From NCBI GenBank assembly GCA_964187785.1, contig OZ076420.1, positions 36,208,001 to 36,272,000 on the forward strand: a DNA stretch of 64,000 nucleotides, written 5' to 3'. The translations under genes and the position numbers were made by a program. This stretch comes from Amphiscolops sp. MND2022 (taxonomy: Eukaryota). Each line of letters opens with the position of its first letter. Positions within the stretch are counted from its first letter, which is position 1. Positions 1-64,000 of this stretch are shown here, piece by piece. Under the pieces are notes generated by a model. That model made no database searches and was not told the origin of the DNA. It saw only the letters and a list, made by a program, of their open reading frames with translations.

Positions 1-764
1 TTTCGCGTTTCAAAATCTTTGGTAGTGAATTCCATTGTCTAGCTTTTTCTTTGTGGCACCCAGATATAGTACAAATACTGATTGATGACAAGGTAGGTGG
101 AGCAGAGAAAGGCCACAAATTACTACAAAACTCAACTTAGACTTTCCTCGAGATCAATGAACGAAAGCCAATACTAGTATACCATGAGCCGGATGCTTCT
201 GGACTATTCAGTGATAACATTCACAATGCAGTATAACAATAGCCAAGATTGTCACTTTGAAGCAAGTAAAACTTCCATCAAAGACGAATAGGAAAGATCA
301 AAGAAAACGGCCTTTATGAATACTCATTACTATTCAAGATTTGGTATCTCTCGCTAACAAGGGGAAACAAAAACGGATTACACATTGACAAATTGATAGA
401 CTAAGGATTAACATTCGCAACAAACGTCAAAATGTGGAACATGACTCCCGGTTTACATCCGGATATTTCAAATCCCCTATGAACAAGATTCTGCAAAATT
501 GTTTGACCATCTGATACATCTGCGGTCAGTTGATATATTTACAGAAATATCGAGCTTTATAATCGGGAAAGACTAGAATTTTATCAGTGTTGGAATCTTT
601 CAGCGCATCTTTAACTAATCAACTATCTTTTCAAGAGTTTTTTCGCATAATACTGAGTTCAACCAGCCAATTCGGTCAGCAAATATCTTCTATTTCAATG
701 GCAACATTTTTAAACATATAGGACAGTCGATTCGGCTTTTAATACAGTTCGGAACCAAAATAGG

Positions 765-1170
765 AACGGGAAGAGTCGGCGGTCCGCTCAAGGCCCAAAA
801 AGATGAAAGTGACAAACGCACGAAAGACGCACTTCAAATCGTGCAGGAACTGTTTTTGAAAAATTTTCAAAATCTCAGTGGCAAAAAAATAATCGAAGGG
901 AGGACCCATTGGGCTCTAAAACTCTTTGTTTTCTGACTGAAAAAAAAAGCGAGAATAACTTTGTAGTAAATAATTTCTGACAAAAAGTTGAAAGAAAACA
1001 ACATGGGGAAATCCTTTGGACAGAAAAATTATTTACTAATCCAAACAACCAAAAGACAAGACCCTTTTGTGGGATGAAAAAATTCAAAAAAATCAAACAG
1101 CCAAAAAATCCGTTTATACCTTTGTAGACCCAAAACAAATGGAAGCAAGACTCTTTTAAACCCGTTGGCC
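765..1170. repeat. Probable non-autonomous Helentron-associated (HINE-like) interspersed repeat
   Basis: AGTCGGCGG near the left end and GGCCTACT (close to GCCGACT) near the right end mirror the subterminal inverted repeats of the element at 31765. A-rich interior. Boundaries approximate. Confidence 0.4.
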
Positions 1171-2372
1171 TACTTAGCTCCTACTACGTAGGCTGAAAGT
1201 AGATTTTTCATGGTCACTAAAATCGCGTTTTGTTTCATACAGCACCGACTGAATCCACTTCAACAGAAAAACCAGAAGCAGCAATACAATGGTCAGAAAA
1301 CAAAATGAAACGTCTAGAATGCAAAGATAGCTCATGAGGGCTTGATGTATAAATGAAATTTCCAGACACAAGGCATAAAGTGTCAATCAAATTTCAAATA
1401 GCACCCACACTAGGAATGAGTTCTCGTGAAAACATTACCAAAGTGAAATGGACACCGCTTTTCGGGCATTAGGAGTAAACCCAAAAATGTGCAATACCGG
1501 TTCACTTGAGTGCATCTAAAAAGTGTAAAACTTTCGATTAAAATCAAATTGAAAATAGAATTGAACAACTTCGAAAAAGTTTGAAGTCGTCAAAAGCGAC
1601 ATTCATCTGTCCCGTCGAACAAGCATCTCTCGAAAAAGAAACAAATCGCAACAACTGGTTTTACCCAACGAAATTGAGCGAAACTGCTCTACTTCGTAGA
1701 ACTTAATCGAAAAAAACCATTGAGCCGGATTGTGATAAATTTATTGTTTCAGAGATGATCAATGAACTGATATGTGTTGATGCAAATAACAATAACAATG
1801 TGACTGATGCGGAATTTCGAGGGGATTCAGCAAAAGGAATCGTTGCCTGCACTGAGATTTCAGGTAAAAACCGACAATTGCTACGAATATCGGGCGAAGA
1901 TTGTGCTCGGACATTCTCAGGAACAAAAATCGGGCAACCATGAAAAATTCCGTATCCACATATTTGTCCCGGTTTACCGCTGAGCTCAACTTGACAAATT
2001 CATCAAGAGCCTTATCGTGAAACACCTCTACTCATACACAGCTCGATCAAGGAAGATCGAGATACACGAGAGATATAATACCTTGCGAAGCTGAAGTACT
2101 GGAAGCAAATTACCGATGCAACAATCTGCATGTAGTGGATATTGAGTCTGGAAATGAACACGGACATAATAAAATCACTGACAGCAAGGTCCAGGTACAT
2201 CGGAGAACACCGACGTAAATATATGCAGCTCTGATATCTCAATTGCTCATAGACAACCAACCAACCTGCACCAAAACACAATATTGGGCGTTTTACCTGG
2301 AGGTGTGCTCCTATCAACATTCTGCGTGACGAGCTGCCAAAGTGCGAAACCAGCAGAAAGTGCGTAAATGTA

Positions 2373-3049
2373 CAGTGGTGTGAAGGAAGAATGCGACTTA
2401 GCTGCTCAAAAAGACTAATTTTGCAGTCTCATATCTCCAAAACTATTCGAAATGGTTCAATTTCGTAAAAAGTTTCTTGAATTTTTCCTATGAATACAAT
2501 GGTTTTTATTTGAAATTTCGACCATCATTATTGTTTCCGAAGTTATTTACATGTCAATTTGGGAGGAAAAAAAATTAAAATCTAATTTTTGAGAAAATAT
2601 CAGTGATTCAATAAAAATTCTTTGATAAATTTACCTTGCAGATACACTCAAATCTCTCGAAAACGAAAAAGAAATTTGATTTTCGATATACTTGGAACAT
2701 GTGTATATTAGTGGGAGTTTTACCAAGTGTAAGTCTGCAATTCCTATCTTAATACATGTATTTCCAATTTTACAGAACAACAAAGCGCTCCCATTTTTGT
2801 TTTCTTGGTGATTTCCATAAACAAAATCTATCATGGGATTGTGAGAAAAATCGGAGAAATTTTTTGATATAATTTTCATGTGAAAATTATGCCCGAAAGA
2901 CGGCAAAATATTGAGAATACTGATTTTTTGCGAGCGATCGAGGCTCGTTAAACTAATGGCATTTGAGCAGCGAGGCTTTGTGAACCAATCAGATTAGAGA
3001 ATTCTTTGTATTCTAAGCAACTATGTCGCATTCTTTCTTCACCCCACTG
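2373..3049. mobile_element. Tc1/mariner-type MITE
   Basis: TIRs CAGTGGTGTGAAGGAAGAATGCGAC and GTCGCATTCTTTCTTCACCCCACTG. TA on both flanks (2371-72, 3050-51). No transposase. Confidence 0.9.
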
Positions 3050-3319
3050 TAGAAAGGGTAAGTAGTAACTCACTGCATTTTGATCACTATGCGTAACGCC
3101 AAATCACAGCGTGTAACGAACAAAACAGGTAACGAGTATTTAAAAGAATAAAGCGGCATATGTATTGTAATGAAAATATTATTGCACCAGTGTATGGAAA
3201 CATGCAAACCACCGTATATGTTTCAACTTGATGAAATCCCACACTCGGATTATTCATTAGAGTATAATATTGTAGATGCTGGAAACTACTTCTCTATAAT
3301 CAGAATAGTAATCAATAAA

Positions 3320-3618
3320 AAGCCGGGAAAATGACGAAACAAATGAAGCGGGGACACTTTGGTGTAATCCAAAAATTCTCAAAACAGTCTCATAGTGCCG
3401 AAAAAAATCTAATTGAAAAACACCAAGATAGCCAAAGGGGATCCTTAGTAGGTTTTTGAGGTTCTGGACGTTGGTTTTGTTTTGGACAAGGTTTCGAGTG
3501 CTTTGAACCTCCGTAGTTCAAGTTGTTGAACAAATGAACAAAAAAGTGGACCTTACGCGTCTAAAAAAACAACTACCCGCCCTAAGAGTCTGGCACTTTT
3601 TTCAAAAGAGCCGACTAA
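3320..3618. repeat. Probable HINE-like repeat
   Basis: Starts AAGCCGGGAA and ends AAAAGAGCCGACTAAAA, matching both ends of the 31765-32308 element. Shares an internal CATAGTGCCGAAA motif. Confidence 0.5.
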
Positions 3619-6161
3619 AAACAAACAAAAATGAACATCTCAGTACTAAAGTAAGTTCGATGGAACCTCACGAGGGAAAGACTTTGGTCTTCATGAATGT
3701 AAAATTCATAAACCATCATTTAGAGCTCTATTACCTGATTGCTTCCTTCCGATTTCTACCAGTGGCAATTTGTTCAACTTTGAAATGGGGGTAAACAATA
3801 CGATACCATCGATACCCTGTTGCTGAAGAACTATCAGAACAAGTTACATTTTTTCGTGAATCTACAATGCATCCCAGCGGGCGTTAAGAATTTTTTATTG
3901 ATATTGAAACGTTGCTTAATGTACTTAAGGAATACTCGGTATTTTCTTGTCTTGTGAGAGATGAATATCGACCTTCTACAAGATTCACCTGAACATAGGC
4001 AGTTTATGCCGATAGTCAACGAATATTTGCAACTGAAAATGAACCCACTCAAATTACCGATAAAAACGAAAACTTGTCAATCATGTTCTGATCCGAAAAG
4101 GTGAAGATACTGTAAACAGCGGTGATAAAGTCAGCGATAACCGACCATTGCGGTACGTATATCAAACCGCCGTATTCATCCAACCATTTAGCATCATCAA
4201 AAGAAAATTTTCTTGGTCTGTTCTGATAAAAAATGAAAGTTTTTGCACAAAAGATCAGAAGCGTTTTTATTTACAGATGGCGAAATGACAATGAAGATAG
4301 TTCTAATAAGTGTCCGCTCTTTATAACACAAACTTGATCATTCATGAGTTTTGAAGGGCTGATCTTACTGAAGGAAAATTCTGATAAATGTGAGTGCCGA
4401 AAAAAGCGAAAAGGAACCTTGATTGCGGAACTTTTCGTTAACTGAAAGCGAAGACACAAGTTGAAGGGAAATCTTTTCCAAAAAATGCTACACAATGCCG
4501 ACAGAAGACACATCGTGGAGACGCTATGATCAATAAAAAAATTGTCTGGCGTTGTATTCGAGCCCACAACCAGCTTGATTTGAAAAAAAAATGAAAAGTG
4601 GTTCCTCTTACCTTTTGACTGTGAAAATAGTTGACCCTTCCCCACATAAAGACCCTTTTACTGATGGAACTTCACTGGATGACCTAACTGGAGGACACAA
4701 AAGCATTCTGAGTAAACTGACCGCCTTCTGGTTTTTCCCAAATAATTACTCCTGGATACCAAAAAAGATACTCCTGGATATCAGTATTCTCAGCTTAAAA
4801 GGACATTGACGTAAGTGATGAAAAGCAGATATGTTTCCCGTTACCCCACCCCCACGAAAGTTGCCTACAACGCTAAAGACAAAACTGACACAAATATACT
4901 TACATACACAGAAACAACTTCGCCTAGTAACAGTAGTGCAACTTGGACATTTAGTTTGCAAATAATATATTTGTAGCTAACTGGGAAGTCATTTTTTGAA
5001 TGGGTATTTATAACGGAAAAGATTCAGAAGCATGACATTGGGCACCTTCCAAAAAATAATCAAAAAGGGGACCGACGCAAAGCAAGTATAACCAGCTCCA
5101 CGTGACTATATAGTAACCGTCTTGAGTAATAAATTTCTAAATTTGGTTATCGACAAGACAGCACGGGCTGGGGATCTTGACAACCAAGACTACGCCAGCA
5201 ACAAAAAAAAACAAGATACAAGCAACGTGAAATATTTACTTGCTATTTTTTTTCTGGTATATCTCTCTCCCTCAGTGCAATAAATATAACAAATAAATGT
5301 ATGTTGCAGACAAAATTTAGCAGTTAGCAACGTTACCCCACAGTCATTTTTACCCTTATGTGCTCTTATTTCTTGCGTCTTATCCCTACAGCGTCGCTTT
5401 TTTTTCTCGCTTTTTACCCTTGCATTCAATCTATTCATCCTTGCTGCATTTCATCCGTTTATAAAACGAAACCAACCGTCTTTTACCTGTGATATGTAAT
5501 CCTCTAGTATACTTATTACCTTACCCTTTACCCTATAGAAACCTCCAGACTACCAACTATAAGAGGGGGGAGGTACATGTAAAATTCAGTCTACAAGAGA
5601 CTGTCTTGCCGCGAAGGACGAGCAATTGGCATGTAACTATTATATGGTTTCAAATCCTAATGTTTAAAGAATGTTGTTCAATCGAGCTAAAGAAATTAAT
5701 TGTATTATATACATGTAACATCACAAATTACAGTTCTCGTTGAAAAAGATAAAAATACGGCTAAATTTAGCACATGAAGACCAACACAGGAAACACAGTT
5801 TTGACAGTTTTCTTCCGATTTGAATAAGAGCTGACTGAAAAATATAGTTTCAGAAGAGCGAAACAAGGGCATAACTACTACAAGATTGACCAGCTCCTGG
5901 GCCATTAAATAGCTACCAGAGACAGAAAATTGTAACTTGATTCAAGGCAATTTTCCTTAAAATGGATCAGCTCAGTGGAAAAAAAATAAAACAAGAGACC
6001 AAACCGGATGATACTACATTGATTGTCACGAAATGGGGGTCTAAGATACATAGAATTAAACGAAGATCCGAATTAACCGAGTTGACTGTAGTTTGAAATT
6101 TTACTTCTTAGTTCTCTACTTGCCAGGTTTCCTAATTTTTCATCGGAACCGTCACTAGTAC

Positions 6162-9100
6162 TTGAAGGAGGCCCTGAAACTTCCAGCATATCGACACCAT
6201 CCGAGTTCACTGACTGAGTTCACCAGCTGTTCACTGACAAGCCTTTTTTCAGCATGTGCCAGATCAATTAATTTTTCACCCTCTCTGATTTCGATACGCA
6301 CGACTATTTTAAAACGATTGGAAAACTTGTTTCGGTCATTCTAATCTCAAGATTATAATCAAGATTCGATGTGTCAAAAATCATAAAGCAAAAATGAAAA
6401 TACAGTCGACTTCGGCTAATCGAATACTGACTGGACCGGCGAAAAATATTCGATTCAGCGAAATATTCGATTAAACGAAAACATGCTAGTATATTCTTCA
6501 CAGCCGGGGATTGAAAATTTTATTCGTTTCCCCGAAATATTGGATTAGCCGATATTCGATTATCCGAAGTCCACTGTATTTTGCAAAAATAAATTTGAAA
6601 CTTGGATCAGAAAAAACAAGTCTTTGGGGGTTTTTGAACTCTGAATCAGTTTTTAGTCTTTGGATGAACCAAGCCTAAAAAGATGGGAAGGCAGTCCGAT
6701 TGTCCAGTGCTCGAAACGATAGTCAGGAACGGTTGATTCGTCCATCAAATAACTTATCAACGTTAAAAAGTGGATTAATTTGGCTGATGATTAGAATAGT
6801 TTTAATGAAGTTGATTATAATCAATCAACCCTGTTTGTCATAAACACTATCAAAATAGACGACGAACCTGCACGCCAATGAGTTGTTTTTCCAGACCATC
6901 TTTTTCCTCTACAAGGGTTTGTAGTTTGCAGTTCAGGTCATTTATGTCTTGTCTCATGGACGCTAATGCCGCTAGGTGGAGCTGAAACACAAAAACATCT
7001 ACCTCAAACTTGAATACTCAACTGTCCAATCCAAAAATATAGTAATGCTCAAATTGAGAAAAACATGCTCACGCAAAACAGTTACACTATTTAACGAATG
7101 GTTTACACATATGGTTGAATAGCAGACGTCCATTGGGGAAGCACGTTTCGACACTGACAATATGGTTAAATCATCGTGGTTAAATTCGTTTTCAAACTGG
7201 ATTATTCAATTTTTCAATTCGTTCTCACTGAAAAGACGTCGCCGAAAAATGGGAAAAAATGCGTAACTTGTCTAAAACAGGGTTTTCAACCTAATTGATT
7301 TTTCAGAAAAGACGCTTTAAAGCATTAGTTTCAACACCTTTCTGAAACTTTCAACCATAAGCACCCGATAACTTCGATACTAACAAAACGGATTATTTTT
7401 AATGGCTAAAATTTAACTTGAGCTATAGAATGCTCTAACAAAATGATTATAAACATGTCGAAATTTATTAATCATGTAACATTGATTGAAAAATATTCAA
7501 GATGAATATGTAGGCTCCAAATTTGCGGATACTTGTGAGCCAAAAGTGACGGGGTAAAATCATTCAAAACGTTGTTTCTTCAAGAATACAAGAAACTGAA
7601 AAATATGTTGAAAAGTGTCTGAACGTTTTAAGTTGGATGGATTACAACCAAGGGATTACGTAACTACATTAGTAGTTTGAGAAGTGAAAATATCAAAAAA
7701 TTTTGACCCAATATTTCCTCAACCGTTCACGTGACAAAAGCACCAGGACTTGATGGGTGTTCATTGTATCACCTGACTTGTTTTTCCTCGGAAAAGAAGG
7801 GGGAAATCTTTTTACCGGTGAATCATTAGCTTTATCCATTTGCGGAGCAGTTATGTTAACGGGCAACGGCTTGTGCGGTTTCTGTGGTTCTTCCAGCAGA
7901 GACTCTTTGACAGCAAAGCGGACAACTTTTCTGGGAGACAAGTCCCTTTGCTTCAAGGGTGCCATACCTACTGGCGTTTGACACAGGGCGAATCTTTTAC
8001 TTTTATTGTAACTCTTCACAGCCGGATCTTCTGAGGATTCGCTTGGTAGGCGGGAAAAGGCTTCCTGTAGCTAATTTTTAGAATCAGTGATGAAAATTGA
8101 ATATTTCAACGAGAACAAGAAATGCATGAAAACATATGAGGACATTGAATCTCAAAACAGACTAATTTTCATAGGCATTGGAGAACACACCGGATACAAT
8201 ATTAAAGAAATGAACAATATGATACAATATTGCTCAACAAAGGAAACTATGCATTGATTTCTATAGAATTGATTGAAACCCTCACTTTCTATTGTCTTGG
8301 TCAATGTCATATTTTAATCATTACAAATTGAAAAGAATTGTATTTCCGAAAGACTTACATGAATTTCAGTCAAAATCCACAAAAACTGACTACTATACAT
8401 TGATATCGAAACAAATGCTTATGACGTCAGCAATTTTTCTCCAATCTACAAAAACTAGAGCTTGAAATTTCTCAAAGCGTCCACAACAAAAGCATCAAAT
8501 CAAAATAGCTTCAATCAGAATCTCAACAAGCTTCCAAATACACCAGAGGCACAATTCATTTTCCTGTATATAACCAATCGGAAAATAAGCACAACGATGT
8601 TTCATTTGAAACTTAGAAAGTGCAAAAATGTTCAAACATGGTGCTTGGTCTGATTTGGAAGAAACTATAAATCTCCATAGGCCGAAAAATTCTTCGGGAA
8701 CCGTAGAGTTTCATCACGCTTCTATCCCTCGCAAAAATCATAGTATTCAAAAAGTGCCACTTTTTGAATACTATGATTTTTGCGAGGGATAGATTTCATG
8801 GCACTCAACGACGGCAATAAAAACCATAGAATGCCCAACTAGGAATTGTAGTTTTGTGCGGGCCTCTAAAAGCGCATGAGCATATAGTCGGCCTTCTTCA
8901 AGAATGCGCATAATCGAGCGTATAATCCAGGTATTTTAGGAAGGACTTAGAAAAAAAACTAAATTTTGGCCGACTGGATTAACTAAAATAGCTTTATAGA
9001 AGTACTAGTTTTGTTGGATCAGCAAAAGATTTGATGTTTTTGTACACAAATGTGATGTTTCTCTTGTTAGTAAGGACCAGATAACATTATTGTGAACGAG

Positions 9101-10440
9101 ATCATATTTTCCACAACGTGAGCAAGAGCCTCTAAAATTGCATCATTTGCCATAATTTGCCTATAATTTATGCAATATTTTGCGCACAAAACTGCGGTCC
9201 TTGTACCCAATATATCAATGGGTGATTAGTATCCTTAAGGTTACGCTAATTTTGACACTTCAGAAAACATCAAAGACCTGATTATGGAGCATCGTTGCAA
9301 AATACTATATACATGTAAAATACAATACTTGAACGATCGCATGTGAACCGTTGCCTTCGGAAGCAAACAGTAACTTGTAACTTTCGGAAGCAACTAAAAA
9401 GCTCCAAAACTCGGAGACCAAAAATCCACCGCAAAGTTCATCACTGTGGAAAACTGCGAAGATTGTGCAGAGAGATCGGCTAGGGTCTTTGAAGGCTCTT
9501 CTGAAGTTGCACTAGGGGTCGAAGAAATACGGTGTCTGGGGTACAAACGACTATTGCTGCCATTGAAGTTCGGAACATTTTCATTTGAAGTAGAACTGTC
9601 TGTGGTAGCTGATTCCCGAAAGAAATTTCACCAATGATTCGGTGTGCGTTCGTTCATTATACCCGAAAATCATTTTAATCATTCAAACACCATTTTTAGA
9701 AGATTTCATTGAACAATGAGAGCTCCATTTTAAACGGTTGACAGAAAAAAGTGCTTTGTTGACAATATTACGCTTTCGAAGGGTGAATTTCTGGTGTTCG
9801 GTTTTCGTGATTCACGTATTAGGCATCGTTTGATCATCTAATTCAGATTTAGATTCAAGATGTTTCTTCTTTGACTACGATAAAATTAGTTGATGGTAGT
9901 AGAGCTTAAACCAGAAACCGTAAGCATAAACCATACCGAGCAATGATACGTATACCAACATTTCATTTTTCAAGCTTGCATGGAAAATCCATTCGCTCTA
10001 CGTCAATTATATAATCTTTTTCATCAACCTCACCAGAAGGCGCATAAAACTCAATACACCCGCACGACATCCCCACTAACAGCGTACTCAACCATCAGTG
10101 ATAAAAATTAATGTACTAAAATTTGATTGGCTGAAACTGGAAATAGTTGACCGCTCTAAAACATCGCCCTATTCTCCCCACCAAATTTAATGATCGCTAG
10201 CAATTCAAGAATCCGCTCTTGAAATTACCTCATAAAACGAGACTGACGGTCTATAAAACCGGGAACTCATGGAAGCAACTAAAGGGTGAAACTTCTAATA
10301 AACGATATTTACAGTTATCTTGATAAAGTCTGGCAATCTCATTGGAGCTGCGATATTGCCTGGACTGCTTGTTAGAAATACCCAGCTTAGCAGGAGGTCC
10401 CGTTCTGCGAAATGCAGGATCAGTAAAAACTTGCATTTTT
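6162..10440 (-). CDS. Candidate chain of host coding exons (10313-10440, ~9430/9445-9608, 7773-8064, 6162-6303); possibly a continuation of the MCC-like gene
   Basis: Each segment is open and bounded by AG/GT, with mutually compatible phases (2>1, 1>0, 0>1, 1>2). No recognisable homology, and the linking exon from the 12216 donor was not found. Confidence 0.4.
6403..6576. mobile_element. Tc1/mariner-type MITE (174 bp)
   Basis: TIRs CAGTCGACTTCGGCTAATCGAATA and TATTCGATTATCCGAAGTCCACTG, with TA on both flanks. Confidence 0.9.
8721..8793. repeat. Perfect palindrome with 36-bp arms and a 1-nt spacer
   Basis: TCTATCCCTCGCAAAAATCATAGTATTCAAAAAGTG-C-CACTTTTTGAATACTATGATTTTTGCGAGGGATAGA. Confidence 0.95.
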
Positions 10441-12215
10441 CTGAACACCGGGTAATCTTTGGGATAAAGTGGAGATTGTTGGGAATTGGGAAAGGCTCCA
10501 GACATCAATCAGAGAGAGTAATCACTTTAATGATAATTTACAATGCCAGAATTTCCGTTGGTGGTTGGTGATCGACTTAGAAGGGATATTAATCAATGAT
10601 TGCAATATCCTTTAATTATTAATTTATCAAGGAAAATTTTTCATGAAAAAGCCTAAACGTTTCAAAAAGTATCGAAACGTACTTGCGCTAAACAATACTC
10701 GTAGAACAATATACAAGTTTCAAAGAGACACAAAGATATGAAAGATATGCATTCGTATCAAAATGATCTGACGATGATTCGGTGAAATACAACCATTCGT
10801 TTTTGGTACCCAAACTCCAAGTGACTCATTTTTAGACTCCTCACTACAAAAGAACAGCCTAAAACCATGCATTTTCTACCAGTTTTTGGGACAGTAGAAA
10901 AAAACTAAAAATAAAGGCAATTAAACAACGCCAATACATCAAAATATGCCTGAATTTGATATTGCACTTCTGATAACCCAAATTCACCAAAACTAATCAA
11001 AGATCGAAAAGAATGAGAATACGTGTTTAAAAAACACACCCTCTTTCAAATAGAAATGCGTAAAAATATCATGACAGTTTCAACATAAACTATGCTTGAC
11101 TTGTTCCAAAAGTAAAATAAAGATCATTTTACAAGCCCTGAAAAGTGCTTCAATTCATAACAAAAAAGTAAAGTATTATAGAAAACCAAAATGCAGATAT
11201 AAAAATAATAGAATGCCAAAATGATTACAAAAAGAAAAATGATGTGCATATAATGAATAGCAATTCTTCACGAAAAATTAAATCTTAGCATAACACCGCC
11301 AATGTATTATAATTACAATATTTGCCAAACCACGGTTTACTTGTTTTAGCGAAGAGTTGTCAATGAGAGCAACTTCTCTATTGAAAATCACCTTGGAAAC
11401 ATTGTAATTTCACTTTTCAACACTTCAAAACCAATCAATTTGTTAAAAACAGCTGGCAGACTTGAAAAACGCGTATAGTGTAACTACATTTTGATTGTAA
11501 GATGAAAGTGAATCAGAAAGTAGTCAATGCTCAAGCAGTCAAGTTTGACGTGTTGTGAAAAATTGAAGACTTTTGTCTCGGTTGAATGGAAAACTCGATC
11601 AAAATTACGAGAGCTGTTTTTATCAAAAAGCCACTTCTGATTCCATATAAGTTTCAGAACACTTCAAAATCGAGAGTCAGTGCTGACTTTTTCGAAAATC
11701 ATTCTTCGAGGTCAACGCATGAGAGGAAAATCCGAAGAAAAGGAGACAAGAAACGAAGTCATACACGTGAATGACATTTCAACAAGCCGGGGACCCGCTC
11801 AGCGCACAATAGTCTCCCAGATCATTAACTTAGCGGTTCGGAAAAAAGTCTCAGAAAGATTAATAGCGCCAGAAAATTCACCGAGAAACAATGTGAGCTC
11901 TTTTGAAGTCTAGATATTTCCAAAGAAGAGGCCCTTTTCATGCATTTGGAAATAACAGAACATCGAAAGAAAGGAACGCTTTGTCTTTTCTACAAATAAG
12001 CTCGTAAAGGCCCAAGTTATTGGAAGGACTCACTGGATCCATCTTCATATCGCACAATTTGTGACATAAAACAGTTTACGAAAAATTTCACTGCCACGGT
12101 GCATCTTGACTTTTGAAGCAGAAAATAACTGTTCCAAACTGATGTTATGTTTATTTTATAACCAATGTACATTCGTCGTTTTCAGCGAAACGATCGGAAA
12201 ATCAGTGCTACTTAC

Positions 12216-12430
12216 ATTGTTAATATTTTGTTCAGGCGTGATCTGGATTCCCTTAGGACTGCCAGGTGGGTGCTCGTGATGATGGCCGTAGTTGCCAAGA
12301 AACATAGCAGCGGATGGTCCTCGAGGTGCCCCCACAAGTCGGCCACTGAAATCCACCAGCTCGTTATTGTTCATTCGTCCCCCGAGCCGAGGAGAAGTGT
12401 TCGGTAGGTGTGGAGAATTCTTGGAAGACG
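12216..12430 (-). CDS. MCC: MCC-like gene, probable exon 4
   Basis: TTTCAG acceptor (phase 1), open S/P/H-rich frame, AAT|GTAAGT donor. Phase-compatible with exon 3. Confidence 0.6.
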
Positions 12431-12696
12431 CTGAAACATGCACTGTCACCATTATTGCGCTCTATTTTTATCGAAAACTCTCTAAAGCACATCCATATGA
12501 ACATAAGGGACATCTTCTGTCTTTTGGAAAGTTTCATAACATCGAACTATGTTGTTTGTCGCTGCAAGACATTGAAACTCTGAGAAGATAAACCTCGAAA
12601 ACTTTTCACTTCTAAATTTTAACACCCAAAAATTTTCAGATGCTAATTTGATTTTTCCAACCATTTCCGCTTTCAAATTTGTAATAGACTACAAAC

Positions 12697-12876
12697 TTTT
12701 AGGGTTGTAACTGCCAGGGGTTCCAGAGATATGTGGCGAGTTGACCCCGCCGGAAGACCTCTGTCTGCCGAAGGAGTTGGTGCGACTGTTTTCGCCCGAT
12801 GCGGGAAGACTTCTCACATTGGAACCTCCACATGTCGGCAAATCTCGTTTCCAGCTTTCAACTTTTTGACCGTTGC
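12697..12876 (-). CDS. MCC: MCC-like gene, probable exon 3
   Basis: TTACAG acceptor in phase 1, matching the exon 2 donor. Encodes KVESWKRD (compare MCC ESWEYD). The donor at 12696 (GTTTGT) is uncertain. Confidence 0.65.
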
Positions 12877-13175
12877 CTGTAATATGGGTAAAAAGTCCGA
12901 TGGTTAAACGCTTCTGAACAATGATCATACGGTTGAACAATTGCGGGTAAATTCAGTCACTTTTCAACACCTGGTGGTATTCACTGAAAAACATGAGTCG
13001 AAAGATCATAATTTTGAAAAAAAAAAGATTTACGATCGCGAAAAGTTTGTCGTATCCAGGAAGTCGAGAAAAATTTGACAATCTGAGTTAGGTTTCAGAC
13101 ATTCAACATTTCAAACAGGTTCAACATTTCAAACCTTATTTTCACACTCTATTGAAACAATATATCTATTAGAAA

Positions 13176-15285
13176 TAGGGTTGTTAGATTTAAATCAATT
13201 GATTTATATCATTGATTTAAATCATGATATGAATCAAAGCTGTGCGTGAATGTCAACTTTACTTGAAAGAGGGAAGTTGATAATTGTTATAATTTATATA
13301 TTATGTTTATACTATTAGCATATATTTTACCCTCTATATCAGACGTATCATTTCAGATTGAAATGTCAGGACGAAAACAAGACAACATTTGGAAACATTT
13401 CGAACGTCGAAAAAAGGTATATCCAAATTTTCGAGCAGCATTTCAAGTGAATTTAACTTAATTGAAACCAAATTCGCTAATTAATTGTTTGCTTAACGAA
13501 TTGCAATACCGGAGAACAATAAAGGATTTTGGGCTATTTGCAACCACTGCCAACGCGAAATGCAGGGAATTCCTCAGCAATTGAAGGCGCATTTGGACAA
13601 ATGTCATGAAAAATATGACTGTGTCGAAAAAATTCGAACACCTTCACTGAACAGCTATACTGTTTCCAACTTCAATGACTTCGGATCTCCAATGACTTCA
13701 GAGAATTTGAATCAAATATGTGAAACTCCCAGACCAGCGAAAATTAGCAGATTGATGACCAATTTCGTTAGCGTTAGTCGTACAGCAACCTGTGAAAAAA
13801 AAAGTTGGACTAAAGGTCGCAAAATACTTTCACGCAACCATCACTCCATTTTCACACGTGGACCACACTTCATTCAAAGAATTGTGCTCCACGCTTCGAC
13901 CTTGCTATAGGCCACCCTCGAGGCATCAAATTGAAGGCGATTTGCTCAACGCTGTGAATGAAGAGTGTCAGGAAATTGCAAAAAAGGACCTCAAAGACGA
14001 GTTAGTCACGCTCAGCTTAGATGGATGGACAAATGTAAACAACGAACCCATCGTTTGCATTGCATGCACAACATGCAAAGGGAACACGCTCTTGATATCG
14101 ACTATTGATACCTCAGGAAATTCTCAAACTGCTGAGTACTTAGAAAGGCTTGTGCAGGAAACCGTTGAACTGAATACACTGAAATACGGTTTCAAAGTTG
14201 TTGCTTTTGTTACAGACAACACAGGAAATGTCACGAAACTCCGCAGAAACTTGAGAGATTATACAATTTTCGAAACAATTTTCATGTACGAGTGCACAAC
14301 GTCAACAATGTCAGCGGTTGTTTCCAAGATAGTCGAAGTCAACAAGTACTTTCGAAACCACAAAAACCCTTCAGCCTGGCTCAAGGAGAAGGGCGCTAAA
14401 AAATTACAATTGCCATCAGATGTGCACTGGTACAGCATAGTACAGACGCTAACATTCCTATTTAGAAGCAATGGCAGACCTTTGAATATTGTCGATGGTC
14501 ACCGAGATAAAATTCCGAATGATATCAAAAGGCATGTTTCAGATATCAATTTGAAACGAAACGTTGAAGATCTGGCTATTATAATGAAAGCAATTGCTAA
14601 AGCCATTGGAATGATGGAATCATCAAAATGTAATTTGGCAATGGCCGTTAGTACCTGGCATGATCTTACAGCCGAATTGAACGAAGTTGTGCCAACAAAT
14701 ATGCAAGTGAATATCGCGAAGGGCAAACAACAGTCGAAGGGCAACAACAACCTGTCAAATGTTAATAACCTCCGCTTCCTTCTCGATCTTCGATTTGTCA
14801 GCATGGATATTCTGATGCAAGATGAGAAAAATATGGCATTTGAGCTTGCTCGAGAATTGCATCCCGATATGCTGGCGACGATAGTGCAATTCAAGGTTAA
14901 AGATGGACCCTTCAACGCACATTATTTTGAAGCAGCATCTTCGATATCGCCAGCAGCTTGGTGGAAGCTGATACCAATTGATCCAGATCTGAGTGAAATT
15001 ATCCGAAGGATTATTGCATGTTCCCCGTCAACAGCGCCTCTAGAGCGTCTTTTTTCAAGTTTTGGCATGATCCATACAAATGTGAGAAATCGACTGGGCG
15101 TCGAAAAGACCGGAAAACTCGTTTTCTGTCTCAAGGTTTTAAATTTGTAATTTTCGTTGCAGTTTAATCTTGCAAACAACGCACTTTCTTCAAAATTTTT
15201 TTAAAAAATCGTCGTTTTTGATTTAAATCAGATTTAAACCAAAAGAATCGGATTTTTTAAAAAATCCGATTTTTTCACAATCCTA
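13176..15285 (+). mobile_element. hAT DNA transposon, near full length, in an MCC intron
   Basis: TIRs TAGGGTTGT and ACAATCCTA. Exact 8-bp TSD ATTAGAAA at 13168-75 and 15286-93. Subterminal GATTTAAATCA repeats. Internal transposase. Confidence 0.95.
13363..15150 (+). pseudogene. hAT transposase (BED finger, DUF659-type core, dimerisation domain)
   Basis: BED finger W..C..C..HL..C after a probable intron at 13417-13514. Catalytic-type motifs LSLDGWT, VTDN and STAPLERLFS. One frameshift in an A9 run (13795-13803). The CxxH motif appears deleted. Confidence 0.85.
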
Positions 15286-15832
15286 ATTAGAAACTGATCA
15301 TACCCGTACCACTAAAAATCAAGACATTCCATTTGTTAAGAACTACCTTAGCGTCGAAATCGTTTAACGAAAATGGTTTCAAAAAGTTTCAATTGTTGAA
15401 CAACGTAACACTGCTGGAAATCAACATGTAAATTTCGCCCAGCAGTTCAGAAATTAATTTGAAAGCCTTAATTGTCTTCTTTTGAACGCACTATTAATTG
15501 TTTGTCGGCCTCGAATAGCTTAGAAGAGGTTTAAAATTTGAGCACCAGATTTTTGGATGGCTTCAAAATGTCCCCGTCCATTCAGAATAAGTAATATCAG
15601 TATATGAACGCAGTAAAATAAGGTTCTGTAGTTTAGGATATTTCAATGTAAGAGATTTTGCAATAAATTTTAATTAACTTTTCGAGCTTTTGAGACTAAC
15701 TTTGAGATTTTAGCTTCAAAGATTGAGCTTACACCGAAAATTTTAAATCATCTTTGAATGATTTTTCTCAAAGTTTTCGGGTTAATCAGCTTTCGCGGAC
15801 TCAATTAAATGGATCAGTTAATTGTCACTCAC

Positions 15833-16131
15833 TCAGAGATTCGCAGCTGGTAGGTATTGAATTACTGGCACCAGAAGTTACAAGGAAGCCCGAATCGAAC
15901 TCTTCCACGTCACTCAATTGGTTACTCAAAGAAACATTTGTTTCAAATGCCCTTCTTTTCTCTGCCACAGCTGCAGTCGAAGAGAAGTCATGACATGCAT
16001 GGACGTTGAGACCCCTTCGAACGAAATCTTCCAAAGATATAAGCCCATCTTGGTTTCCTCCTAGATCAGCCAAAATCTGCTCGAATGCATTTTCCATCTC
16101 CAACTGCTTGCACATAGACAACAAGTCATGA
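15833..16131 (-). CDS. MCC: MCC-like gene exon 2 (second EF-hand)
   Basis: HDLLSMCKQLEMENAFEQILADLGGNQDGLISLEDF aligns with vertebrate MCC NDLLMVCRQLNMEESVAEIMNQLGADENGKISFQDF. TTTTAG acceptor, GTGAGT donor, phase fits exon 1. Confidence 0.85.
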
Positions 16132-16299
16132 CTAAAATAGCATCAATAAATACTAGTTGAGTCCCTTTGCACTGAAAATTTATAATCTGTCATAGAATAT
16201 ATTAGAACTTTCACAATCTCAGGTCGAGCTTTTTCGCTTGGCTCATTACTGTTTGGTTTCCTTTTCAATCATTAATTCATATTCCAAATTATTCCAGGT

Positions 16300-18107
16300 A
16301 GCCTGGACGACCTGAAAGTCGTACATGATAAGCTGAAACAACACGGCTCGGCGTTCGGATACACACTAACTAAATGCAACATCATTACCAAAACTGAGAA
16401 TATCAATCAAGCTGAAAAACTGTTTAACAGCAGCGAAATTGAGATTGTCAAAGGACACCGTGTCCTCGGCTCGGTAATCGGTTCAGAATCATCGTGCAAT
16501 GAGTACAAACGTCAGAAACAAAACGAGTACATTGGAGTTGTCGAAAAGCTATCAAAACACGCTAAAACATCGCCACAAAACGCGTACCACTGTTTCGCTA
16601 AAGGACTTCAGAACAAGTTAACATTCTTATCCCGTACTACACCTGCAATCTTAGAAAATCTTCAAGAAACCGAAAAACTTATTAAGAACAAATTGATACC
16701 GGCTTTGACAGGCAAGCAAGAAGTTTCCGAAGACGACCGCCTCCTGTTTTCTCTACCCGTAAGGGACGGAGGTCTAAACATAAGTCTACCCGAAGACCGA
16801 CAGCAAGAAATCAACTGGTCCAGAGAAATGTCGTCATGTTTAGAAAATGATGATGCGGAACTGCAACAGACTGTTGTGATAAAACAGATTCGAAAAAAGA
16901 AATCTTCAAAAATCAAGGAAAAAATGGCTTTTTTGAAGGACAGACTTCACGAAAACCAACGATACGCTTTAGATCTTGCCGCTGAAAAAGGCGCCTCGAG
17001 TTGGCTGAACACGCTGCCACTGAAGCGTTATCACTTCGACCTGACAAAAACTGAGTTCCGCGACGGTTTAGCCCTGCGCTATGGCTGGGAACCACTGAAA
17101 ATACCGGCAATATGTCCATGTGGAGACACCTTTAGCCTGTCGCATTCCCTCCAATGCAACAAAGGTGGTTACACACAAATGCGACATGACGAAATTCGAG
17201 ACACTTTCGCCGCCATCATGAAGGATGTCTGTTTTGATGTCGAAATCGAGCCGAAGCTTCAGCCGTTAGAAGGCGAGTCCTTCGTTCATAAAACCACGAC
17301 AACTGAAGACGAAGCAAGACTAGACATTAAAGCCAATGGACTCTGGGATTCACGTTTTTGCCGAACTTTTTTCGACGTGAAAATTTTTAACCCACTAGCC
17401 AAATCATGCCCGAAAGATATCAAGGAGGCATACAAGTTCCACGAAACACAGAAGAAGCTCAAATATGAGTCGCGAATAATCAACGTTGAAAAGAGCACTT
17501 TCAACCCGCTCGTATTTGCCTGCACTGGCGGAGCTGGACCATCAGCCACGAAAGTCATAACCAGACTTGCGTCAAAGGTCAATGAAAAAAGCACCGAAAG
17601 TTACTCTGAAGCCATTAGCTATATCCGAACCAAAATAAGCTTCGCCCTACTCCGCAGCTGCGTCCTCTGTCTAAGGGGCTGTAGGTCGACTCGCTGTCAA
17701 CCAGCCATGGAGTCTTCGATTAGCGCTGTTGTCCACGAGGGAGGGCTGTCATGAACTTTGACAATCCTTCGGGTGCGAATAACCTTAGAATCAACACCTT
17801 TTTTTGTTTTCTTTGGACATTCAATAAAATTGAGATACGATGACCTATTTTATAAATCATCCTCCACTTGCCGATGTTTTCAGAATTTGTTTTTATGGGA
17901 CCGTTACTGACACTGTAAGGAGGCTCTGCAGCTTGCAGCGTTTTGACACCTGTTCTTCTTTGCTTTTTCTTTCAATTTTTCTTTACGGACACGCCCCCTC
18001 TGTACTATGGGCACAAACAAGCTTTTAAAAACTAACTTGTGGTTTCAATACGCGCGGTCCTTCAGTAGTTAAGAGAGAGAATTGCGAAAATTTAGTTTTT
18101 CATTGAA
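16300..18107 (+). mobile_element. 5'-truncated CRE-clade (RLE-type) non-LTR retrotransposon
   Basis: Stop-free frame 16300-17754 encodes the RT C-terminal part, CPCG..H..C, RHDEIRD and the LDIKANGLW..FFDVK endonuclease motif. TSD AAATTATTCCAGGT at 16286-99 and 18108-21. Confidence 0.9.
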
Positions 18108-18124
18108 AAATTATTCCAGGTGTT

Positions 18125-18588
18125 TAGTGTTAGCAACTGAATTGAATTTTAATTTCAGTTACAGTTACAGTTGAATAAATGAATAATTGACGAATCAGTT
18201 AGTTATTTTTTTTGACAATTTCAGTTAATAAATCAGTTGTGAAATAAAATGACGTTTTTCACAATTGAAATTTACAAAAGAAATGATTGAAAAGAAAGCC
18301 TGAAATCAAGGAAACGCGCATCGAGTTCAAAAATTGGTTCAAAATTACAAATATGTCACAAGAACCTGAAATATCCATCACACAGCAGGCAAACGAGGGT
18401 GCTAACGTGTCTGGTGACTCGACCTCACAGGACTTTTTGAACTGACTTGTATTTCAGTTATTAAAATTTAATTCAGTTTCTTGAAACATATTCTTTCCAG
18501 TTAAAGTTACAGTTAGTACGGTTGTGTTCACGTTTCAGTTACATGCATTTCAGTTACAGTTATGATTCAGTTACAGTTGCTAACACTA
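18125..18588. mobile_element. hAT-type MITE
   Basis: 15-bp TIRs TAGTGTTAGCAACTG and CAGTTGCTAACACTA. 8-bp TSD CAGGTGTT (18117-24, 18589-96). Subterminal CAGTTA repeats. Confidence 0.93.
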
Positions 18589-19292
18589 CAGGTGTTGTCC
18601 AATTTTGCCTTAAAAGTACAATGAAAAAGTTTTTTTCTGGTCGATGAGTCTGATAGCTACAAAAGTTTCCTCTTAGAAAACGAAACATTGGTTTCAGCGT
18701 AGAAATTCATATTATGTTCTACCACTTTTTGCCAAAACATGTTGGATGCTGGTGAAACCTCGACAGTGCCTTTCACTTGGCACAGCGGTTAACTCGAGTA
18801 TCCCTACAAAGTGAAGTAGTACCTCAGCGTGTGCACCAATTTTTTTCAATGCTTGCAAAGGTAGAGATGTAGAGGAAAAACCAACGGAGTATAAAGTGTC
18901 GATGTGATATCGACCCTTGGAAACTCGAGAAACTTCTGCGACTGTTTATCATATCTACAATATTCTAGGATAAAAATTTTCTAAACTCAAAGTACATTTT
19001 TGAAAACATTAATACTTTTTGAATTTTGCATGTCAAAGTAATTAAGTTTCTATGAAAACTGTATAGGCTTTATTTCAATTAGGAAAAAAACACGGAAAGT
19101 CACTATAATAGTCGCGATTTATTTCACGAAGAGCCGACTAAACAGTCCACTTCGTTGTTTGTTATAACCGAATCCGTAAAATATTCCCGAATCCGTAAAA
19201 AGCGCAGTGACATGGGAACAAGGAACATAAAAACTTCTTGGTACATCTGAGCGCTCATTTGGAAATAAAAAAGACTTGTACGAAAAACATAC

Positions 19293-19399
19293 CTATCAAT
19301 GTAGCCATCGCCATTTTCATCACATAAATAGAACAGTCGTCTAAGTCTTTCCTCTTCACAGATGCTCGATTCTGTTTCGGCACTATCGTGATCGGACAT
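19293..19399 (-). CDS. MCC: MCC-like gene exon 1 (N-terminal EF-hand)
   Basis: MSDHDSAETESSICEEERLRRLFYLCDENGDGYID matches MCC EEERMRRLFQTCDGDGDGYIS. AG|GTATGT donor in phase 2. Confidence 0.88.
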
Positions 19400-19946
19400 A
19401 GCACCCAACTAATTTTGCAACCATCAACATCTAAAAACATGTGAATTCAATGACTTGAGAAACCTTAACAAGGAGTCGCTATTGGGATCTAACGCCCAAG
19501 ATCCAAAAGACCTTCAACCAAATTAGAGCACAGATCAATGTCTAAAAAAAAACAAAATAACGTCTAAACAGGGGAATAACGTCCTAAAAACGGGAATAAC
19601 GTTGGTATATCAGAAATGGATCGTCGTCATCAATCAGCGTTTAAAAAAACGCTTCTTTATTCATCATGTGCCCCCACCCGGGCAACAGACAAAAATTCCA
19701 ACCAAGATAGGAAACAAAAAGAATTGAGAAACGAGATCATGCAACATGAGAGTTCAATAGATCGAAGACATTTCAATTCAGAAACTCAATGAGGCTCGTG
19801 AAAAGGTAACGATTATGAAGCAAAGAACACATAAATTATTAAATAGGTCGGAGACTGCCCCCCGGCCTATCTGTTTCAGTGCTTGATTGAAAAGACCGGA
19901 TACTGGAGAGCCCTTTACGTGAAAGGGATTTTAGAGGCCGGCATTT

Positions 19947-20339
19947 ATGGTTTACATAATTGGAGCACGTTCGCTGAACACTACTATCAGAAGCATACCC
20001 TACCAATTTAGAAGAGAACTATTTGGCAGAAGTTACAGCCTCAGAGGGCTCAGCTTCAACTGGAACGCTAAAAACCCATTGAAGGTGTTACAAAATCTAT
20101 CGACAGGAAGGGGTATACTTGCCAGAAAGTACAAAGTCATAATTTGGCAAGACATCATAAGCAATTCGATTAGCAAACATCGAAGCAATAACTACAGGGC
20201 CGCAAGTGTTGAAAAGTTACTCCATATACTGCGTGACCTCAGTTACAGAATTGAAGCCGTAGTGTATTGTAGACGTGAAGGAGCCCTCGACGTTTTCCGC
20301 AAACTGTTGGAGACCAAAATTACCATCCTAGACGTCAAA
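19947..20339 (+). pseudogene. SGNH-hydrolase-like ORF, part 1 of 3
   Basis: VYIIGARSL (block I-like) and IIWQDIISNS (block III-like). Interrupted after ILDVK by the CRE insertion and continues in frame at 23453. Confidence 0.6.
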
Positions 20340-23300
20340 ATTTTTGGAGCCACATAAATTCCGAAACATTACCAACGCTGACGAAAATATACAGCGAAAT
20401 AGTCCACTGGAAAGCCGTCCTTTACACGATCAGCAAAAACAAGACAGGCTTTAAGTTCACTGATACTATGAACACGGTACTCTCAGGAACTTCAGACAGA
20501 CCTGAAAAAGCTGAAATAGCATTGATTGCAACAATGGTGATGCCCCATCTAATCCTTGCTAGAAGTAAAGACGGTAACGATGGATCCATCACGAAGACCA
20601 TCGGGAGATAGTTGGACCAATGGCTAAACGGGAACTTCATGGATCTTTTTCTGGAAGCCAAGGCACTGCAAGAACGTCTGCCCAAAAAGTCGAAGAAAGA
20701 TCACGACGAATACAAAGAGTTCGACAAATACATGACAACAGGCAGAATATCAAGCGCCATACGATGCCTATCAGAAGACGTAAAAGGTGGCAACCTTTCC
20801 ACGACTGAAAAAATCACTGTCGATGGGAAGACCAGGACTGTTCTTGATATCTTACATGAAAAACACCCCAAAAGTCAACCATGTAACCCTGCCTTTATCG
20901 AACAAGACCCTAGCAACGCCTTACCATACCATCCACAGATATTTGAGAGAATAAACGCTGCTTGCATCCGAAAGTCGGCGATGAAAACCAACGGAAGCCA
21001 TGGACCATCCGGACTGGACTCTCAAGAGTGGAGAAGGCTCCTTACGTCATTTAAGAACTCCTCCAGTGACCTCTGTAAAACAATCGCCAAGCTCGCCATT
21101 CGAATTTCAACAGAAAAGCTTCCCTTCTTGATGGCCTAGAACGCATGTCGACTAATTGCACTTGATAAGTGCCCCGGCGTACGGCCAATTGGAATAGGTG
21201 AAGTTCTGCGTAGAATAATCGGCAGAAGCATTATGAAATGCATTAAGCGAGATCTAGCTCTCCTAGGCAACAACACCCAAATGTGCCTCAGGCAAAAATG
21301 TGGGATTGAGCATGCCATCCATGCTCTTCGGAAAGCCTATGAAAGCCCTGAGGTTGAGGGCATTCTGCTAATCGATGCTCAAAATGCATTTAACAGCCTC
21401 AACAGAGAACTAGCGCTGAAAAATATCAACAAACTGTGCCCCTCCTTATCCCAAGCCATCGGGAACTCGTACTCCACGCCATCCGACCTGTACATTAACC
21501 GGAGCACAGTAAAATCTCAAGAAGGTACAACCCAGGGCGATCCACTGGCCATGGCCATGTACGGTATAGCCATTCTTCCTCTCATTGAACGAGTAATGTC
21601 TGACAACGTCACTCAAAAATGGTATGCCGATGATGGAAATGCTGCAGGATCAATTCCTTTGCTGTCAAAGCTATACCACGACCTTAAGGAGATTGGACCT
21701 CATTTCGGTTACAAGGTCATCAAATGCCATCTCATTACAAAACCCGACTTCGAACAGAGAGCAAGAGATTTATTTGCAAACGAGGACGTGGAAGTAATAA
21801 ATGGCCATAGAGTCCTTGGCTCTGTAATCGGAACTGAGGAGCGCTGCCAAGAATTTTTCGACGAAAAAAGCAACACTTACTCAAAACTGCTGAAAAAGCT
21901 ATCAAAGCATGCAAAGGTCGCACCCCAAAACGTTTACAAAGCCTTCACATACGGGGTCCAACAAAAACTTACCTTTATTACCCGTATCACACCCAAATCC
22001 GAAGACCTAATCGAGAAAACTGAGAAGTTTATCACCGACGACCTCATACCGTCATTGGTCAGCCACCCAACATACAATGAGAAATATCGAAAAATATTCT
22101 CGCTTCCTGTTCGTGAAGGGGGCTTCAGCATCCTCTTACCCGAGGACAGAGCTCACGAATACGAGCGGTCACTGAAAATAACTAAACCCTTCGAAAATAT
22201 GCACGATCACACTGACATCGATGCAGAGCAAATGCAAATCGCCAAAAACATCAAAAGAGAAAAAAACCGAAATGTCAAAATCAAAAGAAAACGAAATCGA
22301 CGCTCTACTCACAGAAGACGAAAAGTACGCAATAAAACTGGCCAAAGAAAAGGGCGCCTCCTGCTGGCTCAATGCCCTGCCGCTTAAGAAATATCACTTC
22401 GACTTAACAAAAAGTGAATTTCGCGACGGCATAGCGCTGCGATACGGATGGGAACCAGTTAAACTTCCGAGTAACTGTGCTTGCAACGAACCATTCACAG
22501 TATCCCACGCATTGCACTGCCCTAAAGGTGGTTACACCCACATCAGACACAATGACATCCGTGATTCCTTCGCCAATCTCTTGAACGAAGTATGCGACGA
22601 TGTCGAAATCGAGCCTTGTCTTCAGTCTTTGCAAGGCGAAGCCTTCGCAAATAGAACTACCACTACTGATGACGATGCCCGCCTCGACATTCGAGCAAAT
22701 GGTCTGTGGGAGAATAGATTCTCGAAGACTTTCTTCGACGTGAAGATTTTCAATCCTCACGCAAGAACATGTCCAAAAGACATTGGCGGAGCATACAAAA
22801 TGCACGAACAAATAAAAAAGCTAAAATACGAACAACGAATGCGAGAAGTCGAACATGCCACCTTCAATCCGCTCGTCTTCTCCTGCACTGGAGGAGCAGG
22901 CCCATCCGCGTCAAAGGTAATCAAGCGGATAGCAGGAAAACTGAGCGACAAAAAGGAGGATTCCTACTCGGACATCATCACTTTTATCCGGACAAAAATC
23001 AGCTTCGCGCTTTTGCGAAGTTCCATTCTGTGTATCCGTGGCTCGCGTTCGCTGCGTCGTCGTGGGATAGTTGAAGCCTCGATAGGAACTGTCGTTGAGG
23101 AAGGTAGACTGCTGATCTAATATAAAATGCCTTAGTGCTATTCACATGACGTGCTTTCAAGCTAGACATTTATATTTGATGCTATTTTTATTTTGATAAA
23201 TTTAGGAGCCTCCACTTGCTTAATTCAATTGATAATTTTTTACTAATAATTGTAAATTATTGGGGGTCGTCGTTGACACCTGGGGAGGCTTCGGGCTTGG

Positions 23301-23437
23301 AGCGTATCGGTGCCACCCTTCATTTCTAGACTGCCCACTATTTAATTTCGGGCTACACATTTAAAAATCATCCATCCTAAAACGTGGCCCCGATGCGCAC
23401 GACCCCTTGTATTCAAAAAAATAGTAAAGGAAAAAAA
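20340..23437 (+). mobile_element. 5'-truncated CRE-clade non-LTR retrotransposon (second subfamily)
   Basis: RT motifs GPSGLD, RPIGIGE, QGDPLAM and YADD, then CCHC and the RLE motif (RHNDIRD, LDIRANGLW, FFDVK). A few stops and frameshifts. A-rich tail and 15-bp TSD ATCCTAGACGTCAAA (20325-39, 23438-52). Confidence 0.93.
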
Positions 23438-23452
23438 ATCCTAGACGTCAAA

Positions 23453-23609
23453 TCAGACCTCCTATCCCATCGCAAGAGTGAAGATTTGAAAGTTCTAGAC
23501 GACTTGAAACAAACGCACCCGTCCACTGAACTCGAAGCCCGATTGCTTTCAATTGTCTGGCCGCCAGACTCTGGCGGCACAGAAAGAACTTGAAGAATCT
23601 TTATAAGAG
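23453..23609 (+). pseudogene. SGNH-like ORF, part 2 of 3
   Basis: SDLLSHRKSEDLKVLDDLKQTHPSTELEARLLSIVW is in frame with part 1 across the TSD. Carries a 14-bp footprint at about 23561-74. Confidence 0.65.
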
Positions 23610-24408
23610 TACAGGAAACCTATATAAGGAATTTTGGAAAAATTAAAAATGATTAAACATCAAACGTTCGGACAGATTTACGATGAGAAACAAGTTATTG
23701 TTATCAGAGGGTGGGCGGATGTAGGTCGGAGGAACGGGGTCGAAAATCAGAGTTAGTCCTCAAGTCGACATACGAAATTTTTGAATGGGATCGAAAGAAC
23801 TCGGATCGAAATTTTTATAACGTAGTCAGATATGTTATTATACCCCTAGTGCCCTGAATGCAGGAGCGAAGCGAAGCGGAGCGACGTGCCATATGGCCAT
23901 GCCTCAATGTTGCTACTTGGCGAAGGGAGCGAAGCGACCGAGCCATACAACAAATACGATAAAATTCGGCCGCATTCCATTCGATCCCTGCAATTCGATC
24001 AAAAGGTTCGACCTCTGTCCTTTCGACCAGAGAAATTCGACCTATTTACAGCCACCCGTTATCAGACATATTCGAATAAGGGTTGTCGGGGATCGACAAT
24101 CCTAGGTTAACCAACTGTCGGGGTTCGACAGTAAGATATCCAAAGTAAGTAAAAAACCGTTGGGTTTCGACGGACTGTATTGAGAAAATTTAAAAACCTT
24201 CAGATATAGGCGGACTTCGCCAGACTATCAAAAAGATAAAGGGTATTTAGGCGATATGAGAATTTGGCCATTTGCTTTTCGCCTATTGTCAAAATTGCTA
24301 GAGCTATATCTCACATTGAATACATTCACAAATTCAAATAAACATTTCTTCTATCTGGACATAGAATTAATTTTTCTATAACCACGTTTTCGTATTGAGG
24401 ACGTTACA
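23610..24408 (+). repeat. 5' LTR (about 441 bp plus an inserted MITE)
   Basis: Aligns to 37390-37828 once 23709-24066 is removed. Confidence 0.9.
23709..24057. mobile_element. Mutator-type MITE, copy 1
   Basis: Imperfect TIRs GGGTGG..TAGGTCG. 9-bp TSD GTTATCAGA (23700-08, 24058-66). Absent from the 3' LTR. Confidence 0.88.
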
Positions 24409-24409
24409 G

Positions 24410-24421
24410 TGGTGGCAAGGG
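24410..24421 (+). promoter_or_regulatory. Primer-binding site (possibly tRNA-Leu)
   Basis: TGGTGGCAAGGG 1 nt after the LTR end. Resembles the complement of the tRNA-Leu 3' end (TGGTGGCAGCGG). Confidence 0.6.
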
Positions 24422-25165
24422 TTCTGGAATCCATAAATCGCAAAATAAAAAAAAACCATCATCTGAAAAGAAAAACACTTTTCCAAAATCTGAAAAATTT
24501 TCCCTCTCATCAAAAACAATCTTCAACGACTTAGGCATTCCAAATAGTGCCAGACCCGAGACTACGATCCAGACAACAAAAGTTAGTAATTTTCGGACTC
24601 TACGTAGTGGAGTTACCCTAAGCGTTAGAGTCGACTAAAAATTAGAGAAATTTTGGTGATCATATTTTTCTCAAAAGTATTTTAGGTAAACTCTTGAAAA
24701 AAACGAGACCGAAAAACAACCACTGAAATTAAACTACAATTGGTAACGCCACCAATTGTTGAGACCGGATACAATCAGAAGTCACGAAGTAAGAGCAACA
24801 GAGCTATTGGATACGGTTGATTAAAACTATACCAGTACTTGAAGAAATCTATAGTTTAAAACAGATTCTCAACCTTTAGTTTGTTACAAATAGTTATTCA
24901 ATGAGCATCACTGCTAAGATACGACTATACAGTGCGAGTCGCGCAAAGTGAAAAAACAAACTGGTGAGGAAATAAAGAAAAACTATGAACAATATTAAAT
25001 AAAAATTATATCTCGAAAAAGGAATCAGTGGGTTCCATTGACCCCATAAAAAGCAGCTAGCTCTTGTTAGTTGGTCATTTTCGCGGAGCTAGTTGAAAAC
25101 CAAAATTTTTTTTAAGAAAAAGGAACACAACAAATTAACTAAAGTGTCGGGTTGATAGCAGAACA

Positions 25166-26170
25166 ATGGCTACGGGTACTTCCAAGATGTTATTACCGGG
25201 CTTTTCACTGGTTCCAATGACATTGAAAGCTACATAACTCATTTCGAGCTGTTGGCCCATCTCCAAAAATGGAAACGAACAGAGCGGCGGAACGGAAACG
25301 AAGTTGAAATAGATGAACGGCCGCACTATTTTGCACTTCGGCTCCAAAAACCAGCAATTGATTTCTACCGTACGTTAACAGACGCCCAAAAAGGTAGCTA
25401 TGATGAAACTGTGAATGGTTGCAGAACTCATTACACTGAGAAACCTGTGGTGTTCCGGGGACGGCTAGCAAGACGAATACAGCACCCCAGAGAAAAACTA
25501 ACTGATTTTTTGGGGGATTTGCAAGGTTTAGCTATGAAAGCGTACCCAGGGGAGTCGAATGAGATACGGGACCACCTAGTTGTGCGTGGTTTTTTGGAAG
25601 GGATCCACAACAGGCAAGTTAGACTTGATTTGAGAAAAAGCCTAGTTGACGCGGAACTAACAATTGAGCGGGTACTAGAGAAAGCGCTGCATCTTGAAGC
25701 TGTCACGAGAATTGAGGAAAAGGAAAAGGAGCCCAGAGTTGCTGTGCTACAACCTGACAACACAGAGAGACTTATTAGTTCTGTGAATCAACTTGTTGGG
25801 TCTTTGTCACTCTCGCGGGATTCGCGAAATGACAATCGCAAACGAAATTCAGAGAGAAAGAATTTCTGAAGGAGTAGCTCCAGGGATAGTTATGCCAGCA
25901 GAGGTATTGGGGATCGGGGAAGAAAGGGAAGAGGTAGAGAGACGAATAGAATCCCAAGATTCAGGACCACAACTCCAGGAAGATCCCCGGGGTTTACAGG
26001 GAAGATCTCATTCACGAGAGAGGTTTCCAGAGACTGATCGTGAAATGGGATCCCGAGAGGGAAGTTGTAGTATCTGCGGGCATAATGGACACTTGGCGAG
26101 AGATTGCAAAAACGGTTTCAAGTGTGGTAGTTCACAGCATTTCAAAAAAGATTGTCCGTTTTTAAACTAA
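25166..26170 (+). pseudogene. gag: gag, copy 1 (two CCHC knuckles, frameshifted)
   Basis: Capsid-like RRIQHPREKLTDFLGDL. Knuckles CSICGHNGHLARDC and (F)KCGSSQHFKKDC. Ends TTT TTA AAC TAA (slippery site at 26161-67). Confidence 0.88.
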
Positions 26171-28803
26171 GACAGGCTAATCTGGAAGTGGCCCCACATT
26201 TGCCTAACTGTAACATGGCCATAATGGGAGTAACAACCAACGAGAACACAGAGAAAACTCAAGCTTTGTATATGACATTCCTCATTTAAGGTAAAATGAC
26301 GAAGGCACTAGTAGACAGTGGAAGTAGCGTCTCATTAATCAGTTGGTCTTTCCTAAACACACTGGGTTTCAGTGGAAAAATGGAAAACTACAATGGGAAA
26401 GTTTTAACAGCAAATAAAACACAGGTAACAGTGAAAGGAAAAGCAGAGCTGATTGTGCAGTTAGAAAAGTTTTCACCCGAGCTTCAGGTTGGTTTACTGA
26501 TATCTTCGGTGGACATTTTGATTGCCTATTGGGACTGGATTTTCTCACAGAACTCGATTGTATTTTGTATATTAAACGTAAACATCTTTTCTGCGGTAAG
26601 ATTAATAAGACATTGGAATTGAAGTCCGGCATGCAAAACACGCGTACCATGTTTTTAATTGTCAGCTCAACACAAACTATACCTTCCAGAAGCGAAAAAC
26701 TGCTCGAATGTGAAGTACGGGACGAACAAGGAACACGTGTAAAAAGTTTCCAAGGATTAGCGAATCCTATAGAATCATACCAGACGGCAACAGGGTTATG
26801 GGTAGCACAGACACTGGTGAAAGACAATGAAGGGTATTGTTGGATACGACTTTTGAATATCCACGACGAGGATATTGTGACGTACAAAAATTCCCGGGTC
26901 GGGAATTTGGAAGAAACAGAGCTTGAGCAACAAGTGTTTTCACTTCAAGCAAATGAATCAGCTGGAACTTTCACTGAAAGTTTCAATTTTGAAAAACACT
27001 TAAACATTAACAGTGTTCATTTGACAAGATATCAACTGTACGCGGTAAAAAGACTCTGCCAAAAGTACGAGAAAATTATTTCGAAAAACTCGAAAGATCT
27101 AGGATTTAACACTCAAATAGAACATCAAATCAAGCTCAAACCAAACGCTCAGCCGTTTCGTAGAGCGTATGGAAATATGAGTTTTGACAAACGAAAAGTC
27201 ATGAAAAAAATTGTCGAAGGATTAGCGGAAGCTGATCTAAAAACACCAACCCATTCGAACTGGGCAGCACCCAGTATTTTGGTACCAAAGAAAGACGGAT
27301 CGTACCGTCTTGTAGTAGACTATCGTGGACTCAACAAACAAATAGAGGAGACATGTTGGCCGCTGTCTAGAATCAACGACGTGATTGATTCCCTTGAAAG
27401 GAACATGTTTTTCTCGAGCATTGACTTGACATCGGGATATTTTCAAATGGCTCTGAAAGAGGACAATCAGAATCTTACCGCCTTCATCACGCCTTTGGGC
27501 CTCTACAAATGGAAGCAGTTACCCATGGGACTCGCTTCTGCGCCAGGGGCTTTTCAAAACTTGATGGAGCTGAATTTCAGTGGGTTGTCATACGAAATAG
27601 CGCTTGCTTACCTAGATGATATGATCGTGTTTGATAAAAATTTTGAGGAGCACCTAGAAAGATTGGAGCTTGTTTTCGGAAGACTAGAGAAAAGTGGATT
27701 GAAAATCAAAGGATCAAAATGCAAAATTTTTCAAAAAAGAATATGTTTTTTGGGGCACGTCATCTCGGAAAAAGGAGTGGAAGTGGACCAAGAGAATGTG
27801 AAAGCAATAGAGAAAATGAAAGCACCCACCAATTTAAAGGAAGTGAGGGCAATCCTGGGATTAGTAGGGTTTTATACGAAGTTTATTCCGGGTTTCGGAA
27901 AAACTTCAGAACCCCTATATCACCTTTTGAAAAAAAAACAAAAAGTTCGTCTGGACGAACGAATGTGAAAGTGTTCTGAAAGAATTTAAAAACAAACTGT
28001 TGACCGCGCCTATACTGGGTTACCCCAACAACCGAGATGATTTTACGCTAACTACAGACGCCGCTTTGACAGGAATTGGTGCCATTTTGACACAGAGACA
28101 AAACGGGGTGGATAGAGTAATTGCATATGCCAGCAAAACGCTCAATAAAAGCCAAAGAAATTACTCAGCAACAAAAAGGGAACTTTTTTGTGGTTGTGCA
28201 TTTCACAAATCATTTCCGAACGTATCTGTTGGGGCGGAAATTTGTTATTGTAACCAACCATCAGGCCTTGGTTTGGTTGTACAGTTTCAAGGACCCTGAA
28301 GGCGTGATTGCATGGTGGTTGGAGAAATTGGGACAATTTGACTTCACAATAAAACACAGCGCAGGAAAAGACATCCCACATGCGGACTGTTTATCAAGAG
28401 TTCAACCTGAAGAAGAGGACACCGCAGCCGTTATCGCTGCATTAACATTTGAAAAAAAAACGTTCAAGAACAACCAAAGAACCCTTGGATGTTACTCCAG
28501 AACACGGACAGCAGAAAGTTTCAGAGGAAGCAACAAGAAGATACAAATCTGGCGAAAGTTTTCTCATGGCTCAAAGATAAACAGCGACCGGACAGAAGGA
28601 GCATATCCGGGGCGTCTAAAGAATTATGGAAGTATTGGGTCAATTTTGAGAATCTTTCTGTCATGGATGGAATTATATATCGGAAAAAAAGCTGGATATG
28701 TCAGGAACGGTTGTGCAGCAACTAGTTGTTGCTGAGTCGCAAATTACAAATATTTTACCATTACGGCACGCGTCTCCGTGTACGGGCCACCTGGGAATCG
28801 AGA
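26171..28803 (+). pseudogene. pol: pol, copy 1 (PR-RT-RH, truncated at the start of IN)
   Basis: ALVDSGS protease, RT (VVDYRGLN, LPMGL, YLDD), RNase H (LTTDAA, ADCLSR). Confidence 0.92.
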
Positions 28804-31452
28804 AATTAAACTACAATTGGTAACGCCACCAATTGTTGAGACCGGCTACAATCAGAAGTCACGAAGTAAGAGCAACAGAGCTATTGGATACGGTTGATTA
28901 AAACTATACCAGTACTTGAAGAAAACTATAGTTTAAAACAGATTCTCAACCTTTAGTTTGTTACAAATAGTTATTCAATGAGCATCACTGCTAAGATACG
29001 ACTATACAGTGCGAGTCGCGCAAAGTGAAAAAACAAACTGGTGAGGAAATAAAGAAAAACTATGAACAATATTGAATAAAAATTATATCTCGAAAAAGGA
29101 ATCAGTGGGTTTCATTGACCCCATAAAAAGCAGCTAGCTCTTGTTAGTTGGTCACTTTCTCGGAGCAAGTTGAAAACCAAAATTTTTTTTAAAAAAAGAA
29201 ACACAACAAATTAACTAAAGTGTCGGGTTGATAGCAGAACAATAGCTACGGGTACTTCCAAGATGTTATTACCGGGCTTTTCACTGGTTCCAATGACATT
29301 GAAAGCTACATATCTCATTTCGAGCTGTTGGCCCATCTCCAAAAATGGAAACGAACAGAGCAGCGGAACGGAAACGAAGTTGAAATAGATGAACGGCCGC
29401 ACTATTTTGCACTTCGGCTCCAAAAAGCAGCAATTGATTTCTACCGTACGTTAACAGACGCCCAAAAAGGTAGCTATGATGAAACTGTGAAGGGTTGCAG
29501 AACTCATTACACTGAGAAACCTGTGGTGTTCCGGGGACGGCTAGCAAGACGAATACAGCACCCCAGAGAAAAACTAACTGATTTTTTGGGGGATTTGCAA
29601 GGTTTAGCTATGAAAGCGTACCCAGGGGAGTCGAATGAGATACGGGACCACCTAGTTGTGCGTGGTTTTTTGGAAGGGATCCACAACAGGCAAGTTAGAC
29701 TTGATTTGAGAAAAAGCCTAGTTGACGCGGAACTAACAATTGAGCGGGTTCTAGAGAAAGCGCTGCATCTTGAAGCTGTCACGAGAATTGAGGAAAAGGA
29801 AAAGGAGCCCAGAGTTGCTGTGCTACAACCTGACAACACAGAGAGACTTATTAGTTCTGTGAATCAACTTGTTGGGTCTTTGTCACTCTCGCGGGATTCG
29901 CGAAATGACAATCGCAAACGAAATTCAGAGAGAAAGAATTTCTGAAGGAGTAGCTCCAGGGATAGTTATGCCAGCAGAGGTAATGGGGATCGGGGAAGAA
30001 AGGGAAGAGGTAGAGAGACGAATAGAATCCCAAGATTCAGGACCACATTTCCAGGAAGATCCCCGGGAATACAGGGAAGATCTCATTCACGAGAGAGGTT
30101 TCCAGAGACTGATCGTGAAATGGGATCCCGAGAGGGAAGTTGTAGTATCTGCGGGCATAATAGACACTTGGCGAGAGATTGCAAAAACGGTTTCAAGTGT
30201 GGTAGTTCACAGCATTTCAAAAAAGATTGTCCGTTTTTAAACTAAGACAGGCTAATCTGGAAGTGGCCCCACATTTGCCTAACTGTAACATGGCCATAAT
30301 GGGAGTAACAACCAACGAGAACACAGAGAAAACTCAAGCTTTGTATATAACATTCCTCATTTAAGGTAAAATGAAAATGTATTTAAGGTAAAAAAAAGAA
30401 TGTTTTTTGGGGCACGTCATCTCGGAAAAAGGAGTGGAAGTGGACCAAGAGAATGTGAAAGCAATAGAGAAAATGAAAACACACACCAATTTAAAGGAAG
30501 TGAGGGCAATCCTGGGATTAGTAGGGTTTTATACGAAGTTTATTCCGGGTTTCGGAAAAACTTCAGAACCCCTATATCACCCTTTGAAAAAAAAAAACAA
30601 AAAGTTCGTCTGGACAAACGAATGTGAAAGTGCTCTGAAAGGATTAAAAAACAAACTGTTGTCCGCGCCTATACTGGGTTACCCCAACAACCGAGATGAT
30701 TTTACGCTAACTACAGACGCCTCTTTGACAGGAATTGGTGCCATTTTGACACAGAGTCAAAACGGGGTGGATAGAGTAATTGCATATGCCAGCAAAACGC
30801 TCAATAAAAGCCAAAGAAATTACTCAGCAACAAAAAGGGAACTTTTTGTGGTTGTGCATTTCACAAATCATTTCCGAACGTATCTGTTGGGGCGGAAATT
30901 TGTTATTGTAACCAACCATCAGGCCTTGGTTTGGTTGTACAGTTTCAAGGACCCTGAAGGCGTGATTGCATGGTGGTTGGAGAAATTGGGACAATTTGTC
31001 TTCACAATAAAACACAGCGCAGGAAAAGACATCCCACATGCGGACTGTTTATCAAGAGTTCAACCTGAAGAAGAGGACACCGCAGCCTTTATCGCTGCAT
31101 TAACATTTGAAAAAAAAACGTTCAAGAACAACCAAAGAACCCTTGGATGTTACTCCAGAACACGGACAGCAGAAATTTTCAGGGGAAGCAACAAGAAGAT
31201 ACAAATCTGGCGAAAGTTTTCTCATGGCTCAAAGATAAACAGCGACCGGACAGAAGGAGCACATTCGGGGCGTCTAAAGAATTATGGAAGTATTGGGTCG
31301 ATTTTGAGAATCTTTCTGACATGGATGGAATTATATATCGGAAAAAACGCTGGATATGTCAGGAACGGTTGTGCAGCAACTAGTTGTTGCTGAGTCGCAA
31401 ATTACAAATATTTTACCATTACGGCACGCGTCTCCGTGTACGGGCCACCTGG
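28804..31452 (+). repeat. Internal direct duplication of leader-gag-RH with a PR/RT deletion
   Basis: 28804 onward repeats 24729 onward almost base for base. At about 30370 it jumps from the PR start to the RT end. Confidence 0.92.
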
Positions 31453-33442
31453 GAATCGAGAAAACCTATCACAGAGCGCAAGAACGATTTTTTTGGCCAG
31501 GCATGATAAGGGACGTGAGAGAATGGGTTAATAGTTGTGATAAATGTCTTAGAAGGAAAGGAACACCGCAAGAACATCGCCACAGTCTCACTACATGGCA
31601 GGCCAGTCACCCTTTCTGGCAAGTATCATTGGACGTCATAGGACCTCTCTCTGACTCTCAAGGTTGTAGATACATTCTCTTAATAGGAGATCAATTTAGT
31701 AAATGGTATGAGGCCGTGGGAATGTCGAATCAGGAAGCCAAAACGGTTGCCGGCGCTCTAGTTAACAAGCCGGGAACGGCCCAAGTCGGCGCCATATCTA
31801 AGGCTCAAAAATAGCAAAAGGACTTCACAGTGTCAAGTATTCTCTTCTACAGTACCCGCGTGAGGAAAAATTTAAAAAAATCCGATTTTTTTTGAATTTT
31901 TTAAAAATTTTTTTGGTCTCCCGTAAGTCGCATAGTGCCGAAACATGTAAAATGGGGCCCTTTGGAAGTTTTTTAACATCCATTCTTTTGCTAAATAGAC
32001 AAAAAAATGAAGGGTGGACCCTTTGGAGATATTTGCGAAAAAAGTCTCACAAAGCCGAAAACAATTTGCACAAAAAACTTTGATCAAGGACGGGACTCGA
32101 ACCCACGTCCTTCTGCTTGGCAGACCTCAAAAAGCCTAATTAAGCTCTACGCCAAGTGCCGCAGTGATAGCTAGCGTTGCGGTTACTGTTAGTGCAGTTA
32201 CTGTAAGTCAGCTCAGCTATTTATAACTCTTTATAAAATCTGTCAGTTCGTTGGTCTTAAAAAAAGTCACTACTATAGTCTGCGTTTTTCTTCGAAAAGC
32301 GCCGAATAAAAATGGATCACACGTTTTGGGTGCCATGTCAATCTTCATAGTGATAAAGGAAGGAACTTCATGTCAGAATTGTTTCGGGAACTTTGTCGTA
32401 TTTTGGGTATCCAAAGAACGTCAACAACATCGTTTCATCCGGATGGAAATGCAATGATTGAGCGAACCAACAGGACATTTGAGGAGAGCATTTCTAAATA
32501 TGTGAGTGAACATCAGCATGACTAGAAAAACTACCTGCAATTGGTAATGATGGCCTACAGTTCCTCGGTACGCACAGTTACGAAATATAGTCCTGCATAC
32601 GTCATTTTTGGGACACCACTAAAACTGCCAATTGATTGTATGTACGAGACGCGTCATACAGAGTCAAATCTAACACCTAGTGATTTCATATTTAAAACAA
32701 GGCGTGAGCTACAGAAAGCACATCATCAGATCAGGATTCATATGTAAGTAGAACAAACTAGACAGAAAACCTACTACGATTACCGCGCATACGGGATCAC
32801 GTACAAAGAGGTACAGCAAGTTCTGGTCTTTTTCCCAACAGTAAAAAAGGGAGAAACAAAAAAGTTCACATCTTTCTACAAAGGACCTTACCTAATTGTC
32901 GAAATTATTAACGACCTTAACTTTCGGTCACGATGAGACAAAGAAAATTATTAAGGTGCATTACGATAGATTGAAACAATATAGGTGTAGGGAGCGAACA
33001 TCTGTCAAAAGTAACGAAACTAGCAGACAAAGTGAGTTGTATGAAAAATCATTCATGGAAGAAGTTGACGACGACTTCATTGAAGTTGAAGTCGAGCAAA
33101 CAAACGAACCGAAAAGGGCGGAACAGAGAGAAAACTTTCAGAATGAAAACCCTGAGACAGCTCATCCACACAATGATGCCAAAACCGTGGAAGAAGATCC
33201 TAACGAGCGACCGTGTAGCGAGTCTTCAAAGAAAGACGGAAGTAGCAGTCAAAGAGATAACTTCTTAACCGAAACAATTAAACAAAAAATCAAAACAAGA
33301 AAAAACAAAAAACATGCCACCACCTAGAGAAATGAGCACGCGTATCCGATCCGTACCGAAACGCTTTGCTGACTACTTTGTGTATAAGCCCGATGACGAC
33401 AATTTCGATACAGATGACATTTTTATTTCAGGAATTAAGTGA
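30407..33442 (+). pseudogene. pol: pol, copy 2 (RH, integrase, C-terminal extension)
   Basis: H..GH..C..C zinc-binding motif, VSLDVIGP, LHSDKG and IERTNRT (DDE), GPY. Split by the HINE insertion. Ends STRIRSVPKRFADY..TGA at 33440-42. Confidence 0.9.
31765..32308 (-). mobile_element. Helentron-associated non-autonomous element (HINE/DINE-1-like) with a tRNA-like core, inserted in integrase
   Basis: Splits ALVN(K)WITRFG. Subterminal inverted repeat TCGGCGC, terminal hairpin GCCG-GGAA-CGGC, A-run target without a TSD. B-box GGTTCGAGTCC on the minus strand near 32095. Confidence 0.75.
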
Positions 33443-33448
33443 AGCACA

Positions 33449-35431
33449 ATGGGAAGAGGAAACAAACCTAACAAAGAGGGTAAACAGGTACTAGTGTTCT
33501 GCGCGTTCATGGCAACCTGTTGGAATATCACAATGTGCGAAGAAATAAGAACAGTGGGATATGACTTCGAGCAAATTGTGACAACATCAGTGTTTTCTCT
33601 TTCTGAACAAGAAGCTGGATGTGCTCGAGAGTCGAGAACAAGAAAGAAAGTAACGAAGGTTACGATTATTTTTCATGAAAGCAATGAAATAGAGTTTAGG
33701 TTTTGTCACTATCAAGCGTCATATACAGTACAACACATAAAGAAATCCAATGTTTACGATGACGGATTATACTTACACCAAGAATCGAAAATTCTACTTA
33801 CGTTTTACATCTTGTCGATAGAAACGTGTCAGTCTATATGGACTGGAGAGGGTTTCAAGATACCGGGTTTCGGTAACCAAGAATTCAAACTTAGCACTGC
33901 TGAATTAAACAAGGTGACAAGTGACAGGACAGAAAACACGGAAACGTTTGACGACTCAGCAGTAATTATGAAAGGAAAAGGGCGTGGAAGTGGCTATGCA
34001 TATCCTGTAGAGCGGACCACACCTCTTGGAGAAACAATCGTTGGTTCTGTTATGATCAACGCGCGTCTAGCAATAGGCAAAGTTTACGCTAGAAAAAAAT
34101 GCACGTGGACGAGATTCTATTCACTTGGAAAGTCCCCGTCGGTAATGAACAATCACGGATTGAAATTGAGGAGGACTTTGAACATGATTTTGTAGTTTAC
34201 CTTACCAAAAATGAAACGGATTGTAAATGGTCAAAACTGGTTACCATAGTGGAGGAGAAGGAAGTAGTCGAATTCCGTGGGCTGAAGAGTACTTTATTGG
34301 CGGGTTTCATTAACACTGACAAACAGAAACAATTCGCACTTGAAATGGAAAATTCGCCCACTATAAAATGCAACAAAACCGTGCATCCTACAATAATACA
34401 AAACGTTTACGTCATACTTGACAACTGGGATTTGGATTTTCATGAAGTCAAGTCGGTCGATGCTTCTATGCTTTTCCAAAGTCGATTGGAAATAGTATAT
34501 GCGCGCGGAGTACAAGAGACGGAGGATCTTTGGGTAGAAATAGACGTTTAGAATTGCAAGATGGACCATCTCATGGAGCAATTGAAATTGTCACTCATTG
34601 AGTATGGTGTTAGGAGTCGGAGGTGTAGGGGTGCATGTGGAGCGAGCAGGCGGAGTTGTTCACCTGCATCGATGCGCAAAAATGGAAGTAATGGTGATCG
34701 AAAACACCTTTTGCACTGAAGAGGTACCAGTACGCCTAGGTGGAGGCGGAAACTCTGTAATAAGATACATGCATCCGAGTACACGAGTTTTCTATACTAA
34801 CTACACAGTGACTGAATGCAACCCTATTTATCCCAATTTACTGAAGTTGGCAAACGGTACGTGAATAACATACGGGAAAAGAATAGAAAGAGCCAGACTG
34901 GAACCAACACCATTTTTTGATGATACTAGACATGAAATGAGACCCCACGAGTTCGTACGGCTCAAAGAAAACGGACGTTTCACGATGGAGGATCTGTGGA
35001 GGAGTAGCAGAGCAAGGGCCTTGAGAAACAGTCGAACTACAGTCACAGGACGGGAAATTTACTTAGGTCCACGAGGAGAATACGGCAATGCAGAATACTT
35101 TCATCTGAATTTGCCAAGTAGACAGCTGGGTTTCAGCTGGAGCGTTCTCAAGTGTTTTGAGAACGCAAAAAGAGAAACGTTATTTGTATGGTGGATAGCG
35201 AGAGAAATCGCGCTATCTATGTTGACTTTGATGCTTTTCGGTACGCTTTTCAGATTTTTATACAAATTGTTTTTTATGATACAACTTAAGAAGCTAGGAA
35301 CAACCACCAGGTTCGCTTTAAGACCTTTCAACCCGTTTTACGAGTATAATAAGTACCTTGCTGAAGTCAAGAGTCTTAAGGGAGTGCATGCTGAAGAAGA
35401 GCAATCAAATATAGATGAAAACGCAGTGTAA
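33449..35431 (+). pseudogene. env: env-like class III fusion glycoprotein (chuvirus G / herpes gB-like), about 660 codons, disrupted
   Basis: Signal-like VLVFCAFMATCW followed by TVGYDF..SVFSL....GC. GGVVHLHRCAKMEV..FCTEEVPV..YMHPSTRV..C motif. C-terminal TM segment. Several stops and frameshifts. Confidence 0.75.
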
Positions 35432-35470
35432 ATTAGCAGCGTATAAATTTTCCAAATTAAAATTGAAAAC

Positions 35471-36193
35471 ATGCTGGTTGAAGTTTTTTTGGTCAGAGAT
35501 GGACGGAGTACGAGTACATGAAAATGTCTACACCTTCCTGAACTGTATCAAATTGAAACGGAGGTATCTACAGGACTTTAGAGAGTGCAGAGATGTATTT
35601 CCGGGCATCGGAAAGTTGCCACCGAAGACACGCTCGCTGCCGCTAACATCAAAAACAGGGCAGATGTTACTAATCCACAACTGATCGGGCATCGACAGGA
35701 ACTGGATATGGCGAAAGTAAAAATTGACTCGTTGGAGGAACAACTCCAGTCCGGGGAGAAGCATATCAACGGGGAGCGAGAAGAGCAGCGGAGGAAAATT
35801 CTCGAACTTGAGTTCGACAACAGAGTGCAGCGAGAAAAAATACGAAGGCTGGGGGGAAATCTCGAGCGCCAAAAGATACTTGTGAAAAGTGAGAGAAACA
35901 AAGCCAGAGTAACGGAAAAATTTATTAGGGAGCTGAAACAAAAAAACTTCATCCAACGTACGTTCACACCGTATGAGATTCTTTTCGTAAAAGATGACGC
36001 AGACGTTGAGGATATCAAACGTTATTACAAAAAATTAGCTGCCTTAACTCATCCTGATGCTGGCGGATGTGAGGAACACTTCAAAACAATCCATAGGGCG
36101 TATCTTATTCTGAGTAACCAGAATGCAAGAAACATATACGACACGTTCGGGTTAGAGAGGGCAGAAGAAGAGTTAACCCGGAGAGCTAATTGA
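35471..36193 (+). pseudogene. J-domain protein 1 (N-domain, coiled coil, C-terminal J-domain)
   Basis: TPYEILFV..DIKRYYKKLAALTHPDAGGCEEHFKTIHRAYLILS..RNIYD is a canonical four-helix J-domain with HPD. ATG 35471 is in frame with two premature stops. Confidence 0.88.
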
Positions 36194-36395
36194 AGTGACT
36201 AACTGAAATGAACTGTTATTTTTATAATTCTTTTCGTACTCTTGATTTTGAAAAAATAATGATAATCATAATAAAAAAACTGAGACACAAAGTTCGCTAG
36301 GTGGGAATCACCTAAAAAGGGGGTAATTAAAGTGTGTGCACTTTAAAAAAAAAAGAAACAAGGTGAGAGTCACCTATTGATTGAACCATTTGATA

Positions 36396-37316
36396 ATGAA
36401 CATGTCGAGTTCGACAAATTCCATGTCTAGCGGGTATCGCTAGGCACCGTCTCAGTTGTTTTAGGCGCAGTAATTATACTTTTATACTCAATTGTGGTGC
36501 TGATTTTGGTGTTTAAGCATGCATCCGTCACCTGGGGACATCGCCTACTACCTGCCCTGCCTGAAGTTTTTGTGGTGAAGTCTCAGATGCCTTCTGGAGT
36601 GTTCCTGGTGGAAGACCTAGTCAGCAGAACTCGGAAAGTTGCAGCAGCTGACACCTTCTATCCAGTGACGCTGGTTAGGAGAGCTGAGATTGACGACGAA
36701 GGACTGTCAGTACTGCGAAACAAAAATGCTGAACTGATGACGGAACGGCAATCTTTTGTTTTTCAACTGGATGCTCTCAAAGCTGAGATCCTCAGTTGGC
36801 AGAAGAAAGCAGACATCATTGAAAGCCAACTACAACTCCGGAAGGAGGCAGCAAATCAGCGGCAACAATCCTTGACTGAGTACAAGGAAACGTCGAAGAA
36901 ATTGAGGCGACAAGTGGACAGCCTTGAAGCTGACTATGCCGCAGCGATAACTGCAATAGAGGAGAGTCGCAGTCGAGAACAAAACTTGGTGGAGGAGCTG
37001 CAGTTGCAGGGCGAAGCTATCAATGGTCTCAAGAGGGAACTGGAAACCAGAGAAACCTTCGAAATGGGCGACAAGCTGACGCTGTACGACCAACTTATGG
37101 TGTCGTCCAATGTTTCAGTTGAGGCCATTGCAAAAAGATTTAAAAAAACTCAGCCTGTTCTGCCACCCAGATCATGGAGGCTCCTACGACGTGTTGGTTT
37201 GGCTTCAGAAGGCACATCGGATACTAAGTGAACCCGAGGCAAGACTCCTATACGACGCTGAGGGATTTGAGGCAGCAGAGGAGTTTCTCAGTTTTAAAAA
37301 CAACAGCAAAGACTAA
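36396..37316 (+). pseudogene. J-domain protein 2 (TM segment, N-domain, coiled coil, J-domain)
   Basis: TLYDQLMV..AIAKRFKK joined across a one-base shift in an A7 run (37142-48) to LSLFCHPDHGGS..LQKAHRILSEPEARLLYD. An N-terminal hydrophobic stretch needs a one-base shift near 36433. Confidence 0.82.
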
Positions 37317-37389
37317 AGATTTGCGTGTTTTAATGTTTGCTTGTTTATTTCTTCTAAACGGCGAATATTTTATCATATAGAGGGGGCAA

Positions 37390-37828
37390 TATAGGAAACC
37401 TATATAAGGAATTTTGGGAAAATTAAAAATGATAAACATCAAACGTTCGGACAGATTTACGATGAGAATCAGATTATTGTTATCAGACATATTCGAATAA
37501 AGGTTGTCGGGGATTGACAATCCTAGGTTAACCAACTGTCGAGCTTCGACAGTAAGATATCCAAAGTAAGTAAAAAACCGTCGGATTTTGACGGACTGTA
37601 TTGAAAAAATATAAAAACCTTCAGATATTGGGTGACTTCGCCAGACTATCAAAAAGATAAAGGTATTTAAGCGATTTGAGTAGTTGGTTATTTGCTTTTC
37701 GCCTATTGTCAAAATTCCTAGAGCTATATCTCACATTGAATACCTTCACAAACTCAAACAAACATTTCTTCCATCTGGACATAGAATTAATTCTTCTATA
37801 ACCACGTTTTCGTATTGAGCACGTTACA
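37390..37828 (+). repeat. 3' LTR preceded by a polypurine tract
   Basis: AGAGGGGG just upstream (about 37379-86). Homologous to the 5' LTR. Confidence 0.9.
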
Positions 37829-37832
37829 AGAG

Positions 37833-37932
37833 TGACAAGAGGAAAAGTTCGAAATCGTGCAAGCCGAAGCAAAACAAGCCATCAAAAAAGGAGAGGGAAA
37901 AAGCGAAACGGAAGAAAGAGGCAGCTAGATAG
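37833..37932 (+). pseudogene. SGNH-like ORF, part 3 of 3 (basic tail)
   Basis: Joining across the AGAG TSD gives LKNLYKSDKRKSSKSCKPKQNKPSKKEREKAKRKKEAAR*. Confidence 0.65.
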
Positions 37933-40900
37933 GTAAGTTTAACTGTGTTGTTTGATTTTGTTTGGAGTGCCTTCGCAACCTTCACTGGTAGGAAGGGGCT
38001 CAGACGATTTCTCAATATTACAGTTATTCGATCTGCGATCTGTTTATCTTTTGTTAAACTCTTTTACTCTTTGAGAATGGGAGACAAAGCTAGAAACCAG
38101 TCAACGAAATATCCATGCGGTACTTGTAATCTTGAATGCAAGGATGGTTCAGTTTCCGGTTTTTAATGTGGTTGTTGGTACCACGCCTGCGATTGTTCCG
38201 GAGTTGCTGCAAATGTCCTTAGATGTCTGCAAAACACCTCGGGACTTATTTTGTTGTGTAAAAACTGCAAAGACAGTGGTAAGGATCGGGTGAGCGGAAA
38301 TAGGTCGAAGGAACGTGGCCGAAAATCAGAATCAGTCGTCAGGTCGACATACAAACTTTTTGGATGGGATCGAAACAACTCGGATCGAAATTTTTATAAC
38401 GTAGTCAGATGTGTTCACATACCCCTAGTGCCCTGAATGCAGGAGCGACGCGAAGCGGAGCGACGTGCCATATGGCCATGCCTCAATGTTGCTACGTGGC
38501 GAAGGGAGCGAAGCGACCGAGCCATACAACAAATACGATGAAAATCGACCGCATTCTATTCGATCCCTGCAATTCGATCAAAAGGTTCGACCTCTATCCT
38601 TTCGACCAGAAAAATTCGACCTTTTTACAGCCAGCCACCAGTAGGGATCTGATCCGAAATGGACCAGACGATAGCAATGAAATCGGCAGTAAGTTAGCTT
38701 GCATACAAAAGCAGTTAACTGAACAACAACTGAGTGAGAACAAGCTAGAAAACACAGTGCAGAAGATACAGCCTTCAGAAGTTGAAGAGCGAATACCGGA
38801 TTTTGAACCAAAATTGGAGAGAAAAATCAATTTAGTCATCGAAAAACAGCAGCAGATTCCTGAGCAAATCAAGACATCGTGGCAAAAATCAATGTACCGC
38901 CTCCGATACCAAATATGAAGTAGATAATGAAAGAAACTCTGCAACAGCAGGAACAAGAAAAGAAGGACAATGCGAAGCGTGAGAACAATCTGGTACTCTT
39001 TAATGTTCCAGAAAGGAAACCCCAAGGAAAGAGAAAATGAGGACCTACAAGTCTTTAATCAATTTTGCGCAGAGGGTTTAAGGGTTGAAATGGATGAAAG
39101 CCAAATAGACAAAGTAATACGACTTGGGAAAATTAGCAACGAAGACGCAGCAAGACCGAGACCACTAAAAATTGTCCTTAAAGAGAAAAAGGATAAAGTA
39201 AATATCTCCAGAGCATTGAGAAATTTGAAGCAAGCAGAATTGCAATTTCAACGGATTAGTGTTTCTCATGACTACTCAAGACAGACCCGTGAACAAATAA
39301 AGTCAATGATTGATGAAGCTAAAAAGAAGGATGGAGAAGACTCAATAAACTACAGATATACCATTAGGGGAACTGCAACTCAATTACAGGTTCAAAAGCG
39401 CCGCAGAAAAACAGATACAAACGCTGCCGCAAATGAATTCTGACTAAATTCAATCAATGTTTTATTATATAATGTACAAAGCCTGATCGATTTGAACACA
39501 AGGATTAAATTTGCTGACTATGTCTACAGACTTGATTTTGACGTTTCCCTTTTAACTGAGGCATGGCTCACTACTCACATTGAAAATGCGGAACTGTTTC
39601 TTCCCGATTATGATATTATACGAGGTGACAGACCAACAGAATCAGAGGAACTGAAGCAGGTACAAGGCCACAAATCAACTGAATCAGATGCGTCTCGCCA
39701 TGGCGGTGTATTGATAGCAGTGAAGAAAACTATCAAATCCGAGGAAGTTAGTGTTGACGAATTACCTCTACCAGTTCAATCTTGACTTCGCTTTACTAAA
39801 CTGATTGGCTTAGAACCTTTGTACGTTGCAGTTCTCTACAATCCTCCGGGAAAAAGGAAATACCGGATATCTATTGAGGACTTACAGAAGTTATTGCGCT
39901 TCTCTAAGGAAACGTGCTCCAAGCGTCTCCTCTTTACCGGTGACTTCAAAATGCCTCGCACTAATTGGAGTTCCTACGATTCTGTCGATGATCATGAAAA
40001 TCAGATCGCTTCGCTAGTGTTTGATTTGAACTTAAAACAATACATTGATTTCAATACAACAAAGAAAAGCTGTCTTGATCTGTGTTTTGCAATGAAGACT
40101 CAATCAAAAATGATACAAAGCTGTGCGGAAAGCTATCTCGGTTCTCAGTCCATTTTCCTATCACCATCAATGTGTCCAGAAACAGTAAAGTCCCAGAGAA
40201 ATTGTCAACGAGATACTTTAGTTACTGCAATTGTGATTTCGATGCGTTGAATGAAGATATCATTGCCAATCCATTCGAACCGTACTGCTATAGCAATGTG
40301 GATGTTAACACGAATCTCTGGTATGAATGGATTTTTCAATTGATCGGAAAATATGTTCCCATCCGAACTAAAAACAGGCAACTATTGCCTCCGTGGACAT
40401 CTGCTGGGACATCACATCACATGAACATGATTAATGCAGAGCGAAGAAAACTGCGGAAAAAAGGACTGTGTACGTCTGAAAAACTGAAAAGGCTAATCGA
40501 AGAGTGTGATCAACTGCAAACAAATGATAGAGTCGATTACGAACGAAAGATTTTTGCCAGCAGACTCAAATGACGAATTTTCAAATATTTCAAAAGCCTG
40601 AAAAGGGAGAGTCTACCGCCAGTTATAGAATCCAAAGAGCCTGAAAAAGGCAGCTGCCACAGATCTTGAGAAGGCAAACCTATTCAACAATTACTTTGCT
40701 GCGGTAGTGACTGACGATGATTATGAATACTTCCAACCAAGCGAAAGCATATTTACGGGGAAAATGACATCAAGATAACGGAAGACTTGATAAAAACAGA
40801 GCTACGGTCTTTTTACATCTCGAAGATCAGAGGTCACGATTCGATTCCACCCATATTGTTTAAAAAATGCGGGGATCAATCGCTACGTCCCTTCGAACTT

Positions 40901-42425
40901 TGTTCAATATTATCAAGCGATTGCGCAACTTACCATCTGCATGGAAGACTGGAATTGTCAGTCCGATATCCAAAGATGGTGACAAAAGAGAGGTTTCGAA
41001 CTACAGGCCAGTTACTCTCCTGAACATAATCTCAAAATCTTTTGAAAAATTCATATTTGCACCAGTTTATACTGCGTCTGCTAGTTTAATGAGTAGTTTC
41101 CAATTCGGTTTCAGGCTAAGACGTTCAGTTGTACTGCAATTATTCTACAGCTTATCTCATATTTACTCACACTTGAGCTCGAGTGACTCTGTTAATTTAT
41201 TAGTCCTATTTGATTTCTCTAAAGCGTTTGATAAAATAAAGCATAGTATCCTGATGAAAAAGTTGCTGCAAATTCCCATCTCTAAGGCATTATAACAATA
41301 CAAGAGCTAATACAAGTTTACCTATTGGGAAGAACACAGAAAGTGCGAGTAGCTGACCAGTTATCGAATGAGCGGGCTGTAACATCTGGAGTCCCACAGG
41401 GATCGGTGTTGGGACCATTACTCTTCTTGATTTATATAAACGATCTCCCCACTGTTGTTTTCTCATCGTTGGTTTTACTAATAGCCGACGATTTGAAAGA
41501 TTTTCAATGGAAAAGCTGAACAAGAATCCTTAGAGAAACTACAAATCAACTTACAAGCCCTTCACAACTGGATTGTGCAAAATCATCTACTATTCAATTT
41601 GAAAAAGTGTTCAATCAGCAAATTTCAGTTCGGCAGAAATAAGAACACTCGGGAAGGAGTTTGTTTTATTATGGAGGGTCGAAGTTTAAACCAGAAAAGC
41701 CTTGTTCGTATCTGATGATAGACGAATCACTAAACTGAACCAAGCACGTCAAAGTAAGAGTTGGGAAGGCAGCAAAATCTTTCTCTCTGCTAAGAAGAAG
41801 TACGTCCCCGATCATTTGTACCCAAAGTAAAGCCCATCTCTACCGAACAATAATACCAGCGTCGTTGTTTTTTGCATCCGAATGCTGGGAACTAAAAAAA
41901 AACTAGTTTCAAAATCATTGAAAGATTCAAGAAAAAAGTTTTGAATTGGATTTGCGGGAACTTGGATTATAAGGACGCTTTGGTCCAATCAAACTTATTA
42001 CCACCACTCTACTTTAAAGTCCTCAAAGACCTTTTATTTTTCAATAACTTACTGGAAGGAAGATACAATTAGGATTTTTCGAAAGAATTCAAAATCCACA
42101 AAATCACAAACAGCGGTAGAACGAGACGTGTTGTGCTTCCAGACACTAGATATGAAATACAGAGGCAGCAATTTTGGTACAGAATTCGATTCAGAATAAA
42201 CGTCGTGCAAAGATCTCTCGATTTCTTCAACCCGGAGAATCTCAGGAAGAAACTACTTGAATATATGTGGATGTATTTTGACAGACATTACACTGAAATC
42301 AATCCCTGTACTTGGATATTGCTTATGTGTGGACTGTGGTGCCAATCCTGGATTGTAATAGCGGGGTATGATTCTCCAGTGGCATATCCAGGAAGCCCTA
42401 TTTATAATAATACTAATAAATTTCT
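37933..42425 (+). mobile_element. CR1/L2-group LINE, degraded
   Basis: ORF1 from ATG 38077 has a PHD finger (CGTC..C..WYH..C..CKNC), a coiled coil and an RRM-like region (NNLVLFNV, RPRPLKI). ORF2 has APE (LTEAWL, GDFKMP) and RT ([28 protein letters not shown]). TAA-rich 3' end. Boundaries approximate. Confidence 0.88.
38288..38640. mobile_element. Mutator-type MITE, copy 2, inserted at the end of the LINE PHD finger
   Basis: Homologous to 23709-24057. 9-bp TSD GTAAGGATC / GTAGGGATC. Confidence 0.88.
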
Positions 42426-42429
42426 TGAA

Positions 42430-45400
42430 TGAACAAAACGGTCATTGAATACAGCTTTACAAGTAGTAAAGTTGGCTTAAGTGGTCTTCGTCCTTAACCG
42501 TGTCATCTACACTGGCCTCATTGCCTGCCTGGATTGCGAGAGAGTCGCTGCATGAAGAACGACCCGGCTCTATTTTCCTTGTTGAACACGCACAATTTTT
42601 TACACAGGTTCCCCAAGAACGTGGACGTGGAAGGTCCGACTCCTCCCTGGATTTCATAGGCTAAGGGTTGGAAGATGTATCTTTTGTCAGTCAAACAAAC
42701 GTACTTAGCTGTTTTCAATTCCTCTGCATCCTCAGCGGCTGTACTTGGGTCGGCAACAAATCCGTTCTCTATTCTGCTGGGGGCAAGAAGATCGACATAA
42801 TTAACATCCCAAACTAATTGCTTGCCTTCCTCCCAGGGCGCAAGGGTTATTCCGTCTGGGCGCTTTCTGTTTGTTCGGGTCAGTCCATTTGGTTCCAGAA
42901 TTGAGGGAACATTGATGGAACTCAGCGCCTGTTTCACTAGAGTAATAAAGTTGTGGTGCCTTGAGAAACGTCCCGCGCTTCTGGCACAGGAAAGACCTTG
43001 ATGTCCGCTCTTAACCATAACGGCAAGTGTGTTTCTCGCAACTTTTCGCGCCGAGGCGAAGGGAAAACGAGATGGTTACCAGTCACTTGGCTTGATACCT
43101 TTTGGCTTAATTTTTTTGTCGAGTCATTTGGCTTAAAAAGTTTGAGCCAAGTGACCACACAAAATTAGGCCAACTCCATTCCAACTCAAGGAATAAATAT
43201 GTCAACTCCCGAAAATATCATAATGTGGGGCATATGCGATGTATGCACGCTCGCCCTCACCGTCGCAAAGACCAGCTCCCACTACGATTGCTTCGCGATC
43301 TTCGTTCCCGCTAGGTCTTTGCTATTGTTCGATCTCGCTTAGCACTAGAGGAAATAAGGACATATCCGAGGGGTACTTGATATGACATGTTATAATGATA
43401 CGCTGACTACGTAATAAAGATAAATTCGACAAAATCGGCCACGTTTTTTCAACTTAGTGGTTTTAAGTCAAATGACTTTAAGCCAAGTGACCAATACCCG
43501 AGACACTTAGCCTAAAAAAATTTAGTCAAGTGACCAATTGTATTAAACCAAATGGCTTTAAGCCAAATGGCATTAAGCCAAGTGACCATTTACCAACGAG
43601 ATGCGCAGTTGCTGATCTGTTAACTTCAGACCAAAATTTTTGCTTTGTACAACATTCAGCCAAGCGGAACCAAAGGGGTCTTGGTAAGCGTTCAATCTTT
43701 TGACATTTTCCATATCAAGGTCTGTTATAAATTGATCAAAAGTAGCATCACTCAAAGGAGACGTCCAATGTTTTTGGATGAGGTCCGACGTTGCTTCTGA
43801 TAGGTTCGCTTTCTTCAGGCACAAAGTTAATGCCTTTTTCAAACGATGCATCAACATAGTCTTCCGGAAGAATACAAAACAGAGCACATTTGGCGCCCGT
43901 TGCTGAAACTAAAAAGCAGGAAGAGCAATCTGGGAAGCCGATGCAATGCCTATGCCCCCTTTGGAGACTGGGCGAATTGCCTGAGTATAGCTGCTTTCAT
44001 GAAAATTGACATTACAGATTTTGGACAATGATTTGCGGATAATGGAATCATATTGCTGTAAGAGATCCAACTCTTCAAAGAAAGGGCTGGTGCGAAGAAT
44101 GTACAGTAGTTTGGGTAGACTGAAACAATGCTTCAATAGGTAGAAAGCATAGTGGGCACGCAAAAAAGACCGTGCAAACAGTCTCCTTCAACTTTTAAAA
44201 CAGTTGCACATATGCGCAACACAGATGTTGGTTCCAAGACGTAAACCAATTGGAATCCGAAGCTACAGGTCATCAAAGTTCAGGCTTAGGTTCTTGCAAG
44301 GAACAACGTTCAGTCACTGACACACGAAGTTGTCTTGATGAACGTTAAAAACTTTTGAACGTTTGTCATCCATTATAGAAATAAAATTAGGGTGGTTTTG
44401 ATGTAGACAGTTTGTGTCCAATTGATCTGAGTTCCATCGAAAAGACTTTCTTGGTAATTCGTCAAGCTCAGCCCTTTCTCAAGTGCTTTTGTGAACGACA
44501 CATCCTCGAACTGTTCTGCGAAACTTGTCGCGATATTTCACTCGCATGAAAAACTGAGGCCAAAAAGGCGGGAAATGCCAATAATGATGCGAGCGAAACA
44601 CCAAGACAATCCATTTCAGAGGGCAGAGCCAGCTGAGGACACTAAATAATTCGAATTTCACGTTACACACTTCGGAAAGCCTGTCGCGTAGGGTCTTGGT
44701 AATTTTGTCCAGGAAGCTGGTTGATTAAAACATGTCTGATTCCCAAGAAGTACAACACTTTTGGCAGACTGAAGCACGTTTTCAACATAAAATCATATGT
44801 GCATCCACTTTTTCAACAATTACAGTAGCTTTCTCCAGTTCATTAGGTTCATTTCCAAAAAAGTTTGTCTGCGATTTCGAGCCGAGCGGTGAACCAAGAA
44901 TGATAAGATGACCAATGATCATCTTTTGTTGGTGTTTCGATTCCGGAGCAATTTCGTTGGAAAGATGCTGGAATTGTCAACAAGGAAAAGTTTCGCATTT
45001 CGTGGGTGTAGTTTCGAGTACCGGCATTTTTTAAATCTTTCAAAACGCTTCTGTATTTGTCACTTGAATTTCAATCGTCGAGGTACCACAAGTATTTTAT
45101 ATCAGCACCCCTTTTGATGTTTACACCTACTTATCGACTTCCGTATCTGGCTTGACGTGGTTCGAAGACCTGATATTCAGCTCATTTTGCGAGTTACCGG
45201 CGGAAAGTAATGCCTACAGCAATACGACGAAGTCCTCCATCGATGAATTCTGCTCAAAGAATTTCGCTCAAAAGAAGTACTTTTCTTTCGAGAATCACAT
45301 TGACAAGATTTGTTAAGGTTGTGAAAAAACTCAGTTCACTATGCCCGTTGGATTTGGCAGTCAAATCTTTCAAGACTTGGGGCGAAATGCCATCCACGTC

Positions 45401-47190
45401 TTCACTAGAGACGTTGGGGAAGGGCATGCGAGCCTTGTGGACGAAAATCTCCGAGGTTGAAAAACAATCGCAATCTGCGGTGTCCGGAATGCAGCAAGTG
45501 TCCCTCTGCGGATGTTTCAGCTTGAGGGCAGCGTAGTTGTCGATGGTGAAAACTGCAAGCTTGTCGTCGCCTAAAGCGATGGACGTTTGGATGGAATGAA
45601 TTTGCGCGAATAAGCAATCTGTCACTGAGATCGAAGTAAAATGGTCAAAGAAAATGAGATCGAAAAAAAGTTTTCAAACACCTAGCATATTCAAACAACA
45701 AAAGTTTTGGCCGTCGGAGATTTCCCCATTTCCTCTAGTGCCCCGCGGCCCCTTGCGGCCGCTTATTTCCCATCTTGCTAAGTGAGGTGGAACAGGAGCA
45801 AAGACCCAGCGGAAAGAGATCGCGAAGCGATCGTAGTGGGAGCTGGTCTTTGCGACGATGAGGGCGAGCGTGCATACACTGCATACAACCACATCGTATG
45901 TGGGAAAAATTACCTAAAAAGTTTTAAACACTTTTAAATGCTTTGCAGGAGCAAAAACCTAGCAAAACGGAACTATTCGACATCAAAATTTTCGATCCAT
46001 TTTCGATCTCGCTTTTCGCTCAAACAAAAAATTGATCCAAAAATACCCCATCGTTGCCTAATGCTGTTCTGATTCCGACCTTAACAGCACCTGTATCGAT
46101 TTTAGTGCAAACAGAACTCAGTCGTCGATCTAACTCAATTGTTGGCAGCGGATTTCTGTCCGGTTTTGGTTGTTCCTTAATGACACCATACCAAATCAAT
46201 TTTGTCAAACTTTTCCAGGAAGGCTGATTGAGAAAAACATGTATTGGTTCTCAAGAAGTTAAAACTTTGGCAGACTAAAGCACGATTTCAACATGAAATC
46301 AAAATGTGGATCCAGTTTTTCAACAATTACAGTAACTTTTTCCAGTTCATCTAGTTCATTTCCAAAAAAGTCTGCCTACGATTTCGAGCCGAGCGGTGAA
46401 CAAAGAATGAACCAAGTTCATCTTTCGTTGGTGTTTCGATCCCGGGGGCAGATTGTTTGGAAAGATGCTGAAAAGGTAAACCAGGAAAATTTTCGCATTT
46501 CGTGGGTTTACTTTCGAGTACCGGCGTTTTTCCGGCCTCAACTGTTTGTTTTAGATCTTTCAAAACGCTTCTGTATTTGTCACTTAAATTTCAATCGTAG
46601 AGGTATTACATGTTTTTTCGACTCCAAACTGTCAATCAGAACCTGGATAGAATCCGAAATTAAAACTGGAAACGCAGGATCTCCTTGCTCGGTTCCTTCC
46701 ACCAGATTTGTTTTTTGATCACCATAAAAAAGAAAACATGGCTGACTGTACGCCGAGTGTGATTACTTATAAGTTTCAAAATTTGTGTATAAAAAGTTTT
46801 CTCCAGCATGAATTTGTCGGTTTATCGAATTGAATGCGTTTTCGGAGTCTATGTTTAAAAATACGTTTTCTTTGGACTGGGAACTTTCTTTCAGACAACG
46901 GAAAACATGTGAGGCCAACTCAGCGCCCTTTTTGATACCTACATCTACTTGTCGACTTCCGTTTGAAGCTTGACGTGGTTCGAAGACATTTTATCCAGCA
47001 CACTTTGCGAATAACCGGGAGTACGTATTGCCTACAGCGATAAGACAAAATCCCTCCATCCGACTTTTTAGAGCAATTAATTAGCTTCGGATTTTGCAAT
47101 GATTTCAGAAAAGAGACGAGTAAAAACATCTATGACACTGTTTTGCTAGTTTGTCGTTGCAGTTGGGCTGAAAAACCAAACGAAATCACT
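42430..47190 (-). mobile_element. Scrambled fragments of two or more CRE-like elements (third subfamily)
   Basis: RLE motif RPDGITLAPWEEGKQLVWDV. YAFYLLKHCFSLPKLLYILRTS. GTEQGDP near 46680. Segment 44700-45200 is repeated at 46200-47050. Confidence 0.8.
43074..43594. mobile_element. Foldback-type non-autonomous DNA transposon
   Basis: TIRs GGT.A..[AG]GTCACTTGGCTT, tandem subterminal AGCCAA(G/A)TG(A/G)C motifs, 8-bp TSD AACGAGAT (43066-73, 43595-602). Confidence 0.85.
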
Positions 47191-47997
47191 TGACCCACAC
47201 CCAAGTGCGGTATGGGTTTTCCCCAACCGGGAAACAACACCAGGTATCAGCTAAACACGGCCAATGAGAAAGCTTGTCCAGAAAGTCACTTCGACGACCG
47301 GACCACAATCACTGATGCAGCAGGGAACACCGCGGCAACACAACACTTGGGCCGGACTACCGCCTCCAAAGAAAATGATACTCCCCCATTGGCTAATTAC
47401 CCCCCAATCGTAGAGAGGGCAATGAAGAATAAGAAGCATTTAGAGGACAAACTAGTATGAGACTCTATTCTATATATATATATAATTAGTCTCACATACC
47501 TGCCAACATTTTACCAAGATATGCTCTTATTCTTACTCAGTACAGGTTGACGAGAGATAAAATTCGGTTTTGTTGCAATACTTAATTTTCATACTCAGAA
47601 GTTACAACAGTCCCCTTCGAGTTTTTTGAAATTTTGCAACAGAATGTATGCTAATAAATCACAAACGGTTCCCCTTTTACATGTTCCGGCACTATGCGAC
47701 TTTTCCCGGGAAAAACTGTTTTTTTTTGTTCCCAATTGCGGAAAAAGTGGTTTCCGAGTCATATCGAGCATGAATGCCCCCTTTTTGTGTCTTGAAAGTG
47801 TTTTCGGAGTTTCTCACAAAAACGACCTGGGTATATTTTGAAAACTTTGTGCTTCTTTAGCCAGGGATAGAGCGCCGACTTTAAACGTTCCCGTCTTGTT
47901 TTCTTGAAAATTGGCAAAGTGGTTTCAACCTCAGAACCCTTCAGTTGTGTAATTAAATGGCTAAATGTTAAAATATAGTGACCGAGCGAATCGCTAG

Positions 47998-49003
47998 CAG
48001 GGCTGGCAATATTTCACGGAAAATTTTCGAAAATTACACCTGCTATTTCACGGATTTTTTACAACAAATACACGCTCAGTTTCACGGATTTTAGTTGATT
48101 ACACGGCTATTTCACGGAGAAATAGAACAAAAGTGGTAATGATAATTTACAATTTTCCGGCGTGAAAGTATAAAAACAACGTTTGTTCAAAATGTTCTCC
48201 AAAAGATCGTTGTCGTCTGACAGAACATTGTTGAAGTGCGAAATCACTATATTTCACATATTATTCCAGGGCTTTTTGCAAGACACCTTTTACGTTGTGT
48301 AAAAGACAAAATCGTTCTGTGGTTGAACAAGGAATTTCGTTATTATCCAGAATTTCACCAACAAATTCTTCTGCCATGTAAGAATGAGAATGCAATTCAA
48401 TGCCAATGTTTTCTTTACAACTTGTAATCAAAAACGCGGAGCCTCACTCACTTTCAAATAAATGCACAGCAAGAATATGTTTTTCAGCATATTGAGCTGT
48501 AAAACTTCGTTTGAAATTTCATTGTCTTGTAATCTTTCTGCAAAGAATCAAGGAGCTATGAGGCTACCTCCTTATCTTCCAAGTTCAAGAAACTTTTCTC
48601 CACTGACAAGTTTTCAGCAGGATAACCTTGTGTAGTGTGTGTAGTAAAAAGCGAGGTCCAGCGAGTTAGAACAGGAGTTGGAGGCATTTTCGGCTGGATC
48701 GCCGTCTCTTCAAAAAAGCAATGTATCTTTGTTTTCTAGCTCCTGAGTTTTTGAAATAGTCAGGAAAATCTTTATACCAAGCATTTGATGCTTCAAAAGG
48801 CGCCAAAAGAGCCTAAATTATAAGATTCATGATATGCGCCAAACAAGGCGAATGACAGCTGTTGGGTAGCAAAGGTTTCAGGATCTCGTTATAACACTAG
48901 ATTGCTGACGGGCAACTCTAGAAGTCGATACAGTATTTACTTCACTTAGTTCGTTTTCCATTTTCTTTCTGAAAGCAATAAAAGAACAAAGGAATGTGCG
49001 TGT
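47998..49003 (-). mobile_element. hAT remnant (right end plus partial transposase), cut by the Gypsy insertion
   Basis: CAGGGCTGGCAA terminus and tandem ATTTCACGGA subterminal repeats. The minus strand reads HSPCLAHIMNL (CxxH) and PTPVLTRWTS. Confidence 0.7.
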
Positions 49004-49777
49004 TGTCGCAACCTCATGGTTGCTCTGGACCTGTTGTGCAAGAGTGAAAACGAGAACAACTGATGCAGCCCACGGAGACAAACTTGCCCTAATGAAACTT
49101 TGCAAACTGTCTGAACCCCCTTTTTTTGTCTCATTATTTGTTCTAGCTGTGAGTATATGTCATGTAAATATTTGGCTTTGTATTTTTCTCTTCTTAATGT
49201 GTAGAGGTGACCGTAAATTAAGATTCATTTATCTTAAGTGTTTTCTTGATTCTTTACCTTTGATTATAACCTAATTTGACGACTCATTTCGAAGAGTTTG
49301 AAATGTCTTCATGAACGTAAATTGAAACTAACTTGATACGTGACTTTTCTGAACATCATATATGCGTCACTGTGCGGAACTGTGAAAACGAATATACTTC
49401 ATTGTGCTGTTTTTAAATATTCATTATGCGTTACCGTACGGAAATTTCCAGACGCATATACTGCATTATGCTGAATTTTGCTACCGCTTATGAGGCATCA
49501 TGCGGAAATCAGCAATTCACTTCATACAGTGATACAGTGCTGTTTATACGTCACTATGCGGAAAATCGCCGACGCACATGCGTCAACTTGCGTTTTCCTA
49601 CATTATTCGTTATACGGTGCTATATCATTGTTGCAGAGTAGAGATGCATCGATATGCGGAAAAACAAAAACGCATATGCGTTATTACGCGGATTTCCAGG
49701 GTTTTTGCTGTAGTTGTAGAATACTTGTTTTGCTTGTCATGTAATGTATATTTGGAGCTATAAATAGAATTACGACA
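49004..49777 (+). repeat. LTR (774 bp)
   Basis: TGTCG...CGACA termini. Homologous to 62465-63237. Rich in TATGCGGA motifs. Confidence 0.85.
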
Positions 49778-50047
49778 CGTGGCAATTTTTAATTAATTTG
49801 GAGACCATGACACCCATAAAAATGAGTGTAATCTCCACAAATTTCCTCGATGCTTGAAAGTTTAGAACCCAATCATTCCTTGATATAACTACCTTCAGAG
49901 GCAGTCGCATGAGGTCATACACCCAATCTTTGTAAAAACAGTTTTGCAATCAACTTTTGATCTAACCTTTCAACTTGTCTTCTCAAAGACCTTTGAATAA
50001 ATTCAAATTATTCCCCAGCAAACTCAACACCTTTTTCACTTGAGAAC

Positions 50048-51730
50048 GATGGGAAATGAGAGAAAGAGAAGGTCTAGAAGACATGAAACACCGTCACCTG
50101 ACAGACACTAGAGTGAAGCCCAAGTAGAAACACCAATGCAAGGTAATGTGACTTTAACTAAAAATAGTGCTGTTATTCAGGAACCTTTAGGTGGAGACGA
50201 AAATAGACCTCTCCTGAAAGAACCTAGTCAAATCAGTAATGAGATCCAAGTTTGGACAGAAAACTTTGAACAAAAGAAATATGACAGAAGAATGAAAATT
50301 AGAGGAGAGATGGAAAACAAGTTTGATGCAATTTTGAAGAAGATAAGAACAAATAAAACAACCTCAACAATAACAAATCCCAGGTCTGAAATTAACAGAA
50401 CCCAAAACTCTCAAACTTTGGGATGCAAAAGTAATAGGTTTAATGGAGTTCACGCATCTAACATAGAAAACTCAGATACAGAAAATGAAGATGATCATCC
50501 CCTAAGGGCCTCAGAAATGCACGAATTTAGGAATCCTGCTAGACCAGTTTATCAGAACGTACCTAACTTAGATGCAAGATTAGTTTCAAGTGAGGACTCT
50601 GAGGAGGAGGATTATCACATGGTGACAGGAGCCAACCGACACTTCCATAGACAGAGCTGGCAAAATCCTCAGTCATTAAACGATACAACTGGATCCCACG
50701 CAGACCAAACAACGTCAACATTGACAAACAAACCCCTCGACCCAGTCAACCAAATTGCACTTGCAATAGAAAAACTGGCAAATAAATACCCTCAACAATC
50801 ACTTTTTCACCCAAAAACACACAAACATTCAACGGAAAAAAAATGAGAAAAATGAGAATTTTGAATACTTCGAAGACTCGTTCCATACAACCCTCGAATG
50901 CAGCGGAATCTAACTGAGGAAATGAAAATTAACAACTTTCACGCTAACCTCAGGGGTTTGGCTCTAAAGACATTCAAAAACATACAAAGAACGCCAACCA
51001 CAACACGGGAAGGTATTCTAAAAAGTCTCTCGCAGAAAATACGTAAAACCGGCATCCAATGCCTCAACAAAGCACAGATTGAATAGACTTTTCTTTGACC
51101 CCAGAAACCAAAAGCTACCGGACTTTCTAGAGGAACTTCAAGAAAGTGCAGAAAAAGCATTTGGCGATAACGCACACCAAATGATAGAGAACTTACTCTA
51201 GGCAAGGATTAAAAAATCCATCAATCAAGCCTATCTCGAGAATGGAACATACGACCAGATCGTAAAACACCTCGAGCGGGAGATGGAACTAAACGGTTTG
51301 GAGGCAGACGAACCCTCGGTCAAGACACAAATGGCTGTCACTAAAAAAGAACAAAATGCTGAAAAAGCAATTAAAAAACAAAATGAAAAAACCTAAAACT
51401 CAGATTCCAAAAACAGTACCTAACAAGACACTCAAAAATGACCAGTGCCGTTAATGCAAAGAGACGGGTCATATGAAGACTGATTGCCCCAAACTAGCAA
51501 AACGCCGTAAACTCGAAGAAGATCCGAATGCAGAAAAATGCAAAAACCGCAACACACCAGGTCATGAAGAAGAAAACTGCTATTTCGGCGCCAACATGGA
51601 AAACCGCCCACCTAAGTGGAACCTCACAGACGCCCAAAAGAAAGTTATCGAAGCTTACAAACAAGCCCGAAAAGCCATGAAACCAAAAATGGAACGACCT
51701 CAACAATCCACTTCCCAGGATTTAAACTAG
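50048..51730 (+). pseudogene. gag: gag, family 2 (disrupted)
   Basis: ATG 50048. Knuckle remnants C..C...GH...DC and C..RNTPGHEEENC. Ends GAT TTA AAC TAG (slippery site at 51721-27). Confidence 0.8.
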
Positions 51731-54700
51731 AAATGCCACGCCTCAACAACCAAAACGCCCAAATAACAACTACAAAACCACAAGACGACTGGCTGCGTCA
51801 AGTGGAAACAATAAATATACAACTTAAACAACTGACTACAGAACCAGACTACACACCCCAGACACATAATCACTCGGACAACGATGAACCTCCACAGGAA
51901 TCACACTACGAACACATGAGAGATGCTCCTGATAAGTATTTTTCAGACAACATTCAAATTTCTCCTGTACCCACAGACAAATCACCAGAAATTCATCGCC
52001 CGATCACTTTTACTTGCAATGAACAAAAACAACCTTTCTTGGATGAAAACATCTCAAACCACATCCAGTTTGATCAGGAACTCTGCTGGTCATACCTACC
52101 TATGTCAACCTCGCTAACATTGAAACGAAAACGCCATATGTACTATATGCCAATGGACTTCGAAAAGCTCACACTTGATGGACTCATTGACACAGGAGCG
52201 CTGACTAGCTATTTCCGAACAAGACCTTAACAAAATCAAATAAATTGTTAATGAAGCAATAAAAGATACTGGCGCACCGCCAAATTTCCAAATTATGGTG
52301 GCAAACGGTCAATTAGAAGTACCAATAGGCACAGTACTACTCGAATTCGAAGTGGCTGATTTCATATTGCGAGAAAATTTAATCATCATGAAAAACCTAC
52401 CAACTCATTGGACTCTGCTTCCTTCGCAGAAACAATGCAGACTTTGATGTTACCCAACGGCATCTTAACCTTTCCATACCTTTCAATGTAATTAAAACCA
52501 GACACACAAGTAACATTACGTCAAGCAACGCCATTGTTTGCTGAGAATACTTACACCTTACAACCAGGGGAAATTCTCGCCATAGCAAACAGAATGCCCC
52601 ACCTGTTAGATCACGATGCACCAGGAATAGTCACACCTTCACCGCAATTCGAAAAACACGACAGCATTTTCATCACATCGTCACTAAGCACGGTCAACAA
52701 TAGTGCTATAGGGTACCAAAAAATCAACTTCTCAGAACATCCATATACAAAAATCTGTGATACCCATTTAGCAGCCATTTAGCAGCACACTATAGGTAAG
52801 CACACTATCGGATGCAGCACAACAAATGGCATGCAAGAAGCTTTTTTTTGCAAATTAGACTGCTGCCAAGCTTACCACTGCCTTCAAATGGCCGACTATC
52901 AATCCATTCAGATGCTTGATTTCAACTTCGCAAGCTGAACTTTCGCCCATCAACGACTCGCCCAAAGACTTAGCAGATCTTTCTCAGCCTTCTCAAGCTT
53001 CATGAAAGAGTACCTTGACAGAGCAATCAAAGCCGACCAATGTGCACAGTATGTCGATGATATCGGCATAGCAGCAAACGATACAAAACAGTTATGCGCA
53101 AACATCAAAACAGTTTTCGAATGCATCCGGAATCAGGTCTAAAACTCCCAATGTCAAAATGTCACTTCGGAGTCAAACAAGTTGACTTCCTAGAACGTAG
53201 AATTACACCAAAAGGCGTTGCACCGCACGCCGACAAAGTCAATTTTTTTTTGTCGAACCTGAGAGTCCCCAAATCCAAAAAGCACTACGAAGATATATAT
53301 GATTCCTAAACTATTACCACAATTACATCCCGAGACTCTCTGAACGTCTATCTTCGTTCTTCAAACTTCTCAAAGAAGCCTCCAAATTCTACATACCCAC
53401 GAATTTGAAAGATTTCACAAATTTGAACAAACTTCTTGAAAACTGATGCCAATTAGCTCTGAAGCAACCCCTCAATAACAAACAACTCATAGTCATGTCT
53501 GATGCAAGTTTTACAGCAACAGGATATGCTACTATGATAGAAGACGATCATAACCAAAAACTCCACTCCAACGTAAAACATATGCACCAATAGCATTTGG
53601 CTCTAAAACGTTTAATCCAACGCAAACAAAATTGTCAATATATGCAAAAAAAAATTTTCCATTTACTTAGCTTTCGTTGAGTTTGGACACCTTATGTGGG
53701 GCAGCATTTTCCCAGTCATAGTGTCCACAGACAACAGGTCGGTTACCCGCTTCTCTCAAGCAAAACTCTTTCCTCCATCACTTTGGAACGCATGTTATTA
53801 CGTCTTGCAGTACAATTTTGTCATTGCCCACGTTGCTGGTTCAATGAATACCACAGCGGACTTCTTGTCCAGAACAGAAGTTAACCCAGTCGAGAAACTC
53901 GAAATGAGCATACGTAACGACATTCAAACGAGAGCAATAGAAGTCAACATACAATCATTGGGTATAGTAGCAGACGAACAGAGCTACATCCTTCTCGATG
54001 ATGAATTTGATGACAACAAGCTTTGGGAAGAAAAACAAAACGTGAGAAATCAGGCCCAAAGTGAAACTCACGATGACCCAGAAAACAACGTTACTGAACT
54101 CCAACATTTTCTCAAGCCAACATCAGGCTTGAACACTTGTTCTGAAGGACATTTCTGATCTCCAAGATAATGCAAGAATTAGACTTGTACAAAACGATGG
54201 CATTGTCCTCTGAAACTTGCGATCCAAAATAGAAAGAAATCCCTTCGACGAAAACGAATGGCATCTGATTACAGATACTATCATTATCTACAAAACATTA
54301 CAAGAATCGAAATAAAGCAAGAGGTCCTGACACGCAAATATTACACAGACACAGGAACCACTTCTCATTATTAGATTTTGCTACCGACGCAACTCCTAGA
54401 GGATTTACTCCAAGCCTTACATGGTCACAATTCGAACCATCCAGGCATCACAAAGATGATACAGGAAGTAAGGCAGAAATTCTACTACCCGTGTATTGCA
54501 AAATACATAAAAAAATGTGTTATCAACTGCTAAACCTGCAAAAAACCAAAAGAATCAATAATGACCTCCTCAGGACCGAATTACTTAAGTGCCCCAAATG
54601 GGAACTCGGCCCAGAAGACATTCTTCAAATGGATATCCTACCAAACCTCCCACCAAGCGGTGGATACAACCACATAATAACTGCAATCGATGTTTTCTCA

Positions 54701-55910
54701 CGATACCTGTTTGAGTACCCAGTGACCTGCATCACCGCAACATCAGTGGCTCGAGTCATTATGGACATTTTATGCAAACATACATACCTTCCAACAACAA
54801 GCATCACAGATCTTGGCACACAATTCAATGCCCAAGTAATTCACGAAGTTACAGCAGTCCTAGGTGTTGAGCTTAAACATGCAACAATGGAACATGCTCA
54901 AACAAAAGTAGTCCTGGAAAGAACCCATGCTTCAGTAAAACGCCGGAATTTCGACATAATTGGCATAATTTTTCCCCACTAGCAGTACTAAACCACAACA
55001 CAACCTATCTCTTGGTTGCGAGCCCTCAGGAGTGTTTCACGGGCGCATACCTTACCTCATACTAGATTACAAGTTGGGATACAATCCTACTCCCAAATAT
55101 CAACCTCAAACGGATGTTGCAGAAGAGATACAAAGAAGAATGAGAATACTATTAGATCAGACCAGAAAGAACATAATGCAATCCTATCTTAAATACAAAG
55201 CCTAATACGATAGGAAAGCAAAAGCATCACTGCTAGAAACAACAGACTACTGTTACATCTTAAACCCGAAGGCTGACACACCAGCAACGAAAATCCCATT
55301 TCGGGAGTTCAGATGGCAGGGTCCTTACAAAGTCGAGAAAGTCCTTCCTAATAATAACTATATAGTTAGGAGACTAGGAACAAACAAAACACAACTCCTA
55401 CACAGAATTCGGTTGCAAAATTCAAACCGCAAGCACCTTTAGCCGATATTTTTGTCCGAGAATCTGATTGGCAATTGATGATCAAATGCCAGTGGCAGTT
55501 GTTGATTTAAATGCGCAAGCATGGAACACAAACTTTGGACCTAACCCATTCGAGGATTGTCCTCCAGATTATACACAAAACAATGATGACGTGGAATATG
55601 TACCTATTGAAGTACCTGGAAATAACCCCCTTCCCTCCTTCAACTTTCCAGAAGAAAACGGGGGAGCCCAGTGGAACAGTCCACTGAATGCGAAGAAGAA
55701 AATCATGAGGAAATCCCAGTAGAAATTTGTGATGATGAAACAGAAGTTTCCCAGAAAACCCCAAACGAAAATACACCAAAAATACAAACTCAAAAAATCC
55801 CAGAAATCTCTGAAAACACCCCACTGCAAGTAGAACCCATAAATACTCGTGGTGAAAAATACAACTTACGATCTAACCCCTACCCAAACTACTCTGAACC
55901 TTACAGATAA
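51731..55910 (+). pseudogene. pol: pol, family 2 (heavily disrupted, internal RT deletion)
   Basis: LIDTGA, QYVDDIG, MSDASF, TADFLSR, MDILPNLPPSGGYNHIITAIDVFSRY, GPYKV, EKYNLRSNP. Confidence 0.88.
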
Positions 55911-56104
55911 TAATAAAAACACACAGACTGAAAACAATCTCTTTTGCCTTTTCCAGACTATCCTTTTTTTCCGAAGAAACTGTCTTCATTATGTGCTTTT
56001 CGCCATTATAGACAATAATACTGATGGATAGAATAAATACGATTACACAGAATAAGCAACAACTATTTACAAAAGAAATCAACTCAAACTTTGAACAAAG
56101 TTAA

Positions 56105-59100
56105 TCAATTTGTCTTGCTCTTGTTAGCCTTGTATTTGGGTCCTTGACCACCAGAACCTCCTGCTTCACAACGAGACAAAGAAATTGTCGCCTTAGCCAA
56201 AGAAAAACGTGGTGATGACGTGCTGTTACTCGTGCAGGATTCACTTCCATAAATAATGTCCCCATCATCAGGGAGACATAAATTTACTGGTGCAACAGAA
56301 GCCTTTTTATAAGAAGCCTCAAAGGAAGCCTGCAATGCTGTCTTTCTGGGGTTACTCCCTTTCAGAAAGTTCCAAATCGTAAACTTACGGTCTAGAAGCA
56401 AGTCTTTTCCTCTGCCTAACAACCAGAAGACACGAGAGATTGAGCGTGAATCACGATATAAACTTGACACATTTGCGATCGTAGTGAATGACATCTGAAC
56501 ACTCCCAATGCAGGAACGGAAAATATCTTCATCACTGCCAAGTTCAGGAATAGGAATAACGAAAGGTACTGGAACTTGAACTTGGGGAGGCAAACATAAA
56601 CCAGCGTATTTAAACAGTTGGTATAGCTCTGGCCGACTCTGCAGTTCATAATGTGAATCCATAAACTGGAACCAATCTTCAGGTAAAGTAACTCCACAAG
56701 CCCTGAGTTTCGTAACGAACGACCGATACTGACTAACAGCTTTCATCTTCTCTTTTGATGACATCCACCCAATACCCTTAAAGTGACTAGTGAGGCTTTC
56801 CACTGCGGTTATATACTGATCTTCAGTACCATGTAAGATCACTGCTGAATCGAAACAAGCTAAGCCGCGGATCAAATTAGATTTGACGATTTCACGTGAC
56901 AGTAAAAGTCCGCAGAACGACTTGCAAAAAGAGATAGTTTGCTCAATGACTTTGCTGGGCCTCGGTAGTTTACTAGTGGTGAAAAGTCTATGGTAGTCCT
57001 CATTCAAGATGAATTCACCAGCAGGTTTAAAAGGTAGATCAGTACGGCTCAATTCAATGGTTAAATATCTTTCCCAGTCGGAAATGTTGCCTGGACACTA
57101 TCGGGCAAAATGTTTCGAAGCTGGCTATAGGCGAAGACTGCAAACTGGTTGTACAATCTAAACCCAGCTCCAAACTGACTGCGTACTTCTGAGAACGCGG
57201 AGTTGTCTAAAACATGAAAGATAGTGAACGAATAATCTTTCCAAGAAGTGTATAATCCAATTAGAAAGCAATCATACGCTGCTATGCGGGTTTGAATTGA
57301 CGCATATACGTCACTATGCAGATTTCAACCGGTGACTATACGTCACTATGCGGATTTGGATTGACGCATAAACGTCACTATGCAGGTTTCAACTGGTGAT
57401 TATACGTCACTATGCGGATTTGGATTATCGCATATACGTCACTCTACGGATTTCAACCGGTGACCATGCGTCACTATGCGTTTTCTTGCTGACGCTTATA
57501 CGTCATTATCCGGAATTTGGATCTTAGAGATACAGCATCATACAAAATAAAAGAAATTCATAGATCAATTACGTTATCTTAGTTGGAGAAACAAACGCAC
57601 GTGTAAAAATGCAAGAATCTGGAAAATTATCATGATAACGCGTTAAATGATTATATACTGATTTGATAAAGTGGAGATTAGATGAAGTTTTCCTAATTAT
57701 GATAGCCAATAAAGGTTGTCAAATTCATACTAACAATGATCGAGAACACAGCGAATGATAAAGAGTCTCGCCAAATAGGCAGTATCGAGCCGATAGCACT
57801 CGTCAAGGGTATTGGGCTGTAACAGAAAATTGACTATTACAAATGGCAATTTTACAAATTCCAGAATTAGAGAATTAGAGAATGATACGAACCTTTCGCA
57901 TATGGAATCTGTAAGATGGAAGTCTGGATACACGGCCAAATTGGTCAACAACTTTATCCCAATGAGTCGATAAGGTCTCAATCAAAACTGAGGCTTCTCG
58001 GGGTATAAGAGAAATCCATCACGCACTACAAAACACATGATTTCATAGATTCAGAAAAAAATTAACGTTAAAATCAAGCAGATAATCCTGTAACTTATGA
58101 AGCGTTGGCAATCTTTGGAGCCAGTTCCTGTTCAGGGCTGTACGTAACTTCATAAGAGGAAAGTCTAAAATTGTTCGATAGTCGTGCCTCTCAAGGATGC
58201 GGGATGTAGGCAATGACAAACAACGCTCTAACTCATTGGTCCCAAAACCATTGACGGAAGTAGGGCGCAGGTTACCAGGTAAAGATGTCTTGAAACAAGT
58301 GGTAAGTCTGTCAGGGCAATCCACGAGACATACACATGATGGATGGTTTTCAAACAAGCTCGGAATTGAAGATACAAATCCCATCGTTTTCTTTGGAAAG
58401 AGTGTCCCACTAGGACCAGTTCCAAGGCATACTTGGTAAAACACATGACCAGCCCGAAATTTGCAAACACGTGGGTCTAAAATTGATTGCCTTGGAAAGA
58501 TGGAGAATATATGTCAACAGCAGATACGGAAGTTACACTGTGTTGCATAAGTTCACGGAACATGAAGACAATTATAGCCTGGAAATGAAATTGTTATTAG
58601 CATATTCACAAATCATAATGTTTACAAAGGAAGCACAAGTATACTTACAAATGGACGTTCGCGACTCCAGCTGAAAGTCGATTCTTGGTTACTCCCGGGG
58701 AACAATCGGACCATTTCGTTCCACATGCCGATGAGCGAGTCAATGTTTCCTCCATGTCGAAGACCGTGCTCCAAAATGCTAATTTGTGAAGTTACATCCT
58801 CGCTAGGACTCGAAGTAGTGGATGAATCTGGGAGCTTGTCCTGACCAACTAACAATCGGCAACCGTCAAGCTGCGGCGCAATTGGAAATGTATCTTTCGC
58901 TACCTTTTGGCCTCTTGGAGTGCAATTCCAGCGAGAACTTTTTCATGACGATCATACAGGGGCATTCTTGGTATCTCTGATCTGATCCGGTGTTTCTTAA
59001 TCAAATGGGAATCGGTCCTAAAGTGGGAGAGCAATTCTAAAACACCTCTGCTCATGAGTGATAGTTCCACCCTACATACTCGACCCCACCATTTGTACGG

Positions 59101-60240
59101 CGTTTCATGTCGATCAATGGGTCCTGTTGCGAAACATTTGAGTACACGGTGTTTCCTCATCAAGTGGGTCCTTAGCGAATACGTGGGTCGTTTCCCACAT
59201 GGTGCAGGAACATCTTCACAACTAGAAAATGTCATCGGTTCGTCCAAGTTCTGGTTCTCAGCTCCTTCTGTTTCCCTTCTGACAGATCTTTTAGTAGGGG
59301 ACCCAGGTGGGACTCAGGTCTTCGAAGACTCAGGTCTTCGATCAAATTGAAAGTGAAGCTACTGGTTGTTGCCGGGTCGTGATCATTTAGCAAAGATTGA
59401 GGGATTCTCCCCAGAACGTTTGTTATCGCAAGTACTTCCTTTCTGGTAATAACCATTTGAGATGCTTCTTCTTCCGTCGTAATCGGGGCACCTCTGGAAG
59501 TTATTGGACTACCTATAAGAGTCTCTAACAGTGGAGCTTCAGTTGGAGATTTAGTCTCAGCAGCTTGCGGGTTCCCTACGTTCCCCTCGACATTGCTATC
59601 ACGGCGTAGAAAAGAGGAGAAAGGTAAAGATGTGGTCGCACACGAGTTAAGTGCGTTAGCGGCCGCAGAAATGTCTTGAACAAACGTATCGTTCACCGCC
59701 ATTGACGACAAGTCCGGGAGTAAAGGGTTGACGTCACCCTCTGAAGTTCCAGCAGTGACCCTAGTCTCTTCAAACGTTGTTTATTGAACAGTGAGTACCC
59801 CTGGAGACAGAGATGTCTCGTGCACGTTTGCAACCTCCTGCGTTATTCCGTCAGCATTCGTGAATCCAACTCCCTCGTTTAATTGAGTGGGTTCATGTGG
59901 GTTCTTGTCGGTAACTTGACTGGTCTCACGGGCTTTTTGGATGTAGTAGCAGCAGATCTAGGAGATTCTTTAGCAGTAACAGCAAGGGCTTCAAGAGGAA
60001 TATAAATCTTGGTATGACTTCTAGCCGGTGACTTCTGCGTGGATCCGAGTTCAACTGAAACAAATTTGCCTCAATTCAAAAATGAATGAAGGAAAAACCA
60101 AGTGAGCGCTTTCTGTTTCAAACAACAACCAAAGCCGGACACGGTTAAAGGAAGTTGACAAAACAAACGGAAATATCTCACAATCGAACCGGAAGCAGAA
60201 TTGCTTCAAAAGAAAATTGAAATCCGAGCTCAGTGAAAAA
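56105..60240 (-). pseudogene. Antisense accessory gene with introns; zinc-finger plus hAT-transposase-like region
   Basis: Collinear ORF fragments from about 60240 to the stop at 56105. Zinc-finger-like W.RVCRVELSLMSRGVLELLSHFRTDSH. GT-AG introns at 58579-58648 and 57207-57730. Confidence 0.6.
57285..57520. repeat. Tandem array of ~30-bp units with core TATACGTCACTATGCGGATTT
   Basis: About 7 degenerate units alternating two variants. Lies inside the inferred intron. Confidence 0.85.
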
Positions 60241-61507
60241 TAGATCAATTTCGTTTGTCTAGCCTGGCCATCTAAGCGAATTAAAATTCCCTTTGATCAA
60301 AAACTTTTACAAACCTCAAAACCACAAACTGGAAAAATTAAATGAACTCACCAGTAGAAGTCGCTGTGGGAGATTTACACCCCCAATTGGCATATTCCTT
60401 CCGTGGAGTCTGCTGGTCTCTGGTCTTCCTGCGATTCGGTGGTCCCATGTCAAAATGGAAAACAGCTATCCAAAGTTGGATAAAGGAGTAACACAATTTT
60501 ACGATACAACTCACAATTGATAAGGAGAGTAATGGAGGCAATGGAATTGGAACTGAGAATTTGACTAAATTGACTGTTGTCTAAAATATTAAACGAACTG
60601 ATATATAGACTTAAAGCAAAGTGGAAATTTTAAAGCAGTTTTCAACAGATGCAAAAGGCGTATTAATATAAGGCAAAAAGCAAATGAGCACAAAATTTGC
60701 TTACAAATGCGCAAAATACTCGAACGTGATTGGTCAATTTATTGCCGTTCATTTCTGCCAGAATGGACGATGACGTAATTGATGAGATTAGAAATCAATC
60801 AACAACACAAAGTTGCTAGTGAAAGCTATATGCGGAATTGTACTGATTTGCCAAATTGAGTATGCGTCAGCATACGGAAATATAAAACCGCATATGCGGC
60901 AGTATACGGAAAGCCACCAACACATATGCGGCACTATTCGGAAATGTATGACCGTATATGCAGCATAATACGGAAAGTCGCCACCAACTATGCGGCAGTA
61001 TGGGGAAACAGACAACAACTTACGTGGAAGGATACGTATTCTTATTCCAATACGTAACATATTTTCGTAAACAGACACCTCGCGAGGTGTAGTATGTGCA
61101 AAATACCGCTCAACTCAATATAGTTTTATGCAGTACAACCTGGACAGCTTATACACAATCGGATTAAACTCATCACGATGGCAAATGTGTATTACATGCA
61201 GGAAAAAGGATCTTACCGATTCAAGAAAGGTGGATTACACAAAACTAAAACTAATGTTCCTTTTAATTTTTGGTAGTTACGCACTTTTCAAGTGCGGGAC
61301 CTGCAATGAACACAATGGAAGAACAAAGGCATACATACTTTTACAAATCACAATTAAAACCTTTAGTTCCAAAACTCCATTCATACATTTGAAAATTTAG
61401 TCATGTAGATTTGGATATATAATACTTCTGCTTCATTTTTTTATCATAGAAATTGTGAGTTATGCAATTTTCTGATATTGATCGTAATTTTGTTTGTATT
61501 CTATTAA

Positions 61508-62508
61508 AATGGGGAAACGTAGTCAACGATCATTGATGTTACTGTATTTCCCTCTGAAAGCACACGAAACACATAAACTGATACACTATTCTGGAGAAGA
61601 ATTTGTCGTACAGCCAAATAATTTGTCCGATATAGAAGAAAGACTACTTTTGTTCACTCAGAGCCGGAAGATCCTGCAGCTACCGAAACAATTGACACTG
61701 CTGGGACTCTCATCGAGCGACAGATGATGGACATTATTGAAGAGCACCACTTTAGTAGAGAATCACCGGTAACTCCTTTTGTCGATACCGAACTTGAAGA
61801 TTCACCAATGTACCCTTGGAAAGCGGCCGGGCCAATTGTAGTGCCAGTAAATAGCTACGGAAGGCCAACTGCTGCAATTCTTCCCACACCCAGAAATGAC
61901 AATCAAAGATCGGCAGCTATTAATAGACCTATACCTACATACCCAACTAATTTTGCAGCCAACAATCTCAATTTCCAAGATCAGCAACCTGTTGATCACG
62001 GGCATCAACCATTATGCAGATTTTCAAACGACGTTCATACAAGCAGGATAAATCTGATTAGTGCTTTCACTGCCAATCCGAATAACTTGCCTATGTACAC
62101 CAATGCACCACTAAGGATCCAAATACCGCCCCATGAAGGTAGCTTTCATATTCCTCAGTTTATTAGCGGACACAACTCAGTGCCGACCCCTCACTTCCCG
62201 TTCCAAGTAGGGCACAGTACGAACCTGCTGATTTTGCCTCTTCAAGAGAGACAGATGTACAGACTCCTGCCTACAGTCATGCCCAATGTCGCTGGTTTCT
62301 GCGATTGGTGCGGAAAACGCTCGACCTGATTGCATTGGAGACCCTAGGGGAGTACCTCGTTGCCACTGCCTACGACGGGGAGACGGCCAGAGACAGGGGT
62401 GTCAGGTCACGGGCCTTCATAGACGGGTTTGAGGCTGCACTGTTCTCTTTTAAAGATGCGGGACTGTCGCAGCCTCATGGTTGCTCTGGATCTTTTGTGC
62501 AAGAGTAA
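61508..62508 (+). pseudogene. Sense accessory ORF, Pro/Asn-rich with CxxC, unknown function
   Basis: Three ORF pieces join with two single-base shifts (MGKRSQ..., ..FCDWCGKTLDLIALE..). The stop lies inside the LTR. Confidence 0.55.
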
Positions 62509-63237
62509 AAAAGAGAACAACTGATGCAGCCTACAGAGACAAATTGCCTTAATGAAACTTTGCAAACTGTCTAAACCCCCCTTTTTATGTCTCAATATTT
62601 GTTGTAGCTGTGAGTTTATGGAATGTAAATATTTGTTTTGGTATTTTCCTCTTCTTAATGTGTAAAAATGACCGTAATTTAAGATACATTTATCTTAAGT
62701 GTTTTCTTGATTCTTTACCTTTGATTATAACCTAATTTGATGAATCATTTCGGTGAATTTGAATTGTCTCATGAATTAAAATTGGAATCAACTTGATACG
62801 TGACTTTTCCGAATATCAGATATGCGTCACTGTGCAGAAATGTGAAAACGAATATACTTCATTGTGCTGTTCTCAAATATTTTTTATGCGTTACCATACG
62901 GCAATTTCCAGACGCATATACTGCATTATGCGGAATTTTGCTACCGCTTATGCGGCATTATGCGGAAATCAGTAATTTCCTTCATACAGTGATACAGTGC
63001 TGTTTATACGTAACTATGCGGAAAATAGCCGACGCACATGCGTCAACATGCGTTTTCTTACAATATTCGTTATACGGGGCTATACCATTATTGCAGAGTA
63101 GAGATGCATCGATATGCGGAAAAACAAAAACGCATACGCGGTATTACGCGGATTTCCGGGGTTTTTTCTGTAGTTGTAGATTACTTGTTTTGCTTGTCAT
63201 GTAAGGTATATTTGGAGCTATAAACAGAATTACGACA
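62465..63237 (+). repeat. LTR (773 bp), shared between tandem units
   Basis: Homologous to 49004-49777 and followed by the same leader and gag. Confidence 0.85.
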
Positions 63238-63512
63238 CATGACGCAATTCTTTTTATATAATTTGGAGACCATGACACCCATAAAATGAGGTTAATCTCC
63301 ATCATTTTCCGCGGTGCTTGAAAATTTGGAACACAATCATTCCTTGATATAACTACCTTCAGAAGCAGTCGCCTGAAGTCATACACCCAATCTTTGTAAA
63401 AACAGTTTTGCAGTCAACTTTTGATCTATCTTTTCAACTTGTTTTCTCAATGACCTTTGAATAAACTCAAATTCATCCCCAGCAAACTCATCACACTTTT
63501 CACTTGAGAACG

Positions 63513-64000
63513 ATGGGAAATAAGATGAACAGGAGGTCTAGAAGACATGAAACACCGTTACCTGACAGACACTTTGTTGAAGCACAAGTAGAAACACCAA
63601 TACAAGGTAATGAGACTTTAGCTAATATTAGTGCTGTTATTCAGGAACCTTTAAGTGGAGACAAAAATAGACCTCCCCTGATAGAACCTAGTCAAATCAG
63701 TTATGAGATCCAAGTTTGGACAGAAAACTATGAACAAAAGAATAATGACAGAATAATGAAAATGAGAGAAGAGATGGAAAACAAGTTTGATGCAATTTTG
63801 AAGGAGATAAGAACAAATAAAACAACATCAACAATAACAAATCCCAGGTCTGAAATTAACGGAACCCAAAAAACTCAACCTTTGGGATCCAAAAGTAATA
63901 GGTCTAATGGAGTTCACGCATTTAACATACAAAACTCAGATACAGAAAATGAAGATGATCATCCCCTAAAGGCCTCAGAAATGCACGAACTTAGGAATCC
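63513..64000 (+). CDS. gag: gag of the next tandem unit (partial, open to the window end)
   Basis: MGNKMNRRSRRHETP.. is homologous to 50048 onward and lacks that copy's premature stop. Confidence 0.85.
   Translation, partial: MGNKMNRRSRRHETPLPDRHFVEAQVETPIQGNETLANISAVIQEPLSGDKNRPPLIEPSQISYEIQVWTENYEQKNNDRIMKMREEMENKFDAILKEIRTNKTTSTITNPRSEINGTQKTQPLGSKSNRSNGVHAFNIQNSDTENEDDHPLKASEMHELRN

Follow-up and report, generated by a model that had tools for sequence, protein, structure and literature searches.

An env-carrying Ty3/gypsy family in Amphiscolops with J-domain genes downstream of env

Architecture of the element and decay of the window copy

The window analyzed here, a 64,000-nucleotide stretch of the Amphiscolops sp. 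MND2022 assembly (GCA_964187785.1, contig OZ076420.1, positions 36,208,001 to 36,272,000 of the forward strand), contains a Ty3/gypsy element at 23610-37828, delimited by paired LTRs and the target-site duplication (TSD) AGAG (Table 1). Its pol domains follow the order protease-RT-RNase H-integrase (PF13650, PF00078, PF17919/PF17917, PF17921, PF00665 and PF22938, across the window and sister copies), with the rve and Integrase_p58_C models matched in sister copies of pol. The assignment to Ty3/gypsy (Metaviridae) follows from this domain order and these Pfam models. LTRs usually have the termini TG...CA; in the elements studied here they are TA...CA or TA...AA, and the TSDs are 4 bp long (AGAG in the window copy, GTAC in subfamily C, CCAA in a distant family, D). 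The primer-binding site presumably resembles tRNA-Leu. An internal duplication of 4.08 kb, absent from the preliminary description of this locus, covers the leader, gag and part of pol. The 350-bp MITE-like insertion in the 5' LTR, also missing from that description, arrived later and is foreign to the element family; a second copy of it lies at 38288-38636.

Table 1. Features of the element, in window coordinates
Feature	Position	Strand	Remarks
5' TSD AGAG	23606..23609	+	identical to 37829-37832
5' LTR	23610..24408	+	~450 bp once the insertion is subtracted; ends TA...CA; 92-94% identical to 37390-37828
MITE-like insertion in 5' LTR	23708..24057	.	8-bp TSD GTTATCAG; the 3' LTR is the empty site
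Primer-binding site TGGTG..CAAGGG	24410..24427	+	identical site after the LTR in subfamily C and family D
gag, first copy, broken	25159..26170	+	CCHC knuckle PF00098 scored in the duplicate at 29946-30242
Broken first copy of pol with protease, RT and RNase H	26290..28735	+	PF13650, PF00078
Internal duplication	28802..31463	+	leader and gag (of 24725-26299) plus RNase H region (of 27733-28805), 98% identical
Broken pol from RNase H through the end of integrase	30392..33327	+	PF17919, PF17917, PF17921
Splice-acceptor-like site	33417..33431	+	18 nt upstream of env start; inferred from sequence
env, chuvirus/gB-like (class III-type), four pieces	33449..35431	+	PF24664, hydropathy, frames
J1: beta domain, coiled coil, C-terminal HPD J-domain	35499..36193	+	PF00226 1.8e-15; broken near 5' end
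J2, paralogue with the layout of J1	36519..37316	+	two frame changes in window copy
Polypurine tract (PPT-like run)	37379..37386	+	kept in sister copies
3' LTR	37390..37828	+	pairs with 23610-24408
3' TSD AGAG	37829..37832	+	identical to 23606-23609

The preliminary description placed three co-oriented genes, env, J1 and J2, between pol and the PPT/3' LTR. Their order and domains stand, but in the window copy all three genes are broken. Frame changes and in-frame stops split env into four pieces. In J1, translation from the start codon at 35499 would run for only 61 codons, out of frame with the J1 body, and an additional in-frame stop lies upstream of 35582. For J2, the start codon at 36519 leads into just 19 codons, and the J2 body does not share its frame with the piece carrying HPD. 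A programmed frameshift in J2 was ruled out because natural relatives keep a single open frame. The LTRs of the window copy have diverged by 5-8% (K2P 0.053 over 98 nt and 0.078 over 351 nt). This copy is dead and non-functional, and env-J1-J2 as three genes is valid for the family rather than for the window copy; the element is a decayed member of an env-carrying, errantivirus-type Ty3/gypsy family with the genome LTR-gag-pol-env-J1-J2-LTR.

Products of env, J1 and J2

The env-like gene opens at ATG 33449, and its piece at 34586-34861 matches PF24664 (Monjiviricetes_fusion) with 38.6 bits against a cut-off of 27; the same model was above cut-off in all three longer natural pieces as well (38.6-67.5 bits with the window piece). 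A C-terminal membrane segment (hydropathy 1.73) is present in the last window piece, and the N-terminal piece, itself decayed, has no 19-mer above 1.6. By these profile matches env is a chuvirus/herpes gB-like glycoprotein gene, located behind pol as in gB-type errantiviruses.

HPD J-domains recruit and stimulate Hsp70. The J1 body (35582-36190) matches PF00226 at 1.8e-15 and contains the HPD motif, and the J2 piece with HPD, ending at 37316, matches at 1.2e-4 and 22.5 bits, under the cut-off of 27.8. Both J1 and J2 frames are open in other copies, and natural frames of each type score above the Pfam DnaJ cut-off; window J1 is 83% identical to the natural open relative P0001, and open relatives of J2 include L007, L010, L014, P0081 and P0084. 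HPD is present in 20 of the 21 alignment rows shown. Together with the fold match described below, these data bear out the earlier assignment of HPD J-domains to both genes, with the weaker profile match in J2. One natural protein, P0018, carries the HPDKGG motif; polyomavirus T antigens hijack Hsc70 through an HPDKGG J-domain.

J1 and J2 share a layout of a small N-terminal beta domain, a long coiled coil and a C-terminal HPD J-domain. A structure model (mean pLDDT 87) has a three-strand N-terminal domain and a helix at 57-138, and a fold search returned a J-domain match with Z 10.7 and rmsd 1.8 over 69 residues, the whole-model search having scarcely probed the N-terminal domain. This domain of ~50 residues had no match in Pfam, PDB sequences or Atlas and is unclassified, which does not imply that it is new. 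With a J fold and HPD between helices II and III, the proteins fit class C J-proteins; they depart from the canonical class A/B DnaJ layout in that the J-domain is C-terminal and preceded by a coiled coil. J1 and J2 fall into separate clades in the tree (100/100), with an A and a C branch in either one; they are paralogues from an old duplication with a common N-terminal domain.

No hydrophobic 19-mer above 1.6 was found in any of six natural J1/J2-type proteins, which have no signal or membrane segment. A membrane-anchored J2 was considered and ruled out: the hydrophobic stretch opening frame 36431 precedes the start codon and belongs to the acceptor tract. In the subfamily C copy, three of the seven acceptor-like sites in 10.3 kb are directly upstream of env, J1 and J2, under a rule defined post hoc from sequences already inspected; the window's own J1 and J2 sites fail this rule. 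J1 and J2 probably each have a spliced RNA of their own, and their products are best read as cytosolic Hsp70 adaptors.

Linkage, selection and a second J-carrying family

A genome search found a J match within 3.5 kb downstream, on the same strand, at 43 of 51 env loci (eight had none), and a J match within 12 kb at 27 of 32 own-lineage RT/RH loci, so most copies of the family carry J genes. The order gag-pol-env-J1-J2-LTR recurs in two divergent subfamilies and is therefore not a chance arrangement; a divergent subfamily C copy holds the full order between 95.6%-identical LTRs. The proposal that the J genes moved within the element is upheld by the TSDs of both the window copy (AGAG) and this divergent copy (GTAC). 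Independent insertion of the J genes was rejected, as they have no separate boundaries and env-J1-J2-PPT-LTR DNA is colinear in many copies.

Between subfamilies A and C synonymous sites are saturated (pS 0.8-0.9), yet amino-acid identity is 55-58% for J1 and 49-60% for env. Identity for J2 is 34-39% at pS 0.73-0.76, compared with 76% for RT/RH and 78% for gag; J2 diverges much faster than RT/RH, gag or J1. A dN/dS of 0.5-1.5 was obtained within subfamilies. Every A/B/C copy examined is decayed, and among 17-23 distinct dead-copy segments only 13-18 retain HPD. The comparisons point to purifying selection on the J genes in the replicating lineage, visible between subfamilies only. J1 and J2 are very probably selected accessory genes encoded by the element.

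Family D is a distant gypsy family in the same genome, with RT/RH 49% identical to the window family. It is young, with only two mismatches in 698 LTR positions. Its order is pol-env-J-PPT-LTR, with a single J-domain gene whose open frame scores above the PF00226 cut-off; the encoded protein has a layout similar to J1/J2 and no signal peptide or membrane segment. The env frame of 808 codons has a signal-like segment at 36, an RPRR motif at 187 with a hydrophobic segment behind it, and an anchor at 692, and gave no fusion-protein match in Pfam or PDB sequences. This env is likely class I-like and unrelated to that of the window family, which would make family D an F-type errantivirus; elements of that type are characterized by a class I fusion protein, akin to paramyxovirus/baculovirus F, that has a furin site, fusion peptide, heptad repeat and membrane anchor. 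The first Met lies 99 codons into the env frame and 135 into the J frame. Homology of the N-terminal region to that of J1/J2 was not detected (comparison probability 0.1). In both families the J gene lies behind env, while env and the J N-terminal domain both differ between them, a pattern that fits a client belonging to the element.

In a Pfam genome search, bounded by the scoring of 150 of 248 candidates, a J-domain was located 6266-6438 nt downstream at at least 14 of 60 other gypsy RT/RH matches. With J1/J2-like queries alone, 0 of the 60 had a J gene. We consider it slightly more likely than not that enveloped elements with a common primer-binding site, TATAG LTR start and 4-bp TSD form a J-carrying clade of "complex" errantiviruses whose Hsp70 co-chaperone genes are spliced. 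The module would then have been kept, or captured twice, despite the difference in envelope, which is gB-like in A/B/C and class I-like in D; the client-binding N-terminal domain would have changed along with the envelope, and other genomes would hold the module too. On this reading, no other LTR retroelement is so far known to direct the host's chaperones with a J-protein that it encodes itself. Nothing found in this genome is more than 38-40% identical to P0039 or P0050. Metagenome and viral-contig scans found no relatives with genomic context outside it: the former gave nothing or coiled-coil-only matches, L068 being a bacterial-type locus, and the latter a single chance match in phage-like DNA or nothing.

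Relation to known systems and possible roles of the J proteins

Virus-encoded J-proteins (polyomavirus T antigens, giant-virus and phage DnaJ) have the J fold and HPD in common with J1/J2, and structure matches in BFVD, to T-antigen fragments and Mimiviridae and phage J proteins, cover the J-domain only. In the present proteins, by contrast, the J-domain is C-terminal, behind a coiled coil and an unmatched beta domain, in a reverse-transcribing element. Walleye epsilonretroviruses (orfA/orfB) and foamy viruses (bel) likewise have two captured paralogues downstream of env, ahead of the 3' LTR, that are expressed by splicing; these viruses are Retroviridae with cyclin-like or transactivator products, whereas here a Ty3/gypsy element carries co-chaperones.

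The closest described genomes are HSV/gB-type errantiviruses (Chary and Hayashi 2026, PMC13524379), which in the available parts of that paper are likewise multi-copy LTR-gag-pol-env elements with a chuvirus/gB-like glycoprotein behind pol. The survey includes F-type env elements, likely the kind to which family D belongs. As described there, the pipeline sought three ORFs only, whereas one or two extra genes lie behind env here. DnaJ, J-domain and chaperone do not occur in the available main text, nor DnaJ in seven supplements, and five short motifs of these J elements are absent from the supplements as accessible at up to 400 characters per cell. Bdelloid rotifer LTR elements (Rodriguez et al. 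2017, PMC5408684) also carry captured genes downstream of pol and ahead of the 3' LTR; their ORF3 types, in the accessible text, are GDSL esterase, DEDDy exonuclease and env-like, described as expressed from spliced messages. There ORF3 mostly replaces env, whereas the J genes are additional to it; DnaJ, J-domain and chaperone are absent from the main text as available. The preliminary description knew of no LTR element with its own J-proteins, and none was found in the openly searchable literature, which does not cover Repbase, GyDB or Dfam; in the accessible text of PMC9004415 and PMC9940879, lone mentions of DnaJ concern host genes.

In the mechanism that we propose, the C-terminal HPD J-domain would dock Hsp70 and trigger its ATPase, as in established J-protein biochemistry, the predicted 80-residue coiled coil would serve in spacing and oligomerization, and the small N-terminal beta domain may select the client. 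That client would most likely be the element's own Gag/Env particle, with host Hsp70 employed in its assembly, trafficking or uncoating. Hsp70 is used on clathrin by auxilin and on virions by polyomavirus T antigen. J1 and J2 probably act through Hsp70; for the full proposal, selected Hsp70-adaptor accessory genes with the element's own particle as client, we put the chances at about even. To our knowledge, most gypsy and errantivirus elements assemble without a J-protein of their own, and the need for one is therefore not obvious. The fast divergence of J2 fits a host arms race as well as an own-particle client, although the particle appears the more likely target than host defence.

In a counter-defence role, the J proteins would direct Hsp70 against a restriction or small-RNA complex of the host, to dismantle or degrade it, or would sequester the Hsp70 on which Argonaute/PIWI loading depends. 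We regard this as possible but doubtful. The T antigen J-domain is used to break up pRb-E2F, and the post-env position with separate acceptors recalls the accessory genes of complex retroviruses; two paralogues are retained side by side, and the A-C identity of J2 is about half that of RT/RH. Host J-proteins also take part in plant TE silencing (SILENZIO; PMC8616336, as far as its text was available). Against this role, J1 is conserved to the same degree as env, the J proteins showed neither a nuclear nor a nucleic-acid-binding domain, and with synonymous sites saturated no signal of positive selection could be measured.

Manipulation of the producing cell, with J1/J2 altering its proliferation or stress tolerance and so aiding the element indirectly, is improbable. 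Walleye retroviruses carry duplicated cyclin genes, which the J genes resemble in genome position and duplication, and the cytosolic adaptor layout would suit such a role. The suggestion that the proteins assist Env folding in the ER by recruiting BiP draws on the position of the J genes directly behind env in both families, but is very unlikely: lacking signal and membrane segments in all six natural J1/J2-type proteins, J1 and J2 should not reach the ER lumen, the family D protein has no such segments either, and the hydrophobic stretch of frame 36431 is acceptor tract. That the genes are a captured host DnaJ fragment hitchhiking without benefit, as the decay of the A/B/C copies and within-subfamily dN/dS near 1 might suggest, is equally improbable and already largely refuted by the between-subfamily comparison, since open frames and HPD survived saturated synonymous divergence, both paralogues were kept in parallel lineages, each with an acceptor-like site, and family D also has an open J gene.

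Errantiviruses are usually treated as simple three-gene elements. If they are accessory genes kept by selection and duplicated, the J genes would turn these elements into an invertebrate counterpart of complex retroviruses. Hsp70 would then stand out as a limiting factor of retroelement particle biology, or as contested ground within it, and the N-terminal domain would point to the client. Gene annotation would also overcount the DnaJ family because of J-carrying elements, as 86 of the 132 J-domain matches in this genome were assigned by hand to them.

Structure and distribution of the J-carrying family

The window, part of a eukaryotic assembly totalling 1.07 Gb, is a transposon graveyard (Table). 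Its Ty3/gypsy element has LTRs of about 450 bp that are 92–94% alike, leaving aside 350 bp of MITE-like DNA inserted in the 5′ LTR; a primer-binding site comes after the 5′ LTR, and the 3′ LTR is preceded by a purine tract. Profile matches show protease, RT, RNase H and integrase in pol, the Ty3/gypsy order. The LTRs, their flanks, the pol order and the profile matches to env and to the paralogous J-domain genes J1 and J2 establish that this anatomy is real.

Features of the window, with supporting matches
Feature	Position	Evidence
LTR element	23610–37828	paired LTRs, AGAG on both flanks
env piece	34586–34861	PF24664 (chuvirus-type fusion glycoprotein family), above cut-off
J1 body	3′ of pol, after env	PF00226, 1.8e-15
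J2 HPD piece	3′ of pol, after J1	weak PF00226 match
Second LTR element, ~15 kb	LTRs 49004–50536 and 62465–64000	LTRs ≥1.5 kb at 91%
Integrase core of second LTR element	54269–54979	
Unexplained frames, second LTR element	56105–57097; 59232–59780; 61622–62329	
hAT-type transposase relic	13759–15150	
Two related non-LTR RT elements	16276–17754; 20612–23120	
LINE-like relic	38931–41295	
32-nt tandem repeat	57271–57517	
Perfect palindrome, 36-bp arms	8721–8793	

The preliminary description reported three genes, env, J1 and J2, between pol and the 3′ LTR. Their order and domains are real, but none is open in the window copy: env is split into four pieces, the start codons of J1 and J2 open only 61 and 19 codons, respectively, and the HPD piece and body of J2 lie in different frames. 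LTR divergence of 5–8% and a 4.08-kb internal duplication mark this copy as old and dead, and the earlier account was wrong only on this point. The LTRs start with TATAG/TACAG and end with TTACA or TTAAA rather than TG...CA, alike in subfamilies A, B and C and in the distant family D (window positions 23610/24408; loci L061 and L072).

At least 150 J1 matches were obtained from the genome, 150 of 218 candidates having been scored. Their identities cluster near 90%, 75% and 57%, and these tiers define subfamilies A, B and C. Loci were built by hand from the match lists: 58 of 107 env rows and 92 of 102 RT/RH rows went in, and those left out were extra pieces of the same places. At 43 of 51 env loci a J match follows on the same strand within 3.5 kb, and at 27 of 32 own-lineage RT/RH loci one lies within 12 kb; three rows below 55% identity were assigned by hand to the latter set. 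Conversely, an env match lies upstream of 43 of the 84 J loci; among the remaining 41 are decayed copies and no fewer than four loci scoring as ordinary host-type DnaJ. Two subfamily C copies contain gag-pol-env-J1-J2 inside LTRs of 95.6% and 92.6% identity, one with the TSD GTAC. The cassette is a family property. Its proposed movement with the element is borne out by TSD-flanked LTR elements and by env-to-LTR DNA that is colinear in many copies, and the collection of family copies called for earlier found the J genes kept in most. Both genes are open outside the window copy, in natural frames of 238–251 codons for J1 (L002–L005, L007, L009, L010) and 248–285 codons for J2 (L007, L010, L014), and among database proteins.

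Many copies stand in tandem with a common LTR followed by the primer-binding site, or contain local duplications of the env-J1-J2 end (L032, L036, L034/L035/L038, L003/L004, L005/L011). Four env matches of 30–43% identity with no nearby J match (G000:C4:68221070, C4:74338734, C4:35482478, C4:35438907) are possible J-less sister lineages or truncated relics.

T-rich tracts ending in AG lie ahead of the env, J1 and J2 starts across subfamilies. Under a strict acceptor rule, framed after these sites had been seen, a subfamily C copy has seven sites in 10.3 kb, three of them being those ahead of env, J1 and J2; in the window, the env site alone of these three satisfies the rule, as one of six sites. 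The natural reading of these motifs is that the three genes would be made from separate spliced mRNAs.

Fold, duplication and selection of J1 and J2

J1 and J2 can be aligned along their full length: both have an N-terminal domain of ~50 residues, then a long helix, and end in a J-domain. The intact relative P0039 was modelled on 37 sequences (mean pLDDT 87), giving three beta strands (7–31), one helix (57–138) and the J helices (145–204). In a fold search of the whole model, which hardly probed the N-terminal domain, its J part matched solved J-domains with Z 10.7 and rmsd 1.8 over 69 residues, and a J1 model yielded like matches. Nothing in Pfam, PDB sequences or the Atlas matched the N-terminal domain. 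The C-terminal position of the J-domain, and the absence of signal or membrane segments from all six natural J1/J2-type proteins, mark these as class C J-proteins, probably of the cytosol. Several intact J1 and J2 proteins are found on 1–2 kb contigs (P0075, P0089, P0091, P0093, P0012, P0067, P0069), which may be assembled transcripts, each with a single J gene.

In a tree of 23 natural proteins, J1 and J2 are split with support of 100/100, the long branches P0018, P0039 and P0050 being unsure. Each gene has A and C branches, and thus the duplication predates the subfamilies and both genes were retained. Selection was measured by pairwise codon comparison of natural copies. Between A and C, synonymous sites are saturated (pS 0.8–0.9 for J1, 0.73–0.76 for J2), and amino-acid identity is 55–58% for J1, 34–39% for J2, 49–60% for env, 76% for RT/RH and 78% for gag. 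The expected dN/dS below 1 was found for J2 where dS is computable (0.22–0.27), but not consistently within subfamilies (0.5–1.5), as expected of copies decaying after insertion. HPD is retained in 18/23, 13/18, 13/17 and 4/6 distinct segments (segments may be shared between the two J1 sets). Hence the replicating lineage shows selection, and the relics do not.

P0039 and P0050, which have the J1/J2 layout, reach at most 38–40% identity in this genome, so other lineages or species probably have members of the family too. Best genome matches of these and other intact J proteins are 40% for P0039, 38% for P0050/P0071, 70% for P0003 and 61% for P0018. The first two entries come from Logan only and the last two from ENA, where each lies on a contig of 10,100 nt; all represent either further lineages or other species.

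A second J-carrying family and known systems

A Pfam J-domain search of the genome gave at least 132 matches (150 of 248 candidates scored). It placed a J-domain 6266–6438 nt downstream of 14 of 60 more distant RT/RH matches, overturning a control count of 0/60. These define family D, a young gypsy family of 14 loci, with J frames of 366–382 codons at 11 (one with an internal stop) and a 1646-codon pol frame at seven. Its layout was taken from one copy (G000:C4:16663458–16676052; pieces L072, L069, L066 and L070, read outside central pol) with 698-bp LTRs differing by two mismatches, the TSD CCAA, and the same primer-binding site and TATAG LTR start as A/C. Its gag and the window gag share 34% identity, and its RT/RH and that of subfamily C share 49%.

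Downstream of pol, an 808-codon frame has a signal-like segment, an RPRR site with a hydrophobic peptide behind it, and an anchor at the C-terminus; it is a putative class I-like env by motif alone, with no fusion-protein match in Pfam or PDB. A 373-codon frame has a helical middle, a C-terminal HPD J-domain (PF00226, 3.1e-10) and a Cys-rich tail. The first Met lies far inside each frame, and acceptor-like sites near both frame starts are two of nine in 4.9 kb. Neither the env nor the N-terminal region of the J frame resembles its A/C or J1/J2 counterpart; therefore, either one capture outlasted an env swap with N-terminal turnover, or two related lineages captured J genes separately. Three J-domain matches covering the profile range of the family D matches but unlinked to a listed RT match (G000:C2:70564248, C4:64860543, C442:17546) are perhaps further D-like elements.

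This single genome thus contains at least two distant families of errantivirus-type elements with J genes. Env-carrying gypsy elements of gB type and F type are an ancient and widely distributed group (PMC13524379), so env itself is not new. In that source, DnaJ, J-domain and chaperone are absent from the text and DnaJ from seven supplements, and five motifs of the J-carrying elements were not found in the supplements, whose long cells were searched in shortened form. Bdelloid LTR elements have captured extra ORFs, none a J-protein in the main text of PMC5408684, unlike the elements here. Structure matches to the J-domain include viral J-proteins of polyomaviruses, giant viruses and phages. 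The nearest layout to the J1/J2 pair is that of walleye retroviruses, which have duplicated accessory genes. In agreement with the preliminary description, no J-carrying LTR element was found in the open literature, although Repbase, GyDB or Dfam may hold an entry. What appears to be new is errantivirus-type elements encoding their own predicted Hsp70 co-chaperones as accessory genes.

Possible roles of the J proteins

The J genes are element-linked, duplicated and retained under selection, and their products combine a J fold with no membrane segments. HPD J-domains dock Hsp70 and trigger ATP hydrolysis, whereby a nearby client is gripped. By analogy, the J1/J2 J-domain would dock Hsp70 and set off hydrolysis so that a client is held, while the coiled coil may oligomerize and serve as a spacer that sets the J-domain apart, and the client may be chosen by the N-terminal domain. 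The element's own particle is our preferred client, at roughly even confidence, because in each family the J genes come after env, conservation is as high in J1 as in env, and where env and gag differ, so does the N-terminal domain.

The main rival, counter-defence, is a less probable but serious alternative to which the fast divergence of J2 lends support; J1 and J2 may divide the own-particle and counter-defence roles. Manipulation of the host cell is doubtful, and both folding of Env in the ER and mere hitchhiking of the J genes are very improbable.
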